Source of the DNA: Gammaproteobacteria bacterium
GTDB taxonomy: Bacteria > Pseudomonadota > Gammaproteobacteria > Ga0077536
Direction of reading: 5' to 3'
DNA length: 64,000 bases
Assembly (NCBI GenBank): GCA_041984235.1
Contig: JBHIYN010000001.1
Span: forward strand, 164,985-228,984
The position numbers and the translations under genes are program-made. Below are positions 1 to 64,000 of the stretch, piece by piece. How positions within the stretch are numbered: position 1 is the first letter of the stretch; each line of letters begins with the position of its first letter. A model generated the notes under the pieces. The model ran no database searches and was not told the origin of the DNA. It saw only the letters and a program-made list of their open reading frames with translations.

Positions 1-282
1 GAGCAGGGTCACGCCTGCGCAGGCCAGCGTCACACGGCTCAGATCCGCGCGCGCGGCTGCGTGCCTGGAGGGCGTCTCGGCGGCGGGGTTCACACGGATG
101 GCGGCGGCGTGGAAAGGGTCTGGGCCGCACACGATGGCAGCCGCCACCGACGCCGTCAACGTGACGGCGTCGGCGTTGCCGTACCTGGATGAGCTATCCG
201 CCCGGGATTGCGGAGACTGCCTCGTCCCCGCGCGCTTACCGGCCGGGCGACGGCGCCGGGGCGCGCGCTGCCCGGCGCGTCA

Positions 283-714
283 TCATTGCTGGATGGAACG
301 CAGGTAGATGATCATCTCGAGGATGCGCCCGCGTACCTCGGTTTCCGCACCGAGCTTGGACATCTGCTTCCACTCGCCGCCCCATACCGGCATTTCCTTG
401 GTGCCGTGGGCGCCGGGCATGGCGCGGCCGTCGATCATGTCGTAGACGTCGTTGAAGGGGAAATCGCCGTCATTGGCCTTGGCCAGCATGGTCAGATCGC
501 TGGGCGCCTTGTTCAGCACGTTGGCGACCGGGCCGCCGCCCTTGGCATTCGCGCCGTGGCACACGGCGCAGTACTGCATGAAGCGCTCCTTGCCCATGGC
601 GGCGACGTCGTCGTCGGCGGCGCCGGCCGGCGCCGCGAACATCGACGCGGCCATTGCGGCGGCCGCAAGCGTCGCCATGGACGGTTTTCCGTGGATGGTT
701 CGTCTGGTCATGTC
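283..714 (-). CDS. class I c-type cytochrome, secreted
   Basis: The translation carries a CxxCH heme-binding motif (CAVCH) after an Ala-rich signal peptide (MTRRTIHGKPSMATLAAAAMAASMFAAPAGA). The start is taken at the internal Met; the ORF-track ORF is 283..795. Confidence 0.75.
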   Translation of the reverse strand, partial: DMTRRTIHGKPSMATLAAAAMAASMFAAPAGAADDDVAAMGKERFMQYCAVCHGANAKGGGPVANVLNKAPSDLTMLAKANDGDFPFNDVYDMIDGRAMPGAHGTKEMPVWGGEWKQMSKLGAETEVRGRILEMIIYLRSIQQ

Positions 715-903
715 CTGCTCCCTCGCCGCAGATTCGAATGTGGCGGCGTTCCGAGTATCGGGCGCGTCCGGCCACCGGTTACTGATCGGGGTCATTTCCG
801 CGCCCTGCGGCGGACCCGGCGAAGGCGCGGTAGACTAGCGGCGGCGCGCCGCGCGGGCGGCCGCAGATCCGGACCATCGCCATCACCACCTGGGGGAGCA
901 CTC

Positions 904-1701
904 ATGGCAGTCGTCGACTATGCCGTCAACGGGCACATCGCCACCGTTACACTGAACCGGCCGGAGGCGCGCAACGCGGTCAATCCCGAAGTTGCGGTGC
1001 GCCTGGCCGACGCCTGGCGCGCGGTACGCGACGATGACACCGTGCGCGTGGCCATTCTCACCGGCACCGGCAGCGTATTCTGCGCTGGCGCCGACCTCGG
1101 CCAGCTCATCCCGCTGATCTCGGGCGCGCGCAAGGCGGAGAACGAGTGGGACGAGAAGGCGCTGGCCGACAAGGAGATCTTCGAGTGCGCCTTCCTGCGC
1201 AGCTTCGACGCGGTCAAGCCGGTGATTGCCGCGATCAACGGCCATGCCATTGCCGGCGGCATGGAGATGGTGCAGGGCACCGACATCCGCGTCTCCGCGC
1301 CGGCGGCGAAGTTCGGCGTACAGGAAGTGAAGTGGGCGATCTTCCCCGCCGGCGGCTCGACCGTGCGGCTGCCGCACCAGCTGCCTCACGCCAAGGCCAT
1401 GGAGCTGCTGCTGACCGGTGACCTGATCACCGCGGACGAGGCGCTCGGTTACGGCTTCCTCAATTATGTCGACGACGATCCGCTGGCTCGCGCCAACGCG
1501 ATCGCGGAGAAGATCGCCGCCAACGGTCCGATCGCGGTGCAGGCCATCCGCAAGTCGGCGCGCGCCTGTCTCGGCGTGCCCGAGCTCGAAGCGCTGCGGC
1601 TCGAAACCGAGATCTCGGCCCCGGTGTTCAAGACCGAGGACGCGCAGGAAGGCCCGCGCGCCTTCATGGAGAAGCGCGAGCCGGTTTACAAGGGGCGCTG
1701 A
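904..1701 (+). CDS. enoyl-CoA hydratase/isomerase (crotonase family)
   Basis: Crotonase-fold motifs are present: 'VAILTGTGSVFCAGADL' and 'AAINGHAIAGGMEMV'. The gene is the C-terminal part of track ORF 208..1701, with start at 'MAVVDYAVNGH'. Confidence 0.85.
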   Translation: MAVVDYAVNGHIATVTLNRPEARNAVNPEVAVRLADAWRAVRDDDTVRVAILTGTGSVFCAGADLGQLIPLISGARKAENEWDEKALADKEIFECAFLRSFDAVKPVIAAINGHAIAGGMEMVQGTDIRVSAPAAKFGVQEVKWAIFPAGGSTVRLPHQLPHAKAMELLLTGDLITADEALGYGFLNYVDDDPLARANAIAEKIAANGPIAVQAIRKSARACLGVPELEALRLETEISAPVFKTEDAQEGPRAFMEKREPVYKGR

Positions 1702-1706
1702 GCGGC

Positions 1707-2843
1707 ATGTCTTCGGCCCTGTGCGAAAAGCTCGGCATCGACTTCCCGCTGTTCGCCTTCAGCCACTGCCGTGACGTCGTCGCCGAGGTCTCGCGTGCCG
1801 GCGGCATGGGCGTGTTCGGCGCTGCCAGCATGCCGGCCGAGCGCCTCGAGGAAGAGCTCGCCTGGATCGATGCCCATGCCGACGGCAGGCCGTACGGTGT
1901 CGACCTGCTGATCCCGGACAAGGTCCTGGGCAAGGACCAGGCCTTCGATGCCGCCCGCCTGCTGGCCGGCATTCCGCAGGAACACAAGGATTTCGCCGCC
2001 GGCATCCTCGAGCGCGAAGGCATCGACACCGCGGATCTCGAACAGGCGCGAGAACGTACCCTGCACCTCGGCCGCAACCTGCATCCGTCCGGCGCGGCGA
2101 GCGCGATGGCGGTGGCGTTCCGCCATCCCATCCGGCTGATCGCCAACGCGCTGGGCGTGCCGCCGCCGGAGATGCTCGCACTGGGCCGCGAGCACGGGGT
2201 CGCGGTCGCGGCGCTGGTCGGCGCGCGCGAGCACGCGCTGCGCCAGGCCGCGGCCGGGGTCGATATCATCGTCGCCGCCGGCGGCGAAGCCGGCGGCCAC
2301 TGCGGCGAGGTCTCGACGATGGTGCTGGTGCCCGAGGTGGTCGAGGCGCTGCAGGGCGTGGCCGACATCCCGGTGCTCGCCGCCGGCGGCATCGTCACCG
2401 GCCGCCAGATGGCCGCGTGCATGGCGATGGGCGCGGCCGGGGCATGGACCGCCTCGGTGTGGCTGACCACGCCGGAGGCGGAGACCAACCCGATCGTGAA
2501 AGAGAAGATGCTCGCCGCCAGCTCGCGCGATACCGTGCGCGCGAAAAGCCGCACCGGCAAGCCGTCGCGGCAGTTGCGTTCGGGCTGGACGGTGGCCTGG
2601 GAGGCGCCCGATGCGCCCGAGCCGTTGCCGATGCCGCTGCAGTCACTGGTCTCCGAGCCGGCGCTGGGCAAGGTCGACAAGCTCGCCGAGGGCGGCCATG
2701 CCGGGGCGCGCGAGCTGGCCACCTACTGGGTCGGGCAGGGCGTCGGCCTGATGAACGAGGCGCGCCCGGTGCGCGCCGTCATGCAGGATTTCCGGGAGGA
2801 CTTCCTTGCCGCCTACGAACGACTCGGAGCCTTCCTCGACTAG
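1707..2843 (+). CDS. nitronate monooxygenase / 2-nitropropane dioxygenase family (NMO, FMN-dependent)
   Basis: Family-typical sequence: 'GIDFPLFAFSHCRDVVAEVSRAGGMGVFGA' and 'IIVAAGGEAGGHCGEVSTMVLVPEVV'. It starts 6 nt after the enoyl-CoA hydratase stop. Confidence 0.8.
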   Translation: MSSALCEKLGIDFPLFAFSHCRDVVAEVSRAGGMGVFGAASMPAERLEEELAWIDAHADGRPYGVDLLIPDKVLGKDQAFDAARLLAGIPQEHKDFAAGILEREGIDTADLEQARERTLHLGRNLHPSGAASAMAVAFRHPIRLIANALGVPPPEMLALGREHGVAVAALVGAREHALRQAAAGVDIIVAAGGEAGGHCGEVSTMVLVPEVVEALQGVADIPVLAAGGIVTGRQMAACMAMGAAGAWTASVWLTTPEAETNPIVKEKMLAASSRDTVRAKSRTGKPSRQLRSGWTVAWEAPDAPEPLPMPLQSLVSEPALGKVDKLAEGGHAGARELATYWVGQGVGLMNEARPVRAVMQDFREDFLAAYERLGAFLD

Positions 2844-4002
2844 GGTGTCGCCGTCGCAGGTGCCGGACCCGGCGGAGGACCCCTGGGCCACGCCCGATGA
2901 GGCGCTGGTCGAGGCAGCCGCCGGCGGCGAGCGTCTGGTCGCCAGCATTCGGCTCTACTACTACCTGGTGCTGTCGCTGGTTCCGGTGGCGCTGCTGCTG
3001 TCGCTGCCGGGTGCGCCGGGCTACGTGTGGATCTCGCTCACCGTCGCGCTCGTCTCGGTGGCGCTCAGCTTCGTGCTCAAGGGTGTCGCCGAGCGCGGCG
3101 TGCGCGTGCCCGGGATCGCCATCGCGACCACGCTCTACGACATCGTCGCGGTCAGCACCGTGCTGGTGCTGGTGGCGCTGACCGGGCGGCCGCTGGTCGC
3201 CGCCAACAGCCAGGTGCTGTGGGGCGTCTACCTGCTGCTGATCGCGATGACCAGCATTCGTTTCGACCTGCGCCTGTGCCTGCTGGCCGGGCTCGCGAGC
3301 AGTGTGACCTACGGCCTGGTGGTGGCCTGGATCGCGACCACCTGGGACCTCGTATCGCTCGGTGAGAGCGACCCGGGCTACGCGGGCTTCGGCTGGGCGA
3401 CCCAGTTCGGGCGCATCGTGCTGATGATGGTCGCGACCGCGCTCGCCGCCGGCATGATCGCGCGCTCGCGCCGTCTGATCGCCGCCTCCGGCACCGACCG
3501 CCTGACCGGGCTCGCCAATCGCGCGCTGTTCGAGCAGCGCCTGTTCGCGGAGATCGCGCGCGTCGAGCGGCGCGGTGGAATGCTCGCGCTCGCGTTCATC
3601 GATCTCGATCACTTCAAGGAGTTCAACGATCGTTACGGGCATGCTACGGGAGACGCCGCGCTGCGCGCCGTGGCCCACGCGTTTGCCGGCGAGGTCCGCG
3701 CTGAGGACGTGCTGGCGCGCTGGGGCGGCGAGGAGTTCGTGCTGGTCATGCCGGGCACGCGGGCGGCGCAGGCGGTCAGCCTGCTCGAGCGCGTACGGCG
3801 CACCCTGCGCGATACGCGTCTGGGCGCCGCCGACGCGCGCGGTCTCGGCTTCAGCGCCGGCCTCGCCGAGTATCCCGCCGACGGCCCCGGCGCGCACGCG
3901 CTGCTCGAGGCCGCGGACCGGCGCATGATCGAGGCCAAGCGCAGCGGGCGCGATCGCACGGTACTGCCGTCGTCGCCCGCTGCGCAGGACGGCGGCGCCT
4001 GA
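2806..4002 (+). CDS. membrane-anchored diguanylate cyclase (GGDEF domain)
   Basis: Multiple N-terminal transmembrane helices precede a C-terminal GGDEF domain ('RYGHATGDAALRAV', 'RWGGEEFVLVMPG'). The start is uncertain: the ATG at 2806 overlaps the NMO gene, and a GTG at about 2845 is an alternative. Confidence 0.7.
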   Translation: MPPTNDSEPSSTRVSPSQVPDPAEDPWATPDEALVEAAAGGERLVASIRLYYYLVLSLVPVALLLSLPGAPGYVWISLTVALVSVALSFVLKGVAERGVRVPGIAIATTLYDIVAVSTVLVLVALTGRPLVAANSQVLWGVYLLLIAMTSIRFDLRLCLLAGLASSVTYGLVVAWIATTWDLVSLGESDPGYAGFGWATQFGRIVLMMVATALAAGMIARSRRLIAASGTDRLTGLANRALFEQRLFAEIARVERRGGMLALAFIDLDHFKEFNDRYGHATGDAALRAVAHAFAGEVRAEDVLARWGGEEFVLVMPGTRAAQAVSLLERVRRTLRDTRLGAADARGLGFSAGLAEYPADGPGAHALLEAADRRMIEAKRSGRDRTVLPSSPAAQDGGA

Positions 4003-4092
4003 ACACCACAGGCCGGCGCCGGATGCTGGCTGCCGGTCGTGTGCTGCGCTAGATTGTCACACGGCTCGCTACGCTTCGGGGAGGGCGTGACC

Positions 4093-5538
4093 ATGGCCAG
4101 GCAGATCCACATGAACGCGTTCACGCAGTGCTCGATCTGCCACCATTCGAAGGGGCAGTGGAAGCATCCACTGGACGGCTCCAGCCACGGATACAAGGAC
4201 GTCGACTACTGGGTCGACTTAGCGCGCACCCTCGAGCGCGGCTGCTTCGACACCCTGTTCCTGGCCGACGTCCACGGCACTTACAACGTGTACAAGGGCG
4301 GGCGTGAGACCGCGGTGCGCCATGCCGTGCAGTTCCCGAGCAACGATCCCACGCTGGTCATCTCGGCGATGGCCTACGCCACGCGTCATCTCGGCTTCGC
4401 CTGCACCTACAGCACCACCTACTTTCCGCCCTACCAGGCGGCCAAGGTGTTCTCCACGCTGGACCACCTGACGCGCGGGCGCATCGCGTGGAACATCGTC
4501 ACCTCCTACCTCGCCGACGCCAACGCCAACTTCGGTCTCGACGACCAGATGGCGCACGACGAGCGCTACGAGCGCGCCGAGGAGTACATGGAGGTGGTCT
4601 ACCAGCTGTGGGAGCATTCGTGGGAAGAAGACGCGGTGGTGCGCGACGCCGTCAACGACGTCCACACCGATCCCGACCGGGTGCATCAGATCGACTACCA
4701 GGGACGCTGGTTCTCGGTGCCCGGGCCGCACATGTGCGAGCCGTCGCCGCAGCGCACGCCGGTGCTCTACCAGGCCGGGCAGTCGGGGCGCGGCGTGAAG
4801 TTCGCGGCGCGCCATGCCGAGGCCGTCTTCGCCATCTATCCGCACCTCGAGGCGGCGCGCAAGGGCGTCGCGCTGGTGCGCAAGGAGACGCGTGCGGCAA
4901 AACGTGAGCCGTCGCACGTCAAGGTGTTCCCCGGGATCACGGTGATCGTCGCGCCGAGTGACGAGGAGGCCCGGCTCAAGCTCGAGACCTGCAAGCGCTA
5001 CCGCAGTCCGGAGGGCGCCCTGGCACTGTTCTGCGGCTGGGTCGGCCTGGACCTCGCCGCGTTCGGTGACGACGTCAACATCCTCGACATGAAGACCGAC
5101 GCCATCCAGGGGCTGGTGAACTATTTCGCCGAGCTCGATCCGAATCGCCACTGGACCATCCATGACATCGGCGAGCTGATCTCGATCGGCAGCGTGATGC
5201 CGAAGATCGTCGGCAGCCCGCAGACCGTCGCCGACGAGCTCGAAGGCTGGGTCGAGGAGTCGGACTGCGATGGCTTCAACCTGGTCCCGGTCAACCAGCC
5301 GAGCGGCTTCCACGACTTCGTCGACCTCGTGGTGCCGGAGCTGCAGCGGCGCGGCCGCATGCGCACCGCCTACGAGGGCGAGACGTTGCGCGAGCTCTAC
5401 TTCGGCGTCGGCAACAAGCGCCTGTTCGACGAGCACGTCGCGCATCGCAGCCTGCCGCCCTGGAAGGCGAAGAAGAAGCGCGGCAAGGCCGGCGCTACCG
5501 CCCGGCGGCCGCGCAAGCGCGCCGCGGCGCGCAGCTGA
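4093..5538 (+). CDS. LLM-class FMN-dependent monooxygenase, NtaA/SnaA/DszA/SoxA family
   Basis: N-terminus 'MARQIHMNAFTQCSICHHSKGQWKHP...FLADVHGTYNVY' is typical of nitrilotriacetate/DszA-type luciferase-like monooxygenases. The start is the internal Met of track ORF 4039..5538. Confidence 0.8.
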   Translation: MARQIHMNAFTQCSICHHSKGQWKHPLDGSSHGYKDVDYWVDLARTLERGCFDTLFLADVHGTYNVYKGGRETAVRHAVQFPSNDPTLVISAMAYATRHLGFACTYSTTYFPPYQAAKVFSTLDHLTRGRIAWNIVTSYLADANANFGLDDQMAHDERYERAEEYMEVVYQLWEHSWEEDAVVRDAVNDVHTDPDRVHQIDYQGRWFSVPGPHMCEPSPQRTPVLYQAGQSGRGVKFAARHAEAVFAIYPHLEAARKGVALVRKETRAAKREPSHVKVFPGITVIVAPSDEEARLKLETCKRYRSPEGALALFCGWVGLDLAAFGDDVNILDMKTDAIQGLVNYFAELDPNRHWTIHDIGELISIGSVMPKIVGSPQTVADELEGWVEESDCDGFNLVPVNQPSGFHDFVDLVVPELQRRGRMRTAYEGETLRELYFGVGNKRLFDEHVAHRSLPPWKAKKKRGKAGATARRPRKRAAARS

Positions 5539-5540
5539 GT

Positions 5541-8500
5541 TCAGGGCACGGTGTCGCCGGTCGTGCCTTCGGCCGGCGCCCCGGCCGCGGCATCCGTGGC
5601 CGGGGCGTCGTCCTGGTAGGGGTGCGGATCGTCGCCCAGCCAGCGGTGCTTGATGTTGCCGATGAGGCCGGACAGCGGCCGCGTGACACCGCCCTTGACG
5701 GTGCCGTCGGCCGCGGCCTGCACGATCTCGGCGAAGTTCGACTCGGCGGCGGCCGGTGTGCCGCGGATACGGAACTGTGGACCCCTGTAGTAGCCGTACT
5801 CGTCCTGCGAGTCTTCCAGCAGGTCCATGCTGTAGAGGATGGCAGCACCCTTGCCGCTCATGTTGAGGCGCGCGTCGAGATTGAGCGGGCTGTCGAGAAT
5901 GTCCTTGCCGTCCGCGTAGTCGATCCCGCCATGGGCCGTGAGGCTGATGGTCGGGCTCTGCACCAGGAACTGCCGGATGACGATGTCGCGGCTGTCGTCG
6001 CGCACCACGTGGATGTCGATGCGGTCGTAGTCGATGACCTGGATGTAGTTGACCAGGCGTGACAGGGCGCCCGCGCCAAAGCCGCCGGTCGGCAGGTAGG
6101 AGAGCCCCTCGCCGACCACGCCGAGCACGTCGGAAGCGCCCGACATCAGCGCGCTGTCCGGCGGCAGCGGCCGGAACAGCCCGGCACGGCTGGCGAGCTT
6201 CATATCGAACAACAGCTCGTTGCGGTACTGGGCCATGTTCGGAGACTGTCCGTAGCCGTTCACGGCGACGCTGAACAGGCCCTCCACCCGCGGCTTGCTG
6301 CCCGGCACCAGCTCGGTGAAGAACTGGTTGAGGTCGAACTCCTTGATCGTGCCTGCAAGCTGCAGGTCATAGGGCGCGGCGCTGCCGGCATTGAAATCGA
6401 GTGCACCGTCGAAACGCATCGGGCTGTCGTGGAAGTCGGCGCCGAGCTCGGACAGGGTCAGGCGGGTCGGCGTGAGATCGATCTTGCCGGCCACGTCGTC
6501 GAAGATGACGTAATCGGTGTAGTAGAGGCTGTCGATACGGTAGTCGACCCGGGCCGCGTAGGGCAGCAGGTCCCAGAAGGCGCGCTGGTCGGGCTCGGTC
6601 GCTGCCGCCACCGGCCGCACCGTCGCCGGCTCGGCGTCCGCGTCCTGCTTGCGGTCTTTCTTGCCGCGTTTCATCGCCGTCTTGCCGCGCGGCGCGGCGA
6701 TCGCGTCCAGCGCCGCCAGCACGTCGTTCAGGTAGAAGCGCCCGGAGCGGAAATCCAGCTCGAGCAGCGCCTGCTCCGCGTCGCTCGGGTCGTAGGTCGC
6801 GCGCAGCAGGCCGTCCGTACGTCCGCTGCGGCCTTCGCCGCCAAGCGGCATCTCGAAACTGAAGCCCACCCCATCTGGCTGCATGGCGCCGTCGGCGCGG
6901 GCCTGCATGCGGCCCACCGCCAGCGGCGAGTCCGCGGCAAGGTCGGCCAGGGTCGCGGTCCCGCCGATGCTGCCGTCCTCGTCGACCGTGGCTTCGAGCT
7001 GCAGCGCGCCGCGCGCGAGGCGGTGGCCGGGCAACAGCGCCGGTTGCTCCAGCAACGCCGGCAGGTGGCCGACGAGGCCGGCGCGCATGTGGCGCAGCGG
7101 CACGCGGTGCTGGGGCTCCAGGGCGAAGCTCATGCTGCCGCTGAGCGCGGCGTCGGCGTCTCCGGCGAAGGCCAGCGCGACCGTTTCCAGCGCGGCCTCC
7201 AGGCGTTGTCCCCGTGCCTCTATCTCACCCGCGGCGGTGAACGAGAAGGGGCGCAGCAACGGGCCGTCCGCGCCGCTCACGCGCACGCCGTCCAGGCGCA
7301 GGGCCTCGCCGAGGTCGGCGTGCAGGCTGTCACCGTCGGAATCGAGGGTCGCGCGTGCGCTGAGCGCGTCGAAGGCCAGCGGACCCAGGTTCACGAGGTC
7401 GGCAAGCAGGGCCGAGGACAGGTCCTCGACCTCGGCCGAGAAAGTCCCGCTGAGATGCCGGGCGAGCGGTTCGTCGGCGTCGATGTGCGGGCGCACGATC
7501 AGCGGGGTCGCGTTGGCCAGGCTGAGGAGGGTCCGTTGGTCGGCGGACAGTGCCGCCGTCAGCCGGGAAACGTCGACCCGGTCAGGGGTGGCGGCGAGGT
7601 CGTAGTCGAGATCGAGCCGCCAGCGGTGCTGCGGGTCGATGTCGCCCAGCGCCGCCACTAGCGCGGCGACGCGGTGCAGGGCATTGAGCGATACGCGGGC
7701 CGTGCCGCGCGCGCTGAGCGGCCGTTCGGCGCTGCCCTCGCCCAGCGGCACGCCGACCTCGCCCGCGCCCTGCAGCAACTCGACGCCGCCGACGCGCGCA
7801 TCCAGCGCGGTATAGCGGAGCGCCGCGCGCTCCGGGTGATAGCTGAGCTCGGGACGCACACTGAGCGATAGGCGCTCGACCAGCGCGCCGTCCGCACCGC
7901 GTACGGCCACGTCGCGGAGCCGCAGCGCCTCGCGGCTGGCGAGGCTGAGCTGTGCGTCGTCACCCGCGCTCAGCGTGAAGCTGCCGGCCTCCAGCGTACC
8001 GCCGATAGCGAAGCCCGCGACGAAGGGATCCAGCCAGGCCAGGTCGAGCGCCTGCAACTGCACCAGGGCGAGTTCACCGGCCGGGTTGCGCAGCGCCGGC
8101 GCGCCTGCGCCGAGGCCGATGGCAAACGGCTGCAGTGCCGATACCTGTACCAGCGGCGCCGCGCCGTCGTGCGCGACGGAGAATTCGAGCTCGCTGATCC
8201 GGATGCGCTCCGGCGCGGGTGCCAGCGCCGCGCGGAAGGCGGCGGCCAGGCCGGCGGGCAGGGTGTAGGGCTCCAGCCGCTGCGCCAGCGGCGGCACACG
8301 GGCCACGGCATCGAGGTCGATCTCGCCGCTGACGGTAACGGCAGGCGCGGCCGCGCCGGTACTGCCGCGCGCCAGCGTGGCGCCGGCCTGCAGCGTGGCC
8401 AGGATCGAGTCGCCGAGCGCCAGGCTGAGCGCGTCGAGCCCGATCTCGATGCGTTTCGCGCCGATCCGGGCGCGCGGGCGCAACGACACGCGGACGTGCT

Positions 8501-10022
8501 GCTCGATGCCGAAGGCGGGGGTCAGCGTCGCGGCCTCCACCCCCAGCGGCTGCAGCGGCCGCACGGCGAGGGCGCCGCCGCCGGTGACCAGCTCGAAAGC
8601 ACCGCCCAGGGCACCCTCGGCTACGGCGGGCTCCGCCAGCAGGCCGTTGAGCCACGGCAGCGGCAGCGCGGTCAGGGTCAGCGTGGCACGCGTTGCTTCC
8701 TCGTCCATGACGGCCGCGGGCTGGTCCAGGGGGACTTCGAGCGGGGCGCTCAGCGAGAATTCGATCAGCGCCTGCTCCGGCCCCCGCGTCAGGCGTGCAC
8801 CGGCTTCGTGCAGCTCGGCCCGGCCGTCCGCTAGGTAGGCGCCGAGCCGCGTGCCGAGGTTGAGCACGGTCGGCAGCCCGGTGGCCGGACCGAGTACGCG
8901 CTCCAGCTCCTCGATGCGCATGTCGCCCGCGTAGTCGGCGCCGACTGCGCCGCTGCCGAGGTCGGCGAGAAAGGTGCCGTGCCCGCGCTCGCTGAAGCGC
9001 GGCACGCGCGCTTCCGGCGCGTAGGCGAGGACCAGGCCGTAGTCGAAGCCGAGCTCGAAGTCGCCGGCGGCGACGTGCGCGTCGGCGTCGTAGGTACCGG
9101 TAACGCCGAGGCGGACGAGATCGCCGTCACCGCCGGGCTTGGCCAGCACCAGCTCGAAGCGGTCGCCCGCGATGCGGGTCGCCTCCGCTGCGTCCGGGTC
9201 GCCGGCGGGCTCGCGCAGCGGTGTGGCGCTGAGCTCGATCGCCACGATTTCCTCGTCCGGCAATGCCTGCGCCGCCACCAGCGCGAGCAGGTCCGCGGCC
9301 ACGGCGCTGATCGTGCCCGCGTCGCCCTGGGTCAGGCTGACCGGGCCGGCGACCTCGATGCGGGCGCCGTCGCCGGCGCGTGTCGCCACCAGGTCGAGAT
9401 CCAGCGTGCCGGTCGCTTGCGGCGCCAGGCCGCCGCCGCCGAGACGGAACTCGACCACGAGATCGGCGGCCGGCAGCGCCTCGCCGCTGATCGCGACCCC
9501 GTCCAGTGCCACTCCCCAGCCGTGGTCGAGCAGCGTGAACAGGCCCGGAAACGGCGGCGCTGGATCGGCCGCCGGCGGCATCCCGCGGGTGTCGATCCCG
9601 AGGCCGGCGATGGCGAGGCGATTCACTGCGACGACCCGGAACAGCGCCTGCCACGGCGAGAAACCGAGCTCGGCATCGCGCAGGTGCAGCACCACGCCCT
9701 GGTGCGCCAGCTCGAGACCGCTCACCGACAGCGACCATGGCAGCAGATGCACACGCTCCACCTCGAAGCGGTCGACCCGCGCGCCCATCTGGTCGCGCAG
9801 CACGCGCGTCTGCAGCCGCGGATGGAACAGCGTGACGAGCACCGCGCACACCAGCAGCGCGGTTATCGCGAGCGGCCAGCGGCGGCGATGCAGCCACTGC
9901 CGCAGGCGCGACGCCGGGAGTTTGTCGGTGGAGGTCACGGGGATCGGGGTCGGCGCGCCCGCCGTGGCGTCCCGCGGATGGTCGGGTGCCCGCTGGCGCG
10001 AAGAAGCTTGTGGGAGCGGCAT
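5541..10022 (-). CDS. AsmA/YhdP-like giant envelope protein (1493 aa)
   Basis: A single N-terminal transmembrane helix (WPLAITALLVCAVLVTLF) is followed by a very long Ala/Gly/Leu-rich repetitive beta-rich region and an AsmA-like C-terminal region. The start is uncertain. Confidence 0.6.
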   Translation of the reverse strand: MPLPQASSRQRAPDHPRDATAGAPTPIPVTSTDKLPASRLRQWLHRRRWPLAITALLVCAVLVTLFHPRLQTRVLRDQMGARVDRFEVERVHLLPWSLSVSGLELAHQGVVLHLRDAELGFSPWQALFRVVAVNRLAIAGLGIDTRGMPPAADPAPPFPGLFTLLDHGWGVALDGVAISGEALPAADLVVEFRLGGGGLAPQATGTLDLDLVATRAGDGARIEVAGPVSLTQGDAGTISAVAADLLALVAAQALPDEEIVAIELSATPLREPAGDPDAAEATRIAGDRFELVLAKPGGDGDLVRLGVTGTYDADAHVAAGDFELGFDYGLVLAYAPEARVPRFSERGHGTFLADLGSGAVGADYAGDMRIEELERVLGPATGLPTVLNLGTRLGAYLADGRAELHEAGARLTRGPEQALIEFSLSAPLEVPLDQPAAVMDEEATRATLTLTALPLPWLNGLLAEPAVAEGALGGAFELVTGGGALAVRPLQPLGVEAATLTPAFGIEQHVRVSLRPRARIGAKRIEIGLDALSLALGDSILATLQAGATLARGSTGAAAPAVTVSGEIDLDAVARVPPLAQRLEPYTLPAGLAAAFRAALAPAPERIRISELEFSVAHDGAAPLVQVSALQPFAIGLGAGAPALRNPAGELALVQLQALDLAWLDPFVAGFAIGGTLEAGSFTLSAGDDAQLSLASREALRLRDVAVRGADGALVERLSLSVRPELSYHPERAALRYTALDARVGGVELLQGAGEVGVPLGEGSAERPLSARGTARVSLNALHRVAALVAALGDIDPQHRWRLDLDYDLAATPDRVDVSRLTAALSADQRTLLSLANATPLIVRPHIDADEPLARHLSGTFSAEVEDLSSALLADLVNLGPLAFDALSARATLDSDGDSLHADLGEALRLDGVRVSGADGPLLRPFSFTAAGEIEARGQRLEAALETVALAFAGDADAALSGSMSFALEPQHRVPLRHMRAGLVGHLPALLEQPALLPGHRLARGALQLEATVDEDGSIGGTATLADLAADSPLAVGRMQARADGAMQPDGVGFSFEMPLGGEGRSGRTDGLLRATYDPSDAEQALLELDFRSGRFYLNDVLAALDAIAAPRGKTAMKRGKKDRKQDADAEPATVRPVAAATEPDQRAFWDLLPYAARVDYRIDSLYYTDYVIFDDVAGKIDLTPTRLTLSELGADFHDSPMRFDGALDFNAGSAAPYDLQLAGTIKEFDLNQFFTELVPGSKPRVEGLFSVAVNGYGQSPNMAQYRNELLFDMKLASRAGLFRPLPPDSALMSGASDVLGVVGEGLSYLPTGGFGAGALSRLVNYIQVIDYDRIDIHVVRDDSRDIVIRQFLVQSPTISLTAHGGIDYADGKDILDSPLNLDARLNMSGKGAAILYSMDLLEDSQDEYGYYRGPQFRIRGTPAAAESNFAEIVQAAADGTVKGGVTRPLSGLIGNIKHRWLGDDPHPYQDDAPATDAAAGAPAEGTTGDTVP

Positions 10023-10166
10023 GATACCACCGGCGTGCCGGCGCGGGCGGCCGGCCGCAGCCGGCCGCGGGCGGTCGTGCGGGCAGTGGGCTGCATGCTA
10101 CGGTGGCACGCACCGTGGCCGCGCCGCGCCGGTGCACGGGGAGTGGTCAAAAAGAGGGGAGTCACC

Positions 10167-10808
10167 ATGGGCATACGTCCGTCGTTTCGTTTCTGGATCG
10201 CCGCGCTGGTCGGCGCCGTGCTGCTGGGGGGCTCGGCATCGTCGGGTGCTCGCGACCGCGGCGCCGGCCGCGACAACGCCGAGCAGGAGGTCGCGGAGCT
10301 GATCCATTGCTACGCACGCGGCACCGATGCCATCGGCGACGCCACCACGCAGTTCGACCCGCTCGCCGCAGGACTGGCCATATACCGTGACTGTTTCGTC
10401 GAGGAGGCCGTGTTCCGCGCCTGGTTCCCGCAACAGCCGTTCGATGCGCAGGCCTTTCCCGACTTCGAGGCGACGCCGCCGACTTCGACGGTCAACGGCG
10501 TGCAGGGCTGGGCGGAGTTCGTGGACGGCGTCTTTCGCGGCAACGGCTACGATTTCACGCAGCACGTGATCTCCAACGTCGACGTCGACGTGCGCGGCCG
10601 GCGCGCCACGCTGACTGCCTACCTCACGGCGTCACACGTGATCTCGGGCGAGGGCGTCGGCGGCCCCTCACGCTGCGTGGCGGTGGCCAACGGCACCTAT
10701 TCCGTCGCGGCCGAGAAGCTCGGCGGGCGCTGGCGCGCGACCAGCCTGGACCTCACCCTGATTACCTTCAACCCGGTGTTCGAGAGCGGCACGGGCTGTA
10801 CGCCGTGA
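10167..10808 (+). CDS. secreted SnoaL/NTF2-like fold protein
   Basis: A strong SD (aaagagggga) sits 6 nt before the ATG. The protein has a signal peptide ('MGIRPSFRFWIAALVGAVLLGGSASSGA') and is consistent with an NTF2-like fold. The rest of track ORF 8979..10808 is an antisense artefact. Confidence 0.65.
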   Translation: MGIRPSFRFWIAALVGAVLLGGSASSGARDRGAGRDNAEQEVAELIHCYARGTDAIGDATTQFDPLAAGLAIYRDCFVEEAVFRAWFPQQPFDAQAFPDFEATPPTSTVNGVQGWAEFVDGVFRGNGYDFTQHVISNVDVDVRGRRATLTAYLTASHVISGEGVGGPSRCVAVANGTYSVAAEKLGGRWRATSLDLTLITFNPVFESGTGCTP

Positions 10809-10881
10809 CGAGCGCCCCGCGTTGTCGTCGTCGGCGGCAGCGCGGGGCGCCCTCCGGCCGCCGCACGCGGCCGCGCGGCGC

Positions 10882-12018
10882 TCACAGCGAGCGCGCGATG
10901 ATCTCCTTCATGATCTCGCTGGAGCCTCCGGCGATGCGCGACACGCGCTGTCCGGCCCAGGCACGTGCGATCGGAAATTCCCACATGTAGCCATAGCCGC
11001 CGAACAGCTGCAGGCAGTCGTCGAGCACCTCGCACATGGTTTCGGTAGCATGCAACTTGGCCATGGCGGCATCGTCGGCGTCCAGCGCCCCTTCCATGTG
11101 CAGGGCGAGCAGGCGGTCGATGAAGGCACGCGTGACCGCGGCGCGGGTTTTCACCTCGGCCAGCTTGAAGCGCGTGTTCTGCAGCGCGAACAGCGGCTTG
11201 CCGAACGCCTCGCGTTCACGCGTGTAGCTCACGGTGGCCTCCAGTGCGGCTTCTATCGTCGCCGCGGCGCGCAGCGCGACCAGCAGGCGTTCCTGCGCCA
11301 GCTCGCGCATCAGGTAGCTGAAGCCGCGGTTCTCCTCGCCGAGCAGGCGCTCCACCGGCACGTGCACGTCGTTGAAGAAGAGCTCCGAGGTGTCCTGCGC
11401 CTTCCAGCCGATCTTCTCCAGGTTGCGCCCGCGCTCGAAGCCCGCGTCGCCACGGCGCAGCAGCAACAGGCTGATGCCCCTGGCACCGGCCTGCGGATCG
11501 GTCTTGCACGCGGTGATGACGACGTCGGCCAACTGGCCGTTGGAGATGAAGGTCTTCTGGCCGTTGACGCGGTAAGCGTCACCCTCGCGCCGCGCGCTGG
11601 TGCGGATCGCAGCGAGATCGCTGCCCGCGCCCGGTTCGGTCATGGCGATCGCGCCGATGATTTCACCGCTGCACATGCCCGGCAGCAGCTCGCGCTTCTG
11701 CGCCTCGCTGCCGAAGTGCAGGATGTAGGGCGCGACGATCCCGGAATGCAGGTGGAACGCCGGGCCGCTGGCCTCGACCCGCGCCAGCTCCTCGGTCACG
11801 ATCGCGGTGTGCAGGAAGTCGCCGCCCGGACCGCCGTAGTCCTCGGGCACGAAGCAGCACAGCAGGCCGTTCTCGCCGGCCGCGCGCCAGACCTCGCGGC
11901 TGACCATGCCGTCGCGCTCCCACTGCGCGTGGTGCGGCACCACCTCGCGTTCGATGAAGCGGCGTACGCTGTCGCGGAACATCTCGTGGTCGGGCGAGTA
12001 GACGGTGCGCGGGATCAT
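10882..12018 (-). CDS. acyl-CoA dehydrogenase
   Basis: ACAD motifs are present: 'GAIAMTEPGAGSDLAAI' and 'GGYGYMWEFPIARAWAGQRVSRIAGGSSEIM'. The start is taken at 'MIPRTVYSPDHEMF'. Confidence 0.85.
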   Translation of the reverse strand: MIPRTVYSPDHEMFRDSVRRFIEREVVPHHAQWERDGMVSREVWRAAGENGLLCCFVPEDYGGPGGDFLHTAIVTEELARVEASGPAFHLHSGIVAPYILHFGSEAQKRELLPGMCSGEIIGAIAMTEPGAGSDLAAIRTSARREGDAYRVNGQKTFISNGQLADVVITACKTDPQAGARGISLLLLRRGDAGFERGRNLEKIGWKAQDTSELFFNDVHVPVERLLGEENRGFSYLMRELAQERLLVALRAAATIEAALEATVSYTREREAFGKPLFALQNTRFKLAEVKTRAAVTRAFIDRLLALHMEGALDADDAAMAKLHATETMCEVLDDCLQLFGGYGYMWEFPIARAWAGQRVSRIAGGSSEIMKEIIARSL

Positions 12019-12650
12019 GCTGGCTTGTCCTCGTTCAGGTAGCGGGCGCGGAACTCCGCGGTGGCGTTGCCACGCGGAAAATCGATGGCGGGCAGCGGCC
12101 GGTCGAGAAAGTCGCACAGCGGCTGCCAGCCCTGGCGCACGTCGAACTCGAGCAGGCGGTCGGCGGGCACGCCGGCGTGCACCGCGCGGCGGTGGCGTTC
12201 GAAGAGATCGCGCATGAAAGACGCTTCATCGGCGCGGCCCTCGAACAGGCCGCCGACCAGGTCGCGCGCGACCAGGCGCCGGCGCCGCGCGGTATCCGGG
12301 TCGTCCCGCGGGATGTGGCGCACGACGGTGAGTATGGTGGCCTCGAGGCTGGCGTACCAGGCGCCGGGGTCGCGCACGGTCAGCACCACCTTAGCCGCGG
12401 GGTAGCGCTCGACCAGGGTGCGCCAGTGGTACATGGCCGGGAAGTCCACCGCCGCCCGGTAGCCCTCGAAGATGGTGTCGAAATCGGCCCCGGGATCGCC
12501 CGCGGCCGCTTCCCAGAACGCGGTGTCCTGCGGCCGCTCGACGACCTCGTTCATGTGGTAGCAGCGCCGGTAACCGAGATGCTCCAGCGCGTACTTCAGC
12601 GATTCGGTGCCGGTGCGCGGCAGCCCCGCACCGATGACCTCCAGCGCCAT
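12015..12650 (-). CDS. sulfotransferase family protein
   Basis: The N-terminal PAPS-binding P-loop 'GLPRTGTESLKYAL' is present. The stop overlaps the ACAD start by 4 nt (ATGA coupling). Confidence 0.65.
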   Translation of the reverse strand: MALEVIGAGLPRTGTESLKYALEHLGYRRCYHMNEVVERPQDTAFWEAAAGDPGADFDTIFEGYRAAVDFPAMYHWRTLVERYPAAKVVLTVRDPGAWYASLEATILTVVRHIPRDDPDTARRRRLVARDLVGGLFEGRADEASFMRDLFERHRRAVHAGVPADRLLEFDVRQGWQPLCDFLDRPLPAIDFPRGNATAEFRARYLNEDKPA

Positions 12651-12790
12651 GGGTTTTTCCCGTGTTTGTTTGCGCCGCAGGCTAGCCGGGTTTGCGCCCG
12701 TGGCACAAGCTGCGCCGGTGCCGCGTCCCGGGCCTGTTGCCGCATCGCGGGTGACGGTATGCTCTGCGCCTCTGCGACAGGAGGACGGCG

Positions 12791-13660
12791 ATGAAATTCG
12801 GACAGTACGGCGTGTTCACATTCACCGATGTACTCGATGCGGGGCAGCTCGCGGAGTGCGTGAAGCGGGTCGAAGCCCTGGGCTATTCCACCTTGTGGTA
12901 CCCCGAGGCGTTCCACTACGAAACCTTCGCGGTCGGTGCCTACATGCTCGCACACAGCTCCAAGCTGGTCGTCGCCAGCGGCATCGCCAACATCTACGCA
13001 CGCGATCCGGCCGCTTCGGCCATGGGTCACAACTCGCTCAACGAGCTCTACGACGGCCGCTTCGTGCTCGGGCTCGGCGTGTCGCATGCGCCGCTGGTTT
13101 CCGACGTGCGCGGACACGAGTACAAGCGTCCGCTGGCCACCATGCGCAAGTACCTCGACGACATGGACGGCGCCTGGGAAGCGCTGGGCGGGGCGCCGGC
13201 TGCGAAGCAGATCGCGCTGGCCGCGCTGGGCCCGAAGATGTCGGCCCTCTCGGCCGAGCGCACCCTGGGCGCCTTCCCCTACAACATCACCCCTGACCAG
13301 GTTGCGATGTCGCGCGACGCCATGGGCGCGGAGGGAGCGATCGTCTGCGAGCAGAAGGTCTGTCTGTGCAGCGATGCGAAGCAGGCCCGCGAGGTCGCGC
13401 GCGCGGCGCTCGCCCCGTACATGAACCTGCCGAACTACTACAAGAACTGGTTCCGACTCGGCTTCGAGCAAAGCGACCTCGAAAACGGCGGCAGTGATCG
13501 CCTGATGGACGCGATGGTGCTGTGGGGTGACGCCGCGACGATCAAGGCCGGGCTGGAGCGCTATCTCGCCGCGGGCGCCGACCAGGTCGTGATCCAGCCG
13601 CTGCGGGCGGACGGACAGCCGGGGCCGGACTACGCCGCCCTCGAAGCCCTCGCCCCCTGA
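12791..13660 (+). CDS. LLM-class (luciferase-like) flavin/F420-dependent oxidoreductase
   Basis: 'MKFGQYGVFTF...STLWYPEAFHYETF' is typical of LLM F420-dependent oxidoreductases. The ATG is preceded by 'caggaggacggcg'. Confidence 0.75.
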   Translation: MKFGQYGVFTFTDVLDAGQLAECVKRVEALGYSTLWYPEAFHYETFAVGAYMLAHSSKLVVASGIANIYARDPAASAMGHNSLNELYDGRFVLGLGVSHAPLVSDVRGHEYKRPLATMRKYLDDMDGAWEALGGAPAAKQIALAALGPKMSALSAERTLGAFPYNITPDQVAMSRDAMGAEGAIVCEQKVCLCSDAKQAREVARAALAPYMNLPNYYKNWFRLGFEQSDLENGGSDRLMDAMVLWGDAATIKAGLERYLAAGADQVVIQPLRADGQPGPDYAALEALAP

Positions 13661-13662
13661 CA

Positions 13663-13940
13663 GACCGGCGTGAAGCTACTGCGCTCGCCGGCTGGCGTCC
13701 TGGCGGTGCTCGCCCTCCTCACATAGGACCGACTATGCTGCGGGGGCTGCGCTCCGGCAGGACGCCACCCGGCTTCGCTCGCTACGCTTCACGCCGGCCT
13801 GTCCCGGCCCGAAAAGGCCTGCGCTTGCCGGCTGGCGGCCTGGCGGTGCTCGCCCTCCTCACATAGGAGCGACTATGCTGCGGGGGCTGCGCTCCGGCAG
13901 GACGCCACCCGGCTTCGCTCGCTATGCTTCACGCCGGCCG
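13663..13940. repeat. tandem direct repeat: two copies of a 119-bp unit, 140-bp period
   Basis: Unit 1 is 13681..13799 and unit 2 is 13821..13939, differing at 4 positions. A 12-nt sequence 'ccggcgtgaagc' at 13666..13677 is the exact reverse complement of the unit end 'gcttcacgccgg', which is present in both copies. Each unit carries an AGGAG/AGGAC motif followed by ATG. Confidence 0.85.
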
Positions 13941-13947
13941 GTTTGGC

Positions 13948-14415
13948 CTACCGGTAGCGCGCCGCGGTGATGAACTGTGCGAAGGATTCGCACCACACCA
14001 CCACCGTCGTCCACTGGCCGACGTCGAGGCCCGGCGGAACCGCGACGACGAAGTTCTCGAAGGTCTGCACCGGGCCGACGCGGATCGAGCGGGCCTTGAG
14101 CCGTTCGAATGCCGCACCGTCGTCGACCCACTCGGGGGCGAGGTAGAGCTGGTAGTCGGGGCCGGGGGCGAGCCGGCCCAGCAGGGCGACGCGGTCGTTG
14201 GCGACGAACACCTCGCCTTCGCCCCAATGCAGGAGGTCGCTGCCGGGCAGCCCTCGTTCGAAGCGGCCGCTGAAGCGTGCCTGGTCGCCGAGTGCCTGCA
14301 CCAGGTCGACGGGCGGCGCCGGCGGCGCGGTCAGGATTGGCAGGGCGTAGATGCCGAGCGCGAAGCCCGCGGCGAGCGCGAGCGCGTGGCTGGCGGCGAG
14401 CAGGAGGTAACGCAT
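13948..14415 (-). CDS. DM13-domain protein, secreted (putative electron-transfer domain)
   Basis: It has a signal peptide and DM13-like C-terminal motifs 'GPDYQLYLAPEW' and 'WTTVVVWCESFAQF'. It lies immediately downstream of copA on the same strand. Confidence 0.65.
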   Translation of the reverse strand: MRYLLLAASHALALAAGFALGIYALPILTAPPAPPVDLVQALGDQARFSGRFERGLPGSDLLHWGEGEVFVANDRVALLGRLAPGPDYQLYLAPEWVDDGAAFERLKARSIRVGPVQTFENFVVAVPPGLDVGQWTTVVVWCESFAQFITAARYR

Positions 14416-14464
14416 GACGCGAAGATAGCGCCCGTCGCGGCGCCGGACAATGCGGGCACGGCGT

Positions 14465-16903
14465 CTACAGCGTCAACCGGCGCAGTCGCAGTGCGTTGCC
14501 GATTACCGAGACCGAGCTCAGGCTCATGGCCGCGGCCGCGATCATCGGGCTCAGCACGATGCCGAAGAAGGGGTAGAGCACGCCGGCAGCGACGGGTACC
14601 CCGGCACTGTTGTAAGCGAAGGCGAAGAAGAGGTTCTGGCGGATGTTGGCAATCGTCGCCCGTGACAGGCGCCGCGCGCGCACGATGCCACGCAGGTCGC
14701 CGCGCACCAGGGTCACCGCGGCGCTCTCCATGGCGACATCGGTGCCGGTGCCCATCGCGATGCCGACGTCGGCGCGCGCCAGCGCCGGTGCGTCGTTGAT
14801 GCCGTCGCCGGCCATCGCCACCACCCGGCCTTCCCGCTGCAGCGCGCTGACGCGCTCGGCCTTGTCTTCCGGCAGGACACCGGCGTAGACCTCGTCGATA
14901 CCGAACTCGCGCGCTACCGCCGCGGCCGTGGTCGCATGATCGCCGGTCAGCATGACGATTTGCAGGCCCTCGGCACGCAACGCGGAGACCGCTTCGCGCG
15001 CGCCCTCGCGCAGCGGGTCGGCGACCGCGACCAGTCCCGCGACCTGCCCGTCCTCGGCCACGAACACGACCGTCTCGCCCGCTTCGCGCAGGGCCGCGGC
15101 GCGCGCCTCTAGGGCACCGGCGTCGAGACCGTCCGCGGCCATCAGCGCGGCATTGCCGAGCGCCACCGCGCGCCCTTCGATGCGGCCGCGCACGCCGAGA
15201 CCGGTGGCCGATTCGAACGCTTCGGGTGCGACCGTGGCAATGCCACGCCCGCTGGCGCCGCGCACGATCGCCGCGGCCAGCGGGTGCTCGCTGCCGCGCT
15301 CCAGCGAGGCGGCGATACGCAGCACGTGATCGGCCTCTCCGCCGTTCGCCGCCTCGACCGTGGTCAGGGCCGGCCGCCCCTCGGTCAGGGTGCCGGTCTT
15401 GTCGACCAGCAGGGTGTCGACGCTGCGCAGGACCTCGATCGCCTCGGCATCGCGAAACAGCACGCCGGCCGCCGCGCCCTTGCCGGTCGCGACCATGATC
15501 GACATGGGCGTGGCCAGCCCCAGCGCGCAGGGGCAGGCAATGATGAGTACCGCGACGCTGTTGACCAGTGCATGCGCCATCGCCGGCGGCGGACCGAACA
15601 GCGCCCACACGGCGAACGTCACGATGGCGATGCCGATCACCGTTGGCACGAACCAGCCGGCGACGACGTCGGCGAGACGCTGAATCGGCGCCCGGCTGCG
15701 CTGCGCTTCTGCGACCAGGGTAACGATGCGCGAGAGCAGGGTGTCGGCGCCGACCCGGCGCGCCTCCATGACCAGCCCGCCGCGGCCGTTGACGGTGGCA
15801 CCGGTGACGTCATCGCCGGGCCCTTTCTCGACCGGTACCGCCTCGCCCGTGATCATCGACTCGTCGACCGCACTGGTCCCATCCACGACGACACCGTCGA
15901 CCGGGATCTTCTCGCCCGGCCGCACGCGCAGCCGATCGCCGACCGCCACCGCGTCCAGTGCGACGTCGTGTTCGTCGCCCGCGGCGTCGATGCGGCGCGC
16001 GGTCGCCGGGGCCAGGTCCATCAGCTCGCGAATGGCGGTGCCGGTGTGGGCGCGCGCGCGCAGCTCGAGCACCTGGCCGACCAGGATCAGCGTAACGATG
16101 ACGGCGGCCGATTCGAAGTACACGGGGACGGCGCCATCCGCACCACGGAAGGCGGCCGGGAAGAGCTCCGGCGCCAGGGTGGCCACGGTGCTGTAGCCGA
16201 AAGCCACGCCGACCCCCAGACCGATCAGGGTGAACATGTTCGGGCTGCGATTCACGACCGAGCGCCAGGCACGCTGGTAGAACGGCCAGCCCGCCCACAG
16301 GCACACCGGCACCGCCAGCGCGAGCTCCAGCCAGGGGCGGACACCGTACCCGAGCGCGCTGGAAACCGGGTGTCCCGGCAGCATGTCGAACATCGTCAGC
16401 GCGACCAGCGGCACCGAGAGCAGGGCGGCGAGGACGAGGCGCCGGCTCATGTCGTCGAGCTCGGGATTGGCCTCGTCGACGGTGATCGTGGTCGGCTCCA
16501 GTGCCATGCCGCACAGCGGGCAGTCACCCGCTTCGTCGCGCACGATCTCGGGATGCATGGGGCAGGTCCACTGCGTGCGCCGCGCAGGCTGCGGCAGACC
16601 CTTGACCTCCAGCGCCATGCCGCACCTGGGGCAGTCGCCCGGACCGACCTGCTCGACCTCGGGGTCCATGGGGCAGGTGTAGACGGCGTCGGCCGGGCCG
16701 TCCTGCGCGGCTGCGCGCAGCGCGGGATCGAGGTAGCGTTGCGGGTCGGCCGCGAACTTCTCGCGGCAGCCGTTGCAGCAGAAGTGGTACACGGTGCCGG
16801 CGTGCTCGTGCCGGTGCGTGCTGTCGGTGCTGACCTGCATACCGCAGACCGGATCGCGGAGCTCCTCCGCGCCGGGCTGCAGCGGGCTCGTCGACTGGTT
16901 CAT
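14465..16903 (-). CDS. copA: copper-translocating P1B-type ATPase
   Basis: An N-terminal YHS-type domain ('DPVCGMQV...[12 protein letters not shown]') and two 'TCPM(D/H)PE...GDCP(R/L)CGMALE' metal-binding repeats are present. ATPase hallmarks include the transmembrane CPC motif '[13 protein letters not shown]', 'DKTGTLT' and '[10 protein letters not shown]'. The start is at 'MNQSTSPL' with a GAGGA SD. Confidence 0.9.
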
Positions 16904-16913
16904 GAGTGCGTCC

Positions 16914-17195
16914 TCAGCAGTTGCAGTTCTTGTCGAACACGCGCACGAGCTCGGCAATCTTCTCGGCGCGTTCGCCGGCGTCGCGGCTGTCGAAGGCGTC
17001 GGCCACACAGGTCTCGATGTGCGATGCGAGCAGCAGGCTGCCGGCCTTGCCGAGCGCCGCACGCGCCGCCGCGATCTGCAGCAGGATGTCGACGCAGTAT
17101 CGATCCTCGTCGACCATGCGCTGGATGCCGCCGACCTGTCCGGCTACGCGGCGCAGGCGGGTTTCGATCTGGCGTTTCACGTCGTTGCTGCGCAT
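16914..17195 (-). CDS. csoR: CsoR/RcnR-family metal-sensing transcriptional repressor
   Basis: A 93-aa protein with the DUF156 fold pattern, a conserved 'YCVD' motif and a C-terminal CNC. It is immediately upstream of copA on the same strand. Confidence 0.8.
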
Positions 17196-17215
17196 CGTTC
17201 TCGCTCCCTGTTCTG

Positions 17216-17232
17216 ATACCCCATGGGGGTAT
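17216..17232. promoter_or_regulatory. candidate CsoR operator: inverted repeat ATACCCC-ATG-GGGGTAT
   Basis: A 7-3-7 perfect inverted repeat lies 21 nt upstream of the csoR start codon in the csoR/ribA-paralog divergent region. It matches the GC-rich palindrome style of known CsoR operators. Confidence 0.6.
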
Positions 17233-17378
17233 TATAGCCGAAGCCTGAGGGCCCCTGGCTACACTCGGCGCACGCGATCGCCGACAATGCGGCCTGCATG
17301 TCACCACTGGGCCGTCGGCGTTGCCGGCGCGTACCCGATTCGTCACCCGCCGCAACGCCATCAGCAGGAAATTTCACC

Positions 17379-18173
17379 GTGTTCAGCTACGTCGACGTCT
17401 CCATCCGTGAAAAGCTCGAGGCCGGCGGCCTGCTCGTGACCCTGAACCGGTCCGCCGAGGTCGTTGCCGGCGACGATCGCGAGGCGTTCATCTCGGTGCT
17501 GGGGCCGGTGCCGATCCCGCGCCTGATCGGTGACACCGAGGTCATGCTCGAGTGGTACCCGTTCGTGCGCAGGACCGAGCTCTCGGCCGTGCTGGACGCC
17601 GCCCGCCAGGTCGACGACGGGCACTCCGAGGCTTTCCGGCAGCTCCTGCACAGCTCGATGTCGGTCAACTCGGTCTTCGCCCTGCCCGGTTTCCGGGCTG
17701 CCGACCGGCCCCTGGTGCGCCTGCATTCGTGCTGCCTGACGGGCGACGTCTTCGGCTCGCGGCGCTGCGATTGCGGGCCGCAGCTCGAGGCTGCGTTCGA
17801 GCAGATCTTCGACGTCGGTGCCGGTGCGGTGGTCTACATGAGCGGCCACGAGGGGCGCGGCATCGGCCTGTGGGCGAAAGCGGTGACCTACCTGCTGCAG
17901 GATGCCGGCCACAACACTTACGAAGCGAACACCGCGCTCGGCCTGCCCGAGGACTCGCGCGACTTCAGCGATGCCGCGGTGGTGCTGCGCTACCTGCTCG
18001 CCGGCCGGGGCCTGCGCCTGCTGTCGAACAACCCGGACAAGCGCGCCCAGCTCGAAGCCCACGGCCAGCCGGTGCTGGAGGCGGTGTCACTGGTGGCCGG
18101 CCTGTGTGAGCACAACCTGCGCTACATCCGCGCCAAGCGCAGCAAGGGCCACCTGATCTCCGACGACGTCTGA
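17379..18173 (+). CDS. ribA: GTP cyclohydrolase II (RibA-like paralog)
   Basis: The zinc-binding motif 'CLTGDVFGSRRCDCGPQLE' and 'GHEGRGIGLWAKAVTYLLQDAGHNTYEAN' are present. A GTG start with an AGGAA SD is chosen; track ORF 17298..18173 is an alternative. It is divergent from csoR. Confidence 0.7.
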   Translation: MFSYVDVSIREKLEAGGLLVTLNRSAEVVAGDDREAFISVLGPVPIPRLIGDTEVMLEWYPFVRRTELSAVLDAARQVDDGHSEAFRQLLHSSMSVNSVFALPGFRAADRPLVRLHSCCLTGDVFGSRRCDCGPQLEAAFEQIFDVGAGAVVYMSGHEGRGIGLWAKAVTYLLQDAGHNTYEANTALGLPEDSRDFSDAAVVLRYLLAGRGLRLLSNNPDKRAQLEAHGQPVLEAVSLVAGLCEHNLRYIRAKRSKGHLISDDV

Positions 18174-18293
18174 AGCCCGGCAAAGGGCGCCTGCGGTTCA
18201 GCAGGCGTTCACCTCGCCGGTCGTAGCCTGCGTGTCACGGCCGGCGCCCTGTCGGCGCCCGGCCGGTGAAGTCAAATCGCAAAGGAGACGACC

Positions 18294-18752
18294 ATGACTC
18301 GCAAGCTGGGTAAATCGCTGACGATCGCCGGGGCCGGCTTGTGCCTCGGCCTGTTCGCCGGTGTCGCCGGCGCGCACGAGACCGGGCACCGCGACTGCGA
18401 AAAGCAGGTGCACGAGCATCACCACACCCACTACTACGCGCCGCCGCCCGCGCCGGTAGCCTACGCGCCGGCGCCGCAGGCGCCTGCCTACGGCGGCGGC
18501 TACGCCCCCGGCTATGGCTACGCGCCCGCTCCGGCGCCGGCCTACGGCTACGGTCCGCGCCACGCCCCGGCACCGCGCTACGCGGCGGCCAGCTACAGCC
18601 CGTCACCCAATTTCGGCAATGCCGTGGGTGGTGCGCTGGGCGGCTTTGTCGGCTCCAAGATCGGCAAGGGCTCGGGCAACAGCGCGGCGACTGCCGCAGG
18701 TGCGGTGCTGGGCTACATGCTGGGCGGCCACGTCGGCACCAACTGGCGCTGA
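18294..18752 (+). CDS. secreted His-rich / Pro-Ala-Tyr-repeat protein with C-terminal glycine-zipper domain
   Basis: A strong SD 'aaaggagacgacc' precedes the ATG. The protein has a signal peptide, a His cluster 'HETGHRDCEKQVHEHHHTHYY', low-complexity 'YAPAPAPAYGYG' repeats, and a glycine-zipper (GxxxG run) C-terminus 'GGALGGFVGSKIGKGSGNSAATAAGAVLGYMLGG'. Confidence 0.7.
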   Translation: MTRKLGKSLTIAGAGLCLGLFAGVAGAHETGHRDCEKQVHEHHHTHYYAPPPAPVAYAPAPQAPAYGGGYAPGYGYAPAPAPAYGYGPRHAPAPRYAAASYSPSPNFGNAVGGALGGFVGSKIGKGSGNSAATAAGAVLGYMLGGHVGTNWR

Positions 18753-18780
18753 GCGCCGGCGGTCTCGCCCGGGGCGGTCA

Positions 18781-18804
18781 CGGGGCGGGCTCAGTCCCGC
18801 CCCG
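18781..18804. terminator. GC-rich hairpin in a convergent intergenic gap (bidirectional terminator candidate)
   Basis: 'cggggcggg-ctcagt-cccgccccg' forms a stem of 8 to 9 bp between the glycine-zipper gene end (18752) and the ABM gene end (18814). There is no T-tract, as is usual in high-GC genomes. Confidence 0.45.
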
Positions 18805-18813
18805 TGGCGGCGC

Positions 18814-19107
18814 TCAGCCGTCGAACTTGTCGTAGTAGAGGATTGTCGGCGGCGCGGTCAGCATGCTGCCGAGCGCCTCCATGACGCCGGTCTCGGTGCG
18901 CCACTGGATGTACTTTTCCTGGTGCTGGCGCGAATCCCAGATCTCGTAGAACAGCACGTGACCGGGCTTGTCCTGGTCGATCCAGATATCGAACAGCTGA
19001 CAGCCGTCGTAGGCGCGCGTGTCGGGCGCAGCACCCTTGACCGCAGCCAGGAAGTCGTCGAATTTCGCCGGGTCGACCTGCAGGTCGAGCGTGACGCATA
19101 CCGCCAT
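18814..19107 (-). CDS. antibiotic-biosynthesis-monooxygenase (ABM) domain protein / putative quinol monooxygenase
   Basis: A 97-aa protein from 'MAVCVTLDLQVDPAKFDDFLAAVK' consistent with the ferredoxin-like ABM fold. A GAGGGG SD precedes the start. Confidence 0.6.
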   Translation of the reverse strand: MAVCVTLDLQVDPAKFDDFLAAVKGAAPDTRAYDGCQLFDIWIDQDKPGHVLFYEIWDSRQHQEKYIQWRTETGVMEALGSMLTAPPTILYYDKFDG

Positions 19108-19240
19108 GGGAGTTCCCCTCGATTTGGTTGGATGATCGGATTGAGCGGGGCAAGATGACACACTTCGCGGGACGCGAACAGGGTGCGCAGCGGTGCGCGC
19201 CGCGCCGGCGCAAGGCCGTGGCGGGGCGGCGGGGTACCGC

Positions 19241-19504
19241 TCAGGCGATGTCCGGATGGGTGGCGATGAAGTGCTTCATCACGCTCGTCAGCTTCTCGAC
19301 CTCGGCGCTGTCGCCGCGGCTGGCGGCGGCCGCGATGTCGTCCAGGATCATGCGCTTGATCATGCGCTCTCCGGCTTCGCTCTCGCACAGGTAGGCGGCC
19401 AGCTCGGCGGCGATGATCGGCGGCACGTGCTCGTGCTCGGCAATGGCGTCGAGCTCGTCCTCGGTCAGGTGCAGGTACTCGATGCAGTCACGCAGACAAA
19501 TCAT
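19241..19504 (-). CDS. hypothetical small acidic protein (87 aa)
   Basis: An intact ORF with an acidic, helical-looking sequence ('LTEDELDAIAEHEHVPPIIAAELAAYLCESEAGE'). It lies between the alpha/beta hydrolase and ABM genes on the same strand. Family not recognised. Confidence 0.45.
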   Translation of the reverse strand: MICLRDCIEYLHLTEDELDAIAEHEHVPPIIAAELAAYLCESEAGERMIKRMILDDIAAAASRGDSAEVEKLTSVMKHFIATHPDIA

Positions 19505-19580
19505 GGCTCACTCCCCCGGGCCGCCCACGGGCCAGATGTAACCCGATTTTCACATTTTCGTCATGATCCATGTCATGCGT

Positions 19581-19614
19581 GGCGGGATGCATTGCATCGC
19601 AACAATGCATCCCG
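19581..19614. promoter_or_regulatory. perfect 13-bp inverted repeat hairpin 'gcgggatgcattg-catcgcaa-caatgcatcccgc'
   Basis: It starts 8 nt downstream of the hydrolase stop on the minus strand. It is followed on the minus strand by an AT-rich stretch (19530..19580) that is a likely promoter for the small-protein gene. Confidence 0.4.
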
Positions 19615-19621
19615 CCGCGGC

Positions 19622-20419
19622 TCAGGCGACGCGCGCGATGAAGGCCTCGAGATCGGCGTTGAACGCGGCCGGGTTCTCGAGCTGGCAGAAGTGCGCGATG
19701 TCCTTGTACATCTTGATCTCGGCGTCGGGGATGTTGTCGGCGAGGAAGCGGTTGTGCTCGGGCGTGGTCGCGCCGTCTTCTTCGCCGGCGATGATCAGCG
19801 TCGGCTGGGTGATGTCCTTGAGGCGAGCGGAGATGTTCCAGTTGAACACGCCGTTCGGATCGGCCGCGCTGGCCCAGAACACGCCCTCGGTGAAGTTGCT
19901 CTCGGTGCGGAAGCAGCCCTGCATGAAGGCCTGGATCTCCGGTCGCTCGGCCTTGGACTTCGCCGAGACCGCGCTGTCGAGCAGGCCGCTGAAGACCGCG
20001 CGCCAGTCCTTCTGCATCGCCTCGGCGACCTCCGGCGGGGTGTCGGCGCCGATGTTCGTGCCGCTGCTCAGAATCAGGTTGGCGATGACGCGCTCGGGTG
20101 CGTCGAGGCTGGTCTGCATGGCGATCATGCCGCCGATGGAGTTGCCGACCAGGATTGCGCGGTCGATGCCGGCGTCGTCCAGAATGGCGACGACGTCGGC
20201 GGCCATCTCGCTGATGGCATAGCCGTCGGCCGGCTTGTCGGACTGGCCGTGGCCGCGGTGATCGACCGCGATGCAGCGGTGCCGCTGCGCGAACACCGGC
20301 AGCTGGAAGGTCCACACAAAACGATTGGTGCTCCAGGGATGCAGGAACACCAGCGCGGGATCGCCCGCGCCGAAGCTTTCGTAGAACACCTTGACGCCGT
20401 TACGGTTGATATGGGGCAT
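19622..20419 (-). CDS. alpha/beta-fold hydrolase
   Basis: The nucleophile-elbow motif 'GNSIGG' and 'VFLHPWSTNRFVW...HRGHGQSD' are present. An AGGAGAGG SD precedes the ATG. Confidence 0.8.
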   Translation of the reverse strand: MPHINRNGVKVFYESFGAGDPALVFLHPWSTNRFVWTFQLPVFAQRHRCIAVDHRGHGQSDKPADGYAISEMAADVVAILDDAGIDRAILVGNSIGGMIAMQTSLDAPERVIANLILSSGTNIGADTPPEVAEAMQKDWRAVFSGLLDSAVSAKSKAERPEIQAFMQGCFRTESNFTEGVFWASAADPNGVFNWNISARLKDITQPTLIIAGEEDGATTPEHNRFLADNIPDAEIKMYKDIAHFCQLENPAAFNADLEAFIARVA

Positions 20420-20470
20420 GGGTCGTGACCTCTCCTGTGGTGAAGTGAGCGTTGTGCGGTCGCTGCACGC

Positions 20471-21346
20471 TCAGAGCTTGCCGACGACGCTGTCGCCGAG
20501 CTGGTTGACGTAGTCCAGGATCGCGCTGCGTTCCACGGTGAGCGAGAACAGCTCGTCCGGCGCGGCGGGGAACAGCACGATCAGGCGGTCGACGCCGAGC
20601 TCCGCGTAGCGCCGCGCGGTGTCGAGATCGACGTTGCCCTGCGGGGTCACGCTGATCTCCAGGCGCCCCAGCCCGGCGGGACGCTCGATCTCTTGCGCGG
20701 CCGCCTCCAGCCCGTCGAGACAGGCACGGGTCTGCTCGAGGTCGAGACCGAAGCCGTACCAGCCCTGGCCGTGGCTGACGCTGCGCCGGAACGCGCCGGG
20801 CACGTGGCCGCCGAACACGGCCGGCGGTCCCGGCTGCTGCAGCGGCCGCGGAAAGGCCTTCACGCCCTCGAAGGCGACGAAGCGTCCGTCGTAGGCCGGC
20901 GCGTCTTGGGACCAGATCGCACGCATCGCTTCCAGGTACTCGAGCGTGCGCTCAGCCTTGTGCGCGAAGGGTATGCCGAGCGCGTCGAACTCCGCTTTGA
21001 GGTAGCCGATGCCGATGCCGAACTCCAGGCGGCCGCCACAGAGTACGTCCAGGCTGGCCATTTCCTTGGCCAGCACCAGTGGGTTGCGCTGCGGCAGGAT
21101 GATGATGCCGGTGCCCAGGCGGATGCTGCGCGTCTGCCCGGCGAGCCAGGCAAAACAGATGTTGGGGTCGAGCATCGGGTAGTCGGCGGGCAGCGGCGAG
21201 GGCGGGCGCTGCGGCTCGGGCAGCACGACATGCTCACCAGCCCACAGCGACTCGAATCCCGCCGCCTCGGCTGCCTGTGCGACCTCGATCGAGGCCGCCG
21301 GATCGGCCAGCGGCCCCATGTTGATTCCAAACAGTCCGAGCTTCAT
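20471..21346 (-). CDS. LLM-class F420/flavin-dependent oxidoreductase
   Basis: 'MKLGLFGINMGPLADPAASIEVAQAAEAAGFESLWAGEHVV' is typical. The start is the internal Met of track ORF 20471..21769, with a 'ggggaggggg' SD. Confidence 0.75.
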   Translation of the reverse strand: MKLGLFGINMGPLADPAASIEVAQAAEAAGFESLWAGEHVVLPEPQRPPSPLPADYPMLDPNICFAWLAGQTRSIRLGTGIIILPQRNPLVLAKEMASLDVLCGGRLEFGIGIGYLKAEFDALGIPFAHKAERTLEYLEAMRAIWSQDAPAYDGRFVAFEGVKAFPRPLQQPGPPAVFGGHVPGAFRRSVSHGQGWYGFGLDLEQTRACLDGLEAAAQEIERPAGLGRLEISVTPQGNVDLDTARRYAELGVDRLIVLFPAAPDELFSLTVERSAILDYVNQLGDSVVGKL

Positions 21347-21441
21347 TGACCCCCTCCCCGGGACGACGCGGCGACCGTCAAGGATAGTGCGCAGGCCGCG
21401 CGGCGTCGATTGCCGGCGGGCGACGCGGGCGCGGCGGTGCC

Positions 21442-22080
21442 TCAGCGCCGCCGCCGGCGCCGTGGTTCGCTGCCCGCGACGTTGACCCTGACCCCGCCAC
21501 TGCCGCCACGCAGGCGTGGCAGGCAGAGCGCCACGGCGCAGGACGCGGCGAACCACAGCAGCGCGAGTGCGGCGAGGAAGGCGCGTTGTTTGAATTCCAC
21601 CGTGCGCCGCATCCGCTCGTAGTCCACCAGTCGCCCCGGGTGCGCGTCGAGCTGCACCACTTCGAAGCGCGGCCGCTCGGCGCCCGCGCCGCGCGGCAGG
21701 CGATGATCCTCGTAGCGGGCACGCGACCACAGCGGACTGAACAGCAGGGGTGGCTCGCGCCGCGCCCACACGCGAACGGTCTCGCCGGGCGCGATGACGC
21801 CGCTGCCGAGCGGCACGTGATCGCCGTTGACGACGAACTCCACCGGGCTGCCGGCCAGGCGCAGGCGCAGCTCCTCGTGGCCGAGGAAGCGCAGGTTCCG
21901 GCTGTTGCTGAGCGCGTTGCGGTGTTGCGCCACCGCGACCACCTTGCGCGTCAGTGGCGTGAGCTGGTCGAGGGCGGGGAAGCGCGGTGCCGCGAACAGG
22001 GCCGCGATGCCGAGGAAGACCACGGCGAGCGCGGCGGCGATGGCGAGCTCCCGGCGCCAGCTGCTGCGCCCTGCGTTCAT
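21442..22080 (-). CDS. hypothetical membrane protein (N- and C-terminal transmembrane helices)
   Basis: The last gene of the Mo-hydroxylase operon, starting 9 nt after the MoaD-like stop. Family not recognised. Confidence 0.5.
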   Translation of the reverse strand: MNAGRSSWRRELAIAAALAVVFLGIAALFAAPRFPALDQLTPLTRKVVAVAQHRNALSNSRNLRFLGHEELRLRLAGSPVEFVVNGDHVPLGSGVIAPGETVRVWARREPPLLFSPLWSRARYEDHRLPRGAGAERPRFEVVQLDAHPGRLVDYERMRRTVEFKQRAFLAALALLWFAASCAVALCLPRLRGGSGGVRVNVAGSEPRRRRRR

Positions 22081-22089
22081 CGCGGCGGC

Positions 22090-22338
22090 TCAGCCACCCT
22101 CGATGGCGGGCAGGAAATAGACTTCGCTGTCGCTGCCGACCGGCTGCACGAACCAGTCCTGGAAGATCTCGCCGTCGATGGCCACGGCGAGGCCGCGGCG
22201 CAGGCGCTCGCCGATACCGGGGAAGCGCGCGTCCAGCGCGCGCACCAGCTCGCGCACGTCACCGGCCTCGACCTCGTGTTCGGTCGAGCCGCCGGCGAAC
22301 GTGCGCGCCACTTCCAGGGGCAGGACGACTCGCGCCAT
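22090..22338 (-). CDS. MoaD/ThiS-family ubiquitin-like sulfur-carrier protein
   Basis: An 82-aa protein ending in the diagnostic C-terminal Gly-Gly ('...YFLPAIEGG' then stop). It is immediately downstream of the Mo-hydroxylase large subunit. Confidence 0.7.
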   Translation of the reverse strand: MARVVLPLEVARTFAGGSTEHEVEAGDVRELVRALDARFPGIGERLRRGLAVAIDGEIFQDWFVQPVGSDSEVYFLPAIEGG

Positions 22339-22353
22339 GGCGCGCCGCTGCGT

Positions 22354-24642
22354 TTACTTGCCGTCGAGCGCCTTGAGCAGCTTGGGCGGCGAGATCGGCA
22401 GGTCCGCCAGGCGCACGCCGGTGGCGCGTGACACGGCGTTGGCGACCGCCGCCAGCGGCGGAACGATGGGCACCTCGCCGACGCCGCGCACGCCATAGGG
22501 ATGGCCCGGGTTGGGCACCTCGACCAGCACGGTGTCGATCATCGGCAGGTCGGAAGCGACCGGCACGCGATAGTCGAGGAAGCCGGTGTTCTGCAGCCGC
22601 CCTTCGGCGTCGTAGACGTACTCCTCGTTCAGCGCCCAGCCGATGCCCTGCACGGCGCCGCCCTGCAACTGGCCTTCGACGTAGCTCGGGTGGATGGCCT
22701 TGCCGACGTCCTGGATCGCGGTGTAGCGCAGGATGGTGACGCGGCCGGTCTCCGGATCGACCTCGACGTCGCAGATGTGCGTGCCGAAGCCGGGACCGGC
22801 GCCGTGGGCGTTGATGTTGGCCTTGCCGGAAATCGCACCGCCGGTCTTGTCCGCCATCGCCGCGATGTCGGCGATCGAGAGCGGCTTGTGCTGCTCGGTC
22901 TCAATGCAGCGCGCCTCGCCGTTCTCCCATTCGACCTGGTCGAGGTCGACGTCCCAGATCTTGGCGGCGCGCCGGCGCATGTCGTTGACCGCGTCCTGCG
23001 CGGCCTCGATCACGGCCTTGCCGGTGGCGAAGGTGACGCGCGAGCCGCCGGTCAGCATGGAGAAGGGCACGGACTCGGTGTCCGCCACCAGCGGCTTGAT
23101 GCGGGCGACGTCGATACCGAGCACCTCGGCCGCCATCAGCGCCATGGAGGCACGCGAGCCGCCGATGTCCGGGTTGCCGGTGGCCACGATCACGGTGCCG
23201 TCCTCGTTGACCATGACCTCGGCGCTGGAGGTGCCGCCGATGTTGAACCAGAAACCCGAAGCGATGCCGCGACCCTGGTTCGGCCCCAGCGGCGCGCTCC
23301 AGTGCGGGTGGTCCTTCGCCGCTTCCAGCGTTTCCTTGTACCCGATGCGGCCGAACTTGACGCCGTAGGGCGCCTGCGTGCCTTCCACCGCGGCGTTCTT
23401 CATGCGCAGCTCCAGCGGGTCCATGCCGAGCTGCTGGGCGAGCTCGTCGAGCGCCGACTCGACCGCGAACGCGGCGACCGGCGCGCCGGGTGCACGGTAG
23501 GCGGCGGCCTTGGGCCGGTTGACGACCACGTCCCAGCCGACGCAGGAGACGTCGGTAAGGTTGTACGGCGCGAAGCCGGTCATGCAGCCAAGCGCGACCG
23601 GCGAGCCGGCGAAGGCGCCGGCCTCGTACTCCATCTCGAGCTCGCCCGCGACCAGGGTGCCGTCCTTCTTCGCGCCGATCCTGGCGCGTGCATGGCCGCC
23701 CGAGGTCGGCCCGGTAGCGCGCATGACCTCGTCGCGGGTCATTACCATCTTCACCGGGCGCCCCGCCTGCTTGGCGAGCATGACCGCCAACGGCTCCAGG
23801 TAAACGACGGTCTTGCCGCCGAAGCCGCCGCCGATCTCGGCCGGGATGACCTTGATCCGCGCGGTCTCCATGCCGCACATCTTGGCGACGTAGGCGCGCA
23901 CCATGAACTGGCCCTGGCTGGAGCACCAGATGGTGACCTGGCCGTCGGCCGCGATCGAGGCGACGCAGGCGTGCGGCTCGATGTAGCCCTGGTGCACGGT
24001 CTGGGTGGTGAAGTCGCGCTCGACGATGACGTCGGCCTTGGCGAAGGCCTTGTCCGGGTCGCCGAGGCGGAACTCGGCGCGGTTGGCCACGTTGGAAGCC
24101 TTTTTCGGTTTCGGCTCCACGCCGCCGGTGAACATGTCCTTGTGCAGCACGGGCGCGTTCTTCTTCATCGCCTCGGCCGCGGTCATGACCGGCTTGAGCA
24201 CTTCGTACTCGACCTCGATCAGTTCGGCGGCGCGCTCCGCGATCTGCGGCGAGGTGGCGGCGACGGCCGCGACCGCGTGCCCGTCGTAGAGCACCTTGTC
24301 ACGCGCGATGGTGTTGCGCGACATGTCGTAGAAGCTGACCACCACTTCGCCGACCGCCTTGTCGGACGGGTCGAGCTGCGGCAGGTCCTGCCCGGTGATG
24401 ACGGCTTTCACGCCCTTGAGGCGCAGGGCCTTGTCGATGTTGATCTTCTTGATCTTCGCGTGCGCATGCGGGCTGCGCACGACCTTGCCCCAGATCATGC
24501 CGTTGACTTCGAAATCGGCACCGAAGTTGGCGCGGCCGGTGACCTTGTCGGCGCCGTCCGGTCGCACCGGGCGGGTACCGATGTGGCGGAACTCGCGGCC
24601 GCTGTAATCGATGATCTTCTGGATGTCTTCTTCGTTACCCAT
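22354..24642 (-). CDS. xanthine dehydrogenase / aldehyde oxidase family molybdopterin-binding large subunit (CoxL-like)
   Basis: A 762-aa protein with a typical a/b-hammerhead N-terminus ('VRPDGADKVTGRANFGADF'). The active-site-loop region reads 'AAYRAPGAP', not the 'VAYRCSFR' of form I CO dehydrogenase. Confidence 0.85.
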   Translation of the reverse strand: MGNEEDIQKIIDYSGREFRHIGTRPVRPDGADKVTGRANFGADFEVNGMIWGKVVRSPHAHAKIKKINIDKALRLKGVKAVITGQDLPQLDPSDKAVGEVVVSFYDMSRNTIARDKVLYDGHAVAAVAATSPQIAERAAELIEVEYEVLKPVMTAAEAMKKNAPVLHKDMFTGGVEPKPKKASNVANRAEFRLGDPDKAFAKADVIVERDFTTQTVHQGYIEPHACVASIAADGQVTIWCSSQGQFMVRAYVAKMCGMETARIKVIPAEIGGGFGGKTVVYLEPLAVMLAKQAGRPVKMVMTRDEVMRATGPTSGGHARARIGAKKDGTLVAGELEMEYEAGAFAGSPVALGCMTGFAPYNLTDVSCVGWDVVVNRPKAAAYRAPGAPVAAFAVESALDELAQQLGMDPLELRMKNAAVEGTQAPYGVKFGRIGYKETLEAAKDHPHWSAPLGPNQGRGIASGFWFNIGGTSSAEVMVNEDGTVIVATGNPDIGGSRASMALMAAEVLGIDVARIKPLVADTESVPFSMLTGGSRVTFATGKAVIEAAQDAVNDMRRRAAKIWDVDLDQVEWENGEARCIETEQHKPLSIADIAAMADKTGGAISGKANINAHGAGPGFGTHICDVEVDPETGRVTILRYTAIQDVGKAIHPSYVEGQLQGGAVQGIGWALNEEYVYDAEGRLQNTGFLDYRVPVASDLPMIDTVLVEVPNPGHPYGVRGVGEVPIVPPLAAVANAVSRATGVRLADLPISPPKLLKALDGK

Positions 24643-24645
24643 CGC

Positions 24646-25122
24646 TCATGCTCCTCGCATTTCAGCCGCGGCGTTCATGACCGCGCGAATGATCTTGTCG
24701 TAGCCGGTGCAGCGGCACAGGTTGCCGGCGAGCCAGTAGCGCGCCTCGGTCTCGGTCGGGTCCGGGTTCGCCTCGAGCAGCGCCTTGGCGGCGACGATGA
24801 AGCCCGGCGTGCAGATACCGCACTGCAGGCCGGCTTCCTCGAGGAAGTGACGCTGCACCGGGTGCAGCTCCTCGCCCTCGGCGACGCCTTCGATGGTCTC
24901 GATGCTGGCGCCCTCGGCCTCGGCACCGAGCACCAGGCAGGAACAGACCAGGCGTCCGTTCATCATGATGCTGCACGCGCCGCAGTCGCCCGAAGCGCAG
25001 CCCTCCTTGCTGCCGGTCAGGCCGAGTTCGTCACGCAGGCAGTCGAGCAGGGTCTGCTCGGTGTCGCACAGGAACTCGGCCGGGTCGCCGTTGATGGTCG
25101 TGGTGACGTGATGTTTGGCCAT
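24646..25122 (-). CDS. (2Fe-2S)-binding small subunit of a Mo hydroxylase (CoxS-like)
   Basis: Two [2Fe-2S] cysteine clusters are present: 'CASGDCGACSIMMNGRLVCSC' and 'CGICTPG...CRCTGY'. Confidence 0.9.
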   Translation of the reverse strand: MAKHHVTTTINGDPAEFLCDTEQTLLDCLRDELGLTGSKEGCASGDCGACSIMMNGRLVCSCLVLGAEAEGASIETIEGVAEGEELHPVQRHFLEEAGLQCGICTPGFIVAAKALLEANPDPTETEARYWLAGNLCRCTGYDKIIRAVMNAAAEMRGA

Positions 25123-25137
25123 GTCTCGGGATGCTCC

Positions 25138-26007
25138 TTATGCGCCGCGCGCGCGTTCGAGTGCAATCAGCGCCGCGCGGCGCGCCAGCACGCCGGCGAC
25201 GCGGGTGCGGTACTCGGCAGTGCCGCGCTTGTCGTCGATCGGCTTGCACGCGGCGCTGGCCGCGGCGGCCAGGGCGGCCAGCGCGTCGTCGTCCAGCGTG
25301 GTGCCGATGATGGCCTTCGCCGCTTCCTTGACCAGCAGCGGGCGCGGCGCGACCGCGCCCAGGGCGACGCGTGCGTCGGACACCACGCCCTTGGCGTCCA
25401 GGGTCAGGCTGACCGCGGCGCCGACCACGGCGATGTCCATCTCGGTGCGCGGGATGAAGCGCAGGTAGGCATCGCCCGAGCGCCGCGGGCGCTTGGGCAG
25501 GAAGAAGCTGACCACGAACTCGCCTTTCTTCAGCGAGGTCTTGCCCGGGCCGGTGACGATGTCCTCGACCTTGGCGGTGCGCGTGCCCTTGGCGCCGGCG
25601 ATCTTGCAGGTCGCGCCGGCCGCGATCAGGCCCGGTACGCTGTCGGCGGCGGGTGAGCCATTGCACAGGTTGCCGCCGAGCGAGGCGCGGCCCTGGATCT
25701 GGGTCGAGCCGATCAGCTCGAGTCCCTCGACCACGCCGGGCCAGGCCTTGCGCACCGCCTTGTTGGCGCCGAGCTCGGCACCCGACACGGCAGCGCCGAT
25801 ACGGAAGCCGTTCTTCTCGCGTTTGACCTCGCGCAGCTCGGGTATGTGCTTGATGTCGACGATGAGGCCGGGGCGGGTACGCCCGGCGCGCAATTGCACG
25901 AGGAGGTCGGTCCCTCCCGCGAGCACCTTGGCCTTGCCCTTGGCGCCGGACAGCGTGCGTACGGCTTCACGCACGGTCTGCGGCGCAGCGAATTGAATTT
26001 CTGCCAC
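25138..26007 (-). CDS. FAD-binding medium subunit of a Mo hydroxylase (CoxM-like)
   Basis: FAD-binding PCMH-type motifs 'VLAGGTDLLVQL' and 'ASLGGNLCNGSPAADS' are present. Confidence 0.85.
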   Translation of the reverse strand: MAEIQFAAPQTVREAVRTLSGAKGKAKVLAGGTDLLVQLRAGRTRPGLIVDIKHIPELREVKREKNGFRIGAAVSGAELGANKAVRKAWPGVVEGLELIGSTQIQGRASLGGNLCNGSPAADSVPGLIAAGATCKIAGAKGTRTAKVEDIVTGPGKTSLKKGEFVVSFFLPKRPRRSGDAYLRFIPRTEMDIAVVGAAVSLTLDAKGVVSDARVALGAVAPRPLLVKEAAKAIIGTTLDDDALAALAAAASAACKPIDDKRGTAEYRTRVAGVLARRAALIALERARGA

Positions 26008-26114
26008 GTTCCCCTCGATCCAGACGATTGACGAAGCCTCCTATCTTACACACCTTCGATGACGGCGACAGATGCAAAGCCGTGCATATCCGCGGCCGTT
26101 CGGCGGGCCTGCGC

Positions 26115-28442
26115 TCAGCCCGGCAGGCCGAGCACGCCCTTGGCGATGATGTTGCGCTGGATCTCGTTCGAGCCGCCGTAGATCGTCGCCGGCCGTGCGT
26201 TGTAGAACTGGCTGAGGACGTCCACCGTCTCGTGACCGAAGGCGAGCGCGCCGGGCGTCGCGCCGTCGGCGGCGGCCGCCTCGACCATCAGCTCGGACAG
26301 CCGCGCGAAGGTCTCGGTGCCCCAGATCTTGAGCAGCGACACGTCCGGACCCAGCGTGTCGCCGCGGCGCACGATGTCGGCGAACACCTGGTAGGTCGAC
26401 TCCAGGTCCAGCACGTCGAGCTTGAGCCGCACGAGGCGATCGCGGAAGGCGCCGTCGTCGAGCATCCCGGCGCCGGCGGCGAGCGCTTCGAGGCGCATCA
26501 GGGCGTACTGCGACTGCTTGGGGCTGCCGATGAAGATACGCTCGAAACCGAGCAGGGCCTTGGCGATGGTCCAGCCCTGGTTGATCTCGCCGACCAGGCA
26601 ATCCGCCGGCACGCGCACGTCGTCGAGGAACACCTCGCAGAACTCCTCGTGTCCGGCGATGTTGCGAATCGGGCGTATGGTCACCCCCGGCTGGTCGAAG
26701 TCGATGAGGAAGAAGCTGATGCCGGCCTGCGGCTTGCCTTCCCTGGAAGTGCGCGCGAGGCAGAACATGTGGGTCGCGTCCTGCGCCAGCGTGGTCCAGG
26801 TCTTCTGCCCGTTGATCACGAACTCGTCGCCATCGGCAACGGCCTCGGTCTTGAGGCTGGCGAGGTCGGAGCCGGCATTCGGTTCCGAGTAGCCCTGGCA
26901 CCACACGGCGTCGCCGGACAGGATCTGCGGCAGGTATCTCGCGCGCTGCTCGGCGGTACCGTGGCGTATGAGCAGCGGGCCGACCATCTGGATACCCATG
27001 TCGGGTGCGCGGCCGACGCCCCAGCGCTCCTGCTCCTCGATGAAGATGAGCAGCTTCGACGGCGACAGGCCCATGCCGCCATGCTCCGCCGGCCACGCCG
27101 GCGCCACCCAGCCCTTCGCCGAGAGCTTCAGGTACCACGGCTTGATGTCGGACCAGCGCAGGCGTTCCGAGGGATAGCGCAGCTCGGGCGGGTACTCGGA
27201 CTCGAAGAAGCGGCGCACCAGCATGCGAAAGGTCTCGTCGTCGATGCTGTCCCACTCGCCGTTGGCGGGCTCCGCGGTAGTGGTGAGCGTAGCCGGCGCG
27301 CGCTCGCCGCTCTCCGCGCCGAGCAGGCTGGCCAGGCGGGTCGCGTGGAAGCTCGCGTTGCCGTGGCGTGCGGCCAGCACCAGCGCGCGGTTGAGATACA
27401 GGCCGACGTCGCACTCGTCGGTGTAACCGATGCCGCCGTGCAGCTGCACGGCCTGGCGGGTCAGCAGCAGCGCCGTCTCGCTGGCGCGGTACTTGGCGCG
27501 GCTCGCGGCCCGCGCGCGCGCCTCGGCCGAGACCGCGGCGTCGTAGTCGGCGAGTGCCTCGTCGAGCACTGCGCCGGCGATGGTCTTGTGGATGAAGAGG
27601 TCGACCGCGCGGTGCTGCAGGGCCTGGAAGCTGCCGATCGGGCGGCCGAACTGCTCGCGGGTCTTGAGGTAGTCCAGGGTGATGTCGAAGATGCGCTCGC
27701 TCAGGCCGACCAGGTAGGCGGCGCTGCCGAGGCGTGCCAGCGCGCGTGCGTCGGCCAGCGCGTCGGCCGCGGCGTCGCCGCGCGCGAGCAGGGCGCCGGC
27801 GTCGACCGCGGCCTGCTCCAGGATCAGCGTGGCGCTGCTGGTGCCGTCACTCTGGGTGCGGGATTCGACGCGCACGCGCGCGTGGTCGGTGGCGACCAGG
27901 AACAGGGCGGGAGCCGTGTCGAGCACGGCTTCGACCACGACGTGGTCCAGCGCCTCGGCCAGGGCCACGCCGCGCACTCGCCCGTCGAGCAGGTAGCCGT
28001 CGCGCTGCGGCGTTGCCAGCAGGGGCGGAATGCCGCCGGCGAACTCACCGGCCTCGGCCAGCGCGGCGCCGATCAGGGTCTCGCCGTGAAAGAGGTCACG
28101 CAGCAGCACGCCGTCGCGGTCCAGCGCCGCGAGCAGGCCGCAGGCGGCGACACCGCATTCGAGCATCGGCTCGGGCGCTACCACGCGGCCCAGCTCGCGG
28201 CACACCGCGCCCGCCGCCTGGGCGCCGAGATCGAGCCCGCCGGCGGTCTCCGGTGCGAGGATGCCGGCCCAGCCGAGCTCGCACATCTCGCGCCACGCAC
28301 CGCGGTCGAACGGCGGCGCCGCGCCGCGCAGTGCACGCAGGCGTTCCACGCCGAGACTGCGTGCGCAGAAGTCGGCGGCGCTGTCACGCAGCATGTCGAT
28401 GGTCTCGAGGTCCACCGCGGGGCGGCGCAGGGCTTCGCTCAT
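26115..28442 (-). CDS. fused two-domain acyl-CoA dehydrogenase (776 aa)
   Basis: Two consecutive ACAD-like units are present. The second has canonical 'QGYSEPNAGSDLASL' and 'TIYGGSNEIQRNIIAK'. The start is at 'MSEALRRPAV' with a GGAGAC SD. The remainder of track ORF 26115..29822 is antisense to the hydratase gene. Confidence 0.75.
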   Translation of the reverse strand: MSEALRRPAVDLETIDMLRDSAADFCARSLGVERLRALRGAAPPFDRGAWREMCELGWAGILAPETAGGLDLGAQAAGAVCRELGRVVAPEPMLECGVAACGLLAALDRDGVLLRDLFHGETLIGAALAEAGEFAGGIPPLLATPQRDGYLLDGRVRGVALAEALDHVVVEAVLDTAPALFLVATDHARVRVESRTQSDGTSSATLILEQAAVDAGALLARGDAAADALADARALARLGSAAYLVGLSERIFDITLDYLKTREQFGRPIGSFQALQHRAVDLFIHKTIAGAVLDEALADYDAAVSAEARARAASRAKYRASETALLLTRQAVQLHGGIGYTDECDVGLYLNRALVLAARHGNASFHATRLASLLGAESGERAPATLTTTAEPANGEWDSIDDETFRMLVRRFFESEYPPELRYPSERLRWSDIKPWYLKLSAKGWVAPAWPAEHGGMGLSPSKLLIFIEEQERWGVGRAPDMGIQMVGPLLIRHGTAEQRARYLPQILSGDAVWCQGYSEPNAGSDLASLKTEAVADGDEFVINGQKTWTTLAQDATHMFCLARTSREGKPQAGISFFLIDFDQPGVTIRPIRNIAGHEEFCEVFLDDVRVPADCLVGEINQGWTIAKALLGFERIFIGSPKQSQYALMRLEALAAGAGMLDDGAFRDRLVRLKLDVLDLESTYQVFADIVRRGDTLGPDVSLLKIWGTETFARLSELMVEAAAADGATPGALAFGHETVDVLSQFYNARPATIYGGSNEIQRNIIAKGVLGLPG

Positions 28443-28574
28443 GGTCGGGTCTCCGAAGTCGCGGTAAGGCGTGCGATGATAAATCGTTATCGAGCCGCTG
28501 TCGGGCAGCGCCCGCCGCCGGCCGGTCCGATCAACGGCGTGGCACGGCGTCGCGCCGCACAGCGAGGGGAGACG

Positions 28575-29351
28575 ATGAAGCCTGAACTGGTCAAGCTCGA
28601 CGTGGTCGAGGATTTCGTGGCGGTGGTGACGCTGGACAACCCGCCGGTCAACGCGCACAGCCAGCGCCTGCTCGAAGAGGTGGCCTGGACCTTCGACACC
28701 GTCAGCGACCGCGAGGACATCCGCGCCGCGGTGCTGACCGGTGCCGGCAAGTGCTTCTGTGCCGGCGCCGACATCAAGGAACGCGTCGGGCGCACGCCGC
28801 AGCCGGGCGACCACTGGCAGAACAGTCGCCGCGCCCGCGAGGCTTACCACAGCATCATGGAGTGCCGTAAGCCGGTCATCGCCGCGATCAACGGCCCGGC
28901 GCTGGGCGGCGGGCTGGCGCTCGCGGCCTCCTGCGACATCCTGCTGGCGAGCGAGGACGGCTGCCTGGGTCTGCCCGAGATCAACGTCGGCCTGCTGGGC
29001 GGCGGCCGCCACAGCCAGCGCCTGTTCGGGCATTCGCGCCTGCGCCGCATGATGCTCACCGGCATGCGCCTGTTCGGACCCGAGCTGTACCGCCTGGGCG
29101 TGGTCGAGGCGTGCACCGCGCCGGACGCGCTGATGGACGAGGCGCTCGCGATCGCCCGCGAGATCGCGGCCAAGAGCCCCGTCGCAAGCGTGCTCGCCAA
29201 GCACGCGCTCAACCAGATCGAGGAGATGACGCTGCGCGACGGCTACCGCTTCGAGCAGACCATGACCGGCGAGCTCGGCAAGACCGAGGACTCGAAGGAA
29301 GCGATGCGCGCGTTCGTGGAGAAACGCACGCCGCAATTCAAGGGCCGCTGA
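28575..29351 (+). CDS. enoyl-CoA hydratase/isomerase
   Basis: 'VLTGAGKCFCAGADIKE' and 'AAINGPALGGGLALAASCDILLAS' are present. A GAGGGGA SD precedes the ATG. It is divergent from the fused ACAD. Confidence 0.85.
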   Translation: MKPELVKLDVVEDFVAVVTLDNPPVNAHSQRLLEEVAWTFDTVSDREDIRAAVLTGAGKCFCAGADIKERVGRTPQPGDHWQNSRRAREAYHSIMECRKPVIAAINGPALGGGLALAASCDILLASEDGCLGLPEINVGLLGGGRHSQRLFGHSRLRRMMLTGMRLFGPELYRLGVVEACTAPDALMDEALAIAREIAAKSPVASVLAKHALNQIEEMTLRDGYRFEQTMTGELGKTEDSKEAMRAFVEKRTPQFKGR

Positions 29352-29381
29352 GCAGGCCGTACCCCTCCGGGAGAACCGTCC

Positions 29382-29909
29382 ATGAGTATCGAATTCGTCG
29401 ACCCACGTGGCGAGACACGGCGCGCCGCGCAAGCCTATGAACATGTCCTCGACGTCACCGTGCCGGCGACCATCGGCCTGCTGGCCAACGGCTTTCCCGA
29501 CTCGGTCGCGTTCCTGGACGCGGTCGAGGTCGCTCTGGGCGAGGCGCTGCCGCAGGCGAGCTTCCGCCGCTACGCCAAGCCGGGCGCCTCGGCGCCGGCC
29601 GACAGCGCGCTGGTCGCCCGCATCGCGGCCGAGTGCGATGCGCTGGTGACCGCCTACGGGCACTGAGGCAGCTGCACATCCGGCACCGTGCGTGACGGCA
29701 TTGCACTGGCCCGCGAGGGGCGCCCGGCGGTGGCCTTCGTGACCACCAAGTTCGAGCCGCAGGGCGACTTCGTCGCCCGCGCCGAGGGCATGCCCGACGT
29801 GCCTCGCGTGATCGTGCCGCACCCGGTGGCCGGCATCGGTGCTGCCGCCATGGCCGCGCTGGCGCGCGACATCGCCGTCACCGTGGTCGAACGGCTGCGC
29901 GCCGGATGA
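29382..29909 (+). CDS. UGSC-motif selenoprotein; TGA at 29664..29666 read as selenocysteine
   Basis: Track ORFs 29382..29666 and 29688..29909 are in the same frame, separated only by one TGA. Read-through gives '...AYGH-U-GSC-TSGTVRDGIALAREG...'. There is a GGAGAA SD before 29382. The gene is co-oriented with selA and selB downstream, and tRNA-Sec is present in the window. Confidence 0.75.
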
Positions 29910-30973
29910 GCGCGCTGCTCAGCGCGGCCGATGCCGATGCCGCACTCGAGCGACTGCACGCCCTGCGCTGCACGGACGGCCTGCCGGTGGTCATTCCGAC
30001 CCCCGAGCGCGTCTCGCGGCTGGTGCTCGCGAGCGGGCTGGACGCCGACATCGAGCTCGGCGTGATGGGGCCGGGTTATGGCGTCGCCACCGTGGAGAAG
30101 GTTGCCGCCTGCGCGGTCATGGCCGGCTGCCTGCCCGACCACATGCCGGTGGTCGCGGCCGCCGTGCGCGCGGTGTGCCGGCCCGAGTTCGATCTCACCG
30201 AGATGCAGTGCACCACGCATGCCATCGCACCGCTGGTCGTGGTCAACGGTCCGGCGCGCGCGGCCGGCGGCTTCGCCTCCGGCTTCGGGCTGATGGGGCC
30301 CGGCCACCGCGCCAACGCCAGCGTCGGCCGCGCCCTGCGCCTGGCCATGATCAACATCGGCGGCGCGCGCCCGGGCGAATCCGACATGGCCATCCACGGC
30401 TCGCCGGCCAAGTTCTCGCTGTGCTTTGCCGAGGACGAGGCGGCCTCGCCCTTCGCGCCGCTGCACACGACCTTCGGCTACGCGCCCGGCGACAGCGCGG
30501 TCATGGTGCTCGGCGTCGAGGGCCCGCACTCGGTGCTGTTCAGCGGCGATGCCGGCGATAGCGCGTCGGCCGAGGCCCTGCTCGACACCCTGGCCGCGGT
30601 GATCGCCAATCGCGGCAGCAACAACTCCTACCTCGGCGGCCGCGCCGCGGTCGCGCTGGTGCTCAATCCCGAGCATGCCGCGATCCTGGCCGGGGCCGGT
30701 CATGGCCGCGAGTCCGTGCAGCAGGAGCTCGCCGCGCGCGCGGTGACCCCGCGCGAAATCCTGCAGCGCCTCAATCCGAAGATGCTGCAGGGCGAGGAAG
30801 CCCTGATCCCGGCAGTGCGCGATCCGGCCCGGGTGCACCTGATGGTGGCCGGCGCGCCCGGCCTGTACTCGGTCGTGATGCCGTCGTGGTGTGCCGGGCC
30901 ACACGGCAACGTCGCGGTGCACGCGGCGGTCGAGCTGGACCCGTACTGCGAATTACCCACGGCCTCCCGCTGA
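29906..30973 (+). CDS. conserved hypothetical protein (355 aa), translationally coupled to the UGSC selenoprotein
   Basis: A long intact ORF whose start overlaps the upstream stop by 4 nt (ATGA). Family not recognised from sequence; it is not SelD-like. Confidence 0.55.
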   Translation: MSALLSAADADAALERLHALRCTDGLPVVIPTPERVSRLVLASGLDADIELGVMGPGYGVATVEKVAACAVMAGCLPDHMPVVAAAVRAVCRPEFDLTEMQCTTHAIAPLVVVNGPARAAGGFASGFGLMGPGHRANASVGRALRLAMINIGGARPGESDMAIHGSPAKFSLCFAEDEAASPFAPLHTTFGYAPGDSAVMVLGVEGPHSVLFSGDAGDSASAEALLDTLAAVIANRGSNNSYLGGRAAVALVLNPEHAAILAGAGHGRESVQQELAARAVTPREILQRLNPKMLQGEEALIPAVRDPARVHLMVAGAPGLYSVVMPSWCAGPHGNVAVHAAVELDPYCELPTASR

Positions 30974-31040
30974 GCGCCGCGCCGCCGCGATCTGCTAGGC
31001 TGTGACGCTGCCGGGTGCAACGGCCCGGGGGGAGAATGTC

Positions 31041-32129
31041 ATGTCCGATCTGTATGCCGACGCCGCGGTCACGGTACGCGAGGATCTCGCCGCCGCGCAC
31101 GCGCGCAGCCTGGCCAGTTTTAGCGCGCCGGGAACCTGGTTCGACGGCGCGACCCGCGCCGGCCTGGCCGGCGAGGCGCGGCAGGCCCGCGCAGAGGCCG
31201 GCCTGCAGCCGGGCACGCCGCCGACGGAGGGGGGCGGCGCGGTGCCCGCGGCCGCCGCGCGCGTGGTCCGGCGGATTGCCGCCGACCCGACCGACCTCGA
31301 TCGCAGCCTGTTCGACGATGCCTGCGCCGAGGGTCTGAGCGAGGAAGAGTACGTCGAATGCGTCGGCATTGCCGCGCGCATCAGTAACCTCGACATGTTC
31401 GCGCGCGGCCTCGGCGTCGCACCGCGGCCGCTGCCGCCGGTCAGCGCCGGCGAGCCGAGCCGACGGCGTCCGGCCGCGGCGGTCGCGGAGGGCGCCTGGG
31501 TGGCGACGATCCCCAACGGTGAGGCCGGCGGCGCCGAGGGTGCCGCGCTCTACGGCGGGCAGTGGGCGGCCAACATCCTGCGCGCGCTCAGCCTGGTGCC
31601 CGCCGAAGCCGCGGACCTGATTGCCTTGGGCGACGTGCAGTACGTCTCGGTGGCCAACTTCATGGACTTCGGCTACTCGCACGACCCGGCCATCTCGCGG
31701 CAGCAGGTCGAACTGGTGGCGGCGCGCATCTCCGCGCTCAACGCCTGCTTCTACTGAACCTCCTGGCATGTGCAGCTGCTCCGTGCGAGCGGCCAGTCGG
31801 GACAGAAGACTTACGAACTGAAAGGGGTTACCGATCGTGCGCTCGCTATCGGCGTGGACGACGAGGACGTCTTGCTGGCCTTCGCCGACGCGGTCTTCGG
31901 CGGGCCGCAGGCTGCGCTCGACGCGGCGCGCAGCGCGCTGCGCCATCGCCTGGGTGACGGCGGCCTGGTCGAGGCCGCGATCACCGCGGCGAATTTCAGC
32001 CTGGTCGATCGCGTCGCCAACAGCATCGGTATTCCGCTCGATGGCATGGCCATCGAGCAGACGGCCGATTTTCGCGAACCGCTCGGCATCAACCGCTTCC
32101 CTTCGGCGCGCAATACGCTCGGCGGCTGA
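31041..32129 (+). CDS. AhpD/carboxymuconolactone-decarboxylase-like selenoprotein (CxxUxxxH); TGA at 31755..31757 read as selenocysteine
   Basis: Track ORFs 31002..31757 and 31770..32129 share a frame and are separated by one TGA. Read-through gives 'NA-C-F-Y-U-T-S-W-H', matching the AhpD core CxxCxxxH motif with Sec in place of the second Cys. A 'ggggggagaa' SD precedes the ATG at 31041. selA lies immediately downstream. Confidence 0.75.
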
Positions 32130-32159
32130 ACCGCCGCCGGGCACACGGACGGCGGCGCC

Positions 32160-33584
32160 GTGAGCGACGGCGCCGAGGCCAACGCGGCGCTGCGGGCGGT
32201 GCCGTCGATCGACGAGTTGCTGCGCGGTGCCGATGCCGCCCGCCTGGTCGATGCCTGGGGCCGCGAAGCGGTCGTCGCGGCCTTGCGCGAAGCGGCCGAC
32301 GCGGCGCGCGCGGCACTCGCCGGGGGCGCTGCGGCGGCGCGTGCGCAGGCGTCGGCGGAGGCCCTGGTCGCGGACGCGGCCGCCCGCCTCGCGGCGCTGA
32401 TGGCGCCGGCGCTGAAGCCGGTGTTCAACCTCACCGGCACGGTGCTGCACACCAATCTCGGACGCGCGCCGCTGCCGGCCGAGGCGATCGCGGCGATGAG
32501 CGCGGCGGCCGGTGCCAGCAACCTCGAGTACGACCTCTCGACGGGACGCCGCGGCGATCGCGATGCGCTGGTCGAGGACTGGATCTGCCGCCTCACCGGG
32601 GCCGAGGCGGCGACCGTGGTCAACAACAACGCCGCCGCCGTGCTGCTGCTGCTGAACACGCTCGCGCGGCGCCGCGAGGTGCCCGTGTCGCGCGGCGAGC
32701 TGGTCGAGATCGGCGGCGCCTTCCGTATTCCCGACGTCATGGCGCGGGCCGGCAGCAAGCTGGTCGAGGTCGGTACGACCAACCGTACCCATGCGCGTGA
32801 TTTCGAGGACGCGCTCGGTGCGCGCAGCGCGCTGCTCATGAAGGTGCATACCAGTAACTACGTGGTCGAGGGTTTCACCGCCGCGGTCGCCGAGCCCGAG
32901 CTGGCGCGCATCGCGCATGCAGCCGGTGTGCCGTTCGTGGTCGATCTCGGCAGTGGCACGCTGACCGACCTGTCGCGCTTCGGCCTGCCGCGCGAGCAGA
33001 CCGTCGCCGAGACCCTGGCCAATGGCGCCGACCTGGTGACCTTCAGCGGTGACAAGCTGCTCGGCGGCCCGCAGTGCGGCATCATCGCGGGGCGCGCCGA
33101 TCTCGTGCGCCGCATCAAGAAGAACCCGATGAAGCGCGCCCTGCGCGTGGACAAGATCACGCTCGCCGCGCTGGGCGCGGTGCTGCGCCTGTACGGCGAT
33201 CCCGCACGCCTGCCCGAACGCCTGCCGGCGCTGCGCCTGCTGACCCGCGACGAGGCCGACATCCGCGCCGCTGCCGAGCGGCTGCTGCAGCCGCTGCGTG
33301 CGGCACTGGGCGCTGCCGCGACGGTCGACGTCGTCGCCTGTCGCAGCCAGATCGGCAGCGGCGCCCTGCCGGTCGACCTGTTGCCGAGCGCCGCGCTGCG
33401 CATCACGCCGCCGGGCCGGCGCGGGCGGGCACCGGAGCGGCTGGCCGCACGCCTGCGCGCGCTGCCGCTGCCGGTCATCGGTCGCATCGCGGACGGCGCC
33501 GTGCTGCTCGACCTGCGCTGCCTGGACGACGAGGCCGGATTCGTCGACCAGCTGGCGCTGCTGGGCGAGGGTGAAGCGCCGTGA
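32160..33584 (+). CDS. selA: L-seryl-tRNA(Sec) selenium transferase
   Basis: The PLP-lysine region '[20 protein letters not shown]', '[15 protein letters not shown]' and the N-terminal 'VPSIDELLR' are present. The start is GTG. Confidence 0.9.
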
Positions 33585-35494
33585 TCGTCGCCACCGCCGG
33601 CCACGTCGATCATGGCAAGACGCTGCTGGTGCGGGCGCTCACCGGTGTGGACACCGACCGCCTGCCGGAGGAGAAGCAGCGCGGACTGACCATAGAGCTC
33701 GGCTTCGCCTACCACGATCTCGGCGACGGCGAGATCACCGGCTTCATCGACGTGCCCGGCCACGAGCGCTTCATTCGTACCATGATCGCCGGTGCCAGCG
33801 GCATCGACGTGGTGCTGTTCATCGTCGCCGCGGACGACGGCCCGATGCCGCAGACCGCGGAGCATCTCGCGATCCTCGACCTGCTGGGGGTGCAGCGCGG
33901 GGTGGTCGCATTGACCAAGGTCGACCGGGTCGACGACGCGCGCCTGCAGGCGGTTACCGTCGAGTGCCGCCGCCTGTTCGAACCGACGCCGCTGGCGATG
34001 GCTCCGATCGTACCCGTTTCGGCGCTCGAAGGCCGCGGCATCGATCTGCTGCGCGAGGTGCTGCTGAAGCTCTCCGCCGAGGTGCCGCCGCGTGTGGTCG
34101 CAGGCAATTTCCGCCTCGCCATCGATCGCAGCTTCCTGCTCAAGGGCGCCGGACGGGTGGTGACCGGCACCGTCTTCTCCGGGCAGGTCGGCGTCGGCGA
34201 GGCGGTGTGTCACGTCCCGGGCGGCGAGAGCGTGCGGGTGCGCGGCATCCACGCCCAGAACCACGAGGCGGAGTCGGCCGGCGCCGGCCTGCGCACCGCG
34301 CTCAACCTGGCCGGCAGCGGGCTGCGCGACGGCGATCTGCATCGCGGTGACTGGATCGTCGCTGACGGCGCCGCGTTCTCCACCCGCCGGCTCGACGCCA
34401 TGCTGCGCGTGCTGCCGGGGGAGAGCCGGGCGCTGCGCAATCGCACCCCGGTGCACGTGCACGTCGGCGCCGCCGACGTCACCGGCCGCGTCGTGACCTT
34501 CGACGGCAAGGCCATAGAGCCCGGCGCGGAGGCGCCGGTGCAGTTGCTGCTCGACCGCGAGCTGCACGCGGTCCACGGCGACCGCATCGTGCTGCGCGAC
34601 CAGTCGGCGCGGCGTACCCTGGGCGGCGGCACGGTCATCGATCCGGTGCCCGACGTCCGCGGCCGCTCGCGCAGCGAGCGCGTACGTTACCGTGAAGCGA
34701 TGTCGTGTGACGACCCGGCCGCGGCCCTGGACGCGGCCCTGGCGGCGCTCCCCGACGGCATCGAGCTCGATCGCTTCAGTCGCTGCTGGAATCTTACCGC
34801 CGCGGAGGCCGAGGCACTGTTCGCGCGCAGCGCGATGGTGCGCGTCGACCGCGGCGACGTGCGGCTCGGTTTCGAGCCGGCGCGCTGGCAGGCCCTGCAG
34901 GACATGCTGCCGCCGGCGGTGGCGGCGGTTCATGCCGAGGCGCCCGACCGCCCCGGTGCCAGCGAGGCCGAGATCAACCGCAAGCTGCCCGAGCGCCTGC
35001 GTCCCGCACTGCTCGCGCTGCTCGTCGAACAGCTCGTCGCGGCCGGTACCCTGGAACGCAACGGCGCCGTGGTGCGCGTGCCCGGTCACGCTGTGCAGCG
35101 CTCGCCGGCCGACGAGAAGCTGTGGCGGCGGGTCGGGCCGATCCTCGAAAAGGCCGCGTTGAAGGCGCCGGTGGTGCATGACCTGCACGAGGCGCTGCAC
35201 ATCGACCTCAAGCTGCTGGAGGGTTTCCTCGGGCGCTCTGCGCAGCAGGGTTACCTGGTGCGCGTGAGCGCCAAGCGTTACTTCCTGCCGGACAGCATGC
35301 GCACTTTCGAGACCATCGTGCTGGAGCTTGCGCGCACCCAGCCGGATGGCGTATTCACCGTTGCCGATTTTCGTAACCGCGCCGGCATCGGCCGCAATGC
35401 GGTGGTCGAGATCCTGGAATACTTCGACCGCGTCGGCCTGACCCGGCGCCACGGCCAGGTGCGCCGGGTCGTCGGCACGCCCACCCATCTCTGA
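33581..35494 (+). CDS. selB: selenocysteine-specific translation elongation factor
   Basis: The GTPase G1 motif '[16 protein letters not shown]', 'DVPGHERFI' and the long C-terminal winged-helix extension are present. It overlaps selA by 4 nt (GTGA). Confidence 0.9.
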
Positions 35495-35508
35495 ACGGAG
35501 CCAATCAC

Positions 35509-36747
35509 ATGAGTACGAGTATCAGCGTGGACACCGCCGCCGGACGTGTCGAGGGGCATTGCGATACGCGCTTCGCCGCCGTCGCCGACGCCTTCGTCGC
35601 CAATTTCGAACAACGCGACGAAGTCGGCGCGAGCTGCGCGATCACGCTCGAGGGTGAGACCGTGGTCGACCTGTGGGGCGGACGTATCACGCGTGGCGGC
35701 GAGGCCTGGCAGCGCGACACGCTGTGCACCGTGTTCTCCTCGACCAAGGGTGCGATGGCGCTCTGCGCGCACATGCTCGCCGATCGCGGCAAGCTCGATC
35801 TCGATGCCCTGGTGACCGATTACTGGCCCGAGTTCGGGACCGGCGGCAAGGAAGGCGCGCGGGTGAAGATGACGCTGGACCACAGCGTCGGCGTGCCTCA
35901 CGTGCGCGACGCGGTGCCGCCCGGCGGCTTCTACGATTACGACGCCATGGTTGCGCGGATTGCCGCCGAGCCGGCTTTCTGGGAGCCCGGCACGCGCGGT
36001 GGCTACCACGCCATCAGCATGGCCTGGACGGTCGGCGAGCTGGTGCACCGCGCGGCCGGCCAGCGTCTCGGTGCGTTCTTCGACGCGCAGGTGGCGAAGC
36101 CGCTCGGCATCGACTTCTGGATCGGGGCGCCGGCGACGGTCGAGGATCGTATCTCGCCGATGATCCCGGCCGAGCCCGACGAGCCCTGGCTCGCGACCCG
36201 CTTCATCCAGGCCGCGCTCGGCGCCGAGCAGAACCCGACGCAGCTCTTCATGCGCGACTTCCTGCTGGTCGACGCCAACGACCCGGCCTGTCACCAGGCC
36301 GAGATCGGCTCGGCCAACGGCGTCACCAACGCGCGCGGCCTGGCCGGCATGTACGCGCCGCTGGCCAACGGCGGGGCGCTCGGCGGCACGCACCTGGTCG
36401 GCGCGGACACGCTGGCACGCATGGGCCGGGTCAGCATGGCTTCGCACGACGACGCCACGCTGCTGATCCCGACCCGCTTCGCGCTCGGCTACATGAAGAG
36501 CACGGACAATCGCCGCGTGCCGAACACGGTCAACGCCAGCCTGCTCGCCGGCGAGTCAGCCTTCGGCCACGTCGGCGCCGGCGGCTCGCTCGGGCTCGCC
36601 GACCCGGAATGCGCGATGAGCTTCGGTTACGCCATGAACCGCATGGGCACCGGGCTGCTGATGAACGAGCGCGGGCAGTCGCTGCTCGACGCCGCTTACC
36701 GTGCGCTCGGCTATCGCTCTGACGCCAGCGGGGCGTGGCGCACCTGA
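35509..36747 (+). CDS. serine hydrolase, class C beta-lactamase/esterase family
   Basis: The S-x-x-K motif 'FSSTKG' and a fold-typical sequence are present. It starts 14 nt after selB. Confidence 0.75.
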   Translation: MSTSISVDTAAGRVEGHCDTRFAAVADAFVANFEQRDEVGASCAITLEGETVVDLWGGRITRGGEAWQRDTLCTVFSSTKGAMALCAHMLADRGKLDLDALVTDYWPEFGTGGKEGARVKMTLDHSVGVPHVRDAVPPGGFYDYDAMVARIAAEPAFWEPGTRGGYHAISMAWTVGELVHRAAGQRLGAFFDAQVAKPLGIDFWIGAPATVEDRISPMIPAEPDEPWLATRFIQAALGAEQNPTQLFMRDFLLVDANDPACHQAEIGSANGVTNARGLAGMYAPLANGGALGGTHLVGADTLARMGRVSMASHDDATLLIPTRFALGYMKSTDNRRVPNTVNASLLAGESAFGHVGAGGSLGLADPECAMSFGYAMNRMGTGLLMNERGQSLLDAAYRALGYRSDASGAWRT

Positions 36748-36829
36748 GCAGGACTAGCGCACGTGGGTCAGAATTAAATTCTGACCCCTTCCGAACCCCG
36801 TCCCCTGCGACCCTGATAGCATAGGCGGC

Positions 36830-36925
36830 GGAAGAGCATCGCCACCCGGTGGGGCGCCCGGTCTTCAAAACCGGTGAGACGGCCGCAGGGTCGTCTGGCA
36901 GGTTCGACTCCTGCCTCTTTCGCCA
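36830..36925 (+). tRNA. selC: tRNA-Sec (anticodon UCA)
   Basis: The 96-nt sequence is 'GGAAGAGC...GGTCTTCAAAACC...GCAGGTTCGACTCCTGC...CTCTTTCGCCA'. The anticodon loop is 'CUUCAAA' with anticodon UCA. It has a long variable arm and an extended acceptor, and the T-arm is identical to E. coli selC from memory. Confidence 0.85.
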
Positions 36926-36986
36926 CTTCATCCGCCGGCGGGGCCAGGCTCGGCCCCGCCGGCGATTCTCCGGGGGGAGGAGCAAC

Positions 36987-37475
36987 ATGCAGTTCCATCA
37001 CATGGCCGTGTTCGTCAGCGACATGGCGGAGGCGGTGCGCCTGTGGCGTGACGTGCTCGGTTTCAAGGTCGCGGTCGAAACCACCATTCCGGATGGCCCC
37101 GAACCGGGACCCAGGACCTACATGTACCCGGCGCTGCTCGACGACATCTTCAAAGTCGAGGGCGCAAAATCAAAAATGGTCCTGCTGATGTCCGACGAGG
37201 GCGCGCTGATTGAGCTGCAGGAATGCGAGAACCCCGCCATCCAGCGCACGCCGAAGGAGAACCTGCGCTACGGCCACACCGGCTTCCACGAGCTCGGCCT
37301 GCTGGTGGACGATATCGACGGTTGGTTCGAGAAGGTGCGCGCGGCCGGTTACGAGACCCAGACCGACTACGTCTGGACCTGCGCCAGCATCGGCCGCTCG
37401 TTCCTGTTCTACGATGCCGACGGCAACATGATCCAGCTCTGGGAGCACACCGCGGAGCCGACCTGGGAGACCTGA
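36987..37475 (+). CDS. VOC-family (glyoxalase/bleomycin-resistance/dioxygenase fold) protein
   Basis: 'MQFHHMAVFVSDMAEAVRLWRDVLGF' is typical of the VOC fold. A 'ggggggaggag' SD is present. Confidence 0.7.
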   Translation: MQFHHMAVFVSDMAEAVRLWRDVLGFKVAVETTIPDGPEPGPRTYMYPALLDDIFKVEGAKSKMVLLMSDEGALIELQECENPAIQRTPKENLRYGHTGFHELGLLVDDIDGWFEKVRAAGYETQTDYVWTCASIGRSFLFYDADGNMIQLWEHTAEPTWET

Positions 37476-37485
37476 GCGGGGGCGC

Positions 37486-38088
37486 TCAGCCGTCCGTCTC
37501 GCTGACCTCGATACCGCTGGTAAGGTCCGCCGCGGCGCTCGCCGCGGGCGTCGCCTTGAGCATGATGTGCAGCACGTTGCCGAGCTTCGCCTGCAGCGCT
37601 TCGTCGGCGATCTTCGGCAGGATCACGGGGAAGCTGACCAGCTCGATGTAGCTGTCGTCGATCAGCACCAGGGGCACGCGCCGCTTGACCTCCATGATGG
37701 TGCGGAACACGGCCGCGAACTCGCCGACCAGGGCGTACTGGTCGTCGCGCCGGATCTGCTCCAGCAGGCGCTGCTCGGAGATCGAGGAGATCCCCTTGCG
37801 CAGGTGGTAGCCGGCATCGGTCTCGCCGATGTCGTCGAACCACTTGCCGTAGAAGGGCATGCTGCCGTGCCAGTCGACGCCGAGCTGAGGGTCGGGCAGG
37901 CCGACGCGGCCGATGACGGGCACCTCGCTCGCGCTGAAGCTGCCTTCGTCCTCGATCTCGACATTGTCGCCAATGCTGCGTATGCGGCTGACCGCGTAGC
38001 CGCTCGGCTTGGCGACGGCAATGAGGGTGCGGCGCAGGCCGAGACCTGCGAGCTTCTTCGCCACCGCCATGCGCTTCGAGCCGGGCAT
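37486..38088 (-). CDS. hypothetical protein (200 aa)
   Basis: An intact ORF immediately downstream of the Trx-fold selenoprotein on the same strand. Family not recognised. Confidence 0.5.
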   Translation of the reverse strand: MPGSKRMAVAKKLAGLGLRRTLIAVAKPSGYAVSRIRSIGDNVEIEDEGSFSASEVPVIGRVGLPDPQLGVDWHGSMPFYGKWFDDIGETDAGYHLRKGISSISEQRLLEQIRRDDQYALVGEFAAVFRTIMEVKRRVPLVLIDDSYIELVSFPVILPKIADEALQAKLGNVLHIMLKATPAASAAADLTSGIEVSETDG

Positions 38089-38209
38089 GAGCCAAGCCTA
38101 GTACAGCGCGACCGCCAGCGGGCGGCGTCTCATCGAAAACGGGGAGAAACAGGCGGGACCGGTGACAAACGTTAACGATTGACGTTCGTCACCGGCCCCT
38201 GAGCGGCGA

Positions 38210-39388
38210 TCAGCGTACCGGCGTCAGGTCCGGTGCCGGGTAGTAGGGCGTATCGCCGAGCGCGTCGACCGCGGCCCAGAACTCGGGTGCGGTGTTGAGC
38301 TCACCGACCAGCTCGGGGTCCAGCATCATGCTCTGGCGGCGGTAGTTCCAGCTCTCCGGGCACAGCCGGGAGGCCTCGCTGAAGTGTTGCTTGGCCGCGT
38401 CCAGCGCGCCGCTGACGTAGAGCTGGCGGCCGAGGCGCACGTGCGCAGCCGCGCGCACCGCGTTCTCGTCCGGCCCGCGCAGACGGCGCCTGACCTCGTC
38501 CGGCGGCAGCACGTAGGGGCTGTCGGCACCGTTCTTCACCCAGTCACGCAGCGCGTCGATGTAGGCACAGCGCACGCTGGCGCCTTCGTTCGCGGCGGCG
38601 TCCGGGATCTCCATGGTCTCGCGGTTGAGGTGCCGCACCATGTCGATGGTGCCGGCGGATTCGGCCGGGCGCACGATGCGGCCCTGCTCGTCGATCCATA
38701 CGCTCTGCGGCACGTTGACCATGCCGTAGAGCTCGGCGACGAGGTGGTTCTCGTCGATCAGGCAGGGGTAGGTCGGCGGCTTCTGGTTCTGCCACAGCTC
38801 CGGTGCCCAGCCCATCAGGCGGGCCAGCATTTCCGGCCGCTCGGCGATGTCCAGGGCGCGGATGCTCTTTTCGACCGCGGCCTTGCCGGCGGTGTCGAAT
38901 GCGATGGCGAGGATTTCAAGTCCGTCGCCGTGCAGCTCTTCGTAGATTGCCTGCCACACGGGCAGGTCAAAGCTGCAGCCTCAGTAGGAGCCCCACGAGA
39001 ACATGAACACTTTCTGCCCGCGGTAGTCGGACAGGGAGTGCAGCCTGCCGTCGAGATCGGGCAGCGTGAAGTCGGGCGCCTCCAGCGACATCATCTGGTC
39101 GCGCAGACTGCTGACCGACTCGCCGAACGACCACGCGTCGTGCGTCTCGTCGCGCACCAGCGGCTGGTGCATGTGCTCGGCGAAGGCGGCGAGATCGACA
39201 CGGCCCTGGTCGTCGCGCCAGGCGTCGTCGGCGCGCACGCAGGCGTCGCCGCGGCACAGGCCCTCGGGTTGCAGTTTCCAGCCGGTTGCGGCGGCCAGGT
39301 CGTCCGGGCTGAGCCACAGATGCCCGCCGTCGGCAACCGCGTCCGCCACTTCGGTGACGCGGTCGTCGTAGAGAATCGTTGCGCTCAT
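38210..39388 (-). CDS. thioredoxin-fold (TlpA/peroxiredoxin-like) selenoprotein; TGA at 38981..38983 (minus strand) read as selenocysteine
   Basis: Track ORFs 38981..39388 and 38210..38959 share a frame and are separated by one TGA. Read-through gives 'APDFTLPDLDGRLHSLSDYRGQKVFMFSWGSY-U-GCSFDLPVWQAIYEELHGDGLEILAIAFD', with Sec at the position of the redox-active Cys after the beta-strand. A GAGGAGC SD precedes 39388. Confidence 0.75.
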
Positions 39389-39463
39389 GAATGCGCTCCT
39401 CGCTGTGCAAAAGGGACGCTGCGTACTCTAGCGTCCCGGCGCACGGGTGCAAAGGCGCGCGGC

Positions 39464-40462
39464 TCAGGCTTGCGGCGTTTCGCCCAGGAAGGCGCGGGCG
39501 GCGGCGTTGGCGCGCGCCGCCGGGCAGGCGCGGCTGGCGCCGATGAAGCCCGCGAGGTCGGTCTGCTCGATGGCATAGGGGTAGTCGCTGCCGGCGAACA
39601 CGCGACCCGGCGCGACGTGGCCGGCGAGGTAGTCGAGGTAGCCGTGGTCGTAGACCAGGCTGTCGTAGAAGAAGCTGCCGGCCTGCGCCAGCGGTGCGCG
39701 GGTCAGCGCCCCGTCGAAGCCCGCGCTGAGGCGGAAGCCCTGGCCGAGCCGTGCGGCGAGCGGTGCCGTGGCGCCGCCGCCGTGACTGAGGCCTATCCTC
39801 AGACGTGGATGACGCTCGGCGATGCCGCCGCGGATCAGGGTCATGGCGCTGAGGCCGGTGTCGACGGCGAAGGCCGCGAAGGGCACGAGATCGGGGAACG
39901 TCTGCAGACGATCGGCCGCGGCCGGGTGCAGGGCGTGTACGAACACCGCCAGGTCGAGCCGCTCGGCCTCGGCGAAGAACTCGCCGAAGCGCGGCTCGCC
40001 AAGGTAGGCGCCGTTGACGTTGCTGCCGAGCTCCACCCCGCTGAAGCCGTCGGCCTTCAGTCGCGCCAGCTCGCGCGCGGCCAGGGCGGGGTCCTGCAGC
40101 GGCACCATGCCGAGCGCGCGGAAGCGATCCGGCCGCGCCGCGACCAGCCCGGCGAGGAAGCCGTTGACGTGGCGCGCCATGGCGATCGTGTCGCCGGCCT
40201 CGAACCAGTAGGAGAGCAGCTCCGGCATCGGCGAGAGCACCTGCACGGCAATGCCGTCGCGGTCCATGTCGGCGATGCGCCGCGCGGCGTGCCAGGAGCG
40301 CGCGTCCAGCTCGCGGAAGGCCTTGCCCGCGATCTCGATCACGGCGTGTTCGTCGCCGTGCAAGCACAGGCACGGCCAGCGCGGGTTGCTCGCCGGCGAC
40401 GGATTGGCCGGGAAGCCGTCCGGGACGACGTGCGTGTGCACGTCGATGAGGCCTTCGGGCAT
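39464..40462 (-). CDS. amidohydrolase-2 family (ACMSD-like metal-dependent hydrolase/decarboxylase)
   Basis: The N-terminus 'MPEGLIDVHTHVVPDGFP' has the HxH metal motif. It is the real gene inside track ORF 39464..40888. Confidence 0.75.
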   Translation of the reverse strand: MPEGLIDVHTHVVPDGFPANPSPASNPRWPCLCLHGDEHAVIEIAGKAFRELDARSWHAARRIADMDRDGIAVQVLSPMPELLSYWFEAGDTIAMARHVNGFLAGLVAARPDRFRALGMVPLQDPALAARELARLKADGFSGVELGSNVNGAYLGEPRFGEFFAEAERLDLAVFVHALHPAAADRLQTFPDLVPFAAFAVDTGLSAMTLIRGGIAERHPRLRIGLSHGGGATAPLAARLGQGFRLSAGFDGALTRAPLAQAGSFFYDSLVYDHGYLDYLAGHVAPGRVFAGSDYPYAIEQTDLAGFIGASRACPAARANAAARAFLGETPQA

Positions 40463-40476
40463 GCGGTGCGCGCCCG

Positions 40477-41226
40477 TCACAGCATCGTGCTGCCGCCGTT
40501 GACGCTGATCACCTGCCCGGTGACGAAGCTCGCCTCGTCGCGCGCGAGGTAGGCGACCATGGAGGCGACCTCGTCCATGGTGCCCGGTCGTCCCATCGGG
40601 ATCACGTCGTTGAACTGCTTCACCCAGGGATCGTCTTTCGCCATCAGCTCGGCGACCATCGGCGTCGCCACCATGCACGGGGCGACGGTGTTGACGGTGA
40701 TGTTCTGCTGTGCGACTTCGCGCGCGACCCCGGTGGTGAGCGCATGCATGCCGCCCTTGGCAGCGTTGTAGGCGGCGTGCTCGGGCAGCCCGTTGCGCAC
40801 CGAGTCCGCACCGATCATGATGATGCGCCCGCCGCCCTGTTCGATCATCAGCGGCAGCGCCAGCCAGGTACACCACAGCGCGGTCCACAGGTTGCGGTCG
40901 ACGGTCTGGCGCAGGGTCTCCGGGGTGTGTTCCAGGAACGGGCGTATGACCCCGCCGCCGGCGTTGTTGACCAGGATGTCGAGGCGCCCGAAGGCAGCCT
41001 GCGTGTTCCCGATCAGCGCGCGCGCGGTGGCCTCCTCGCTGAGGTCGCCGCGGAAGGCGAAGCTGTCGGCGCCGAGCTCGGTGGCGACCGTCTCCACGTT
41101 GTCGGCGAGGTCGGCGATGGCGATCCGCGCGCCCTCGGCCCTGAGCCGCCGCGCGATGGCGAGACCGATACCGCCAGCGGCGCCGGTGACCAGCGCGGTC
41201 TTGCCGTCGAGACTGCCGCTGCCCAT
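40477..41226 (-). CDS. SDR-family oxidoreductase
   Basis: The Rossmann motif 'TALVTGAAGGIGLAIARRL', the catalytic 'YNAAKGG' and 'NNAG' are present. Confidence 0.85.
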   Translation of the reverse strand: MGSGSLDGKTALVTGAAGGIGLAIARRLRAEGARIAIADLADNVETVATELGADSFAFRGDLSEEATARALIGNTQAAFGRLDILVNNAGGGVIRPFLEHTPETLRQTVDRNLWTALWCTWLALPLMIEQGGGRIIMIGADSVRNGLPEHAAYNAAKGGMHALTTGVAREVAQQNITVNTVAPCMVATPMVAELMAKDDPWVKQFNDVIPMGRPGTMDEVASMVAYLARDEASFVTGQVISVNGGSTML

Positions 41227-41227
41227 C

Positions 41228-42133
41228 TCAGGCCGCCAGTGCTTCGATCGCACCGGTGGCGCCGAAGCGCGCCTCGGGCACCGCGCCCCAGTAGTCGATC
41301 GACTCCAGTGCCATCGGCAGGCGCCGCGGTTCGCGCGGGTCGCGCTCCGGGAACTCCTCCATGCCGAAGCTGAACTCCAGCGTCATGCCGTCCGGGTCGA
41401 GGAAGTAGAGGAAGATCGACTCCGACGGCGGATGCCGGCCCGGACCGAATACCACCGGCACGTCGAGCTTCTTCGCGCGGTAGATGGCACGGCCGATGTC
41501 GTCGATGTCGGTGACCATGAAGTTGACGTGGTGCAGACGCTTGGCATCCGCCTTGCTCAGGCCGAAGGAGTGGTGCAACGGATTGGGGAAGCAGCGCATG
41601 AAGGTCACCGCGCCGTCGATGCGATCGGAGACGCGGTAGTTGAGCTGCTCGATGAAGAAGCGCTCGGCGGCGGCATGCTCGGCGACCCCGAGCACGACGT
41701 GACCGAGGCGCGCGATGCGGGTCAGGGTCGGCGCGAACGGGATCGCGGCGTCGGCCATGCGGTCGAAGTACTCGAAGGTTGCGCCGGAGTGGGGCTCGGT
41801 GATGCGGAACGCGCGGCCGACGCCGAGTGCGGCGCATTCCTCGGCCGCCACCGCGTGGGTGGTGATGCCGAGCGCGCCGAGGTGGTGGTGCAGGCGGTCG
41901 AGGTCGTCCGCCGTTTCCATCTCCCACGCCACGCGGCGCAGGCCGGGCGTGGCGCCCTGGTGCAGGATCACGTCGTGGTGGTGATCGGTGCAGCGGTAGA
42001 GGCGCTCGCCGTCGAGACCGTCGCCGGCCGGTGCGAGGCCGACCATGGCCTGGTGGAAGTCGTGTGCGCGGGCCAGGTCGCTGACGTTCAGCGCGACATA
42101 GCCCAGGCGGCGGTAGCGGAAATCGGGAGTCAT
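41228..42133 (-). CDS. extradiol ring-cleavage dioxygenase (VOC superfamily, catechol 2,3-dioxygenase-like)
   Basis: A two-domain VOC pattern is present ('LGYVALNVSDLARAHDFH', 'LGHVVLGVAEHAAAERFF', 'HHVNFMV'). The start is taken at 'MTPDFRYRRL'. Confidence 0.75.
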   Translation of the reverse strand: MTPDFRYRRLGYVALNVSDLARAHDFHQAMVGLAPAGDGLDGERLYRCTDHHHDVILHQGATPGLRRVAWEMETADDLDRLHHHLGALGITTHAVAAEECAALGVGRAFRITEPHSGATFEYFDRMADAAIPFAPTLTRIARLGHVVLGVAEHAAAERFFIEQLNYRVSDRIDGAVTFMRCFPNPLHHSFGLSKADAKRLHHVNFMVTDIDDIGRAIYRAKKLDVPVVFGPGRHPPSESIFLYFLDPDGMTLEFSFGMEEFPERDPREPRRLPMALESIDYWGAVPEARFGATGAIEALAA

Positions 42134-42146
42134 GGGCGGCGGTTCC

Positions 42147-42652
42147 TCAGACGATGATGCTGACCTTGCCCTGGTCGCGGATGTCGTCGGCATCGATGAA
42201 GCTGGTCTTGCAGCGGATGCGCAGGCCCTCGGTGGTGTTGGCGAGCTCGTAGAGGTGGTGACCGAAGAAGGTGTCGGTGCGCCCCATCTTGCTGCGCCAG
42301 GTGACGAAGTTGGCGCAGGCGCGGAAGCTGTCGTCACTGCCGCCGAGCACGCGCACGTTGCTGATCATGCGACGGCAGCGCGAATGCGGGAACTCGGCAT
42401 GCGCGGTGCGCTTGCCGAGGCGCTTAACGCGCTCGCACAGGCGGTGGTAGTCGTCGGCGACGTAGAACAGCGTGGTCGCCGGGTCGGCGTCGTCGTCGGC
42501 GCCGGCCGGCGGCACCAGGTAACGCGCGCCTTCGACGAACAGCGCCAGCCAATCCTCGAGCCGCCAGGCGTCGAGCAGGGCGGCTTCGTGGTAGAGGAAA
42601 TCCTCGAGCTCGGCGCGCGAGACCGCGGGCATGGCGTCGGCCGCGGCGCTCA
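42147..42652 (-). CDS. aromatic-ring-hydroxylating dioxygenase beta subunit
   Basis: A 168-aa SnoaL-like small subunit ('LEDFLYHEAALLDAWRLEDWLALF'). Its start overlaps the alpha-subunit stop (ATGA). Confidence 0.75.
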
Positions 42653-43933
42653 TGCCGCAGCCCCCGCGATGCGGCGCTGCCATTCGCGCCAGAAGGCGCG
42701 CATCTGCGCTTCGTCGTCGACGTTGGGCGCATCGCTGGCATAGCCCTTGGAGATGTCGTTCCAGCCGGCCTCGGCGAGGTTGCTGTAGCCACGCTGGCAC
42801 AGCGCCAGCGCCTCGCAGTCGTCGGGCGTGGCGAAGCCACCGGGCCCGAGGAACTCGAGGAAGTTGAACAGGCGCAGCTCGCGCATCTGCCGCGACTCGT
42901 CGCGCGGAGCCAGCGTCCAGGCGTTGACGCTTTGCCGGTCGGGCGCATCGGGGAAGAAGGTGCGCACGGTGATCGCCATGATGTCGTTGATGACGAGGTT
43001 GGGGAAGATCAGCATGTTGCGGTTGGTGGTCGCGATGCGTTCCGCGCGTGCCGCACCGAAGCGCTCGACCAGGCGGGCGCGCGTGGCCTCGACCTCGCGT
43101 GCGGCGTCCTCGCCCCAGGCCGGCACGGCCTGGGCGATGGGCCGGCCCCACGGCGCGCTGTACTGAACGACCGCGTGGCCGTTGCCAAGATCGTGGGCCT
43201 TGCCCTCGATGGCGACGTTGACCAGGGTGCCGGGCTTGGATTTCACGTAGTCGAGGTAGCTGGCGTGCGTCGGCACCGCGTGGTAGCCGTCGATGCTGTT
43301 CTCGCACAGCAGTTTCCAGTTGGCCTCGAAGCCGTACTCCTGGGTGCCGCCGACGATCTCCATACCGGCCTCGCTCTGGTCGAAGACGAGGTCGAGGTAT
43401 TCCTTCGCACCGGCGAGGTAGGTCTCGAGATCCTCGCCCTCGCGTTGAAAGTGTACGAAGTACAGACCGCGGTACTGCGCCAGGCGCGGTACCTGCACGA
43501 GGTCGTGCAGGCCGCAGCCGCGTGTGCCTTCGGCGTAGGCCTCGTCGCCGGGACGGTTGACCAGCTTACCCTCCAGGTCGAAGGCCCAGGAGTGGTAGAA
43601 GCAGCGGAAGAGGGCGGCATTGCCGGTTTTCTCGCGGCACACCATGGCACCGCGGTGCGGGCAGGTGTTGAAGAAGCAGCGCACCGTGCCGTCCTTGCCG
43701 CGGGTGAAGATCAGCTCGCGCCCGCCGACGTTGCGGGCGACGAAATCGCCCGGCTTCGCGATCTCCGACGCGTGTCCCAGATAGAGCCAGCACTGGTCGA
43801 AGATCAGTGCGCGTTCGCGTTCGAGGACGTCGGCATCGGTGAAGGCGCGGCGCGCGACACGGAACACGCCGCGCGCGCGATCGTCCTCCACGAAGGTCGC
43901 CGCGGGGCTTGGGTCGAGGGCTGCGTGTACCAT
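42650..43933 (-). CDS. Rieske non-heme iron aromatic-ring-hydroxylating oxygenase alpha subunit
   Basis: The Rieske motif 'CPHRGAMVC...CFYHSWAF' and catalytic-domain iron ligands ('DGYHAVPTH') are present. Confidence 0.85.
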   Translation of the reverse strand: MVHAALDPSPAATFVEDDRARGVFRVARRAFTDADVLERERALIFDQCWLYLGHASEIAKPGDFVARNVGGRELIFTRGKDGTVRCFFNTCPHRGAMVCREKTGNAALFRCFYHSWAFDLEGKLVNRPGDEAYAEGTRGCGLHDLVQVPRLAQYRGLYFVHFQREGEDLETYLAGAKEYLDLVFDQSEAGMEIVGGTQEYGFEANWKLLCENSIDGYHAVPTHASYLDYVKSKPGTLVNVAIEGKAHDLGNGHAVVQYSAPWGRPIAQAVPAWGEDAAREVEATRARLVERFGAARAERIATTNRNMLIFPNLVINDIMAITVRTFFPDAPDRQSVNAWTLAPRDESRQMRELRLFNFLEFLGPGGFATPDDCEALALCQRGYSNLAEAGWNDISKGYASDAPNVDDEAQMRAFWREWQRRIAGAAA

Positions 43934-44113
43934 TTAAGAAACCGTCTGACTGGTTTGTAAATTGGACTCTAGCGCGGGCCGGACGGGAAGTAAACGTTTA
44001 TTTCGCCCATTTGCCTGGTGATGGCGAGGTCAATAACATGGCGGCTGCCTTGTTTGTTTTAAGGCGACCCGCATGTCTCCGACGAGACCCATGACCACGG
44101 CGGCAGCGTTGCC
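43934..44113. promoter_or_regulatory. AT-rich divergent promoter/operator region between the Rieske operon and the TetR gene
   Basis: A locally AT-rich island in a GC-rich window. It contains the near-palindrome 'aaaccgtctgactggttt' and the perfect 10-bp palindrome 'taaacgttta'. Confidence 0.4.
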
Positions 44114-44731
44114 ATGAGTGTCACCGCCAGCCCGCGGCGCTCGCAGGCCGAGCGCTCGGCGCGCATGCGCCGGCGCCTCGCGCGCGCCGCCTTCGAGGTC
44201 ATCCGCGACGGCGGCTACGTCAATTTCCGCACCGCCGCGGTGGCGCGCGCCGCCGGCGTTTCGCAGGGCGCGCAGCTGCATCACTACCCGACCAAGAACA
44301 GCCTCGCCGAGGCGGCCATCGAGTACGCCTGGCAGGCCGCCGGCGACGAGGCCGAGGCGCGCCTGGCCGCCTTCGACGGCGGGGACGTGGTCGCCGCCCT
44401 GATCGAGGACAGCAAGGCTTTCTTCTTCTCCGACTACTTTCGCGTCGCGCTCGACATCCTCATGGCCGGCGGCGGCGACGCCGCGCTGCGCGAGGCGCTG
44501 GTCGCGAGCACGCTGGCCCACCGCCAGCGTATCGAGCGGCTGTGGCTGGAGAAGCTGCTCGCGCAGGGCTACGCGCTGGCCGACGCCGAGGACGTGCTGG
44601 CGCTGACCATGAGCCTGGTGCGCGGCTTCGCGGTGCGCGCCCTGGTCGAGCCGGACATGGCCGGCTTCGAGCGTCTGTGCGAACGCTGGCACGCACTGAT
44701 CGGAGCGGCCGGGTTGACCCCGGCGCGCTGA
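44114..44731 (+). CDS. TetR/AcrR-family transcriptional regulator
   Basis: An N-terminal HTH 'FRTAAVARAAGVSQGAQLHHYPTKNSL' is present. Confidence 0.8.
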   Translation: MSVTASPRRSQAERSARMRRRLARAAFEVIRDGGYVNFRTAAVARAAGVSQGAQLHHYPTKNSLAEAAIEYAWQAAGDEAEARLAAFDGGDVVAALIEDSKAFFFSDYFRVALDILMAGGGDAALREALVASTLAHRQRIERLWLEKLLAQGYALADAEDVLALTMSLVRGFAVRALVEPDMAGFERLCERWHALIGAAGLTPAR

Positions 44732-44744
44732 GGTCGGCGCGCCG

Positions 44745-45626
44745 TCAGCCGCCGCGCGGCGCGCGCATCGCGTTCAGGCTGAGCACCAGCAGCGCCAGCA
44801 CGATCAGCGCCATGCCGAGCGCCTCCAGGACGTTCGGGCGCTCGCCGAACTGCAGTGCCGAGGCGGCCATGGCGATCGGCGGTGCGGCCAGCGTCGCCAT
44901 GCCGGCGGTACCGGCTTCGAGCTTGTCGAGCGCGTACATCCACAGCATCCAGCCGCCGGCCGTGATGACCACGGTCACCAGCAGCAGCACGGCGACGAAG
45001 CGCGGCGACCATACGATCGGCGCCTCGTCGATCGACAGCGCCAGCGCGAGCAGCGGCAGCGAGCCGAACACCATCTGCCAGGCGGTCATCGACAACAAAT
45101 CCATCGGTGCGCGACGCTGCAGGCGCTTGACCATGACCGCCCCGGCCGCCCACGCCGTCGCCGCGCCCAGCGCCAGCCCGTTGCTGGTCATGCTGCCGTG
45201 CATGCGCCAGGGCTGGATGATGGCGGCGAGGCCGGCGGCAGCGAGCGCGATCGCGAGCCACTGGCGTCCAGGTACCCGTTCGCCCAGCCACACCCGCGCG
45301 AACAGCAGGGTGAAGAAGGGCATGGTGTAGACCAGGAAGGCGACCCGGCCGGGGTTACCCCTGGCCACGGCCCAGGTCGAGAGCGTGAACAGCGCCGCGG
45401 TCTGGACCATGCCCAGCGTCACCAACTCCGGTACGCGGCGAGGCAGGACCGGGCGCTTGGTCAGCCGCAGCATCAGCAGCAGGCATACCGCGCTCAGGCT
45501 CATGCGCAGCGCGGTGAAGGTGAAGGGCTCGGCGTCGAGCAGGCCGAGCTTGAGGGCGACCCAGCCGTAGCCCCACAGCACCGACATGGTCAGCAGCGCC
45601 AGCAGCGGGCGGGCGGGGAGGTTCAA
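44745..45626 (-). CDS. DMT-superfamily (EamA-like) transporter
   Basis: About ten predicted transmembrane segments and duplicated EamA-like halves. Confidence 0.7.
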   Translation of the reverse strand: MNLPARPLLALLTMSVLWGYGWVALKLGLLDAEPFTFTALRMSLSAVCLLLMLRLTKRPVLPRRVPELVTLGMVQTAALFTLSTWAVARGNPGRVAFLVYTMPFFTLLFARVWLGERVPGRQWLAIALAAAGLAAIIQPWRMHGSMTSNGLALGAATAWAAGAVMVKRLQRRAPMDLLSMTAWQMVFGSLPLLALALSIDEAPIVWSPRFVAVLLLVTVVITAGGWMLWMYALDKLEAGTAGMATLAAPPIAMAASALQFGERPNVLEALGMALIVLALLVLSLNAMRAPRGG

Positions 45627-45762
45627 GGGCGCAGGCGATCTCGGGGAGGTAGCGCCTCATGATAGCGCCGTCGCCGCGACCCCGGTGCGTCCGTCGACAA
45701 GCGCGTCAGGTAATCGCGCCCGGCAATCGCGCCTGGCGACTGCGCCGGGCGGCCGTGCGGTC

Positions 45763-46131
45763 TCAGGCCGCGCCGCGGGTGGCCAGCGCGCGCTCGCGGT
45801 TGAACAGGAACAGCGGGAAGGCGAAGCAGTTGCCGATGGTGCACGCGGCGGCGATGTAGCCCCAGCCGAAGCGCATGCCGAGGCGGCGCGCCTCGGGCAG
45901 CACGAACACCATGAACGCGAACCACGAGCCGACGAGATCGATGGTGATGAAGCCGGCCGCGTGGTTGGCGCGGTAGGCATCGCGGAAGAAGTCGCGGAAG
46001 AAGGCGACCTGGTCGAGCAGGCTGCCGCCGTCCTCCAGCCATTGCAGCGTCCAGGCGACGCCGTGACTCCAGGCCCACAGCGCCGCGCCGATGGCGAGCA
46101 GCAGGTAGATTCCCTGGCGCAGTGCGCGCAT
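45763..46131 (-). CDS. hypothetical small membrane protein
   Basis: A 122-aa protein with 3 to 4 hydrophobic helices. Confidence 0.45.
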   Translation of the reverse strand: MRALRQGIYLLLAIGAALWAWSHGVAWTLQWLEDGGSLLDQVAFFRDFFRDAYRANHAAGFITIDLVGSWFAFMVFVLPEARRLGMRFGWGYIAAACTIGNCFAFPLFLFNRERALATRGAA

Positions 46132-46176
46132 GTCGTGTCTCCCCCTGGTGAAAGATTTCGTCGCGGCCGTTGCCGC

Positions 46177-47013
46177 TCAGGCATCGTCCTCGGCGAGAAA
46201 GTCGAGCAGCAGGCGCGAGAAGCGCGCCGCGTGCTCGATCTGGGTCCAGTGCCCGCAGCAGCCGAACACGTGTAGCTGCGAGCGTTCGATGAGTTCGTTG
46301 AAGCGCAGCGAGTTGGCCAGCGGCACCACGCGGTCGTCGCGGCCATGGACGATGAGGGTCTCCTGGCGGATCGCCGCGATGTCCCGCTCGTCGCTGGCCA
46401 GCGCTTCGATCCAGCGCTGGCGCGGGGCCGGGAACATCGCGCTGTAGGCCTCCTGGATGCCGGGGCGTATCGAGGCTTCGTAGCGCATGCGCGCGAGGTC
46501 GTCGCTGACCAGGTCGCGGTTCCAGGCGAAGGTGTCCATCATCGCGCGCATGTTCGCGACCGAGGGCGTGTAGCCCCACACCGCGTCCAGCGCCGGGGTC
46601 AGCTCGAAATGCACGCCGGCCGCGCCCATCAGCACCAGCCGGCGCACGCGTGCGGGGTGGCGGATGGCGAGCGCGAGCGAGAGCGCGCCGCCGAAGGAAT
46701 TGCCGACCAGGTCGATCCGCTCGAGCTCGAGGGCGTCGAGGAAGTCGAGTGCGTGGCGCACCCAGGTGTCGAGGTCGTAGGCGATGCCGTCGGGCCGCGC
46801 GGTGTAGCCGAAGCCGACCATGTCCGGCGCCAGCACGCGGTGATGGCGCGCCAGCTCGGGCAGGGTCAGGCGCCAGTTGGCCCAGCCGGTGACGCCGGGG
46901 CCGGAGCCGTGGATCAGCACCACCGGTGAGCCCGTGCCCAGGTCGTGGTAGTTGGTGGCGATGCCGCCGGCATCGATGGAACGTCCGATTTCGGGATTGT
47001 CGGTCTGGCTCAT
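46177..47013 (-). CDS. meta-cleavage-product hydrolase (alpha/beta hydrolase, BphD/TodF-like)
   Basis: 'VVLIHGSGPGVTGWANW' and the nucleophile motif 'GNSFGG' are present. Confidence 0.8.
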   Translation of the reverse strand: MSQTDNPEIGRSIDAGGIATNYHDLGTGSPVVLIHGSGPGVTGWANWRLTLPELARHHRVLAPDMVGFGYTARPDGIAYDLDTWVRHALDFLDALELERIDLVGNSFGGALSLALAIRHPARVRRLVLMGAAGVHFELTPALDAVWGYTPSVANMRAMMDTFAWNRDLVSDDLARMRYEASIRPGIQEAYSAMFPAPRQRWIEALASDERDIAAIRQETLIVHGRDDRVVPLANSLRFNELIERSQLHVFGCCGHWTQIEHAARFSRLLLDFLAEDDA

Positions 47014-47113
47014 GGCAGGGGTCTTCGTGGCGGGCGCGAGGGCGCCGGAAAAGTGGTTTGCAGGCGTATGGTACGCAAGATTACATTAGCCGCTCTGCCA
47101 CGACCAACGCGGC

Positions 47114-48580
47114 GTGGCGCCGCGGTGCCCGCAACGTCCCATGCCAGCCATCGAACTGACCCGCATTCTCGACTATCACGCCGGCCGCCATGACGGCATT
47201 GCCTACCGGCTCGGTGAGGACGCCCTGACCTGGGCCGAGCTCGGGCGCCGCGCCGCGGCGCGCGCGGCGCTGCTCGCGCGCCACGGCGTGGTGCACGACG
47301 ACCTGGTCGCGCTGAGCCTGCCCAACGGGCCCGCATTCTTCGAGACGGCCTTCGCGATCTGGCAGTGCGGCGCCACGCCGCTGCCGCTGTCACCGCGGCT
47401 GGCCGAGCAGGAACGCCGCGCGATCCTCGAGCTGGCACGGGCGCGGGTGTACGTCGCCGAGAACGACTGCACGGGCAGCGGCGTGCCCTGGCTGGCGCCG
47501 GACGCGCCGACCGGCGCGGCGGATTTCGTTGCTGCCGCCACGACCTCGCACTGGAAGGCGTGTACCAGCGGCGGCAGCACCGGGCGGCCCAAGATCATCG
47601 TCGACCACCGGCCCGGTGCGTTCGACCCCGAGGCCGAGTTCGTCGCCCTGCCGCGCGACGGCGTAGTGCTGAACACCGCGCCGCTCTATCACAACGGTCC
47701 GTTCAGCGCGATGGCGATGGCGCTGTTCAAGGGCTCGACGGTGATCGACATGGCCCGCTTCGACGCCGAGCGGGTCCTCGCCCTCATCGAGGCCCACCGC
47801 GTGCAGTGGGTCTACATGGTGCCGACCATGATGCATCGCATCTGGCGCCTCGGTGAGGACGTGCGTGCGCGCTACGACCTGTCCTCGCTGCAGATGGTGT
47901 TCCACACCGCCGGACCGATCCCGCGCTGGCTCAAGCAGGCCTGGATCGAGTGGCTGGGGCCGGCGCGCGTCGGCGAGGTCTACGGCGCGACCGAGGGGCT
48001 CGCCCGCATCTGGATATCCGGCGAGGAGTGGCTGCAGCGGCCAGGCGCGGTCGGCCGGGTCGCGGGTGGCGCGCGCGTGCGCATCCTGGATGCGGACGGG
48101 CGCGACTGTGCGACCGGCGAGGTCGGCGAGGTCTACCTGATGCCGCCCGGCGGTCCCGGGTCGACCTACCATTACATTGGCGCCGAATCGCGCCGCACCG
48201 CCGACGGCTGGGAATCGGTCGGCGATCTCGGCTGGCTGGACGCGGACGGCTATCTCTACCTCAGCGACCGCCGCGACGACATGATCGTCAGCGGTGGCGT
48301 CAACGTCTACCCGGCCGAGGTCGAAGGCGCGCTGCTCGGGCATCCGGACGTCGCCTCGGTTGCGGTGATCGGCCTGGCCGACGACGAGTTCGGTCATACC
48401 GTGCACGCCGTGGTCCAGCCGCGCGGGACGGCGCCGGCTGCCGCGGACCTGAAGGCCTGGCTGGGTGAGCACCTGGTGCCGGCCAAGATCCCGCGCAGCT
48501 TCGAGTTCGTCGATCACCCGGTGCGCGATGACGCCGGCAAGGTGCGGCGCAGCGCGCTGCGCGCCGCGCGGCAGGGCTGA
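47114..48580 (+). CDS. AMP-dependent synthetase/ligase (acyl-CoA ligase)
   Basis: The AMP-binding motif 'TSGGSTGRPKIIV' is present. Confidence 0.8.
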   Translation: MAPRCPQRPMPAIELTRILDYHAGRHDGIAYRLGEDALTWAELGRRAAARAALLARHGVVHDDLVALSLPNGPAFFETAFAIWQCGATPLPLSPRLAEQERRAILELARARVYVAENDCTGSGVPWLAPDAPTGAADFVAAATTSHWKACTSGGSTGRPKIIVDHRPGAFDPEAEFVALPRDGVVLNTAPLYHNGPFSAMAMALFKGSTVIDMARFDAERVLALIEAHRVQWVYMVPTMMHRIWRLGEDVRARYDLSSLQMVFHTAGPIPRWLKQAWIEWLGPARVGEVYGATEGLARIWISGEEWLQRPGAVGRVAGGARVRILDADGRDCATGEVGEVYLMPPGGPGSTYHYIGAESRRTADGWESVGDLGWLDADGYLYLSDRRDDMIVSGGVNVYPAEVEGALLGHPDVASVAVIGLADDEFGHTVHAVVQPRGTAPAAADLKAWLGEHLVPAKIPRSFEFVDHPVRDDAGKVRRSALRAARQG

Positions 48581-48645
48581 AGGCGGTGCCGGCATGCGGT
48601 CACTGCCAATGACGGAGCGGCGCCTGTGCGTGACCGTTCACGACC

Positions 48646-49689
48646 GTGCCGGACGCGCAGGACCGTAGCCGGGCGTTTCTCTTCGGTGGTGCGCTGGCCA
48701 CGCCGGCGCGCCTCGCTTATGGGCTCGCGCCGCTGATCCAGGTGCTGGAGGATCGCGGCGCGGCGGTCGAGCCGCTGCTGGCGGCATCCGAGATCCCGCG
48801 CTTCGCGCTGGAGGAGCCGAGCTACCGCATCACCATCGAGCAGGAGTTGGACTTCACTCGGCGTGCGCTGACCGTGCTCGACGAGCCGCACGTCGCGCTG
48901 GACGTCGGCGGGTATTTCCATCTTTCAATGTTCGGTCTGCTCGGGCTCGCCGCCGCGTGTGCGCCCAGCGTGCGCGAGCTGTTCCACATCATCCTGTCCT
49001 ACCCGCCGCTGGCCTGGGGCCTGATCGAGGTCAGCGTGTGGCGGCGCGGCACGGCGACGTACGTCGTCTACGAGCCGGGAGCGACGGTCGGCGACCTGGG
49101 CGAGTATTACGTCGCGCGCGACATGGCGGCCACGCTGACCCTGTTTCGCGACACGCTGGGTCCGCGGCTGCGGCCGCAGGCGGTGCGCCTGCGCGATGCG
49201 GACCGTGCGCGTGCGGAGGCGATTGCCGCGCGTTTCGGCTGTCGCGTAACGCGTGACGCGAGCGCCGACGAGCTGCATTTCGCATCCGCGGTGTGGGAGG
49301 CCGTGCCGCCGCAGGCGAACGGCATGTCGCGGCGCTTCTTCGAGAACCAGTGCCGGCGCCTGGCCGAATCGATGCAGGGACCGTTCAGCTTCACCGACAT
49401 CGTGCGCGGCCGCCTGCGCACGGCGACGCCGATGCCGTCGCTGGACGAGCTGGCCGGCGCACTGCACCTCACCACGCGCACCCTGCAGCGGCGCCTGGCG
49501 GCCGAGGATGCCGGCTTCTCCCGGGTGCTGCGTGAAGTCCGCGAGGAGCGCGCACGCGACCTGCTGCGGCGTCGCGCGCTGCACGTCGAGGAGGTGGCGT
49601 ACCGTCTGGGCTTCCGCGATCCGGACGCCTTCTCGCGCGCCTTCCGTGGCTGGACCGGTTGCTCGCCGAGCGAATACCGGCGCGGCTGA
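48646..49689 (+). CDS. AraC-family transcriptional regulator
   Basis: A C-terminal AraC HTH ('LDELAGALHLTTRTLQRRL...VAYRLGFRDPDAFSRAFRGWTGCSPSEYR') is present. The N-terminal start is uncertain. Confidence 0.75.
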   Translation: MPDAQDRSRAFLFGGALATPARLAYGLAPLIQVLEDRGAAVEPLLAASEIPRFALEEPSYRITIEQELDFTRRALTVLDEPHVALDVGGYFHLSMFGLLGLAAACAPSVRELFHIILSYPPLAWGLIEVSVWRRGTATYVVYEPGATVGDLGEYYVARDMAATLTLFRDTLGPRLRPQAVRLRDADRARAEAIAARFGCRVTRDASADELHFASAVWEAVPPQANGMSRRFFENQCRRLAESMQGPFSFTDIVRGRLRTATPMPSLDELAGALHLTTRTLQRRLAAEDAGFSRVLREVREERARDLLRRRALHVEEVAYRLGFRDPDAFSRAFRGWTGCSPSEYRRG

Positions 49690-49930
49690 GGCCCGGTGCC
49701 CCGGGGCAAGGGCTGTCGTAAAATGTCGGGTGTATTTCGTGATTGGCGCTTCCCGTACGCGGACCATGTGGCGACCATTGGCAGATGGCGGCTGCCGACC
49801 GCCGGTGCCCGGGCGTGCGCCCGTCGGCGCGGGCCGGTCCGGCTGCCGGAGGGTGCACGGCACGCGAGGGGAGGTCGCAGCATGCACGATGCAGCAAGGG
49901 GTTCGCTCCGGGGGCGCCGGGCAGCGCGGG

Positions 49931-51152
49931 GCAACGGCTCATGACCGGCACTGAAGCCGTTGTACGTGCGGGGCCGGACTTCGACCCGACGCGGCCCGAA
50001 GTGCAGCGCGATCCCTACCCGTGGTACCGCCGCCTGCGCGACGAGGCGCCGGTCTGTCACATCCCTGCGCTCAATGCCTGGGGCCTGTTCCGCTACGACG
50101 ACTGCAAGCACACCTTCCTGCATCCGGAGGACTACTCGGCACGCGACTTCATCGCGCAGGCCTTCGGCGATCTCGACCCGGTGCCGGAGACGCCGTCGCT
50201 GATCGCGCTCGATCCGCCGGCGCACACGCCGCTGCGCAAGCTCACCGCGACCGCCTTCGTGCCTTCGGTGACCCGCCGCATGGAGCCCAAGGTGCGCGCC
50301 ATCGTCGACGGCCTGCTCGACGAGATCGAAGCGCGCGGGCGGCGCTTCGATTTCGTCAACGACTTTGCCGCCTACGTCCCGGTCAGCGTCACCGCGGAAC
50401 TCATCGGGGTCGATCCGAGCCAGCGCGAGAACTTCAAGATCTGGACCGCCGACCTGCTCAACGCCGCCAACCGCGCCAACCTGACTGATGCCGACGTGCG
50501 TCGCATCCGCGCCAGCGTGGCCGAGCTGCGTGCGTATCTGGAACAGGCCATCGAGGAGCGCCGGGCGGCGCCGCGCGAGGATTTCATCTCCATGCTGCTG
50601 GCGGCCGAGGTCGACGGCGACGTGTTGTCGGAGATCCAGGTCCTGAGCACCACCATCCTGACCCATTTCGGCGGCTCGGAGACGCCGTCGCACCTGATCT
50701 CCAGCGCACTGATCGCGATGTTCGACAACCCGCACGTGCACCAGGCGGTACTCGCCGACCACGCGCTGGCCGGTCCGCTGGTCGACGAGACGCTGCGCTA
50801 CTGGTCACCGGTCAACCTCGTGTTCCAGACCGCGACGCGCGACCTCGAGCTGCATGACGTCACCATCCCCGGCGGGTCCTACGTGCTGTCCTACATCAGC
50901 TCGGCCAACCGCGACGAGCGGCGTTTCGAGGATCCGGACCGCTTCGACCTCGGCCGCGATCCGCACGGCCACCTGTCCTTCGCGCACGGTCCGCACTACT
51001 GCCCGGGCGGCTCGCTGGGCCGGCGCATGGGCGCGATCGCGCTGGAGGCGGTGCTCGAACGCATGCCGGAAATCCGGCGCCTCGACGACACTACCGACTG
51101 GCTGCCGTCGCTGTGGGTGCGGGGGGCGAAGACCCTGCCGGTCGCCTACTGA
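49931..51152 (+). CDS. cytochrome P450
   Basis: The heme-binding loop 'FAHGPHYCPGGSLGRRMG' and the ExxR motif 'DETLRYW' are present. The start is at 'MTGTEAVV'. Confidence 0.85.
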
Positions 51153-51175
51153 CGGGCACGGCCGGGCACCGGATC

Positions 51176-52558
51176 ATGAGCGAAGTCCCCTTGCCGACGC
51201 TGGTCGTCCACGGCGGGCACGTGGTCGACGGGCTCGGTCACGCGCCGGTCGCCGCGGACGTCGTCGTCGCGGGCACGCGTATCGTCACCGTCGCGGCGGG
51301 TGCGGCGGCGCAGGTCACGACGCCCGGCGTGACCCGCATCGATGCCGGTGGCATGACCGTCATGCCCGGCCTGATCGATGCCCACTGTCACATCAGCTTC
51401 GACGAGCCGAATTCGAACGACGAGCTCTTCTTCCACCGCCGCGAAGGGCTGGCGGCGATCATCGCGGCGGCCAACGTCGGCAAGCTGCTGGGCGCCGGCG
51501 TGACCGGCTTTCTCGACGCCGACTCCCTGTACGAAATCGGCGTCGACCTGCGCGATGCGATCGAGGCCGGCATCGTGAGCGGGCCGCGCATGTCGACCGG
51601 CGGTAACGCGCTGCTGACCTCGGTCGGCGGCACCGCCGGCCGCCTGATCCCCGACGAGGGCCGGCGCGGCTACGGCAAGGTGGTCAACACGCGTGACGAG
51701 ATCGTGCAGGAGGTGCGGCGCCAGATCAAAATCGGCGTCGACTGGATCAAGGTCCACGTCACCGGTCTCACGCCGCGCCAGAAGGTACGCGGCGAGGTGC
51801 AGGGCTGGAGCTTCGACGAGCTCCGGCTGGTGTGCGATACCGCGCACGAACTCGGTATTCCGGTGGTCGGCCACTGCCGCGGCGCGTCGAGCACGCGCGA
51901 CGCGGCGCGCGCCGGTTTCGACATGCTGTTGCACGCGACCTACATGGACGAGGAGGCGCTGGCCGCCGTGGTCGAGGCGCGCGTGCCGGTCGTGCCGACC
52001 TTCACCTTCCAGGCCAACCTCGCTGACTACGGCGCCGCGATCGGCGCATCGCCGGAGATCCGGCGCGTGTTCCAGCAAGAGATCACCGAGAGCGCGGCCA
52101 TGCTGCGGCGCGCCTACGACGCCGGGGTGCCGCTGCTGTGCGGCAGTGAGAGCGGCTTCTCGCTCACCCCTTACGGCGACTGGCATTACCGCGAGCTCGA
52201 AGTGTTCGTGCGCGAGCTCGGCTTCACCCCGCTGGAGGCGGTGCGCGCGGCGACCAGCGCGAATGCCGTGGCGCTGGGGCTGGACGGCGAGACCGGCGCC
52301 ATCGAGCCCGGAAGGCTGGCCGATCTGATCGTCGTCGACGGCGACGTCGCGCAAGACGTCAGCGTGCTGGGTGAACGTCAGCGCATTCGTCACGTGGTGC
52401 TGGACGGGCGCGAGGTTGCGCCGGCGCCGCGCGCCGAGCGTGGTGATCCACCGGGCTGGCGCCCGACCCATTACGGCGCGCGTACCCTGACCCGCGCGGT
52501 GGTCGATGCGCTCGGCGCCGATGCCGCAGGCAGCGACGAGGCCAAGTCCGCCGGATGA
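51176..52558 (+). CDS. amidohydrolase-family metal-dependent hydrolase
   Basis: The metal-binding motifs 'VMPGLIDAHCHISFD' and 'VVGHCRG' are present. Confidence 0.75.
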   Translation: MSEVPLPTLVVHGGHVVDGLGHAPVAADVVVAGTRIVTVAAGAAAQVTTPGVTRIDAGGMTVMPGLIDAHCHISFDEPNSNDELFFHRREGLAAIIAAANVGKLLGAGVTGFLDADSLYEIGVDLRDAIEAGIVSGPRMSTGGNALLTSVGGTAGRLIPDEGRRGYGKVVNTRDEIVQEVRRQIKIGVDWIKVHVTGLTPRQKVRGEVQGWSFDELRLVCDTAHELGIPVVGHCRGASSTRDAARAGFDMLLHATYMDEEALAAVVEARVPVVPTFTFQANLADYGAAIGASPEIRRVFQQEITESAAMLRRAYDAGVPLLCGSESGFSLTPYGDWHYRELEVFVRELGFTPLEAVRAATSANAVALGLDGETGAIEPGRLADLIVVDGDVAQDVSVLGERQRIRHVVLDGREVAPAPRAERGDPPGWRPTHYGARTLTRAVVDALGADAAGSDEAKSAG

Positions 52559-53589
52559 GCCTGGCCGACGCCGAGACCATCGACGTCCACGCCCACGCGG
52601 TGCTGGAGCAGACCCTGGGCGCGGCCGGCGCGTACGGCCCCGAGCTCGGGCACGAGGCGGCACCGCGCTTCCGCGTCGGCGACTATGTGCTGCATGGCGT
52701 GCGCTACCGCGGCAGCCCGTTCATGGACGTCGAGCTGCGCCTGCAGGCCATGGACCGCGCCGGTCTCGATTTCCAGGTCCTTTCCCCCAACCCGCTGACT
52801 TATTTTCACTTCATCGAAGCCGCTACCGCACGCGACTTCTGCCGCGTGCACAACGACGCGCTGGCCGCCGCGGTCGCGCCGCATCCCGAGCGGCTGGCGG
52901 CGTTCGCCGCGGTGCCGATGCAGGACGTCGGCTGCGCGGTCGAGGAGACGCGCCGCGCGGTCGGCGAGCTCGACATGCTGGGACCCTACATCGGCACCGA
53001 CATCGGCCGGCCACTGAACGACGCCGCGCTGGACCCCTTCTACGCTGCGCTCTGCGAGCTCGACGTGCCGCTCATGATCCACCCGGCGCCAGCCGGCATC
53101 GACGGCCCGGCCGGCGACGCCAACCTGCGCCAGTTCGACCTCGACATCATCATCGGTTTCGCCGCGCAGGAGACCATCGCGGTCGCCAGCCTGATCTACG
53201 GCGGCGTGCTCGAGCGCCATCCGACCCTCGACGTCTGCATCAGCCACGGTGGCGGCGCGACCGGTTATCTTTATGGCCGGCTGGCCAGCGCCGCACGCAA
53301 GCGGCCGTGGGCGAGCGCGGCGCTGCGCGCCGACGGCGCGTTCGAGGCCCTCATGGACCGCCTGTGGTTCGACGTGCACGTGCATGCCGCCGATTCGCTG
53401 GCCTTGCTCGAGCAGCGCGTGAACCGTGAGCACCTGGTGTTCGGGACCAACTTCGCCGGCTGGGATCAGCAGCCGGGGGATCTGCGCGCGGAGGCACGGC
53501 CCTGGGCCGACAACGCGCGGCACCTGCTGCGCGCCGCGCGCGGCGCCGGACAGCTTGCGAGCACCGGCGAACGGGCCGGGCGAGGCTGA
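52555..53589 (+). CDS. amidohydrolase-2 family (ACMSD-like) protein
   Basis: 'IDVHAHAV' and fold-typical downstream motifs are present. It overlaps the previous gene by 4 nt. Confidence 0.75.
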   Translation: MSLADAETIDVHAHAVLEQTLGAAGAYGPELGHEAAPRFRVGDYVLHGVRYRGSPFMDVELRLQAMDRAGLDFQVLSPNPLTYFHFIEAATARDFCRVHNDALAAAVAPHPERLAAFAAVPMQDVGCAVEETRRAVGELDMLGPYIGTDIGRPLNDAALDPFYAALCELDVPLMIHPAPAGIDGPAGDANLRQFDLDIIIGFAAQETIAVASLIYGGVLERHPTLDVCISHGGGATGYLYGRLASAARKRPWASAALRADGAFEALMDRLWFDVHVHAADSLALLEQRVNREHLVFGTNFAGWDQQPGDLRAEARPWADNARHLLRAARGAGQLASTGERAGRG

Positions 53590-53807
53590 CCCGGTGGACG
53601 TTATTGCAGTGCGTTTCAGGGGGACGCCGGAGGGCTGCGGGAGCGGCTTCGAGCGCAAGCGGGCCAGGGATGGTTCAGCGTGGCGCAAGAGCAGAGAGGC
53701 CGGCCATGGAAGGCCGGCCGAACGTGAGCGGACGCAGCTCTCCGGCGGCCGCCCCGGCACCGTTTCCCCGAGTCACCGACCATCACCAACCCCCAGCGAG
53801 TAACTGC

Positions 53808-54377
53808 ATGACCGATCTCCAATCCCTGGAAGCCCGCATCGATCGCATCGAGTCACGCGCCGCCATCGGCGAGTTGGTGACGGCTTACGCCATCGCCTGC
53901 GACGAGCACGACATGCCGCGCCTGACCGACCTGTTTACCACCGACGCCTGCTTCGATTCGCCCAGCGGGGCGATGGTGGCCAACGGCCGTGAGGCCATCG
54001 CCGCGATGTTCGTCGAGTTGTTCAAGGTGCGTGGCCCGGCCTTCCACTGGACCCACGATCGCGTCGTCACCTTCGACGACCGCGATCCCGATCGGGCCAC
54101 CGGACTGGTGCTGAGCCATGCCGAGACCTGCCCCAACGACACCGTCAGTCTCGCCGCCATGCGTTACCACGACGACTACCGGCGCGAGCACGGGCGCTGG
54201 CGTTTCGCCCGGCGCGTGATCAGCTTTCTCTACTACGTACCGGTGACCGAGTTCGCCGGCGCGCTGAAGGACCGCAACCGGCTCAGCATCGGCGGCCAGC
54301 GGCTGCCGGCCGACTACCCCGAGACGCTCGCAGCGTGGCAGGCCTTCCACCGCGAGCACGTCGCCACGGGGACCTGA
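53808..54377 (+). CDS. SnoaL/NTF2-like fold protein
   Basis: A 189-aa protein from 'MTDLQSLEARIDRIESRAAIGELVTAYAIACDEHD', a typical SnoaL-like N-terminus. Confidence 0.6.
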   Translation: MTDLQSLEARIDRIESRAAIGELVTAYAIACDEHDMPRLTDLFTTDACFDSPSGAMVANGREAIAAMFVELFKVRGPAFHWTHDRVVTFDDRDPDRATGLVLSHAETCPNDTVSLAAMRYHDDYRREHGRWRFARRVISFLYYVPVTEFAGALKDRNRLSIGGQRLPADYPETLAAWQAFHREHVATGT

Positions 54378-54395
54378 AGCCGGCGCGGCGCAGTT

Positions 54396-55565
54396 ATGAC
54401 GAGGACGACGATGGACAGGCAGGAAGAGATGCGCGCCCTGACGCGGCGCGCGCTGGCCCACTTCGAACAGGGCACCACCGACCAGGCCGACAGCACCATG
54501 GCCATCCCGGTCGCGGCCTACGTCGACCCGGAACGCTATCAACGCGAGGTCGAGCGCATCTTCAAGCACCTGCCGCTGGCGCTCGCGCTCAGCATCGAGC
54601 TGCCCGCGCCCGGTGACTACCGTGCGATGCAGGTGCTGGACGTGCCCGTGATCGTGGTGCGCGGCAAGGACGGTACCGTGCGCGCCTTTCTCAATGCCTG
54701 CCGCCACCGCGGCGCACGGGTGTGCGAGCCGGGTCAGGGGCGGGCGCGCGTGTTCACCTGCCCCTACCATGCCTGGGCCTACGACGTGCACGGCCGGCTG
54801 ATCAGCCGCTACGCGGCCGAGACCTTCGGCGAGGTCGACCATGCCACGCTAGGCCTCACCGAGCTCGCCTGTGCCGAGCGTGCCGGGCTGGTCTACGTCA
54901 TGCTGACCCCGGGCGAGAGTTTCGACATCGACGACTGGCTGGGCGATTTCGCCGCCGAGCTGGAAACGCTGAAGCTCGACACCTGGAGCATCTTCGAGAC
55001 GCGCGAGCTGCCAGGACCTGGATGGAAGGTGGCGCTGGACGGCTACCTGGAGGCCTACCACCACAACTCCCTGCACGGCAAGACGGTCGGCAAGCTCACC
55101 GTCGGCAACCTGCTGGTACTCGACACCTGGGGGCCGCACCAGCGCCTGACCTTCGGCCGCAAGTCGCTCGGTACGCTGGTCGGCGTGCCGGAGTCGGAGT
55201 GGGACGTCAACGCGCACATCCGGCTCATACACAACTGCTTCCCCAACCTCTCGATCTCGGGGATCCTCGGCGACCACTGCCTGGTCAGCCAGATCTTCCC
55301 GGGGCCGACGCCGGCTTCGACCACCACCCGCCAGGTGGTGTTGGTGGCCGAGCCACCCCAGGACGCGGCGGCGCGCGCGGCCTCGGAGCTGTTCAGCGCG
55401 ATGGTGCTGCAGGCGGTGCGCGACGAGGACTACGCGGTCGGCGCCACCATCCAGGACGGCCTGAACTCGGGAGCGAACACCGAGTTCCTGCTCGGCCGCA
55501 ACGAGCCGGCGGTGCAGAACTATCATCGTGCGGTCGCCCGCTTCATGGCCGACGCGTCCCGCTGA
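54396..55565 (+). CDS. Rieske non-heme iron oxygenase alpha subunit, stand-alone (KshA/monooxygenase-like)
   Basis: The Rieske motif 'CRHRGARVC...CPYHAWAY' and iron site 'EAYHHNSLH' are present. No beta subunit is adjacent. An alternative ATG at 54411 has a GAGGA SD. Confidence 0.8.
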   Translation: MTRTTMDRQEEMRALTRRALAHFEQGTTDQADSTMAIPVAAYVDPERYQREVERIFKHLPLALALSIELPAPGDYRAMQVLDVPVIVVRGKDGTVRAFLNACRHRGARVCEPGQGRARVFTCPYHAWAYDVHGRLISRYAAETFGEVDHATLGLTELACAERAGLVYVMLTPGESFDIDDWLGDFAAELETLKLDTWSIFETRELPGPGWKVALDGYLEAYHHNSLHGKTVGKLTVGNLLVLDTWGPHQRLTFGRKSLGTLVGVPESEWDVNAHIRLIHNCFPNLSISGILGDHCLVSQIFPGPTPASTTTRQVVLVAEPPQDAAARAASELFSAMVLQAVRDEDYAVGATIQDGLNSGANTEFLLGRNEPAVQNYHRAVARFMADASR

Positions 55566-57178
55566 TGCCGCTCGAGCGGTCGCACAGCCCGCCGAGCGCG
55601 GACATTCCGCTGCTCGAGACCACCTGCGGCGGGGTGCTGGTCGAGGCCGCCGCCGCGGCGCCCGACACGATTGCCCTAGTCGAGGCCGATGGTCCGGCCG
55701 CGGCGCGCCGCCGCTGGACCTATGCCGAGCTGCTCCAAGACGCCCGGCGCCTCGCGCGGGCACTGGCGACACGTTTCGCGCCCGGCAGCCATGTTGCGGT
55801 GTGGGCGGGCAATTGCCCGGAGTGGGTCGTGCTGCAGTACGCCCTGGCGCTCGCCGGCCTGGTGATGGTTACGATCAATCCGGCCGTGCAGGCCGGTGAG
55901 CTCGGCTACATGCTGCGCCAGTCGCGTGCGCGCGGCGTCTTCCACCAGTCCGGCTACCGCGGCCAGGACATGGACGCCCTGCTCGCCACGGCGTGCCGCG
56001 AGGCGGATCTCGACCTCGAGTTCCGCTGGCGCCTGGAAGCGCTGGCCGCACTCGCCGGCGAGGCCGACCGGGGCACGCCGCTACCGGACGTGTCGGCGCG
56101 CGACGCGGCCATGATCCAGTACACCTCGGGTACCACGGGCCGGCCCAAGGGCGCGATGCTGAATCATTACAGCATCACCAACAACGCGCGCATGATGGCC
56201 CTGCTGAAGGCGCTGGACGCCAACACGGTCAACCTCGCCGTGGCGCCCCTGTTCCATACCGCGGGCTGCGTGGGCAACGTGCTGGGCACGGTGCAGACCG
56301 GCGGCACGCTGCTGCTGCCGTCGGCGTTCGATGCCGCGTCCATGCTCGATCTCATCGAGCAGGAAAGGGTCACCTATACCTTCGGCGTGCCGACCATGCT
56401 GATCGCGCTGCTCGCCGAGCAGGCCGCGCGGCCGCGCGACCTGTCGAGCCTGGAGACCGTGTTCTCGGGCGCCGCGACGGTACCGGTCGAGGTCGTGCGG
56501 CGGGTCGAGGCCGAGTTCGGCGCCCGCCTCATCATCGGCTACGGACAGACCGAGACCTCTCCGGCGATCACGCACACGCGCCTGGACGACGACCCGCGCG
56601 ACAAGAGCGAGACCATCGGCTGCGCGCTGCCGCAGGTCGAGATCAGAATCGTCGACCCGGACAGCGGCGCGACCCTGCCGCTGGACACCCCGGGTGAGCT
56701 GTGCACGCGCGGCTTCCTCGTCATGATGGGCTACTACGACATGCCCGAGGCGACCGCGGCGACCATCGACGCCGACGGCTGGCTGCATACCGGTGACCTG
56801 TGCTCGATGGACGCCCGCGGTTACTGCCGCATCACCGGGCGGCTCAAGGATCTGATCATCCGTGGCGGTGAGAACATCTACCCGCGCGAGATCGAGGAGA
56901 TCCTGTACGCCCACCCCGCGATTGCCGAGGTCGCGGTGATTGGCCTGCCCGATGACTACTGGGGCGAGACCGTCGCCGCGGTGCTGACCCGTGCGGTTGG
57001 CGGCACCCTGGATGCGGACGCCCTGCAGGCGTACGTGGCGGGGCGCCTGGCGCGGCACAAGGTGCCGCAGGACTGGTTCGCGGTGGATGCCATTCCGGCC
57101 ACCGCGTCCGGCAAGTTACAGAAGTTCCGCCTCGTCGAGATGGCGCGCGCGGGTGAACTCGAGCCCTTTCGCCTGTGA
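55565..57178 (+). CDS. AMP-dependent acyl-CoA synthetase
   Basis: 'YTSGTTGRPKGAM' and 'GYGQTETS' are present. The start 'MPLERSH' overlaps the previous stop by 1 nt. Confidence 0.85.
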   Translation: MPLERSHSPPSADIPLLETTCGGVLVEAAAAAPDTIALVEADGPAAARRRWTYAELLQDARRLARALATRFAPGSHVAVWAGNCPEWVVLQYALALAGLVMVTINPAVQAGELGYMLRQSRARGVFHQSGYRGQDMDALLATACREADLDLEFRWRLEALAALAGEADRGTPLPDVSARDAAMIQYTSGTTGRPKGAMLNHYSITNNARMMALLKALDANTVNLAVAPLFHTAGCVGNVLGTVQTGGTLLLPSAFDAASMLDLIEQERVTYTFGVPTMLIALLAEQAARPRDLSSLETVFSGAATVPVEVVRRVEAEFGARLIIGYGQTETSPAITHTRLDDDPRDKSETIGCALPQVEIRIVDPDSGATLPLDTPGELCTRGFLVMMGYYDMPEATAATIDADGWLHTGDLCSMDARGYCRITGRLKDLIIRGGENIYPREIEEILYAHPAIAEVAVIGLPDDYWGETVAAVLTRAVGGTLDADALQAYVAGRLARHKVPQDWFAVDAIPATASGKLQKFRLVEMARAGELEPFRL

Positions 57179-57241
57179 GGGCTGCGACCTTGCGCGCGGC
57201 GGCGCCCCGCTACCGAGTGACACCACGGAGAAACTGAGCCC

Positions 57242-58003
57242 ATGGAACCCGTATTGAAAGACAAGGTCGCGGTGATCACCGGCGGCGCCAGCGGCATCGG
57301 CCGCGCGACCGCGCTGGCGATGAGCGCCGCCGGTGCCCGCGTGGCGATCGCCGACGTCACGCCGGACAGCGGTGCGGCGCTGGCGGCCGAGATCGAAGAA
57401 ACCGACGGCGAGGCGCTGTTCATACGTACCGACGTGCTCTCGGCGGACTCGGTCGACGCCCTGTTCGACGCCGTCATCGAGCGCTGGGGGCGGGTCGACT
57501 GCGCCTTCAACAACGCTGGTGTGGCATGCGAGAACGCCCTCGTGGGCGACGCCAGCGAAGCCGACTTCGACCGCGTCGTCGGCATCAACCTCAAGGGCGT
57601 GTGGCTGTGCCTGCGCCGCGAGATCAACGAAATGCTGAAGACCGGCGGCGGCGCGATCGTCAATACCGCCTCGGTCGCGGGCCTGGTCGGCTGGCGCGCG
57701 GCGGCATCCTACGCGGCGAGCAAGCACGGCGTGATCGGACTGACCAAGAGCGCGGCCCTGGACTACGGCCGGCACGGGATCCGCGTCAACGCGGTGTGCC
57801 CGGGCGTGATCGACACGCCGATGGCGGCGCCCGCGACGCGCAGCGCGGGCAAGGTGCACGACCTCATGCTGGCCAAGCATCCGGTCGGGCGCTTCGGCGC
57901 GCCGGAGGAAGTGGCCGGTGCGGTGCTGTGGCTGTGCTCGGACGCGGCCTCGTTCACCACCGGTCACGCCCTCACCGTCGACGGCGGCTTCGTCGCACGC
58001 TGA
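57242..58003 (+). CDS. SDR-family oxidoreductase
   Basis: '[16 protein letters not shown]', 'NNAG' and 'YAASKHG' are present. Confidence 0.85.
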
Positions 58004-58071
58004 TCCGAAGCGTTCCGCGGCGCGACGCCGCGGGCCGTGACCACGCACACCAACCGGGGGGGGGAAGTCCA

Positions 58072-59697
58072 TTGGCCGAAGTACAGGAACGCGCTCACAG
58101 CGGCGCGCAGCAGGCGGTCGAGGAGCTCGACGCGCTGATCATCGGTGCCGGCGTGTCCGGCCTCTACCAGCTCTATTGCCTGCGCAAGCTCGGCATGAAC
58201 GTGCGCACCTACGAGGCCGGCGGCGGGGTCGGCGGCACCTGGTACTGGAATCGTTACCCGGGCGCGCGGTTCGATTCGGAATCGTATTCCTACATCTACA
58301 GCTTTTCGAAGGAGCTGCTGGAGGAGTGGGACTGGAGCGAGCACTACTCGGCCCAGCCCGAGAACGAACGCTACCTCAACTTCGTCGCCGACAAGTTCGA
58401 CCTGAAGAAGGACATCCGCTTCGACGCCCGCATCCGCTCCGCCGCATGGGACGGGGATCGCGGCCGCTGGAACGTCGAGACCGAGGACGGGCGGCGCGCG
58501 TGCACGCAGTTCCTGATCTCCGCGGTCGGTATCCTGTCCGCGCCCTTCATGCCCGATATTCCCGGTATCGAGAGCTTTGCCGGTCCGTGGTGGCATACCG
58601 CGCGCTGGCCCAAGGAGCCACCCGCGCTGGCCGGCAAGCGGGTCGGCGTGATCGGTACCGGCGCCACCGCGGTGCAGCTGATTCCGAGGATCGCGCCCGA
58701 GGTCGGCCACCTGACCGTGTTCCAGCGCACCCCGAATTACTGCTGTCCGCTGCGTAACTCGGCGATCACGCCCGAGGAGCAGGCGCGCATCAAGGCCGGC
58801 TACGACGAGACCTTCGCCCGCTGCAACGCGACTTTCGCCAGTTTCATGCAGGACTTCGACCCGCGGCGTACCTTCGACGTGCCAGAAGACGAACGGCTCG
58901 CGTTCTATGAACAGATCTGGTCGCAGCCCGGTTTCACCAAGTGGTTCGGCTGTTTCCACGACATCATGACCGACCCCGCGGCGAACGAGGACTACGCCGA
59001 GTTCGTGCGCAACAAGATCCGCGCACGGGTCGACGATCCCGAGGTGGCGGAGCTGCTGGTGCCCAAGGATCACCCGTTCGGCTCCAAGCGCATCCCGCTG
59101 GAGACCGGTTACTACGAGGTCTTCAACCGCGACAACGTGCGCCTGGTGGACGTCAAGTCCGATCCCATCCGCGCGATTACCCCGGCCGGCGTGGAAACAG
59201 GCAAGGAAAGCTTCGATCTGGACATCCTGATTTGGGCCACCGGCTTCGATGCCATCACCGGTGAGCTCACGCGCATGGACATCCGCGGCGAGAACGGCGT
59301 CGCGCTGAAGGACAAGTGGCAGGACGGTCCGAGCACCTACCTGACCCTGCAGACCGCCGGTTTCCCCAACCTCTTCGTGGTCAATGGCGCCGTGTTCTGC
59401 AACTTCACGCGCTGCGCCGAGGTCGTCGCCGAGTGGGTCAGCGGTTGTCTCGGCTACATGCGCGACAAGGGCTACCAGCGCATCGAGGCCGACCCGCGGG
59501 CGGAGGAAGCGTGGACCGAGCACGCCGAGTCGCTGACCGAGGGCATGCTCTTCACGCGCACGGATTCCTGGTTCATGGGCAGCAACGTGCCGGGCAAGAA
59601 GCGCACCTTCCTGTTCTACGCCGGTGGCGCACCGGTCTTCCGCGAGAAGATTGCCGAAGTCGCCGCCCGTGACTACCAGGGCTTCGTGATGCGCTGA
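58072..59697 (+). CDS. Baeyer-Villiger (flavin-containing) monooxygenase
   Basis: A Rossmann 'DALIIGAGVSG' motif, the BVMO fingerprint 'FAGPWWHTARW' and a second 'GVIGTGATAVQ' are present. A TTG start is chosen after a poly-G/GGAAG SD. Confidence 0.8.
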   Translation: MAEVQERAHSGAQQAVEELDALIIGAGVSGLYQLYCLRKLGMNVRTYEAGGGVGGTWYWNRYPGARFDSESYSYIYSFSKELLEEWDWSEHYSAQPENERYLNFVADKFDLKKDIRFDARIRSAAWDGDRGRWNVETEDGRRACTQFLISAVGILSAPFMPDIPGIESFAGPWWHTARWPKEPPALAGKRVGVIGTGATAVQLIPRIAPEVGHLTVFQRTPNYCCPLRNSAITPEEQARIKAGYDETFARCNATFASFMQDFDPRRTFDVPEDERLAFYEQIWSQPGFTKWFGCFHDIMTDPAANEDYAEFVRNKIRARVDDPEVAELLVPKDHPFGSKRIPLETGYYEVFNRDNVRLVDVKSDPIRAITPAGVETGKESFDLDILIWATGFDAITGELTRMDIRGENGVALKDKWQDGPSTYLTLQTAGFPNLFVVNGAVFCNFTRCAEVVAEWVSGCLGYMRDKGYQRIEADPRAEEAWTEHAESLTEGMLFTRTDSWFMGSNVPGKKRTFLFYAGGAPVFREKIAEVAARDYQGFVMR

Positions 59698-59733
59698 CGC
59701 GCGCACTGCTGACCGACAGAGAACGAGAGATCC

Positions 59734-60948
59734 ATGAGCGACGACAACGACTACGGCCGCCTGCACGCGCAGTTCGACATCGACGACCCGATCTTCGCCG
59801 AGGACTTCGAAGGCGCCCTCGGCCACCTGGTGGCGCAGTGCCCGGTGGCGCGCAGCGAGCGCGGGCCGGGCTACCATGCGTTCAACCGTTACCAGGACGT
59901 GCGCCGCTGCGCGCAGGACTGGCGGACGTTCTCCAGCGCCGACGGCTGGATGCTGGACCCGCCCGAGGGCAACATCCACATCCTGCCCGAGGACTCCGAT
60001 CCGCCCTACCACACGGCCTGGCGGCGCGCGCTCAACCCGTTCTTCACCGCCGCGGCGGTGGCACGACTGGAGCAGGTCTCACGCGGCTACGCGGCCGAGC
60101 TGATCGAGCCGCTGGTCGCACGCGGCGCGTGCGAGTTCGTCGCCGATTTCGCCGCCCGCCTGCCCGGCATCATCCTGTTCCGCCACATCCTGCCGGTGCC
60201 GGTCGACGACCTGCCGCAACTGTTTGCCGACATCGACGTCTATTCCTTCGGCCCCGTGGACGAGCGTGCCGCGGCGTTCGGCCGCGTCTACGCCTACCTG
60301 CAGGAATTCCTCGAGGCGCGCCGCGACCGGCCGGTACAGGACGACCTCGTCGACGTCATCCTCGCCGGGGTCGAGCGCGACGGTGAACCGTGCCCGTGGG
60401 AGGACAAGGTGCATATCGCGCTCGATGTCGTCTTCGGCGGCCTGGCGACGACCACGCACGCAATGTCGGGCGCGATTTACGAGCTGGCGCGCGCGCCGGA
60501 GGTGCGGCGCCGCCTGCTCGACCATCCCGACCAGGTCACGACCGCGGTCGAGGAGACCGTGCGCTTGCACGCGCCGGTCGTACTGGTCGGTCGCACGGTG
60601 AAGGCGGACGTCGAGGTCGCGGGGCATGCGTTCCGCGCCGGCCAGCGCGTTGGCCTCAACTACGCCGCCGCCTCACGCGACCCGGAGGTGTGCGCCGACC
60701 CGCACCGCTTCGACGTCACCCGTGAGGAGGTCGTGCATACGGCCTTCGGCGTCGGCCCGCACCGCTGCATCGGTGAATACCTGGCGCGGCTCGAGATCCG
60801 GCTCGCCATCGAGGAGTTCCTGAAACGGATCCCCGAGTTCCGGCTTGCGCCGGGGACGCAACCGCAGTTCGAGAGCGGCCAGCTGCGCACCATGAAGCAC
60901 CTGCACCTGGTTTGGGACGCGAGGCACGGCAGCGGGTCGCAACGCTGA
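59734..60948 (+). CDS. cytochrome P450
   Basis: The heme loop 'FGVGPHRCIGEYLA' and ExxR 'EETVRLH' are present. Confidence 0.85.
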   Translation: MSDDNDYGRLHAQFDIDDPIFAEDFEGALGHLVAQCPVARSERGPGYHAFNRYQDVRRCAQDWRTFSSADGWMLDPPEGNIHILPEDSDPPYHTAWRRALNPFFTAAAVARLEQVSRGYAAELIEPLVARGACEFVADFAARLPGIILFRHILPVPVDDLPQLFADIDVYSFGPVDERAAAFGRVYAYLQEFLEARRDRPVQDDLVDVILAGVERDGEPCPWEDKVHIALDVVFGGLATTTHAMSGAIYELARAPEVRRRLLDHPDQVTTAVEETVRLHAPVVLVGRTVKADVEVAGHAFRAGQRVGLNYAAASRDPEVCADPHRFDVTREEVVHTAFGVGPHRCIGEYLARLEIRLAIEEFLKRIPEFRLAPGTQPQFESGQLRTMKHLHLVWDARHGSGSQR

Positions 60949-61070
60949 ATCCGTTGCGGGGCGGATCCCGGTCACGCGGCCTGCTTGTCAAACCGGCCGG
61001 CCGGTGCCGTACCGGCACGTGGCAACGGTGGCCGGGCGTCGCGCTGTCGCCGGCGCGATTGATCGGCGAT

Positions 61071-61346
61071 CTACACGGCGCGCCAGTAGAGCAGCAGGAG
61101 GATGGCGCAAACGACCAGCGTCCAGCCTTCGAACGCCAGACGCAGCGCACGCGGCGCGCCGCGCAGCTCCATGAAGTCGAGGAACACGAAGCGCGCCTTG
61201 ACGAACGCGATCAGGATTACCGCGACCGAGGCGTAGTGGTAGGCCTCGCCGAAGCCCAGGCCGTGGCCGAATTCCCAGGAAAGCCAGGTCGCCGCAATGA
61301 GGGCGACCCAGATCGGTGTCGCGCGGTGGCGAAGGATGAGGTCCAT
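61071..61346 (-). CDS. cytochrome c oxidase subunit IV-like small membrane protein
   Basis: A 92-aa protein with two transmembrane helices from 'MDLILRHRATPIWVALIAATWLSWEF'. Confidence 0.5.
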   Translation of the reverse strand: MDLILRHRATPIWVALIAATWLSWEFGHGLGFGEAYHYASVAVILIAFVKARFVFLDFMELRGAPRALRLAFEGWTLVVCAILLLLYWRAV

Positions 61347-61350
61347 CGGT

Positions 61351-61938
61351 TCAGCGCACCAGGTAGAGCAGGGCGAACAACACGATCCAGAGGATGTCGA
61401 CCATATGCCAGAAGCTGGCACCGCTCGCGAGGGTATTGACGGTGGCGGGATCGGGCGGCCGTGCCGCGGTTACCCGCCACAGGAACAGCAGCACCCCGGT
61501 GCCGATGACCACGTGCAGCATGTGGATGCCGGTCAGCATGTAGTAGTACATGAAGAAATCGTTGCTGGTAAGCCCGTAGCCGGCGGCAATCTTCTCGCTC
61601 CACTCGAAGTACTTGACGGTCACGAAAGCCACACCGCAAGTCATGGCCAGCGCCAGCAGGCCGCGACACAGCGTTTGGCGCCGGGCGCGCGCGGCGTCCA
61701 CCGCGGTGACCACGAACCACGAGCTGGTCAGCATGATCAGCGTGTTGAGCATGCCGTAGCCCTGGCTGAGCAGGCGCTGTGATGCGCTGAAGAGTTCGAG
61801 ATCGTTGCCCCGGTACCAGAGGAACACTGCGAAAAAGAGGGCGAACATGAGCATGTCACCGAGGATGAACATCCACACCCCGGGTTCACCCGGCAGGTGG
61901 CCCGTGTCGCGCGGTTGCGCCTCGATGTGGCTCGACAC
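61351..61938 (-). CDS. heme-copper oxidase subunit III-family membrane protein (NorE/CoxIII-like)
   Basis: A subunit-III-like helical pattern ('WMFILGDMLMFALFFAVF', 'YYYMLTGIHMLHVVIG'). Confidence 0.65.
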   Translation of the reverse strand: MSSHIEAQPRDTGHLPGEPGVWMFILGDMLMFALFFAVFLWYRGNDLELFSASQRLLSQGYGMLNTLIMLTSSWFVVTAVDAARARRQTLCRGLLALAMTCGVAFVTVKYFEWSEKIAAGYGLTSNDFFMYYYMLTGIHMLHVVIGTGVLLFLWRVTAARPPDPATVNTLASGASFWHMVDILWIVLFALLYLVR

Positions 61939-61954
61939 CAGCGCTGGCCGGGGC

Positions 61955-62659
61955 TCAGGGGGCGGGGGCGGCGGCCCCGGCGAGAATGGCGCGCCGCAGG
62001 AACCAGACCACCACCAGGTACCAGGCGAAGAACACGACCAGTGGCACCCAGAATGCGAACAGGCCGTCCCAGGCGAAGGGGCCGGTCTTGAAGAAGGTCA
62101 GCAGCCCGCCGGGGATCAGCAGCACCGCCACCCACAGCGTGAAGAACGCGACCCAGCGCGGGAACAGGGTTGGCGAACCGCGATCGCCCAGGATCGCGAG
62201 CCCGATGGCGATGTTCTGCACGACGAAGGTGCCGAACGGCATCAGGAAGGTCAGCCAGCCGAGGTCGTTCAGTAGCAGCACCAGTTGCGCATCGCGATCC
62301 GGACGAAAAGCGGCAGCTGTCCAGGCCAGTGCCGGCAGGATGAAGAACGCGATGCCGATCGTTCCGCAGGCGAGCTGGGTATGCGCGAGGATTGGCGGGG
62401 TGCCTTCCATGCGCCTGATCTGGATGCAGATGACGGCCACGAAGGGGCCGATGAAGCCGGCGCTGATCATCATCAGCAGGGCGCCGAAGCGGATCCCCGC
62501 AGTGGCTTCGCGGTAGCGGGCCGCGACCTCGGCGGCTACCGCGTTGGGCGAGGGCGGCGGCACGAACTGCGCCAGCAGCGCGAAGCCGAGCATGAAGATC
62601 AGGGCGAATGCGAGTCCGCTCCACGCGCACAACAACTGGATTCTCGTGTTCATGGCCAT
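61955..62659 (-). CDS. hypothetical polytopic membrane protein
   Basis: A 234-aa protein with about six transmembrane helices, upstream of and co-oriented with the CoxIII/IV-like pair. Confidence 0.5.
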   Translation of the reverse strand: MAMNTRIQLLCAWSGLAFALIFMLGFALLAQFVPPPSPNAVAAEVAARYREATAGIRFGALLMMISAGFIGPFVAVICIQIRRMEGTPPILAHTQLACGTIGIAFFILPALAWTAAAFRPDRDAQLVLLLNDLGWLTFLMPFGTFVVQNIAIGLAILGDRGSPTLFPRWVAFFTLWVAVLLIPGGLLTFFKTGPFAWDGLFAFWVPLVVFFAWYLVVVWFLRRAILAGAAAPAP

Positions 62660-62788
62660 GCCTCCCCGTGGCGTGCACGCCGGTTCCTTATGGCGTGCAG
62701 ATATTGTGCTTGCGTATTATACGAATTATTACGGAATTGCCGGACCTGCTGTCCCTGTGGCGCAGGGCCGGTGCAACAGGAGCATGCC

Positions 62789-63541
62789 ATGAAGACCATA
62801 GCCGTGCTTGGTGCCAGCGGCGGCCTCGGTGAAGCCATCGCCACCGACATCGCGCACCGCGGCCCGTTGTGCCTGGGTTATGCACGCGGCCGCGACAAGG
62901 CCGAGGCGCTGGCTGCAGGGATCCGCACCGCGGGTGGCGAAGCCATCACCTGCCAGGTCGACATCAGTGACAGTGACTCGGTCGCTGCCTTCGTCGAGAC
63001 GGCGGCCGCGGTTGGCGAGGGGCTCGGCGCGATCGTTTCTGCAACCGGACCGGCGCTGCCACTGATGCCGCTCGGGGACGTCTCCGCGGAAGATTTCGAG
63101 CGAGTCTACGCGACTGACGTACGCGGAGGCTTCAACGTGCTGAAGCACGGCGCGCGTGCACTCAGGGATGCCGGCGGCGGCAGCATCGTGATGCTCCTCA
63201 CCACGGCAGTCCTGCGCACGCTCGAGAACGACGGCATGTCGGGTTGCCCGAAAGCGGCCGTTGCCGCGCTGTTGCGCCAGACGGCACGCGAAATGGGGCC
63301 GTACAACGTGCGCTGTAACGGGGTGGCGCCGGCCGTGATCGACGCCGGCATCGTGCACGCTCCGGAATTCGAAGGCAACGCACTGGCGCAGGGCGTTATC
63401 GAGGCCATGGTCGCAGGGACCCCGCTGGGACGCATGGGACGGCCGCAGGAGGTCAGCGCGGTGGTCGACTTCCTGCTCTCCCGTGGCGCGGGGTATATCA
63501 ACGGGCAGGTCATCGGCGTCGATGGCGGCTTCAGTGCCTGA
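62789..63541 (+). CDS. SDR-family oxidoreductase
   Basis: 'MKTIAVLGASGGLGEAIA' and 'YNVRCNGVAPAVID' are present. It is the real gene inside track ORF 62285..63541. Confidence 0.75.
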   Translation: MKTIAVLGASGGLGEAIATDIAHRGPLCLGYARGRDKAEALAAGIRTAGGEAITCQVDISDSDSVAAFVETAAAVGEGLGAIVSATGPALPLMPLGDVSAEDFERVYATDVRGGFNVLKHGARALRDAGGGSIVMLLTTAVLRTLENDGMSGCPKAAVAALLRQTAREMGPYNVRCNGVAPAVIDAGIVHAPEFEGNALAQGVIEAMVAGTPLGRMGRPQEVSAVVDFLLSRGAGYINGQVIGVDGGFSA

Positions 63542-63702
63542 GTGGTATGAGCTGCATCGCGATCCCGGCCGGGCCGAAAAATGGTACGATAGCGTACTAT
63601 TCGCTTTAGAACGACCTGCGCACCGGCGTGCCGGACAGGACCGCCTCCAGTGGTGCTGACCTAGCTAAGAGCGCACTTGTAAACCCACGGGGAGATGCTT
63701 TC

Positions 63703-64000
63703 ATGGCGATCGCGTTCGACGAGATCAAGCGCCGTTTCGAGGCCGAGCAGGCCAATCCGATCACACCCATGACCGCGGCCGACATGCCGCCGACCTACGA
63801 GTCGATCACGCCGGAGTGGCTGACCGACGTGCTCGGCCGTGACGTACCCGGGGCCAGGGTGCTCTCGCACACGCTGGGACCGGTTGACGACGGTACCTCC
63901 AATCGCCGCCGCATCGCGGTCGAGTGGAACCAGGCCGGGCGGGACGCGGGCCTGGTCGGGAAGATCTTCTGCAAGGGCACGCAGAGCCTGGAGTCGCGAT
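63703..64000 (+). CDS. partial (5' end) phosphotransferase/APH-like kinase family protein
   Basis: An open frame from the ATG at 63703 runs to the window end, with a 'cacggggag' SD. 'PEWLTDVLGRD...GTSNRRRIAVEWN' resembles the N-terminus of aminoglycoside-phosphotransferase-like enzymes. Confidence 0.5.
   Translation, partial: MAIAFDEIKRRFEAEQANPITPMTAADMPPTYESITPEWLTDVLGRDVPGARVLSHTLGPVDDGTSNRRRIAVEWNQAGRDAGLVGKIFCKGTQSLESR

Follow-up and report, generated by a model that had tools for sequence, protein, structure and literature searches.

The gap between two convergent genes in an uncultured gammaproteobacterium is filled by two copies of a long palindrome. The window analysed here (64,000 nt) holds a gene for an F420-dependent LLM oxidoreductase that runs toward the gene for a DM13-domain protein. 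The 287 nt between them (13661-13947) are taken up by two near-identical direct-repeat units (Table 1). Our preferred reading, which we hold with about even confidence, is that the repeat is a non-coding, REP-like extragenic palindrome that was locally duplicated and acts as a two-way hairpin at the ends of both transcripts.

Structure and authenticity of the repeat

The direct repeat was established with three tools. One of these, TRF, reported a period of 140, 1.9 copies, 96% matches and a score of 494, and a repeat finder gave 96% identity between the units at a spacing of 140 nt. A 29-mer taken from the unit matches the window twice, with 0 matches expected. The initial annotation described 115/119 identical positions and a 140-bp period, which is right within the limits that it set (4 mismatches). 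The repeat extends 5 nt past those 119-nt limits, and a fifth difference lies in the added part. The five differences, given as unit 1/unit 2 and numbered on unit 1, are 13686 C/T, 13698 T/G, 13729 C/G, 13785 C/T and 13800 T/G.

Table 1. Features of the convergent gap and the genes around it, in window coordinates (L001, sister assembly).
Feature	Position	Strand	Length	Remarks
LLM oxidoreductase gene, F420-dependent, TIGR03620-type	12791-13660	+	289 aa	upstream flank
Hairpin 1 (left outer arm plus unit 1)	13660-13802		143 nt	imperfect palindrome; folds as a single hairpin
Left outer arm	13665-13676			CCGGCGTGAAGC; outside the direct repeat; precedes unit 1 only
GTG ORF	13670-13726		18 aa	VKLLRSPAGVLAVLALLT; hydrophobic
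Direct-repeat unit 1	13679-13802		124 nt	inner palindrome arms 13687-13721 and 13739-13773; apical loop ~13726-13731
ATG ORF in unit 1	13735-13866	+	43 aa	
Spacer between units	13803-13818		16 nt	CCCGGCCCGAAAAGGC; unique
Direct-repeat unit 2	13819-13942		124 nt	inner palindrome arms 13827-13861 and 13879-13913; 5 differences from unit 1
ATG ORF in unit 2	13875-13970	+	31 aa	
DM13-domain protein gene	13948-14415	-		last of the csoR-copA-DM13 unit; convergent downstream flank
copA, P-type ATPase gene	14465-16903	-		gene call and Pfam in L001 (offset +2790)
csoR-like repressor gene	16914-17195	-		gene call and Pfam in L001 (offset +2790)

Within each unit, two 35-nt arms are 77% complementary, which makes the unit an imperfect palindrome in its own right. 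This property and the unique spacer had both been overlooked. The reverse complement of the left outer arm recurs exactly at 13786-13797 and at 13926-13937. This 12-nt inverted repeat was known from the earlier description, which had placed its left half one nucleotide too far to the right, at 13666-13677. It grows to a 17-nt arm with 16/17 positions paired, and further to 27 nt at 81%. Unit 2 has no left outer arm, and a G at 13838 breaks one of its stem pairs.

The unique spacer between the units sets the repeat apart from a simple head-to-tail XX duplication. Such a tandem duplication was rejected as the whole story because the 16 nt on either side of the units are non-repeating. There is weak pairing between the spacer and the right outer arm of unit 2. 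Aligned by eye with a 1-nt shift, the spacer agrees with the left outer arm at 8/15 positions and might be a degenerate version of it, although this agreement is not significant. A CRISPR array, with at least three repeats of ~24-48 nt and spacers of similar size, had already been discounted, and the two 124-nt units with their one 16-nt spacer agree with that judgement. There are also no cas genes among the gene calls.

The duplication is almost certainly not an artefact of sequencing or assembly. The two-unit structure is present in both NCBI assemblies, that of the window and its sister, GCA_041987945.1 (L001). Over the ~48 kb compared, these assemblies differ at one position only, 13869 in the loop of unit 2, where the window has G and L001 has C (position 11079), the unit-1 base. 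That the sole difference falls inside the repeat could be taken as a sign of misassembly; it could come from gene conversion between the units or from consensus mixing in the repeat. A second point in favour of an artefact is a Logan contig (L004, SRR32696345, 1435-1582) in which the gap is 147 nt long and holds a single hybrid unit, with a left part of unit-1 type and a right part of unit-2 type. This is the expected appearance of either a collapsed graph path or a genuine recombinational deletion allele in the population.

The ends of other Logan contigs argue for two real units. Those that come from the left (L002, L003 and L005) end at 13759, which is 13729 + 30, and the one from the right (L127) ends at 13895, which is 13925 - 30. 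Since these contigs break k-1 = 30 nt (k=31) past unit-specific bases, the reads of several independent runs must contain both variants of the unit. With these breaks and two concurring assemblies, the earlier concern about an assembly duplication can be set aside.

Folding, coding content and transcript ends

Folded as DNA, hairpin 1 has a dG of -53.5 kcal/mol and a z-score of -8.4. As RNA, 13655-13807 forms 59 pairs with a dG of -99.5, and hairpin 2 with its flanks is somewhat weaker, with 49 pairs. RNA folding of the whole gap region gave z-scores of -8.2 on the plus strand and -9.1 on the minus strand, which are far beyond chance. The bare 124-nt units fold modestly (z -3.6 and -1.9, mononucleotide shuffles). 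Folding had been proposed as a check on the unit with its inverted repeat, and by this measure the structure is strong in the 143-nt hairpin 1 and in the region as a whole. In the predicted 124-nt fold, four of the five sites at which the units differ are unpaired (binomial estimate p ~0.04-0.06), at best a faint indication that the stem is under constraint. The only difference within the stem, T to G at 13698, breaks a pair and is uncompensated.

The repeat is non-coding. A duplicated small-protein gene was among the identities first proposed, and it is highly improbable that the ATG ORFs or the 18-aa GTG ORF encode small proteins such as a type I toxin. An SD-like AGGA does lie 6 nt upstream of the ATG in each unit (13735 and 13875), as had been claimed. 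The 18-aa peptide is hydrophobic and has a gene-like codon-position GC of 0.79/0.42/0.84, although 19 codons are too few for this to mean much. The two ATG ORFs, given before as 45 and 32 codons, have 44 (with the stop) and 32. Their codon-position GC, 0.75/0.66/0.80 and 0.66/0.81/0.72, is not gene-like compared with ~0.7/0.47/0.9 in real genes here. The ATG and the "SD" are located at the apical loop of the unit hairpin, buried atop ~40 pairs. Because the unit exits into different flanks, the two ORFs diverge after residue 23 and have different C-termini. The first of them owes its "hydrophobic tail" to in-frame reading of the left arm of unit 2, and unit 2 offers no start codon for the 18-aa ORF.

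Homology searches agreed with this assessment. A six-frame peptide query against 5.8 billion proteins returned nothing at E<=1, a weak negative since even this locus is without a called ORF. A full HMMER scan of 1.84 billion representatives returned only 3 long repetitive proteins, each with 5-11 matching stretches, which is compositional bias. The small-protein proposal was therefore dropped on codon-position GC, divergent C-termini and the lack of homologues in these searches. The case is a caution for annotation: in a GC-rich palindrome, an SD with an ATG and a "hydrophobic tail" are by-products of the sequence and not evidence for a gene.

The hairpins abut both convergent stop codons. The final base of the LLM stop codon (TGA, 13658-13660) is also the first of hairpin 1, and 5 nt separate unit 2 from the DM13 stop codon. 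The C-terminus of the LLM protein (ALAP*) is intact and identical to that of its orthologues. The other convergent gaps in the window (60-75 nt) hold perfect GC stems, of 18 bp at 10812-10850 and 13 bp at 18777-18808, with no U tract. From their sequence and placement, these stem-loops seem to be the usual two-way transcript-end signal of this genome. Orthologous LLM genes in many relatives also have an unrelated stem-loop directly 3' of them (e.g. L139, L143, L155, L162, L170 and L174), and some of these are canonical terminators. The repeat thus sits where both the genome and its relatives place transcript-end stem-loops, which bears out an earlier suggestion of a terminator-like structure. 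By analogy, the most economical reading is that its palindrome shares their role.

Since the sequence is palindromic, a hairpin can form on both strands, and RNA made from either one would be expected to carry a strong stem-loop. Hairpin 1, at the LLM stop codon, would be the 3'-end structure of the LLM transcript. Hairpin 2, read on the minus strand 5 nt past the DM13 stop, would be the 3'-end structure of the cop transcript. Each hairpin would terminate transcription without a U tract, shield the 3' end from exonucleases, or do both. REPs often lie 3' of genes, a position from which they can attenuate transcription or make the mRNA more stable. The second copy would have arisen through local duplication of the first and not by transposition; this is the least certain step.

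A scan of 13300-14300 found 0 intrinsic terminators, and no U tract of at least 5 nt follows either hairpin. The longest U runs are UUUU, which lies in the spacer 3 nt past hairpin 2 on the minus strand, and UUU after hairpin 2 on the plus strand. The repeat therefore does not have the GC stem followed by a U-rich tract of a canonical Rho-independent terminator. It does have a stable stem-loop a few nucleotides from both stop codons, as hairpin-only bidirectional terminators do. It resembles those of GC-rich bacteria in its position directly 3' of both stops, in its stem-loop on both strands and in having no U tract. It differs from them in having ~59 pairs with many bulges and in being duplicated, whereas they have 10-20 perfect pairs. 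The gap is also much longer than the other convergent gaps of the window, at 287 nt compared with 60-75 nt.

Several of these features count against a transcript-end role. A hairpin of 59 pairs far exceeds what termination needs, and the stems in the other gaps are several times smaller. No function is obvious for the duplicate, and the stem difference at 13698 has no compensating change. The unique spacer also argues against a clean tandem duplication. Furthermore, the units differ by 4% while the two assemblies differ at one position in ~48 kb, so the copies are either old or separate insertions of diverged family members.

It is also conceivable, but quite unlikely, that the units are tandem structured sRNA genes or that they give rise to sRNAs processed from the 3' UTR of the LLM or cop mRNA. 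PrrF1 and PrrF2 are a tandem paralogous sRNA pair with which such genes could be compared. The very stable fold on both strands, the AGGA exposed in the apical loop, and the conservation of the copies at 96% identity with differences mostly at unpaired sites would all suit an sRNA. The surroundings do not, as 13300-14300 contains no sigma-70-like promoter or intrinsic terminator, and unit 1 starts 19 nt past the stop codon and thus has no room for its own promoter. Rfam 15 gave no gathering-level match in the gap; in E-value mode, scores were 8-18 bits against gathering thresholds of 36-160, and the best were 13-18 bits against 44-100. In addition, the sequence was not conserved in any relative examined, and a near-perfect long duplex is atypical of a trans-acting sRNA.

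Further copies and mobile families

The repeat had also been likened to REP or MITE elements, and this comparison holds in part. The architecture is REP-like, being non-coding, palindromic and extragenic, but in the ~79 kb of this genome and 760 kb of relatives' loci searched for copies, no other copy was found that would point to a dispersed family, and the locus has no target-site duplication or nearby transposase. We consider it possible, though somewhat unlikely, that the units belong to a mobile family that is non-autonomous, being either MITE-like or a REPIN-like one mobilised by a RAYT/Y1 transposase. They would then have inserted, or been amplified as a "REPIN cluster", in the convergent gap, with other copies elsewhere in the genome.

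The likeness to REP, BIME and REPIN elements lies in an extragenic imperfect palindrome that can fold into a long ssDNA or RNA hairpin and whose size, ~120-140 nt, is in the REPIN range. Tandem clusters of near-identical REPINs in direct orientation have been described in P. fluorescens SBW25 (PMC3116915), and the two units here are arranged in the same way. With strains showing near-zero divergence, a difference of 4% between the units would suit separate insertions. The location of the repeat at a synteny breakpoint beside an acquired copper cassette, described below, would also fit a mobile element.

REP and REPIN families, in contrast, have tens to hundreds of dispersed copies and a RAYT, whereas one locus was found here in the sequence searched. 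No Y1/RAYT (PF01797), DDE transposase or integrase was present among the Pfam-annotated gene calls over ~75 kb. There was no similarity to the REP-rich E. coli genomes, and the arms have no recognisable short conserved REP core. By eye, CGGCGTGAA and GGCCTAC partly resemble the E. coli REP consensus, a resemblance that blastn did not support. Hairpin 1 is like a MITE in its length of 143 nt, its 17-nt terminal inverted repeats (16/17) and its non-coding, intergenic character. Whereas every copy of a MITE carries terminal inverted repeats, unit 2 has only the right one, and no dispersed copies or parent IS were found in the sequence searched. The flanks, TCGCCCCCTG and CCCGGCCCGA for hairpin 1 and AAAGGC and TTGGCC for unit 2, do not form a target-site duplication. 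Integron attC sites, retron msd and IS200/IS605 ends were rejected because RYYYAAC/GTTRRRY cores are absent and no gene for an RT, TnpA/TnpB or an integrase lies nearby. A type I toxin was considered and set aside alongside them.

Searches for additional copies were carried out with blastn, nhmmer and a covariance model. The initial annotation had suggested looking elsewhere in the genome, and no further copy was detected in the ~79 kb covered (the 64-kb window and ~15 kb of flanks) of a genome that is multi-megabase in size. The same three methods found none in 760 kb of relatives' loci, which were fetched via LLM orthologues. The best outside match of the covariance model (L162 580-641, 24 bits) proved on inspection to be unrelated coding-like sequence. 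Plasmids, phages and E. coli genomes yielded no match to blastn in distant mode, and a loop 24-mer and a right-arm 22-mer had 0 matches in viral contigs. A degenerate 20-mer aimed at both arms, GCCGGSTGGCGKCCTGSCGG, was also searched for in genome contigs. The matches listed were single chance ones in unrelated GC-rich genomes, and none of these extended past ~37 nt with blastn; the pattern is too degenerate and GC-rich.

The Logan data bear on the same question. The contigs enter the element and continue unbranched for 100 nt and 53 nt, and a further copy with a 31-mer in common with these parts is thus absent from those samples. This excludes a young, high-identity family there. Since the repeat is unique to this locus in the sequence covered, the more exciting readings are weakened, to the extent that ~79 kb of a multi-megabase genome allows.

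One other place in the window has a slight resemblance to the unit. In the intergenic stretch 4003-4093, which lies upstream of another LLM gene, CTCGCTACGCTTC matches the right sub-terminal part of the unit exactly over 14 nt, and ACAGGCCGGCG equals its right end in reverse. With an nhmmer E-value of ~0.4, the resemblance of these short sequences is probably due to chance.

We treat the repeat as an extragenic palindrome that works in the manner of a REP or a terminator, and not as a member of a mobile family.

The copper cassette and the surrounding genes

The synteny of the locus was compared with that of relatives (L128, L130 and L131-L134) whose LLM homologues are labelled "MAG: Gammaproteobacteria bacterium". 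In relatives whose LLM proteins are 80-83% identical, the order is acyl-CoA dehydrogenase (-), LLM (+), a hydrolase or DUF7847 gene (+) and ribA (+). Here, the order is LLM (+), the repeat, DM13 (-), copA (-), csoR (-) and ribA (+). The csoR-copA-DM13 copper cassette occupies the slot of the relatives' hydrolase or DUF7847 gene and is absent there in the relatives. Because the cassette replaces a gene that runs in the same direction as LLM in the relatives, the repeat lies at a synteny breakpoint, the left junction of the cassette. Farther downstream, the Lactamase_B and ABC-transporter genes of the relatives are absent here. Taken together with the cassette, this indicates that the neighbourhood has been rearranged.

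The nearest DM13 homologues are at most 67% identical, and the named ones among the closest matches are mostly from Betaproteobacteria. There is no clear discontinuity in base composition across the cassette. The surroundings of the DM13 homologues are unrelated and have no similar hairpin, and orthologous LLM loci in relatives have a different gap with unrelated hairpins.

A more far-reaching version of the mobile-family reading is that the two units are the only visible members of an undescribed REPIN-like family in a gammaproteobacterial lineage that is uncultured and poorly sampled. More diverged copies would then exist elsewhere, and the siting at the junction would reflect a role in rearrangement or gene capture. 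We regard this as unlikely.

Some other features of the neighbourhood were recorded during the analysis. A palindrome, ATACCCCATGGGGGTAT, lies at 17218-17234, between the csoR-like gene and ribA (17379-18173, +), in the putative promoter region of the csoR-copA-DM13 operon. We take it to be a look-alike of a CsoR operator. Paralogues of the PF00296 luciferase-like monooxygenases are unusually dense, with four within 20 kb (window 2800-21800 and L001), and are accompanied by acyl-CoA dehydrogenases, SnoaL-like proteins, Rieske oxygenases and P450s. This set of enzymes suggests a hydrocarbon- or steroid-degrading lifestyle. The window also contains a UGSC-family (PF24696) selenoprotein gene at 29382-29909 (+), a single 175-codon frame with an in-frame TGA followed by GSC (…TAYGH*GSCTSG…), which gene callers split into ORFs of 94 aa and 73 aa. 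It is located ~2 kb upstream of selA (32160-33584), selB (33581-35494) and tRNA-Sec (36830-36921).

The repeat is novel in sequence and ordinary in concept. On the reading preferred here, it would be an oversized, duplicated transcript-end palindrome without relatives in the data searched, from an uncultured GC-rich gammaproteobacterium, and it would matter little beyond annotation. Its position is precisely that at which the ancestral downstream gene gave way to a copper-resistance cassette. If many copies were present in the complete genome, the units would define a new REPIN- or MITE-like family for the lineage. If there are no further copies, they would be an example of terminator-type hairpins expanding and duplicating locally.

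Follow-up and report, generated by a model that had tools for sequence, protein, structure and literature searches.

A predicted CsoR-regulated copper-efflux unit and its probably unrelated, membrane-anchored DM13 neighbour in a gammaproteobacterial genome

The stretch of DNA analysed here, hereafter the window, covers 64,000 nucleotides of a contig from a Gammaproteobacteria bacterium. It carries csoR, copA and a gene for a DM13-domain protein in tandem on the minus strand, and all features of this arrangement, first proposed from the sequence alone (below, the original prediction), are indeed present. In window coordinates they are the following:

16914..17195, minus strand: csoR, 93 aa, Cu(I)-sensing repressor of the CsoR/RcnR family (PF02583, motifs)
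14465..16903, minus strand: copA, 812 aa, P1B-1 Cu(I)-exporting ATPase with YHS and two HMBD (Pfam, NCBIfam, motifs)
13948..14415, minus strand: DM13 gene, 155 aa, N-terminal membrane anchor and periplasmic DM13 beta-sandwich (PF10517)
17216..17232, no strand: predicted CsoR operator, perfect inverted repeat ATACCCC-CAT-GGGGTAT (sequence and published motif)
17231..17236, minus strand: csoR promoter -10 hexamer TATAAT (read from the sequence)
14422..14450, minus strand: candidate promoter TTGTCC-17 nt-TATCTT in the copA-DM13 gap (prediction, 8/12 consensus positions)
13679..13942, no strand: two tandem REP/MITE-like hairpin copies (96% identity, folding)

The intergenic gaps measure 10 nt between csoR and copA and 49 nt between copA and the DM13 gene. 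All three genes share the same native base composition, with GC3 values of 0.87-0.91, and thus bear no mark of recent insertion. Directly after the DM13 stop codon, in a convergent intergenic region, lie the two REP/MITE-like copies of 124 nt each (13679-13802 and 13819-13942, their starts 140 nt apart), both containing internal 35-nt inverted repeats. The RNA of this element is predicted to fold at -65.3 kcal/mol (z = -2.76), and the transcription unit probably ends at this hairpin pair. No real Rfam match was found across positions 13000-18500.

The first gene encodes a protein that matches PF02583 with 98.1 bits (cut-off 22.8) and ends in ...KNCNC, in agreement with its earlier description as a CsoR-family repressor with a C-terminal CNC. 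Its best NCBIfam match is RicR at 66.9 bits, below the exception-level cut-off of 175. The Cu(I) ligand fingerprint x-Cys-His-Cys is present at the expected spacing as C34, H59 and C63 (RYC...SHIETC), residues that we take to be the ligands by correspondence to C36, H61 and C65 of Mycobacterium tuberculosis CsoR. The closest CsoR homologues (67-73% identity), whose source labels are Gammaproteobacteria and Myxococcales/Deltaproteobacteria, are encoded directly upstream of copA. The RLXR DNA-binding motif of helix 1 reads RLRR (residues 13-16), and Q40 is a candidate equivalent of the conserved Gln (Q81 in Streptomyces lividans), both of these sequence hallmarks having been defined previously (PMC3902906).

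Upstream of csoR, the palindrome ATACCCC-CAT-GGGGTAT is the sole match in the window even when up to three mismatches are allowed, and no second CsoR box occurs near copA or the DM13 gene at that tolerance. The palindrome itself had been recognized correctly, but it lies 20 nt from the csoR ATG and not 21 nt as first given. Its core TACCCCCATGGGGTA (17217-17231) has the TAC-N9-GTA form with G/C tracts and fits exactly the published CsoR motif 5′-TAC-X9-GTA-3′, for which the Streptomyces consensus is ATATACCCCTNAGGGGTATAT (PMC3902906). The TATAAT hexamer overlaps the left arm of the operator; a consensus scan, faced with a weak -35 region, returned no full csoR promoter. At homologous loci (L179, L168, L169/L170 and L158) the sequence upstream of csoR likewise contains ATACCCC-N3/4-GGGGTAT or a single near-identical variant of it; in all, the operator recurs at five independent homologous loci, and their flanks differ. 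The syntenic relative L179 has ATACCCC-TAC-GGGGTAT, and the operator is also kept at three csoR-copA loci that are more distant. The motif fit and this recurrence bear out the likeness to known CsoR operators that had been suggested, and support an intact, well-conserved predicted CsoR operator at the csoR promoter.

The predicted pump reaches 607 bits against TIGR01511 (cut-off 397), and its Pfam matches comprise YHS (48.4 bits), HMBD (PF19335, 77.9 bits, two stretches), E1-E2_ATPase and Hydrolase. Also present are the P-type core motifs TGE352, DKTGT501, SEHP538 and GDGIND699. The transmembrane metal site is represented by CPC457 in TM4, YN764 in TM5 and MSLSS793 (MxxSS) in TM6, CPC/YN/MxxSS being the P1B-1 signature of the P1B classification. 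Profiles and motifs therefore agree with the initial reading of this protein as a P1B-ATPase with a YHS-type N-terminal domain, two metal modules, CPC and DKTGT; only the start of the gene had to be moved, from 16901 to the ATG at 16903. The N-terminus consists of YHS and two HMBD instead of HMA domains, and the profile for E. coli CopA equivalence (NF007952) scores 654.9 bits, against a cut-off of 1316, over residues 188-810 only. CsoR control is the minority arrangement in this CopA clade, since only 4 of the 80 closest CopA relatives are CsoR-linked.

Taken together, profiles, motifs and operator support the proposal that csoR-copA forms a canonical CsoR-regulated Cu(I) efflux unit with an intact operator. 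The mechanism that we propose for it derives from these motifs and from family knowledge. Apo-CsoR tetramers would bind the TAC-N9-GTA G-tract palindrome and block RNA polymerase, as this site shares positions with the -10 hexamer and the presumed start of transcription. Binding of Cu(I) to Cys34, His59 and Cys63 would then free CsoR from the DNA and allow transcription of csoR-copA, whereupon CopA would pump Cu(I) out of the cytoplasm into the periplasm.

Other CsoR systems include csoR/copZA of Bacillus subtilis and the cso operon of M. tuberculosis (csoR-Rv0968-ctpV). In the latter, csoR is the first, autoregulated gene, and the order is the same here. Like this locus, CsoR copper operons have the G-tract pseudopalindrome TAC-N9-GTA overlapping the promoter, and the gene under control encodes a P1B-1 Cu(I) ATPase. 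They differ from this locus in that the host here is a high-GC, Gram-negative-type genome, no CopZ chaperone gene is found at the locus, and CopA carries YHS and two HMBD and not ferredoxin-like HMA domains. The csoR and copZA operators of S. lividans likewise belong with a repressor of the same family that has the Cys-His-Cys triad and RLXR (PMC3902906). The locus is a further example of a CsoR/CopA copper-efflux unit whose predicted operator is clean; its significance is modest, although predictions of CsoR regulons in this poorly sampled high-GC lineage could use the operator as a reference.

The product of the third gene had been predicted to carry a DM13 domain, and residues 63-154 match PF10517 above the gathering score (53.1 bits versus 25). 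The same protein had been called secreted. In its structure model an N-terminal helix spans residues 2-29, and H10, G17, G21, L25, P26, L28 and P31 of this N-terminal stretch are invariant among 93 homologues. As a cleaved signal peptide would not be expected to stay so conserved, the protein is better described as membrane-anchored, and the confident model presents it as an inner-membrane-anchored, periplasm-facing beta-sandwich. H63 and C142 are also invariant (C142 in the 93 homologues); C142 corresponds to the near-invariant Cys that is a hallmark of the DM13 family. Besides this Cys, the periplasmic domain contains a single His (H63), and a Met-rich or CxxC motif of the type found at periplasmic Cu(I) sites is absent from it.

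The best fold matches of the DM13 model are Cu,Zn-SOD, Cu-only SOD5 and domain 2 of CCS, and SODs recur among its weak Foldseek matches. Nothing in the Foldseek comparison with the PDB was significant, so the resemblance to SOD holds at the level of the fold only, and a DM13 profile search against the sequences of PDB chains gave no meaningful match. SodC is periplasmic, as is the DM13 domain, but sequence identity of the latter to SodC, SOD5, B. subtilis YojM and CCS domain 2 is only 3-9%, and the domain, having a single His, lacks the six-His/one-Asp metal site of SODs. We therefore take the similarity to the SOD Greek-key beta-sandwich as a possible likeness in fold and do not place this protein in the Cu,Zn SOD superfamily, whose His-rich Cu (and Zn) site is missing from it.

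DM13 domains have been described from animal proteins of the Skeletor/Knickkopf type, together with DOMON. Unlike these, the protein studied here consists of one DM13 domain by itself, unaccompanied by DOMON or cytochrome b561, and neither family is among the 25 commonest neighbour families at about 70 DM13 loci. These observations lend no support to the electron-transfer role proposed for the domain. Staphylococcus aureus possesses a bacterial DM13-like lipoprotein, SaeP (PMC7189620), whose domain is also extracytoplasmic and membrane-tethered. In place of the lipid anchor of SaeP, however, our DM13 protein is tethered by a transmembrane helix that is highly conserved and contains an invariant His, and no SaeQ/SaeRS-like neighbour is encoded at this locus. 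Our literature search found no description of a bacterial member of the 155-aa DM13 subfamily, and no paper in which DM13 is linked to copper or to the SOD fold.

The membrane-anchored family of approximately 155 aa is found at no fewer than 590 genome loci (one genome per species) and in 324 plasmid records, and its members from alpha-, beta- and gammaproteobacteria share 52-67% identity. Its neighbours were surveyed within ±6 kb at 80 genome loci (homologues 52-63% identical, out of roughly 3,500), a few mis-assigned loci of the plasmid-type block being excluded from the census lists. At none of these 80 alpha-, beta- and gammaproteobacterial loci was CopA, CsoR or a multicopper oxidase encoded within that distance; conversely, none of the 80 loci of the closest metagenomic CopA relatives, 60 of which extend at least 600 nt downstream of copA, has a DM13 gene. 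Recurrence of DM13 downstream of copA, the check put forward with the original prediction, thus fails in both directions, which leaves a functional place for DM13 in the copper operon unsupported. In a Pfam census of two genes on each side at about 70 DM13 loci, no family occurred at more than four, and copper families were missing from the 25 commonest in each census. Gene neighbourhoods are not conserved in the DM13 family.

Individual loci give the same impression. The contexts of the four closest DM13 homologues examined are unrelated: one homologue adjoins an acyl-CoA ligase and a Cys_rich_CWC gene, another lies between an MliC/META gene and a type-II P-ATPase, a third in front of a modABC-like transporter and the fourth beside unannotated genes. 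The closest homologue of all (P0002) stands alone between a divergent and a convergent neighbour, and the window shares no synteny with the two closest DM13-homologue loci (L083 and L084) besides the DM13 gene itself. Approached from the copper side, the gene after copA at two csoR-copA loci of close CsoR relatives is a multicopper oxidase at one and a convergent redoxin at the other, not DM13. For the syntenic relative, all 18 contigs with its CsoR (P0277) break at copA residue 404, placing the gene 3′ of copA out of view, and searching with CopA's C-terminal half yielded only proteins of 70-75% identity from many lineages, among which no orthologue fragment was identifiable.

As its relatives in 80 other genomes are never found beside copper genes, DM13 looks like a chance neighbour, and we think it probable that the locus consists of a canonical CsoR-regulated copper-efflux unit followed by an unrelated, lineage-specific DM13 gene. 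Position alone is thus no ground for annotating the latter as a copper gene. Counting against the unrelated-neighbour interpretation are the common strand, the short gap devoid of a terminator-like hairpin, which would permit a tricistronic copper-inducible transcript, the native base composition, and a promoter match of just 8/12 in the gap.

Between copA and DM13 no terminator was found by consensus scan, yet a rare promoter-like site is present. Counting both strands, the window contains just 18 sites of the quality of TTGTCC-17-TATCTT, a density of 0.14 per kb per strand, so that about 0.007 would be expected by chance in the 49-nt gap. Folding of the gap is no better than that of shuffled sequences (z = -0.18), and thus indicates no structured RNA. 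With the -10 element ending only 6 nt short of the DM13 ATG and a Shine-Dalgarno sequence lacking, the DM13 mRNA may be leaderless. On these sequence features, the DM13 gene probably has a weak predicted promoter of its own, and since no terminator was found it may also receive read-through from copA. An own promoter had been named beforehand as a finding that would refute operon membership; a candidate sigma-70-type site is indeed predicted, but co-transcription by read-through from copA is conceivable.

It could be argued that DM13 is a fully independent, leaderless unit, driven solely by TTGTCC-17-TATCTT, insulated from copA and not copper-regulated. The exact spacing of the site for a start at the ATG, the missing Shine-Dalgarno sequence, the stand-alone closest homologue and an opposite-strand upstream gene at about a quarter of the 80 homologue loci would all suit such a unit. 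We nevertheless regard it as unlikely, for RNA polymerase leaving copA should enter DM13 when no terminator separates them, and the promoter match is weak. The homologues, moreover, show no general leaderless signature: upstream of them there is no positional TANNNT enrichment and no conserved motif discernible by eye, and 30 of 72 have a Shine-Dalgarno-like 4-mer.

Recruitment of DM13 to copper handling in this lineage, by co-transcription under CsoR and a periplasmic role next to CopA, whether accepting or chaperoning Cu(I) or serving as Cu(I)/Cu(II) redox partner through His63 and Cys142, appears to us quite improbable. It would account for the position 49 nt after copA on the same strand with no detected terminator and the base composition shared with its neighbours, and the membrane anchor would position the domain on the periplasmic side, at the point where Cu(I) leaves CopA. 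Invariance of His63 and Cys142, copper proteins as best fold matches and the location of family members beside metal/oxyanion transporters in some genomes (modABC-like, CorA) also fit. It is opposed by the lack of co-occurrence with copA, csoR or multicopper oxidase in the 80 + 80 loci, by 52-67% identity over three proteobacterial classes regardless of context, by a domain that has just a single His and a single Cys and lacks Met-rich or CxxC motifs, by a SOD likeness confined to the fold, and by the candidate promoter in the gap. Very improbable, in our estimation, is the related view that the whole family is an uncharacterised periplasmic metal/redox protein with a SOD/CCS-like fold that is here controlled by CsoR and made with CopA, handling the delivered Cu(I) or its thiol damage; the invariant transmembrane His, His63 and Cys142, found family-wide, bear on it.

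Returning to DM13 as an unrelated neighbour of the copper unit, its identity across three classes whatever the context argues for one context-independent function. Most likely this is a general redox or thiol-related one in the envelope and not a dedicated copper-efflux step. A by-product of this analysis, maybe worth more than the copper unit, is the family itself: widespread, highly conserved, uncharacterised, membrane-anchored and SOD-like in fold. For work on it, the locus offers one cheap hypothesis, copper induction. The leaning towards redox follows from the invariant Cys142 together with two sets of neighbours. Scattered chromosomal neighbours of DM13 include catalase, PMSR and AhpC/Redoxin genes. 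In the 324 plasmid records, many of them clinical plasmids, the DM13 homologue and the gene for a TlpA-family CxxC disulfide reductase belong to one tight run on the same strand, and this run adjoins MsrA, MsrB, GST and OsmC genes.

Three tandem genes on the minus strand span 13948-17260 of the window, with an operator 5′ of the first and a pair of repeated elements 3′ of the last:

17216..17232: palindrome ATACCCC-CAT-GGGGTAT, the sole match in the window even at three mismatches
16914..17195, minus strand: csoR, 93 aa, PF02583 (metal-sensitive repressor family) at 98.1 bits
14465..16903, minus strand, ATG at 16903: copA, 812 aa, with YHS, two HMBD (PF19335), E1-E2_ATPase and HAD domains
13948..14415, minus strand: DM13 gene, 155 aa, DM13 domain (PF10517) confirmed (53.1 bits, cut-off 25)
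13679-13802 and 13819-13942: two REP/MITE-like hairpin elements of 124 nt each, arranged in tandem between convergent genes, directly after the DM13 stop

The csoR-copA and copA-DM13 gaps measure 10 and 49 nt, respectively, and the GC3 values of csoR, copA and the DM13 gene (0.87-0.91) reflect a local composition common to all three, the G+C content of the window being 70%. In CsoR, Cys34, His59 and Cys63 are spaced as in the Cu(I) triad, residues 13-16 (RLRR) match the RLXR motif, and Gln40 may correspond to the conserved Gln. CopA scores 607 bits with TIGR01511, the copper P-type ATPase subfamily model (cut-off 397), and judged by its motifs (TGE352, CPC457, DKTGT501, SEHP538, GDGIND699, YN764 and MSLSS793) the full P1B-1 Cu(I) signature is present. 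The csoR-copA pair is thus a canonical unit.

The palindrome ends 20 nt upstream of the csoR start codon, and a perfect TATAAT (17231..17236) overlaps it. According to Tan, Vijgenboom and Worrall, CsoR operators consist of G-tracts flanked by 5′-TAC-X9-GTA-3′, the Streptomyces consensus being ATATACCCCTNAGGGGTATAT (PMC3902906); the window palindrome agrees with the 5′-TAC-X9-GTA-3′ motif. The nearest CsoR homologues are 67-73% identical and all are encoded immediately 5′ of a copA. Phylogenetic footprinting revealed that the csoR upstream regions of close relatives share the box, the surrounding sequence being otherwise unrelated: it reads ATACCCC-TAC-GGGGTAT in L179, a locus syntenic with the window, ATACCCC-TACC-GGGGTAT in L168, ATACCCC-ATAC-GGGGTAT in L169 and L170, and TATACCCC-CAT-GGGGTAC in L158. 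Given this motif fit, the uniqueness of the site and its footprint, we consider the operator established within what sequence analysis can show. The csoR-copA pair with an intact operator therefore stands as originally predicted, with its motifs and profile matches in place. By analogy with the family, CsoR bound at this site would occlude the promoter and repress transcription, and Cu(I) would be expected to relieve this repression.

The original prediction also placed the DM13 gene in this copper operon, with its product as a possible periplasmic copper component; this part found no support. The DM13 family has many members (an initial search gave 3487 proteins at E <= 0.001, and a relative is encoded at no fewer than 590 genome loci in a collection with one genome per species), is 52-67% identical across alpha-, beta- and gammaproteobacteria, and has 31 invariant columns in 93 sequences. 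In the best 80 of these loci, taken with 6 kb either side, tblastn with the window CopA and CsoR gave no match (0/80), nor did a multicopper oxidase query (0/80), and clustering of neighbouring ORFs found no common neighbour outside one mobile block. Pfam censuses of the two nearest genes to either side, covering about 70 DM13 loci, found every family in at most four loci, and copper families were absent from the 25 commonest listed in each. Reciprocally, a DM13 gene was found in none of the 80 nearest CopA relatives (metagenome contigs, 55-70% identical; L087-L166), 60 of which have at least 600 nt of sequence 3′ of copA. A CsoR gene lies nearby in only 4 of these 80, which makes CsoR control the exception in the clade of YHS/HMBD-type CopA. 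In two csoR-copA loci whose CsoR is closely related, copA is followed by other genes: a multicopper oxidase gene at one locus and, at the second, a convergent gene for a redoxin.

The four nearest DM13 homologues examined have no synteny with the window: P0004 follows an acyl-CoA ligase gene and precedes a Cys_rich_CWC gene, P0002 is a solitary gene flanked by MliC/META on one side and a convergent type-II P-ATPase on the other, P0005 lies in an operon of the order DUF6868, DM13, modABC-like, and P0068 is found beside unannotated genes. Note also that in one lineage (L174-L177) the DM13 gene has DUF6868 on one side and, on the other, a modABC-like ABC transporter (SBP_bac_11, permease, and ATPase with a TOBE domain), whose binding-protein gene it overlaps by 4 nt. 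Across the 80 DM13 loci and 80 CopA loci compared, the DM13 gene shows no conserved association with copper genes. That it was truly recruited into copper handling in the lineage of the window, where it directly follows copA, is quite improbable.

How the DM13 gene is transcribed is a separate matter. The copA-DM13 gap contains no terminator-like hairpin, and its folding energy does not improve on that of shuffled sequence (z = -0.18), so that read-through from copA is possible. A promoter of its own, which by the original prediction's own terms would refute operon membership, has a candidate in the same gap: TTGTCC-17 nt-TATCTT (14450..14422), whose -10 hexamer stops 6 nt 5′ of the DM13 ATG. 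Sites of this quality number 18 in the whole window on both strands, which amounts to an expectation of about 0.007 for this gap, the candidate being a post-hoc, consensus-level prediction. The DM13 ATG is preceded by no Shine-Dalgarno sequence, and no general leaderless signature was found upstream of DM13 homologues. Full transcriptional independence of the DM13 gene, to which the candidate promoter points but against which possible read-through argues, is on balance unlikely. The most economical reading, which we consider probable, is a standard CsoR/CopA unit beside a housekeeping-type DM13 gene, into which copper-dependent read-through may or may not occur. The transcription unit probably ends at the two 124-nt elements, which are 96% identical, start 140 nt apart and each contain a long imperfect internal hairpin (RNA folding at -65 kcal/mol, z = -2.76); neither the rest of the window nor any of the fetched loci holds a further copy.

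The AlphaFold2 model of the DM13 protein, built from a 93-sequence alignment, is very confident (pLDDT 96.5, pTM 0.88): residues 2-29 form a transmembrane helix and 36-44 a short helix, and the beta-sandwich covers 48-154. Residues H10, G17, G21, L25, P26, L28 and P31 of the N-terminal helix region are invariant, a conservation far too high for a cleaved signal peptide; the favoured reading is an inner-membrane anchor that holds the domain in the periplasm. Foldseek returned no significant match; superoxide dismutases (SODs) recur among the weak ones, but this likeness is at the level of the fold, since a domain with a single His (H63) and a single Cys (C142) cannot form a SOD-type site. A sequence-level search detected no solved structure, and none of the papers in the library searched connects DM13 with copper or SOD; the only bacterial DM13-like protein treated there is SaeP of S. 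aureus, a lipoprotein that serves as an accessory to SaeRS (PMC7189620).

The mobile block, present on 324 plasmid records from Klebsiella, Citrobacter, Enterobacter, Pseudomonas, Acinetobacter, Aeromonas and others, carries a 56%-identical DM13 homologue. As read in L167 (CP109710.1 5412-21912) and also in L048-L064, it contains a tight same-strand run encoding a Zn-alcohol dehydrogenase, an HbpS-like protein, DUF1330, a TlpA-family CxxC disulfide reductase, DM13 and an MFS transporter, in which the DM13 gene begins 3 nt after the reductase gene and overlaps the transporter gene. CorA, GST, MsrA, MsrB, LysR and OsmC-type genes follow, and IS4-family transposases bracket the block. Genes for catalase, methionine sulfoxide reductase and AhpC/Redoxin are found, in scattered cases, as neighbours of chromosomal DM13 genes. 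Such redox-type neighbours and the invariant cysteine make a periplasmic thiol or redox role the most likely direction, on thin evidence. Only the DM13 family seems to us to merit further attention: it is uncharacterised, yet it is found widely, is strongly conserved and occurs on plasmids of clinical genera.

Around csoR, the window and L179 share the order ThiS, luciferase-like, abhydrolase, GTP cyclohydrolase II, csoR and copA. The GTP cyclohydrolase II-like gene (17379-18173, plus strand; PF00925 at 133.6 bits, profile positions 38-164 only) is divergent from csoR across a 183-nt intergenic region; L179 keeps this pairing with an extra abhydrolase gene inserted between. The L179 relative is readable only to copA residue 404 (18 contigs, none shown extending further). 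Across L171-L173 and L179-L185 (samples ERR3484123-147) the longest contigs with the CsoR of this relative stop at this residue and shorter ones earlier, pointing to a repeat within copA, or a junction there that varies between strains, in this population. The gene after the csoR-copA pair in L169 encodes a multicopper oxidase and overlaps copA by 4 nt. Two genes from csoR in the window, 18294-18752 (plus strand) encodes a 152-aa secreted protein in which a His-rich stretch (HETGHRDCEKQVHEHHHTHYY) and a linker rich in Pro, Ala and Tyr accompany a glycine-zipper domain at the C-terminus (PF05433, 28 bits); the product may be a metal-binding envelope protein.

Follow-up and report, generated by a model that had tools for sequence, protein, structure and literature searches.

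What does a small exported protein, rich in histidine and ending in a glycine zipper, do beside a csoR-copA-DM13 copper module, and does its gene belong to that module at all? The question is raised by one locus in a 64,000-nt stretch of gammaproteobacterial DNA, here called the window. A sequence-only reading had proposed a periplasmic or outer-membrane metal-binding protein (Cu, Ni or Zn), perhaps a metallochaperone or sponge, co-regulated with copA. The present analysis establishes the gene, its domain architecture and the family to which it belongs. It argues for a different regulatory connection. The features on which the argument rests are collected in Table 1.

Table 1. Features of the glycine-zipper gene and its flanks, in window coordinates
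Feature	Position	Strand	Basis
CsoR operator ATACCCCATGGGGGTAT, context only, marks limit of copper module	17216..17232	.	20 nt 5' of csoR start
Predicted PhoP-type response-regulator site, direct repeat GTTCAG-caggc-GTTCAC in -35 place	18196..18212	+	Conservation, published consensus
-10-like hexamer TAGCCT, exactly 11 nt 3' of repeat	18224..18229	+	Conserved spacing
5'-UTR stem-loop (GGCCGGCGCC / GGCGCC(C)GGCC), Shine-Dalgarno sequence left unpaired	18239..18264	+	Predicted fold
Shine-Dalgarno sequence AAGGAG	18282..18287	+	6 nt 5' of ATG; kept in homologues
CDS, 152 aa (stop included)	18294..18752	+	ATG start; ORF list, homologues, GC3
Predicted signal peptide, aa 1-27, SPase I cleavage AGA/HE, without lipobox	18294..18374	+	Sequence reading and family AXA sites
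His cluster, aa 28-48, HETGHRDCEKQVHEHHHTHYY, 7 His and 1 Cys	18375..18437	+	Composition; motifs recur in closest homologues
Pro/Ala/Tyr/Gly-rich disordered linker, aa 49-104	18438..18605	+	AF2 without secondary structure; tandem repeats
Glycine-zipper 2TM helical hairpin, aa 105-148, SPNFGNAVGGALGGFVGSKIGKGSGNSAATAAGAVLGYMLGGHVG	18606..18737	+	PF05433, family alignment, AF2, SlyB 7ojf
GC-rich 11-bp stem-loop, terminator-like, without U tract	18779..18806	.	Between convergent target and ABM genes

The frame has a GC3 of 0.86, similar to that of the adjacent genes, and an identical product is annotated on NCBI GCA_041987945.1 and on Logan contigs. Homologues exist at 35-54% identity, and on this ground the frame is taken as coding in preference to the overlapping GC-rich ORFs. 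The AAGGAG sequence is retained 5' of nearly all homologues. Its duplex energy with the anti-Shine-Dalgarno sequence is -8.7 kcal/mol, compared with -7.4 for csoR, -4.3 for ribA2 and -8.0 for the ABM gene, so that the claim of the strongest Shine-Dalgarno sequence in the region holds against these three genes, but two luciferase-like genes within ±8 kb exceed it (-10.3 and -11.9). Downstream, the 63-nt intergenic region (18753-18815) that holds the terminator-like stem-loop has an MFE of -44.4 kcal/mol (z -2.5). This stem-loop was not detected by a scan for U-tract terminators, and an Rfam scan of 16800-19300 at E <= 1 gave no match.

The protein consists of a signal peptide, a His cluster, a disordered stretch rich in Pro, Ala and Tyr and, at the C-terminus, a glycine-zipper 2TM hairpin, and in each of these four parts the sequence-only reading was borne out. 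The signal peptide is of the SPase I type, with R3, K4 and K7 in the n-region, a hydrophobic core and cleavage predicted between AGA and HE; AXA-type sites are conserved across the family, and export of the protein is supported. Cys17 is no lipobox cysteine, as it lies within the hydrophobic core, has Leu at its -1 position, is preceded by A-G-L and is missing in the homologue P0005. In the absence of a lipobox the protein is predicted to be non-lipidated. The His cluster holds 7 His in 21 residues against a background of 2.0% His; among 16 neighbouring proteins, no stretch of 21 aa has more than 4. The linker differs in length and sequence between homologues and is partly encoded by degenerate 30/36-nt tandem repeats at 18488-18582. 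The zipper itself was recovered by the family profile: Pfam PF05433 matches aa 110-148 (E 2e-6, 28.1 bits, cutoff 24.2), with glycines at positions 108-112-116-120-124-128 and 136-140-144-148 and 16 invariant columns among 23 aligned sequences. An AF2 model built from this 23-sequence alignment places helices at 107-122 and 131-145 and leaves the remainder as coil, at a mean pLDDT of 53 overall, which is low confidence. Sequence and model thus suggest the two GxxxG helices with a short polar turn that characterise PF05433. Pfam and NCBIfam scans at E <= 0.1 returned PF05433 and PRK11280 only and none of the known periplasmic metal-binding families (CopC, CusF, PcoE/SilE, ZinT, RcnB and others).

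The closest solved structure is that of E. coli SlyB, to which the family profile aligns over residues 55-104 of 7ojf_A (E 3.5e-7). SlyB (PDB 7OJF/7OJG; PA1053 in P. aeruginosa) is a PhoPQ-regulated outer-membrane lipoprotein with a 2TM hairpin homologous to that of our protein; both are small envelope proteins with a PhoP-type site upstream of the gene. However, SlyB has a lipobox and is lipidated at an N-terminal Cys that our protein lacks. In SlyB (155 aa) a C-terminal domain of about 50 residues follows the hairpin, whereas the present protein has no such domain and its hairpin stands at the extreme C-terminus, ending only 4 residues before aa 152. Conversely, about 78 His/Pro/Tyr-rich disordered residues precede the hairpin and form a tail that SlyB does not have. 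The glycine-zipper domain is also common to YcfJ (PRK11280) and to other PF05433/Rickettsia 17-kDa antigen and RT0821/Lpp0805 proteins. PRK11280 is the only NCBIfam match (E 1.8e-4), and its score of 21 bits is far below the cutoff of 99, so the protein is not a YcfJ equivalog; ycfJ is among the most acid-induced genes of E. coli (PMC10746267). YcfJ and the 17-kDa antigen-type proteins lack the His-rich tail, and our protein in turn has no lipobox and no match to the 17-kDa antigen domain PF16998 (RT0821/Lpp0805 17-kDa surface antigen). The distant loci L034-L046 also differ from it, with an N-terminal lipobox and zipper followed by the 17-kDa antigen domain architecture.

Two database searches, together with a look-up of the exact cluster, yielded as homologues only MAG or metagenome proteins labelled 'hypothetical', 'glycine zipper 2TM', 'surface antigen' or 'YcfJ', and the family is found only in uncultured Proteobacteria. 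Loss of the His cluster in orthologues, named in the sequence-only reading as an argument against metal binding, was not seen: the His-rich segment recurs throughout the family, and the enrichment is kept across hundreds of diverged clusters. The closest subfamily shows a recurrent single Cys beside an acidic residue ('xC(E/D)') and a (V/E)HHH(H)YY run, motifs that would be compatible with a metal site. Across the family the tails contain 6-26% His and 8-20% Tyr and carry a net charge of 0 to +14 when His is excluded, and Arg and Lys are abundant in many members. The tail of the window protein has a net charge of 0 on the same count. Since it is not net cationic without His, metal binding fits this tail better than a role as polycation. 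A downstream partner gene that is conserved in the relatives, with a 4-Cys product, is absent at the window locus, and the window copy may therefore not function like its relatives. Our literature search returned no paper that joins 'glycine zipper' and 'histidine-rich' with the periplasm, none that ties a glycine zipper to copper or CsoR and none that connects RcnB with PhoP.

The gene has its own conserved promoter, and this promoter carries a predicted PhoP-type site. The pattern spans 18196-18229, and its direct repeat, GTTCAG-caggc-GTTCAC, is the sole zero-mismatch copy of the site within the 64-kb window. In the form RTTCAG-N5-RTTCA(C/G) the repeat occurs 67-115 nt 5' of the ATG in 24 of 24 independent family loci; of the 21 aligned loci, 19 keep the 11-nt spacing and a TAnnnT hexamer, in which A2 and T6 reach 2 bits. 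Information content is likewise 2 bits throughout TTCAG and TTCA, and the flanks share just 27% identity. By chance, about 0.01 occurrences of the full pattern RTTCAG-N5-RTTCA(C/G)-11 nt-TAnnnT would be expected in these upstream windows. The repeat is also present at three lipoprotein-type glycine-zipper genes (L033, L044 and L045). For P. aeruginosa PhoP, the consensus GTTCAGNNNNNRTTCAG (PMC3156716) and a ChIP-seq half-site G/ATTCAG (PMC7916210) have been published. The family repeat agrees with this site, which is known from ChIP-seq and EMSA and comes from a distant species; by motif comparison the window repeat at 18196-18212 corresponds to a PhoP box GTTCAG-N5-RTTCAG at the -35 region. 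In P. aeruginosa, PhoP acts on slyB directly (PMC7916210), and for several species the gene has been assigned to a core PhoPQ regulon (bioRxiv 10.64898/2026.06.08.730324). A generic sigma-70 scan gave no -35/-10 pair at this promoter, as is expected of an activator-dependent promoter. A sigma-E-type promoter was discarded as a reading, since the spacing and the arrangement as a direct repeat suit a winged-helix dimer and not the -35/-10 pair of an ECF sigma factor. The predicted 5'-UTR (18236-18296) folds with an MFE of -27.1 kcal/mol (z -2.6 versus shuffles). Most UTRs of the homologues are also predicted to form a hairpin near the 5' end, with single z-scores that are weak; such a hairpin might serve, for example, to stabilise the mRNA.

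In our best reading the gene encodes a variant SlyB-like glycine-zipper protein that is not lipidated and has a His-rich tail. We propose, with a probability of roughly 0.55, that it is activated by a PhoP-type regulator under cation limitation or stress and that the periplasmic tail binds cations. The identity of the regulator, the membrane location, the oligomerisation and the ligands of the tail are what we infer from motifs and homology. The gene would form a free-standing transcription unit, most likely activated by a PhoP-type response regulator of the OmpR family that binds the direct repeat in place of a -35 element. Inducers would be limitation of divalent cations (Mg2+/Ca2+), acid or cationic-peptide stress, and not copper via CsoR. 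After Sec export and cleavage of the signal peptide, the C-terminal GxxxG hairpin would enter an envelope membrane and oligomerise there, by analogy to SlyB probably at the periplasmic face of the outer membrane, and would keep the disordered His/Tyr/Pro-rich tail in the periplasm. There the tail presumably binds cations and protons. Its ligands could be transition-metal ions (Ni, Co, Zn, Cu), which are harmful at low Mg2+, or the tail, once protonated, could serve as a protein polycation on anionic lipids.

Two known systems offer partial parallels. Asr, the periplasmic acid-shock protein of E. coli, is also rich in His and Lys; it is not known to carry a membrane anchor or a Tyr/Pro-rich stretch, and its sequence appears unrelated to our protein. 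PMC10746267, citing Ren et al. 2022, describes Asr as Sec-exported, intrinsically disordered and induced by an envelope or acid signal, and credits it with a contribution to outer-membrane integrity. In Vibrio, a glycine-zipper gene is part of an OmpR-family-controlled locus that gives resistance to a cationic peptide, colistin (bioRxiv 10.1101/2024.10.10.617683). The parallel concerns the locus; its regulator is RstA, and its neighbouring genes are not those of our gene.

A different regulator of the OmpR family that shares the half-site preference could act as the activator. No OmpR-family regulator was found in the 64-kb window with an E. coli PhoP query, and phoP/phoQ was not located in this genome, so that the regulator is assigned by motif similarity to a distant species. 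This leaves room for a periplasmic Ni/Co/Zn buffer under a metal-sensing two-component system that uses the GTTCAG half-site, instead of the Mg2+-sensing PhoPQ. The His6-like runs, the conserved single Cys and the acidic residues of the closest subfamily would suit such a buffer, as would the occurrence of RcnB-family proteins (in Pfam 'nickel/cobalt transporter regulator') behind the same promoter pattern. We nevertheless regard it as unlikely. The repeat agrees with the PhoP ChIP-seq motif, and the published sites of metal-sensing OmpR-type regulators (CusR/CopR, PmrA, ColR, CzcR) are not known to resemble it. Moreover, no conserved metal transporter or sensor gene adjoins any family member, and many members are rich in Arg and Lys, which are not metal ligands.

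The tail might also have no cation-binding function. In a purely structural envelope protein the His segment and the Pro/Tyr linker would be a spacer, a tether to peptidoglycan or lipid, or a feedback modulator of the sensor kinase. The Pro-rich, PXPV-like repeats of variable length are in agreement with this idea; for Salmonella, SlyB was formerly suggested to act negatively on PhoPQ, and the example of Asr indicates that disordered basic periplasmic proteins can be chaperones (PMC10746267). However, the His enrichment persists over hundreds of diverged clusters, which points to selection for the chemistry of His, namely its binding of protons or metal, and makes a purely structural role rather improbable.

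The copper connection fares worse. The gene is indeed located as the sequence-only reading described, 120 nt downstream of a ribA paralogue (end at 18173) that is divergent from csoR (16914-17195, minus strand), and its Cys and His cluster could bind Cu. In Erwinia amylovora copper shock raises the expression of spy and of two glycine-zipper 2TM genes, a response that looks like general envelope stress (PMC12542790). The co-regulation with copA that had been proposed is not supported by the operators. A search for TACCC-N3-7-GGGTA, and for the 17-mer with up to 3 mismatches, found a single CsoR box (ATACCCCATGGGGGTAT) in the 64-kb window, at csoR itself, and none upstream of our gene within 3 mismatches; the gene's own conserved promoter is of a non-CsoR type. 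The tie to the copper module does not hold up in the relatives either. CopA, CsoR, DM13 and other neighbours were used as tblastn queries against 46 loci, and neither CopA nor CsoR was found within ±6-8 kb in any non-identical homologue locus. The gene tables of three further homologue loci, one of them just 1.1 kb long, list no copA or csoR. In total, about 30 distinct homologue loci had usable flanks, and in none of these is either gene nearby. In the close relatives L007 and L023 the luciferase-like gene and the ribA paralogue occur without DM13-copA-csoR between them; this block is an indel specific to the window genome. Recent horizontal transfer of the block was considered and rejected, as G+C is uniform at about 0.70. 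The position of the gene beside copper genes looks like an accident of one genome. The protein also has no copper-protein domain in Pfam or NCBIfam, and a copper chaperone or sponge within the csoR-copA module is very improbable. A metal sponge is a possible reading of the His-rich protein; neither copper nor shared regulation with copA is indicated.

A membrane-active toxin, such as an entericidin-like or bacteriocin-like peptide that forms a pore through its zipper, is extremely improbable. Glycine zippers are found in pore-forming peptides, and a small exported product would suit such a role. The surroundings of the gene, however, show no conserved partners for immunity, export or lysis. 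The gene lies on the chromosome, in an order of genes shared with relatives, tblastn found no plasmid homologues, and the hairpin is closest to that of the structural protein SlyB.

With activation of the SlyB-like zipper protein by a PhoP-type regulator as the preferred reading, the promoter pattern can be followed beyond the family. A scan of metagenomes gave 33 sites. Family members follow 8 of them, His-rich RcnB-family proteins (PF11776, E 2e-19) follow 3, and other small exported His/Arg/Tyr-rich proteins follow 5. As the pattern was derived from the family itself, the family matches are circular, and the non-family sites alone count as independent. RcnB-family proteins are likewise small and exported, and their metagenomic members have His/Arg/Asp-rich N-terminal parts; they show no sequence homology to our protein and have their own C-terminal domain in place of the glycine zipper. 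We suggest, quite tentatively, that a PhoP-type regulator in many uncultured Proteobacteria controls a class of small exported, disordered His/Arg/Tyr-rich proteins that act as surrogates or buffers of periplasmic cations. Such a class may comprise the glycine-zipper-anchored family, His-rich RcnB-like proteins and several unnamed families. When Mg2+ and Ca2+ are scarce, its members could, as protein polycations switched by pH, offset the charge of anionic lipids or, alternatively, could trap Ni, Co or Zn before Mg2+ transporters import these ions by mistake; they might also feed back onto the acidic patch of the sensor.

Note that a gene's place next to a metal module can be misleading when just one genome is considered. 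SlyB-type glycine-zipper envelope proteins have only recently been linked to outer-membrane stress tolerance, and most of their paralogues are unstudied. The present family retains the SlyB hairpin and the PhoP-type promoter, and a His-rich disordered tail replaces the lipid anchor and the region behind the hairpin. Should this be borne out, the PhoP-type response would gain an arm in which proteins handle cations, and RcnB-like and glycine-zipper proteins of unknown function would have a testable setting, limitation of divalent cations.

The gene on which this analysis centres is genuine: its GC3 is similar to that of neighbouring genes, homologues are known at 35-54% identity, and an identical 152-aa product is annotated in NCBI GCA_041987945.1 (contig JBHIVR010000002.1) as well as on a number of Logan contigs. 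Open reading frame, composition and homologues bear out the sequence-only reading of an exported-type protein with signal peptide, His cluster and Pro/Ala/Tyr stretch. AXA-type SPase I sites are kept throughout the family, and the sole N-terminal cysteine of the protein lies outside any lipobox and is not conserved. Sixteen neighbouring proteins reach at most 4 His per 21 residues, compared with 7 in the cluster, and the His background is 2.0%. The Pro/Ala/Tyr-rich region varies in length between homologues; degenerate 30- and 36-nt tandem repeats within its coding part (18488-18582) suggest length change by slippage. Comparison with the family profile upheld the proposed glycine-zipper domain and makes the protein a bona fide PF05433 member, for which a low-confidence AF2 model gives two hairpin helices (residues 107-122 and 131-145). 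The Shine-Dalgarno sequence, AAGGAG 6 nt 5' of the ATG, is good and kept in homologues, although, contrary to the claim made for the region, stronger ones occur within ±8 kb.

Features of the gene, its product and its surroundings (window coordinates unless residues or a locus are named)
Feature	Position	Strand	Remarks
csoR-copA-DM13 block	13948-17195	-	flanked by luciferase-like gene and ribA paralogue
CsoR operator ATACCCCATGGGGGTAT	17216-17232		perfect 17-bp; 20 nt upstream of csoR
ribA paralogue (GTP cyclohydrolase II paralogue, 264 aa)	17379-18173	+	divergent from csoR
Direct repeat GTTCAG-caggc-GTTCAC	18196-18212	+	sole zero-mismatch copy in 64 kb
-10-like hexamer TAGCCT	18224-18229	+	after direct repeat
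Predicted 5'-UTR stem-loop	within 18236-18296		z -2.6
Gene of the 152-aa protein	18294-18752	+	GC3 0.86
Predicted signal peptide	aa 1-27		basic n-region, hydrophobic core, AGA/HE
His cluster HETGHRDCEKQVHEHHHTHYY	aa 28-48		7 His per 21 residues
Pro/Ala/Tyr/Gly-rich stretch	aa 49-104		disorder predicted; partly from degenerate 30/36-nt tandem repeats
Glycine-zipper 2TM hairpin	aa 105-148		above Pfam PF05433 gathering cutoff
GC-rich stem-loop	18779-18806		between convergent genes; enclosing intergenic stretch folds at z -2.5
Four-Cys partner of relatives	L007 8553-9008; L010 3326-3781; L014 7558-7965; also L019, L021, L023, L025		

A profile built from 23 family sequences and searched against 1.84 billion cluster representatives matched 13 clusters at E <= 1e-30, a number that rose to 209 at E <= 1e-10 and to 2257 at E <= 1e-3. 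The sources are metagenomes and metagenome-assembled genomes (MAGs) throughout, chiefly labelled Gammaproteobacteria, and the annotations read solely 'hypothetical' or 'glycine zipper 2TM domain-containing'; a search for plasmid homologues gave no match. In the core family the hairpin is nearly invariant (SPNFGNAVGGALGGxxGSxIGxGSGxxAATAAGAVxGYxxGG, with 16 invariant columns in the 23-sequence alignment). Between signal peptide and hairpin the tail changes in sequence but keeps its composition, with 6-26% His, 8-20% Tyr, 5-22% Arg+Lys and a net charge of 0 to +14, His uncounted. Within the closest subfamily a single cysteine beside an acidic residue recurs (HRDCE, QQCE, HHCE, RGCD, EDCD), as does a (V/E)HHH(H)YY run.

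Among solved structures, E. coli SlyB (7ojf/7ojg) is nearest to the family; the match covers its hairpin residues 55-104 with an E-value of 3.5e-7. The hairpins are homologous, but our protein has no lipobox and terminates directly after the hairpin; canonical SlyB, tested for both the lipobox and the post-hairpin region, is thereby ruled out. The YcfJ equivalog is likewise rejected (21 bits; cutoff 99), and Pfam and NCBIfam scans gave no match to known metal-binding families. In its mode of action the protein would be nearest to a SlyB paralogue, and it may share functional traits with Asr, a periplasmic stress protein that is disordered.

The neighbours are those originally described: DM13, copA and csoR on the minus strand, the divergent ribA paralogue, and the His-rich gene 120 nt further on. 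copA, whose product has YHS and HMBD domains at its N-terminus, is followed by the DM13 'electron transfer' gene, and the initial ~130 residues of the ribA paralogue have no Pfam match. The functional tie to this copper module that the sequence-only reading had proposed does not hold, and a conserved tie of the gene to copper genes is absent. The CsoR operator lies in the 183-nt divergent region common to csoR and the ribA paralogue, and no second one was found elsewhere in the 64-kb window even at <=3 mismatches. By tblastn, neither CopA nor CsoR matched within ±6-8 kb of any non-identical homologue locus, nor do the gene tables for three more loci (one just 1.1 kb) list either gene. In related MAGs the ribA paralogue, ~80% identical, is placed after the luciferase-like monooxygenase gene; as L007 and L023, two such homologue loci with both genes ~80% identical to those of the window, have no DM13-copA-csoR between them, the block is an indel particular to the window genome, although not obviously a recent one, since its G+C is uniform (~0.70). 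Only among close relatives does the ribA paralogue stay next to the His-rich gene, and in L007, L021 and L048 an ABC-transporter insert of 5 kb separates the two.

Downstream of the family gene, on the same strand, seven relatives (tblastn) encode a conserved exported helical protein; it is ~135-151 aa long, contains four cysteines and matches no Pfam family. In L048 the partner position is taken by a 153-aa gene. The 64-kb window gave no match to this four-Cys partner, and the ABM gene at the equivalent place there points the other way.

What is conserved is a promoter of the gene's own. Alignment of upstream regions gave a strict footprint, RTTCAG-N5-RTTCA(C/G), followed after 11 nt by a -10-like hexamer; information reaches 2 bits at the TTCAG and TTCA cores and at hexamer positions 2 and 6, TAnnnT is kept in 19 of 21 aligned loci, and identity is 88% in the hexamers against 27%, the random level, in the flanks. 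In each of the 24 independent family loci examined, this block is found 67-115 nt 5' of the ATG; three glycine-zipper genes of the lipoprotein type (L033, L044, L045) have it upstream as well. The degenerate pattern has just 28 occurrences in 389 kb, both strands counted; by our own arithmetic chance would give ~4 matches overall and ~0.01 in the relevant upstream windows. A hexamer direct repeat of 11-bp periodicity that substitutes for the -35 element has the geometry of an OmpR/PhoB-family activator site. The repeat agrees with the PhoP consensus of P. aeruginosa, GTTCAGNNNNNRTTCAG, which was employed there and confirmed by EMSA and mutagenesis (PMC3156716), and with the half-site G/ATTCAG derived by ChIP-seq (PMC7916210). 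In the ChIP-seq study slyB (PA1053) is under direct PhoP control and helps the outer membrane to stay intact under polymyxin B and SDS (PMC7916210); a 2026 preprint counts slyB in the core PhoPQ regulon of E. coli, Salmonella, Shigella, P. aeruginosa and Yersinia (bioRxiv 10.64898/2026.06.08.730324). The two stem-loops are predicted to complete the transcription unit; Rfam has no matching family in the region. No phoPQ was located for the MAG of the window, and the 64-kb window holds no OmpR-type regulator. Two contigs from alphaproteobacterial MAGs carry a glycine-zipper lipoprotein gene of the 17-kDa-antigen type (L046 3696-4337, L035 704-1345) and, ~1.7 kb or less away, an OmpR-family response regulator sharing 43% identity with E. 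coli PhoP.

Metagenome contigs were scanned with RTTCAG-N5-GTTCAC-N11-TAATCT, and each site was assigned the first SD-preceded ORF 27-88 nt downstream. Eight of the 33 sites belong to family members, which is expected and circular. Three precede, by 27-29 nt, genes of RcnB-family proteins (PF11776, E 2e-19 and 1.7e-15; L053, L063, L074) with His/Arg/Asp-rich N-terminal parts, and five precede other small exported His/Arg/Tyr-rich proteins (L056, L066, L070, L077, L082), one with PXPV repeats and one with Big_7. Membrane fatty-acid desaturase genes (PF00487; L064, L065, L071, L075) directly follow four sites, and ~13, about chance level, have no plausible ORF. A desaturase gene also lies 3 kb from the family gene in L014. 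The PhoP-type site thus appears to mark a set of small exported His/Arg-rich proteins, for which the non-family matches are independent evidence; no paper connecting RcnB with PhoP was found in the literature.

The analysis shows an exported protein with a SlyB-type hairpin, a His-rich disordered tail and its own conserved promoter with a PhoP-type site. Everything concerning its function we infer. A PhoP orthologue, or an OmpR-family regulator of the same specificity, proposed from the match to the P. aeruginosa motif, would switch the gene on when divalent cations are limiting or under acid or cationic-peptide stress; the GxxxG hairpin would insert and self-associate in an envelope membrane as in SlyB, and the His-rich tail would bind cations. 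The tail may have either of two roles. It may bind transition metals (Ni, Co, Zn, Cu), as the conserved cysteine, acidic residues and His runs of the window's subfamily and the RcnB-like proteins behind the same promoter pattern suggest. Alternatively, it may act as a protein polycation, shielding anionic lipids where Mg2+ is scarce, and most family members are indeed Arg/Lys-rich. OprH fits the charge-neutralising theme of PhoP targets. The polycation version would also fit charge-neutralising targets such as arn and the alanyl-phosphatidylglycerol genes ppgS-ppgH, which are under PhoP (PMC7916210). We found neither the family nor its link to a PhoP-type site in the searchable literature.

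Follow-up and report, generated by a model that had tools for sequence, protein, structure and literature searches.

Finishing and insertion of the molybdenum cofactor in the xanthine oxidase family is known for few systems, all of which combine an XdhC-type chaperone with a cysteine desulfurase. Such chaperones are usually required (PMC2997495), and they stand last after the structural genes in xdhABC, paoABCD and coxMSL-DEFG, with PaoD closing paoABCD (PMC3909100). Many operons of the family have no linked chaperone because it is encoded elsewhere (PMC5131310). Among tungsten enzymes, MoaD paralogues linked to aldehyde oxidoreductases (AORs) are predicted cofactor-maturation factors, encoded apart from the general cofactor operon in possibly mobile clusters that often add MoeB, MoaE or MoaA (PMC1779556). 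They include AorD and AorE of Aromatoleum aromaticum, a MoaD-type precedent presumed to act in maturation (PMC6365974), and TK2118/UblB of Thermococcus kodakarensis, on which the tungsten cofactor of GAPOR was found by experiment to depend (PMC11323500).

Here we describe a widespread clade of molybdenum hydroxylases that is found with a private ubiquitin-fold protein, a putative sulfur carrier, and no linked chaperone. As in the AOR systems, a small GG-terminated MoaD-type gene lies beside one pterin-cofactor enzyme, outside the general operon for the cofactor and in what may be a mobile cluster. The partner there is a tungsten bis-pterin AOR, whereas here it is a three-subunit Mo/FAD/2Fe-2S enzyme of the xanthine oxidase family, and in the loci examined the module never adds MoeB, MoaE or MoaA. 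The carrier is also nearer to CysO than to MoaD, unlike the AOR-linked proteins. With CysO (Mycobacterium tuberculosis Rv1335; Amycolatopsis orientalis) it shares a beta-grasp fold and a ...P-A-(V/I)-x-G-G tail, but CysO is about 90 residues long against 82, identity is only 20-27%, and the CysO partners (CysM, or BexX with MoeZ, in cysteine or thiosugar synthesis) are not linked to the module here. The carrier would thus take the last-gene position held by XdhC or PaoD in related operons, presumably with the same role as those chaperones, system-specific cofactor maturation (PMC2997495). In contrast, XdhC and PaoD are Moco-binding chaperones of about 35 kDa, with no homology to an 82-residue beta-grasp protein.

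Gene content of the locus

The locus lies within a 64,000-nucleotide stretch of a gammaproteobacterial genome (the window). All five open reading frames (ORFs) of the original prediction are present and co-directional (Table 1), with spacings of 15, 3, 15 and 9 nt from the FAD subunit gene through the 212-residue ORF. The true unit is four genes, encoding the FAD, [2Fe-2S] and Mo subunits and the 82-residue GG-terminated beta-grasp carrier; the 212-residue ORF falls outside it. The only sigma-70-like site that a promoter scan found in the region (28504-28476) lies just 5' of the acyl-CoA dehydrogenase gene, and a terminator scan gave counts no higher than chance, results that weakly suggest that the hydroxylase region could be a single transcription unit.

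Table 1. Features of the hydroxylase locus, with positions in the window
Feature	Position	Strand	Evidence
FAD-binding medium subunit, CoxM-type, 289 aa	25138-26007	minus	FAD_binding_5 (PF00941, E 1.5e-43) + CO_deh_flav_C (PF03450)
Small subunit, two [2Fe-2S] sites, 158 aa	24646-25122	minus	PF01799 (E 1.5e-30) + PF00111
Molybdopterin-binding large (Mo) subunit, 762 aa	22354-24642	minus	a/b-hammerhead and two Moco-binding domains (PF01315, PF02738, PF20256), all well above cut-offs
Loop AAYRAPGAP, Mo subunit residues 380-388	23479-23505	minus	read in translation
ThiS/MoaD/CysO-fold sulfur-carrier-type protein, 82 aa	22090-22338	minus	Pfam ThiS PF02597, Gly-Gly end
212-aa ORF, two hydrophobic segments	21442-22080	minus	no Pfam / NCBIfam match
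Fused double acyl-CoA dehydrogenase (775 aa), upstream, same strand; context only	26115-28442	minus	Pfam labels
LLM-class F420-type oxidoreductase (291 aa), downstream, same strand; context only	20471-21346	minus	PF00296, TIGR03619 (220.6 bits, cut-off 166.9)

Accessory genes of the known maturation systems were sought, through Pfam labels or domain scans, in about 55 ORFs of the window, all but a few small ones or ones at its ends. These ORFs contained no XdhC/CoxI, ThiF/MoeB, MoaE or MobA/MocA-type domain and no CoxD-G, in agreement with the original prediction that the window holds no XdhC-type chaperone. The same prediction had called for a search for a MoeB/ThiF-like activating enzyme, and none was present among the scanned window ORFs or in linked loci. 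In the orthologous loci described below, those with Pfam labels had no XdhC-family gene, no conserved cluster of such genes emerged across all 80, and no locus examined had an activating E1, MoaE or a cysteine desulfurase next to the module.

Class assignment of the enzyme

The FAD, [2Fe-2S] and Mo subunits are canonical, each carrying its diagnostic Pfam domains. Enzymes of the family bind a Mo-pterin (MCD) cofactor with a Mo=S ligand that catalysis requires, and of the features expected for it the Mo subunit shows the conserved family motifs GGGFGGK (residues 271-277) and GVGE (720-723). The cysteine motifs of the small subunit are legible in translation (C-x4-C-x2-C-x11-C and C-x2-C-xn-C-x-C). 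The nearest solved chain to the Mo subunit is the large subunit of HcrABC from Thauera aromatica, 4-hydroxybenzoyl-CoA reductase alpha (1RM6_A, E 5.7e-97), while among solved chains the FAD subunit is closest to CutM and CoxM, the flavoproteins of CO dehydrogenase.

Class placement was made by NCBIfam model scores and PDB chains in place of a phylogeny against characterised enzymes, and the enzyme reached no NCBIfam equivalog cut-off. The best score was to XdhA (NF043082, 478 against a cut-off of 780), and the other xanthine dehydrogenase models also stayed below theirs (NF007426, 453/916; TIGR03196, 347/784; TIGR02965, 244/850), so we rejected xanthine dehydrogenases of the XdhA, PucD and XdhB types on all four scores. 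A 4-hydroxybenzoyl-CoA reductase was rejected because both of its equivalogs fell short (TIGR03194, 452.8 against 994.55; TIGR03195, 119.9 against 404.55) and because the FAD subunit is of CoxM length, lacking the extra segment of the 324-residue HcrB and aligning to the N-terminal part of 1RM6_B only, over residues 7-117. Nor is the enzyme a form-I CoxMSL CO dehydrogenase, as the original prediction had recognised from the large-subunit loop, which reads AAYRAPGAP in place of VAYRCSFR and has no Cu-binding Cys: its score to TIGR02416 was 322.3 against a cut-off of 991.15, and the scanned window ORFs include no coxDEFG. The loop is identical in 70 orthologous large-subunit ORFs from the 80 loci. 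By NCBIfam scores and PDB chains, we found no characterised enzyme with which the large subunit groups, which leaves the original prediction standing on this point. Together these comparisons support assignment of the enzyme as a CoxMSL-ordered three-subunit hydroxylase or dehydrogenase of the xanthine oxidase family, belonging to an uncharacterised clade.

An 82-residue protein with a beta-grasp fold

The carrier ends in ...PAIEGG and matches Pfam ThiS at 36.4 bits (cut-off 22.5, E 7.8e-9). AlphaFold2 modelled it with confidence (pLDDT 89.4) as a beta-grasp fold whose C-terminal tail is floppy, and Foldseek matched the model to CysO, MoaD, SAMP1 and Urm1 with a probability of 1.00. The best matches were CysO 3DWG_C (E 1e-6, TM 0.86) and 4N6E_B, followed by the MoaD structures 6JBZ and 1FM0. 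CysO is nearest by both sequence profile and fold, and MoaD is next by fold. Every one of the best structural matches (CysO, MoaD and SAMP1) is a thiocarboxylate carrier. The predicted GG-terminated ThiS/MoaD-like protein is real.

The terminus is also kept in orthologues, as the original prediction would have it. Of the 120 homologues collected from databases, 115 have the GG end and 115 have a length of exactly 82 residues, and in orthologous loci a stop codon follows the GG immediately in 66 of 69 carrier genes. The family comprises at least 344 clusters at 50% identity from at least four phyla and is marked by invariant surface residues of its own (R29, D55 and Q60). In a library of 1.84 billion proteins, about nine family matches have low-complexity tails beyond the GG, and the only long match (P0230) is an SDR joined to a carrier; we rejected it as a true domain fusion because it retains an internal Met and looks like the product of a lost stop codon.

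The NCBIfam library includes moaD equivalog models. A search of it with the carrier returned no family at E <= 0.01, and a sequence search of the PDB gave no significant match, solved MoaDs included. We rejected a canonical MoaD on these results, and also by MoaE adjacency or fusion, since no MoaE occurs in the scanned window ORFs or in Pfam-labelled loci and the members of the family stand alone, at about 82 residues. That the carrier is not recognisable as MoaD by sequence counts against reading it as a sulfur carrier for cofactor maturation.

Carrier and enzyme are linked in both directions

We compared 80 orthologous loci from 80 genomes, with Mo subunit identities of 58-87%; they span Alpha-, Beta- and Gammaproteobacteria, Acidobacteriota and Acidimicrobiales. 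The module also occurs on pSymA of Sinorhizobium meliloti 1021. The carrier gene lies directly 3' of the Mo subunit in 69 of the 80, usually starting 8-73 nt 3' of the large-subunit match, and a FAD subunit upstream of the Mo subunit is conserved in most. The reverse holds as well: six distant members of the carrier family with checkable DNA (P0117, P0014, P0183, P0261, P0246 and P0265) are all encoded directly behind orthologous Mo subunits. The adjacency in 69 of 80 loci is far beyond chance, and conserved synteny in the two directions is strong support for the carrier and the enzyme being functionally linked.

When the large subunits were placed in a neighbour-joining tree, the carrier was present on the deepest branches and carrier-less loci were scattered in at least four separate places, which points to the carrier as an ancestral part of the module that was occasionally lost. 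Three Reyranellaceae M-S-L loci and one further locus (L078) lack it, with only glycosyltransferase-like or SDR genes behind the Mo subunit, and the carrier is therefore either dispensable there or supplied in trans. The flanks outside the four genes vary among loci and include transposases in some, so the module appears to move as one unit. Clustering the ORFs of all 80 loci for a fifth conserved gene gave clade-specific neighbours only, namely ECH, fused ACAD, SelA/SelB, SDR, P450 and a gene that is GTP-cyclohydrolase-I-like by sequence. In the papers searched we found no description of the four-gene module, and neither Iyer 2006 nor Makarova 2010 nor any other match has a MoaD linked to the xanthine oxidase family. 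In the MhyADH paper, the L gene of an M-S-L enzyme is followed by a 750-bp gap that is left unexplained.

A proposed dedicated sulfur carrier

We propose, with a probability of roughly 0.55, that the carrier is dedicated to its co-encoded enzyme and, as a thiocarboxylate, supplies sulfur for maturation of that enzyme's Mo cofactor. The two-way linkage, the fold and GG end, the AOR precedent and the lack of a linked XdhC-family gene speak for this reading; the loci that lack the carrier speak against it, as do the many operons of the family whose chaperone is simply encoded at another site. We infer a route in which a MoeB/MoeZ-type E1, its gene lying elsewhere in the genome, would adenylate the C-terminal glycine, the C-terminus would be turned into a thiocarboxylate, and its sulfur would then enter maturation of the cofactor. 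As acceptor, the dithiolene sulfurs of molybdopterin, with the MoaE of the host, and the terminal Mo=S ligand are tentative choices of about equal weight, the first slightly ahead. In its boldest form the proposal would have the thiocarboxylate donate the Mo=S sulfido ligand directly, at maturation or in desulfo repair, independently of XdhC/NifS and within a mobile four-gene module. We consider this form unlikely. Our literature search turned up no thiocarboxylate carrier with a part in Mo=S insertion, nor does a 2026 review of the sulfido ligand name one.

If the carrier does feed the cofactor, the module would be a second, portable solution to maturation in this family, and the coupling of one enzyme to a MoaD paralogue would reach beyond tungsten AORs to molybdenum hydroxylases. 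The copy on pSymA lies in a genetically tractable host, which makes the role of the module directly testable.

No E1, MoaE or desulfurase is linked to the module and therefore no sulfur-relay step is visible, which counts against a sulfur carrier and speaks for a small protein without sulfur chemistry. Such a protein could serve as a fourth subunit, help in assembly or docking, or be attached covalently, like ubiquitin, to the enzyme or to another protein, its GG serving binding or conjugation. The spacing behind the Mo subunit, usually below 30 nt, suggests co-translation in matched amounts, the archaeal relatives SAMP1 and the TK Ubls also form protein conjugates, and MoaD function does not explain the invariant R29, D55 and Q60. 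We nevertheless judge this account improbable, given the stop codons placed directly after the GG: subunit-only beta-grasp proteins such as TmoB are not known to keep a free GG terminus. In addition, the module has no linked JAB-type protease and no linked E2/E3-like gene, and the analogous AorD and AorE did not appear in their enzyme when it was purified (PMC6365974).

A carrier that gives its sulfur to a small molecule, as CysO, QbsE and PdtH do, could instead share one metabolic pathway with the hydroxylase. CysO proteins, the nearest relatives, supply sulfur to metabolites, and several such ThiS/MoaD pathways are listed by Iyer et al.; the known systems, however, link an E1-rhodanese, JAB protease, PLP enzyme or adenylating ligase (PMC1779556), none of which is conserved here. 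Beyond the four genes, neighbourhoods from different clades have nothing in common that would reveal a joint pathway, and we give this possibility little credence.

Less still is left of the idea that the carrier is the ordinary MoaD of its genome, or a redundant copy that boosts molybdopterin supply, and lies by chance beside a molybdoenzyme gene with no enzyme-specific role. The fold and tail are MoaD-like (Pro at -6, a hydrophobic residue at -4, then GG; TM 0.74 to E. coli MoaD 1FM0_D), and homologues are labelled molybdopterin synthase sulfur carrier subunit in their sources. Against this, the NCBIfam search named no family, MoaE, the normal neighbour of MoaD (PMC1779556), is linked in no locus, the length is fixed at about 82 residues across phyla, and the family is bound to one enzyme clade in both directions. 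An ordinary MoaD is thus very unlikely, and we suggest as a correction to annotation that proteins of the carrier family not be read as housekeeping MoaD.

Genomic context outside the module

The original prediction had placed a two-transmembrane protein beside the carrier as a second accessory. The two hydrophobic segments stand (residues ~9-37 and ~166-190, with AlphaFold2 helices at 4-30 and 154-191), but membership of the system does not: tblastn found the 212-residue ORF in 0 of the 80 orthologous loci, and the only homologue among 5.8 billion proteins was the identical sequence. Its single-sequence AlphaFold2 model was uninformative (pLDDT 50.5 on average and below 50 over residues 33-151), and we rejected it as a partner of carrier or enzyme. 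It is a putative gene and, on these searches, a one-species orphan outside the module.

Selenium delivery to the Mo cofactor had also been raised, and it was dropped. Neighbouring genes encode SelA, SelB and two proteins that contain Sec in the motifs UGSC and CFYUT, and the in-frame TGA codons of these two lie at 29664-29666 and 31755-31757; the Sec-decoding genes thus adjoin two selenoproteins. Selenium-dependent Mo hydroxylases are marked by SelD, SirA-like, HP1/HP2, MobA-related and XdhC genes (PMC2432076), all absent from the scanned window ORFs. A joint system in which carrier and membrane protein replace the usual accessories, possibly bringing selenium to the Mo centre, is close to refuted: the 212-residue ORF does begin 9 nt past the carrier stop with coding-like GC3 (0.87), and SelA and SelB are within 10 kb with synteny kept in the gammaproteobacterial subclade, but the ORF has no homologue, the selenium genes serve the two adjacent Sec-containing proteins, the SelD, XdhC-like and MobA-related markers are missing, and in close relatives the carrier is the final gene before a convergent one.

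The LLM-class oxidoreductase shows no synteny in other loci, and the fused acyl-CoA dehydrogenase is syntenic with the module only in the gammaproteobacterial subclade. In that subclade the module adjoins acyl-CoA dehydrogenase and enoyl-CoA hydratase genes, neighbours that hint at a CoA thioester as the possible substrate of the enzyme.

A sulfur-carrier gene linked to a molybdenum hydroxylase

The ORF listing confirmed the five co-directional ORFs of the predicted operon, separated by 15, 3, 15 and 9 nt, and four of the five have Pfam assignments. In the Mo subunit the loop AAYRAPGAP occupies residues 380-388; this subunit also has the GGGFGGK and GVGE motifs of the family.

Genes of the hydroxylase locus and nearby selenoprotein genes, in window positions
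Gene	Position	Strand	Evidence
FAD subunit (M), xanthine oxidase family, 289 aa	25138-26007	-	Pfam
2Fe-2S subunit (S), xanthine oxidase family, 158 aa	24646-25122	-	Pfam
Mo subunit (L), xanthine oxidase family, 762 aa	22354-24642	-	Pfam
Carrier, 82 aa	22090-22338	-	Pfam ThiS PF02597, 36.4 bits (cut-off 22.5)
212-aa ORF	21442-22080	-	No Pfam match; two hydrophobic stretches
UGSC-family selenoprotein	29382-29909 (TGA 29664-29666)	+	Reads H-U-G-S-C
AhpD-related CFYUT selenoprotein	31002-32129 (TGA 31755-31757)	+	NF041238; reads C-F-Y-U-T

Querying genomes with the large subunit gave 80 loci (58-87% identity), which come from Gamma-, Alpha- and Betaproteobacteria, one Acidobacteriota MAG and one Acidimicrobiales MAG. 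Using a small-protein profile, we found the carrier directly behind the large subunit in 69 of them, usually starting 8-73 nt past the large-subunit match. In a 1.84-billion-protein library the carrier family comprised 344 clusters at E <= 1e-10, its members nearly all standalone proteins of 80-85 aa, and all six members with checkable DNA lay directly behind orthologous large subunits. The link holds in both directions, and by gene order the carrier gene belongs with the enzyme.

The 11 carrier-less loci are two at a contig edge, four that also lack adjacent M and S genes, three Reyranellaceae M-S-L loci, locus L078, and locus L080, which likewise has no adjacent M and S genes and was counted among those four in the tree analysis. 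Because carrier-less loci fall at four or more separate positions within the clade in a neighbor-joining tree of large subunits, and the deepest branches have the carrier, the module is probably ancestral with occasional loss. Clustering of all ORFs from the 80 loci revealed no fifth gene conserved beyond subclades.

Transposases flank some loci; in L084 and L085 these are IS-type genes on either side of the module. Cultured rhizobia carry the module: it lies at about 1,151,643-1,155,489 of S. meliloti 1021 pSymA (NC_003037.1) and also on pK101b of Sinorhizobium sp. K101, where RefSeq names the four products 'xanthine dehydrogenase family protein subunit M', '(2Fe-2S)-binding protein', '...molybdopterin-binding subunit' and 'MoaD/ThiS family protein'. 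About 4 kb past the downstream end of the module, two related loci (L084 13932-18579 and L086 14213-18860) have another two large-subunit genes in tandem (769 and 775 aa), which are not accompanied by their own M or S genes.

The fifth ORF had been proposed as a membrane-protein accessory of the operon, a role that the comparison does not support: tblastn found no match in any of the 80 loci, and a search of 5.8 billion proteins returned only its own sequence. In a relative with a 70% identical carrier, the carrier is the last gene and a convergent gene follows. A single-sequence model of the ORF gave two helices with an unstructured middle. This ORF is an orphan restricted to one species, its status as a real gene is uncertain, and it lies outside the module.

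The carrier is a distinct GG-terminated family

The predicted Gly-Gly (GG) terminus of a MoaD/ThiS-like protein was upheld. Besides the ThiS match, 115 of 120 database homologues end in GG and 115 of 120 are exactly 82 aa long; orthologues keep the terminus, with a stop codon straight after it in 66 of the 69 loci. Alignment revealed invariant R29, D55, F75, P77 and G82 and a conserved pattern, AVAIDGEIFQD...SEVYFLPAIEGG. A minority of homologues run 7-40 residues past GG (L025 ~6454-6729 and L076 ~10287-10553 among the loci; P0127, P0136, P0154 and others from the protein library), and these may be precursors needing cleavage, or lost stop codons or assembly errors.

AlphaFold2 confidently modeled the carrier as a beta-grasp (pLDDT 89.4) in which the last two residues are disordered. 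The two best Foldseek matches were CysO proteins, from M. tuberculosis (3DWG_C, E 1e-6, TM 0.86) and then A. orientalis (4N6E_B); below them came MoaD of mycobacteria and of E. coli, SAMP1 and Urm1. In sequence the carrier is remote from all of these: its best profile matches were to CysO, at E values of 0.006 and 0.026, and no NCBIfam family was returned, and we rejected an identity as an ordinary MoaD. Because it matches known carriers in fold yet is remote from them in sequence, the carrier forms a family of its own in the class of GG-terminated sulfur carriers.

The enzyme belongs to a clade without a characterized member

We scored the large subunit against NCBIfam equivalog models and solved structures. 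It fell below every curated equivalog cut-off, including XdhA (478 against 780), glyceraldehyde dehydrogenase alpha (437 against 790), 4-hydroxybenzoyl-CoA reductase alpha (453 against 995) and CO dehydrogenase (322 against 991), the last of which led us to reject a CO dehydrogenase identity. Among solved chains, 4-hydroxybenzoyl-CoA reductase alpha (1RM6_A) comes nearest, at E 5.7e-97; CoxL and 6-hydroxypseudooxynicotine dehydrogenase come next. We also rejected an identity as that reductase, given the equivalog score above and the FAD subunit, whose closest matches are the flavoproteins CutM and CoxM and which has no counterpart to the extension of the 324-aa HcrB. Based on these scores and comparisons, the enzyme is a CoxMSL-ordered Mo hydroxylase from a clade without a characterized member.

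In a gammaproteobacterial subclade the module adjoins a fused double acyl-CoA dehydrogenase and an enoyl-CoA hydratase, neighbors that hint at a CoA-ester substrate; this context is not common to other clades. Six related gammaproteobacterial loci (L003 11842-12573 (-) and five others) have a gene that is GTP-cyclohydrolase-I-like by sequence about 1.3 kb downstream of the carrier. Near the module, at 17298-18173 (+), the window encodes a RibA-type GTP cyclohydrolase II whose N-terminus carries a long extension.

A possible role in cofactor maturation

The four genes form a conserved and mobile unit, and the protein encoded by the last of them shares both its fold and its free GG terminus with thiocarboxylate carriers. 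We found MoaD-type genes linked to tungsten AORs in the open-access literature, and none there linked to xanthine-oxidase-family M-S-L operons; our finding thus resembles known enzyme-dedicated carriers in a pairing that we did not find described in that literature. Precedents are MoaD paralogues linked to AORs (PMC1779556), AorD and AorE (PMC6365974) and, with experimental support, TK2118 (PMC11323500). Among about 55 window ORFs, Pfam labels or scans identified no ThiF/MoeB, MoaE or MobA/MocA-type domain and, as predicted, no XdhC/CoxI. An activating E1 encoded elsewhere in the genome is plausible, since one MoeZR is described as serving both MoaD and CysO in mycobacteria (PMC3227635). Such an E1 would activate the carrier, whose sulfur would then be used for the cofactor of the co-encoded enzyme. 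We put the probability that the carrier serves cofactor maturation of its co-encoded enzyme at roughly 55%.

Two sulfur acceptors can be considered under this model, and we hold both tentatively. The dithiolene sulfurs of molybdopterin are a possible acceptor, as to our knowledge every characterized MoaD-type protein linked to a pterin enzyme acts in this way; on the other hand, MoaE is linked in no locus, the host presumably already has a MoaD, and the carrier family has diverged from MoaD towards CysO. The terminal Mo=S ligand is a slightly weaker candidate. The carrier gene sits in the slot of XdhC or PaoD, and xanthine-oxidase-family enzymes are described as usually needing a system-specific sulfuration and insertion factor (PMC2997495), none of which is linked here, but such chaperones are often simply encoded elsewhere (PMC5131310), and this role is without precedent, a thiocarboxylate carrier going unmentioned in a 2026 review of the sulfido ligand. 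We consider the Mo=S route unlikely to be the true one.

Selenium genes and other neighbors

Delivery of selenium to the Mo cofactor, raised in the original prediction, did not find support: the nearby selenium genes are SelA, SelB and two selenoprotein genes, and markers of the selenium-dependent Mo hydroxylase trait (the set of PMC2432076) are absent from the scanned window ORFs. Gene callers split both selenoprotein genes, the UGSC gene into 94-aa and 73-aa ORFs that each match NF041046 and PF24696, and the CFYUT gene, whose protein scores 222.8 bits against NF041238 (cut-off 175), into 238-aa and 119-aa products. The block at 29382-35494 comprises SelA-SelB, a 351-355-aa familyless protein, the UGSC selenoprotein and an enoyl-CoA hydratase, and is oriented divergently from the ACAD and M-S-L-carrier genes. 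Within the gammaproteobacterial subclade the block keeps its synteny (counterpart in L087 and L088, 1-6200); of the 80 loci, 11 have SelA and 6 have SelB.

Elsewhere in the window, the ORF at 5541-10097 (-) runs to about 1518 aa; its GC3 (0.90) is coding-like, and Pfam gave no match for it at E <= 1e-4. At 14465-17195 (-), the gene for a CsoR-type metal-sensing repressor (PF02583) precedes one for an 812-aa P-type ATPase of the copper type that has YHS and HMBD domains. Catabolic genes are dense at 38000-60948, with two Rieske ring-hydroxylating alpha subunits, two P450s, two AMP-ligases, amidohydrolases, SDRs, a flavin monooxygenase and TetR and AraC regulators, a repertoire suggestive of an island for the breakdown of hydrophobic or aromatic compounds.
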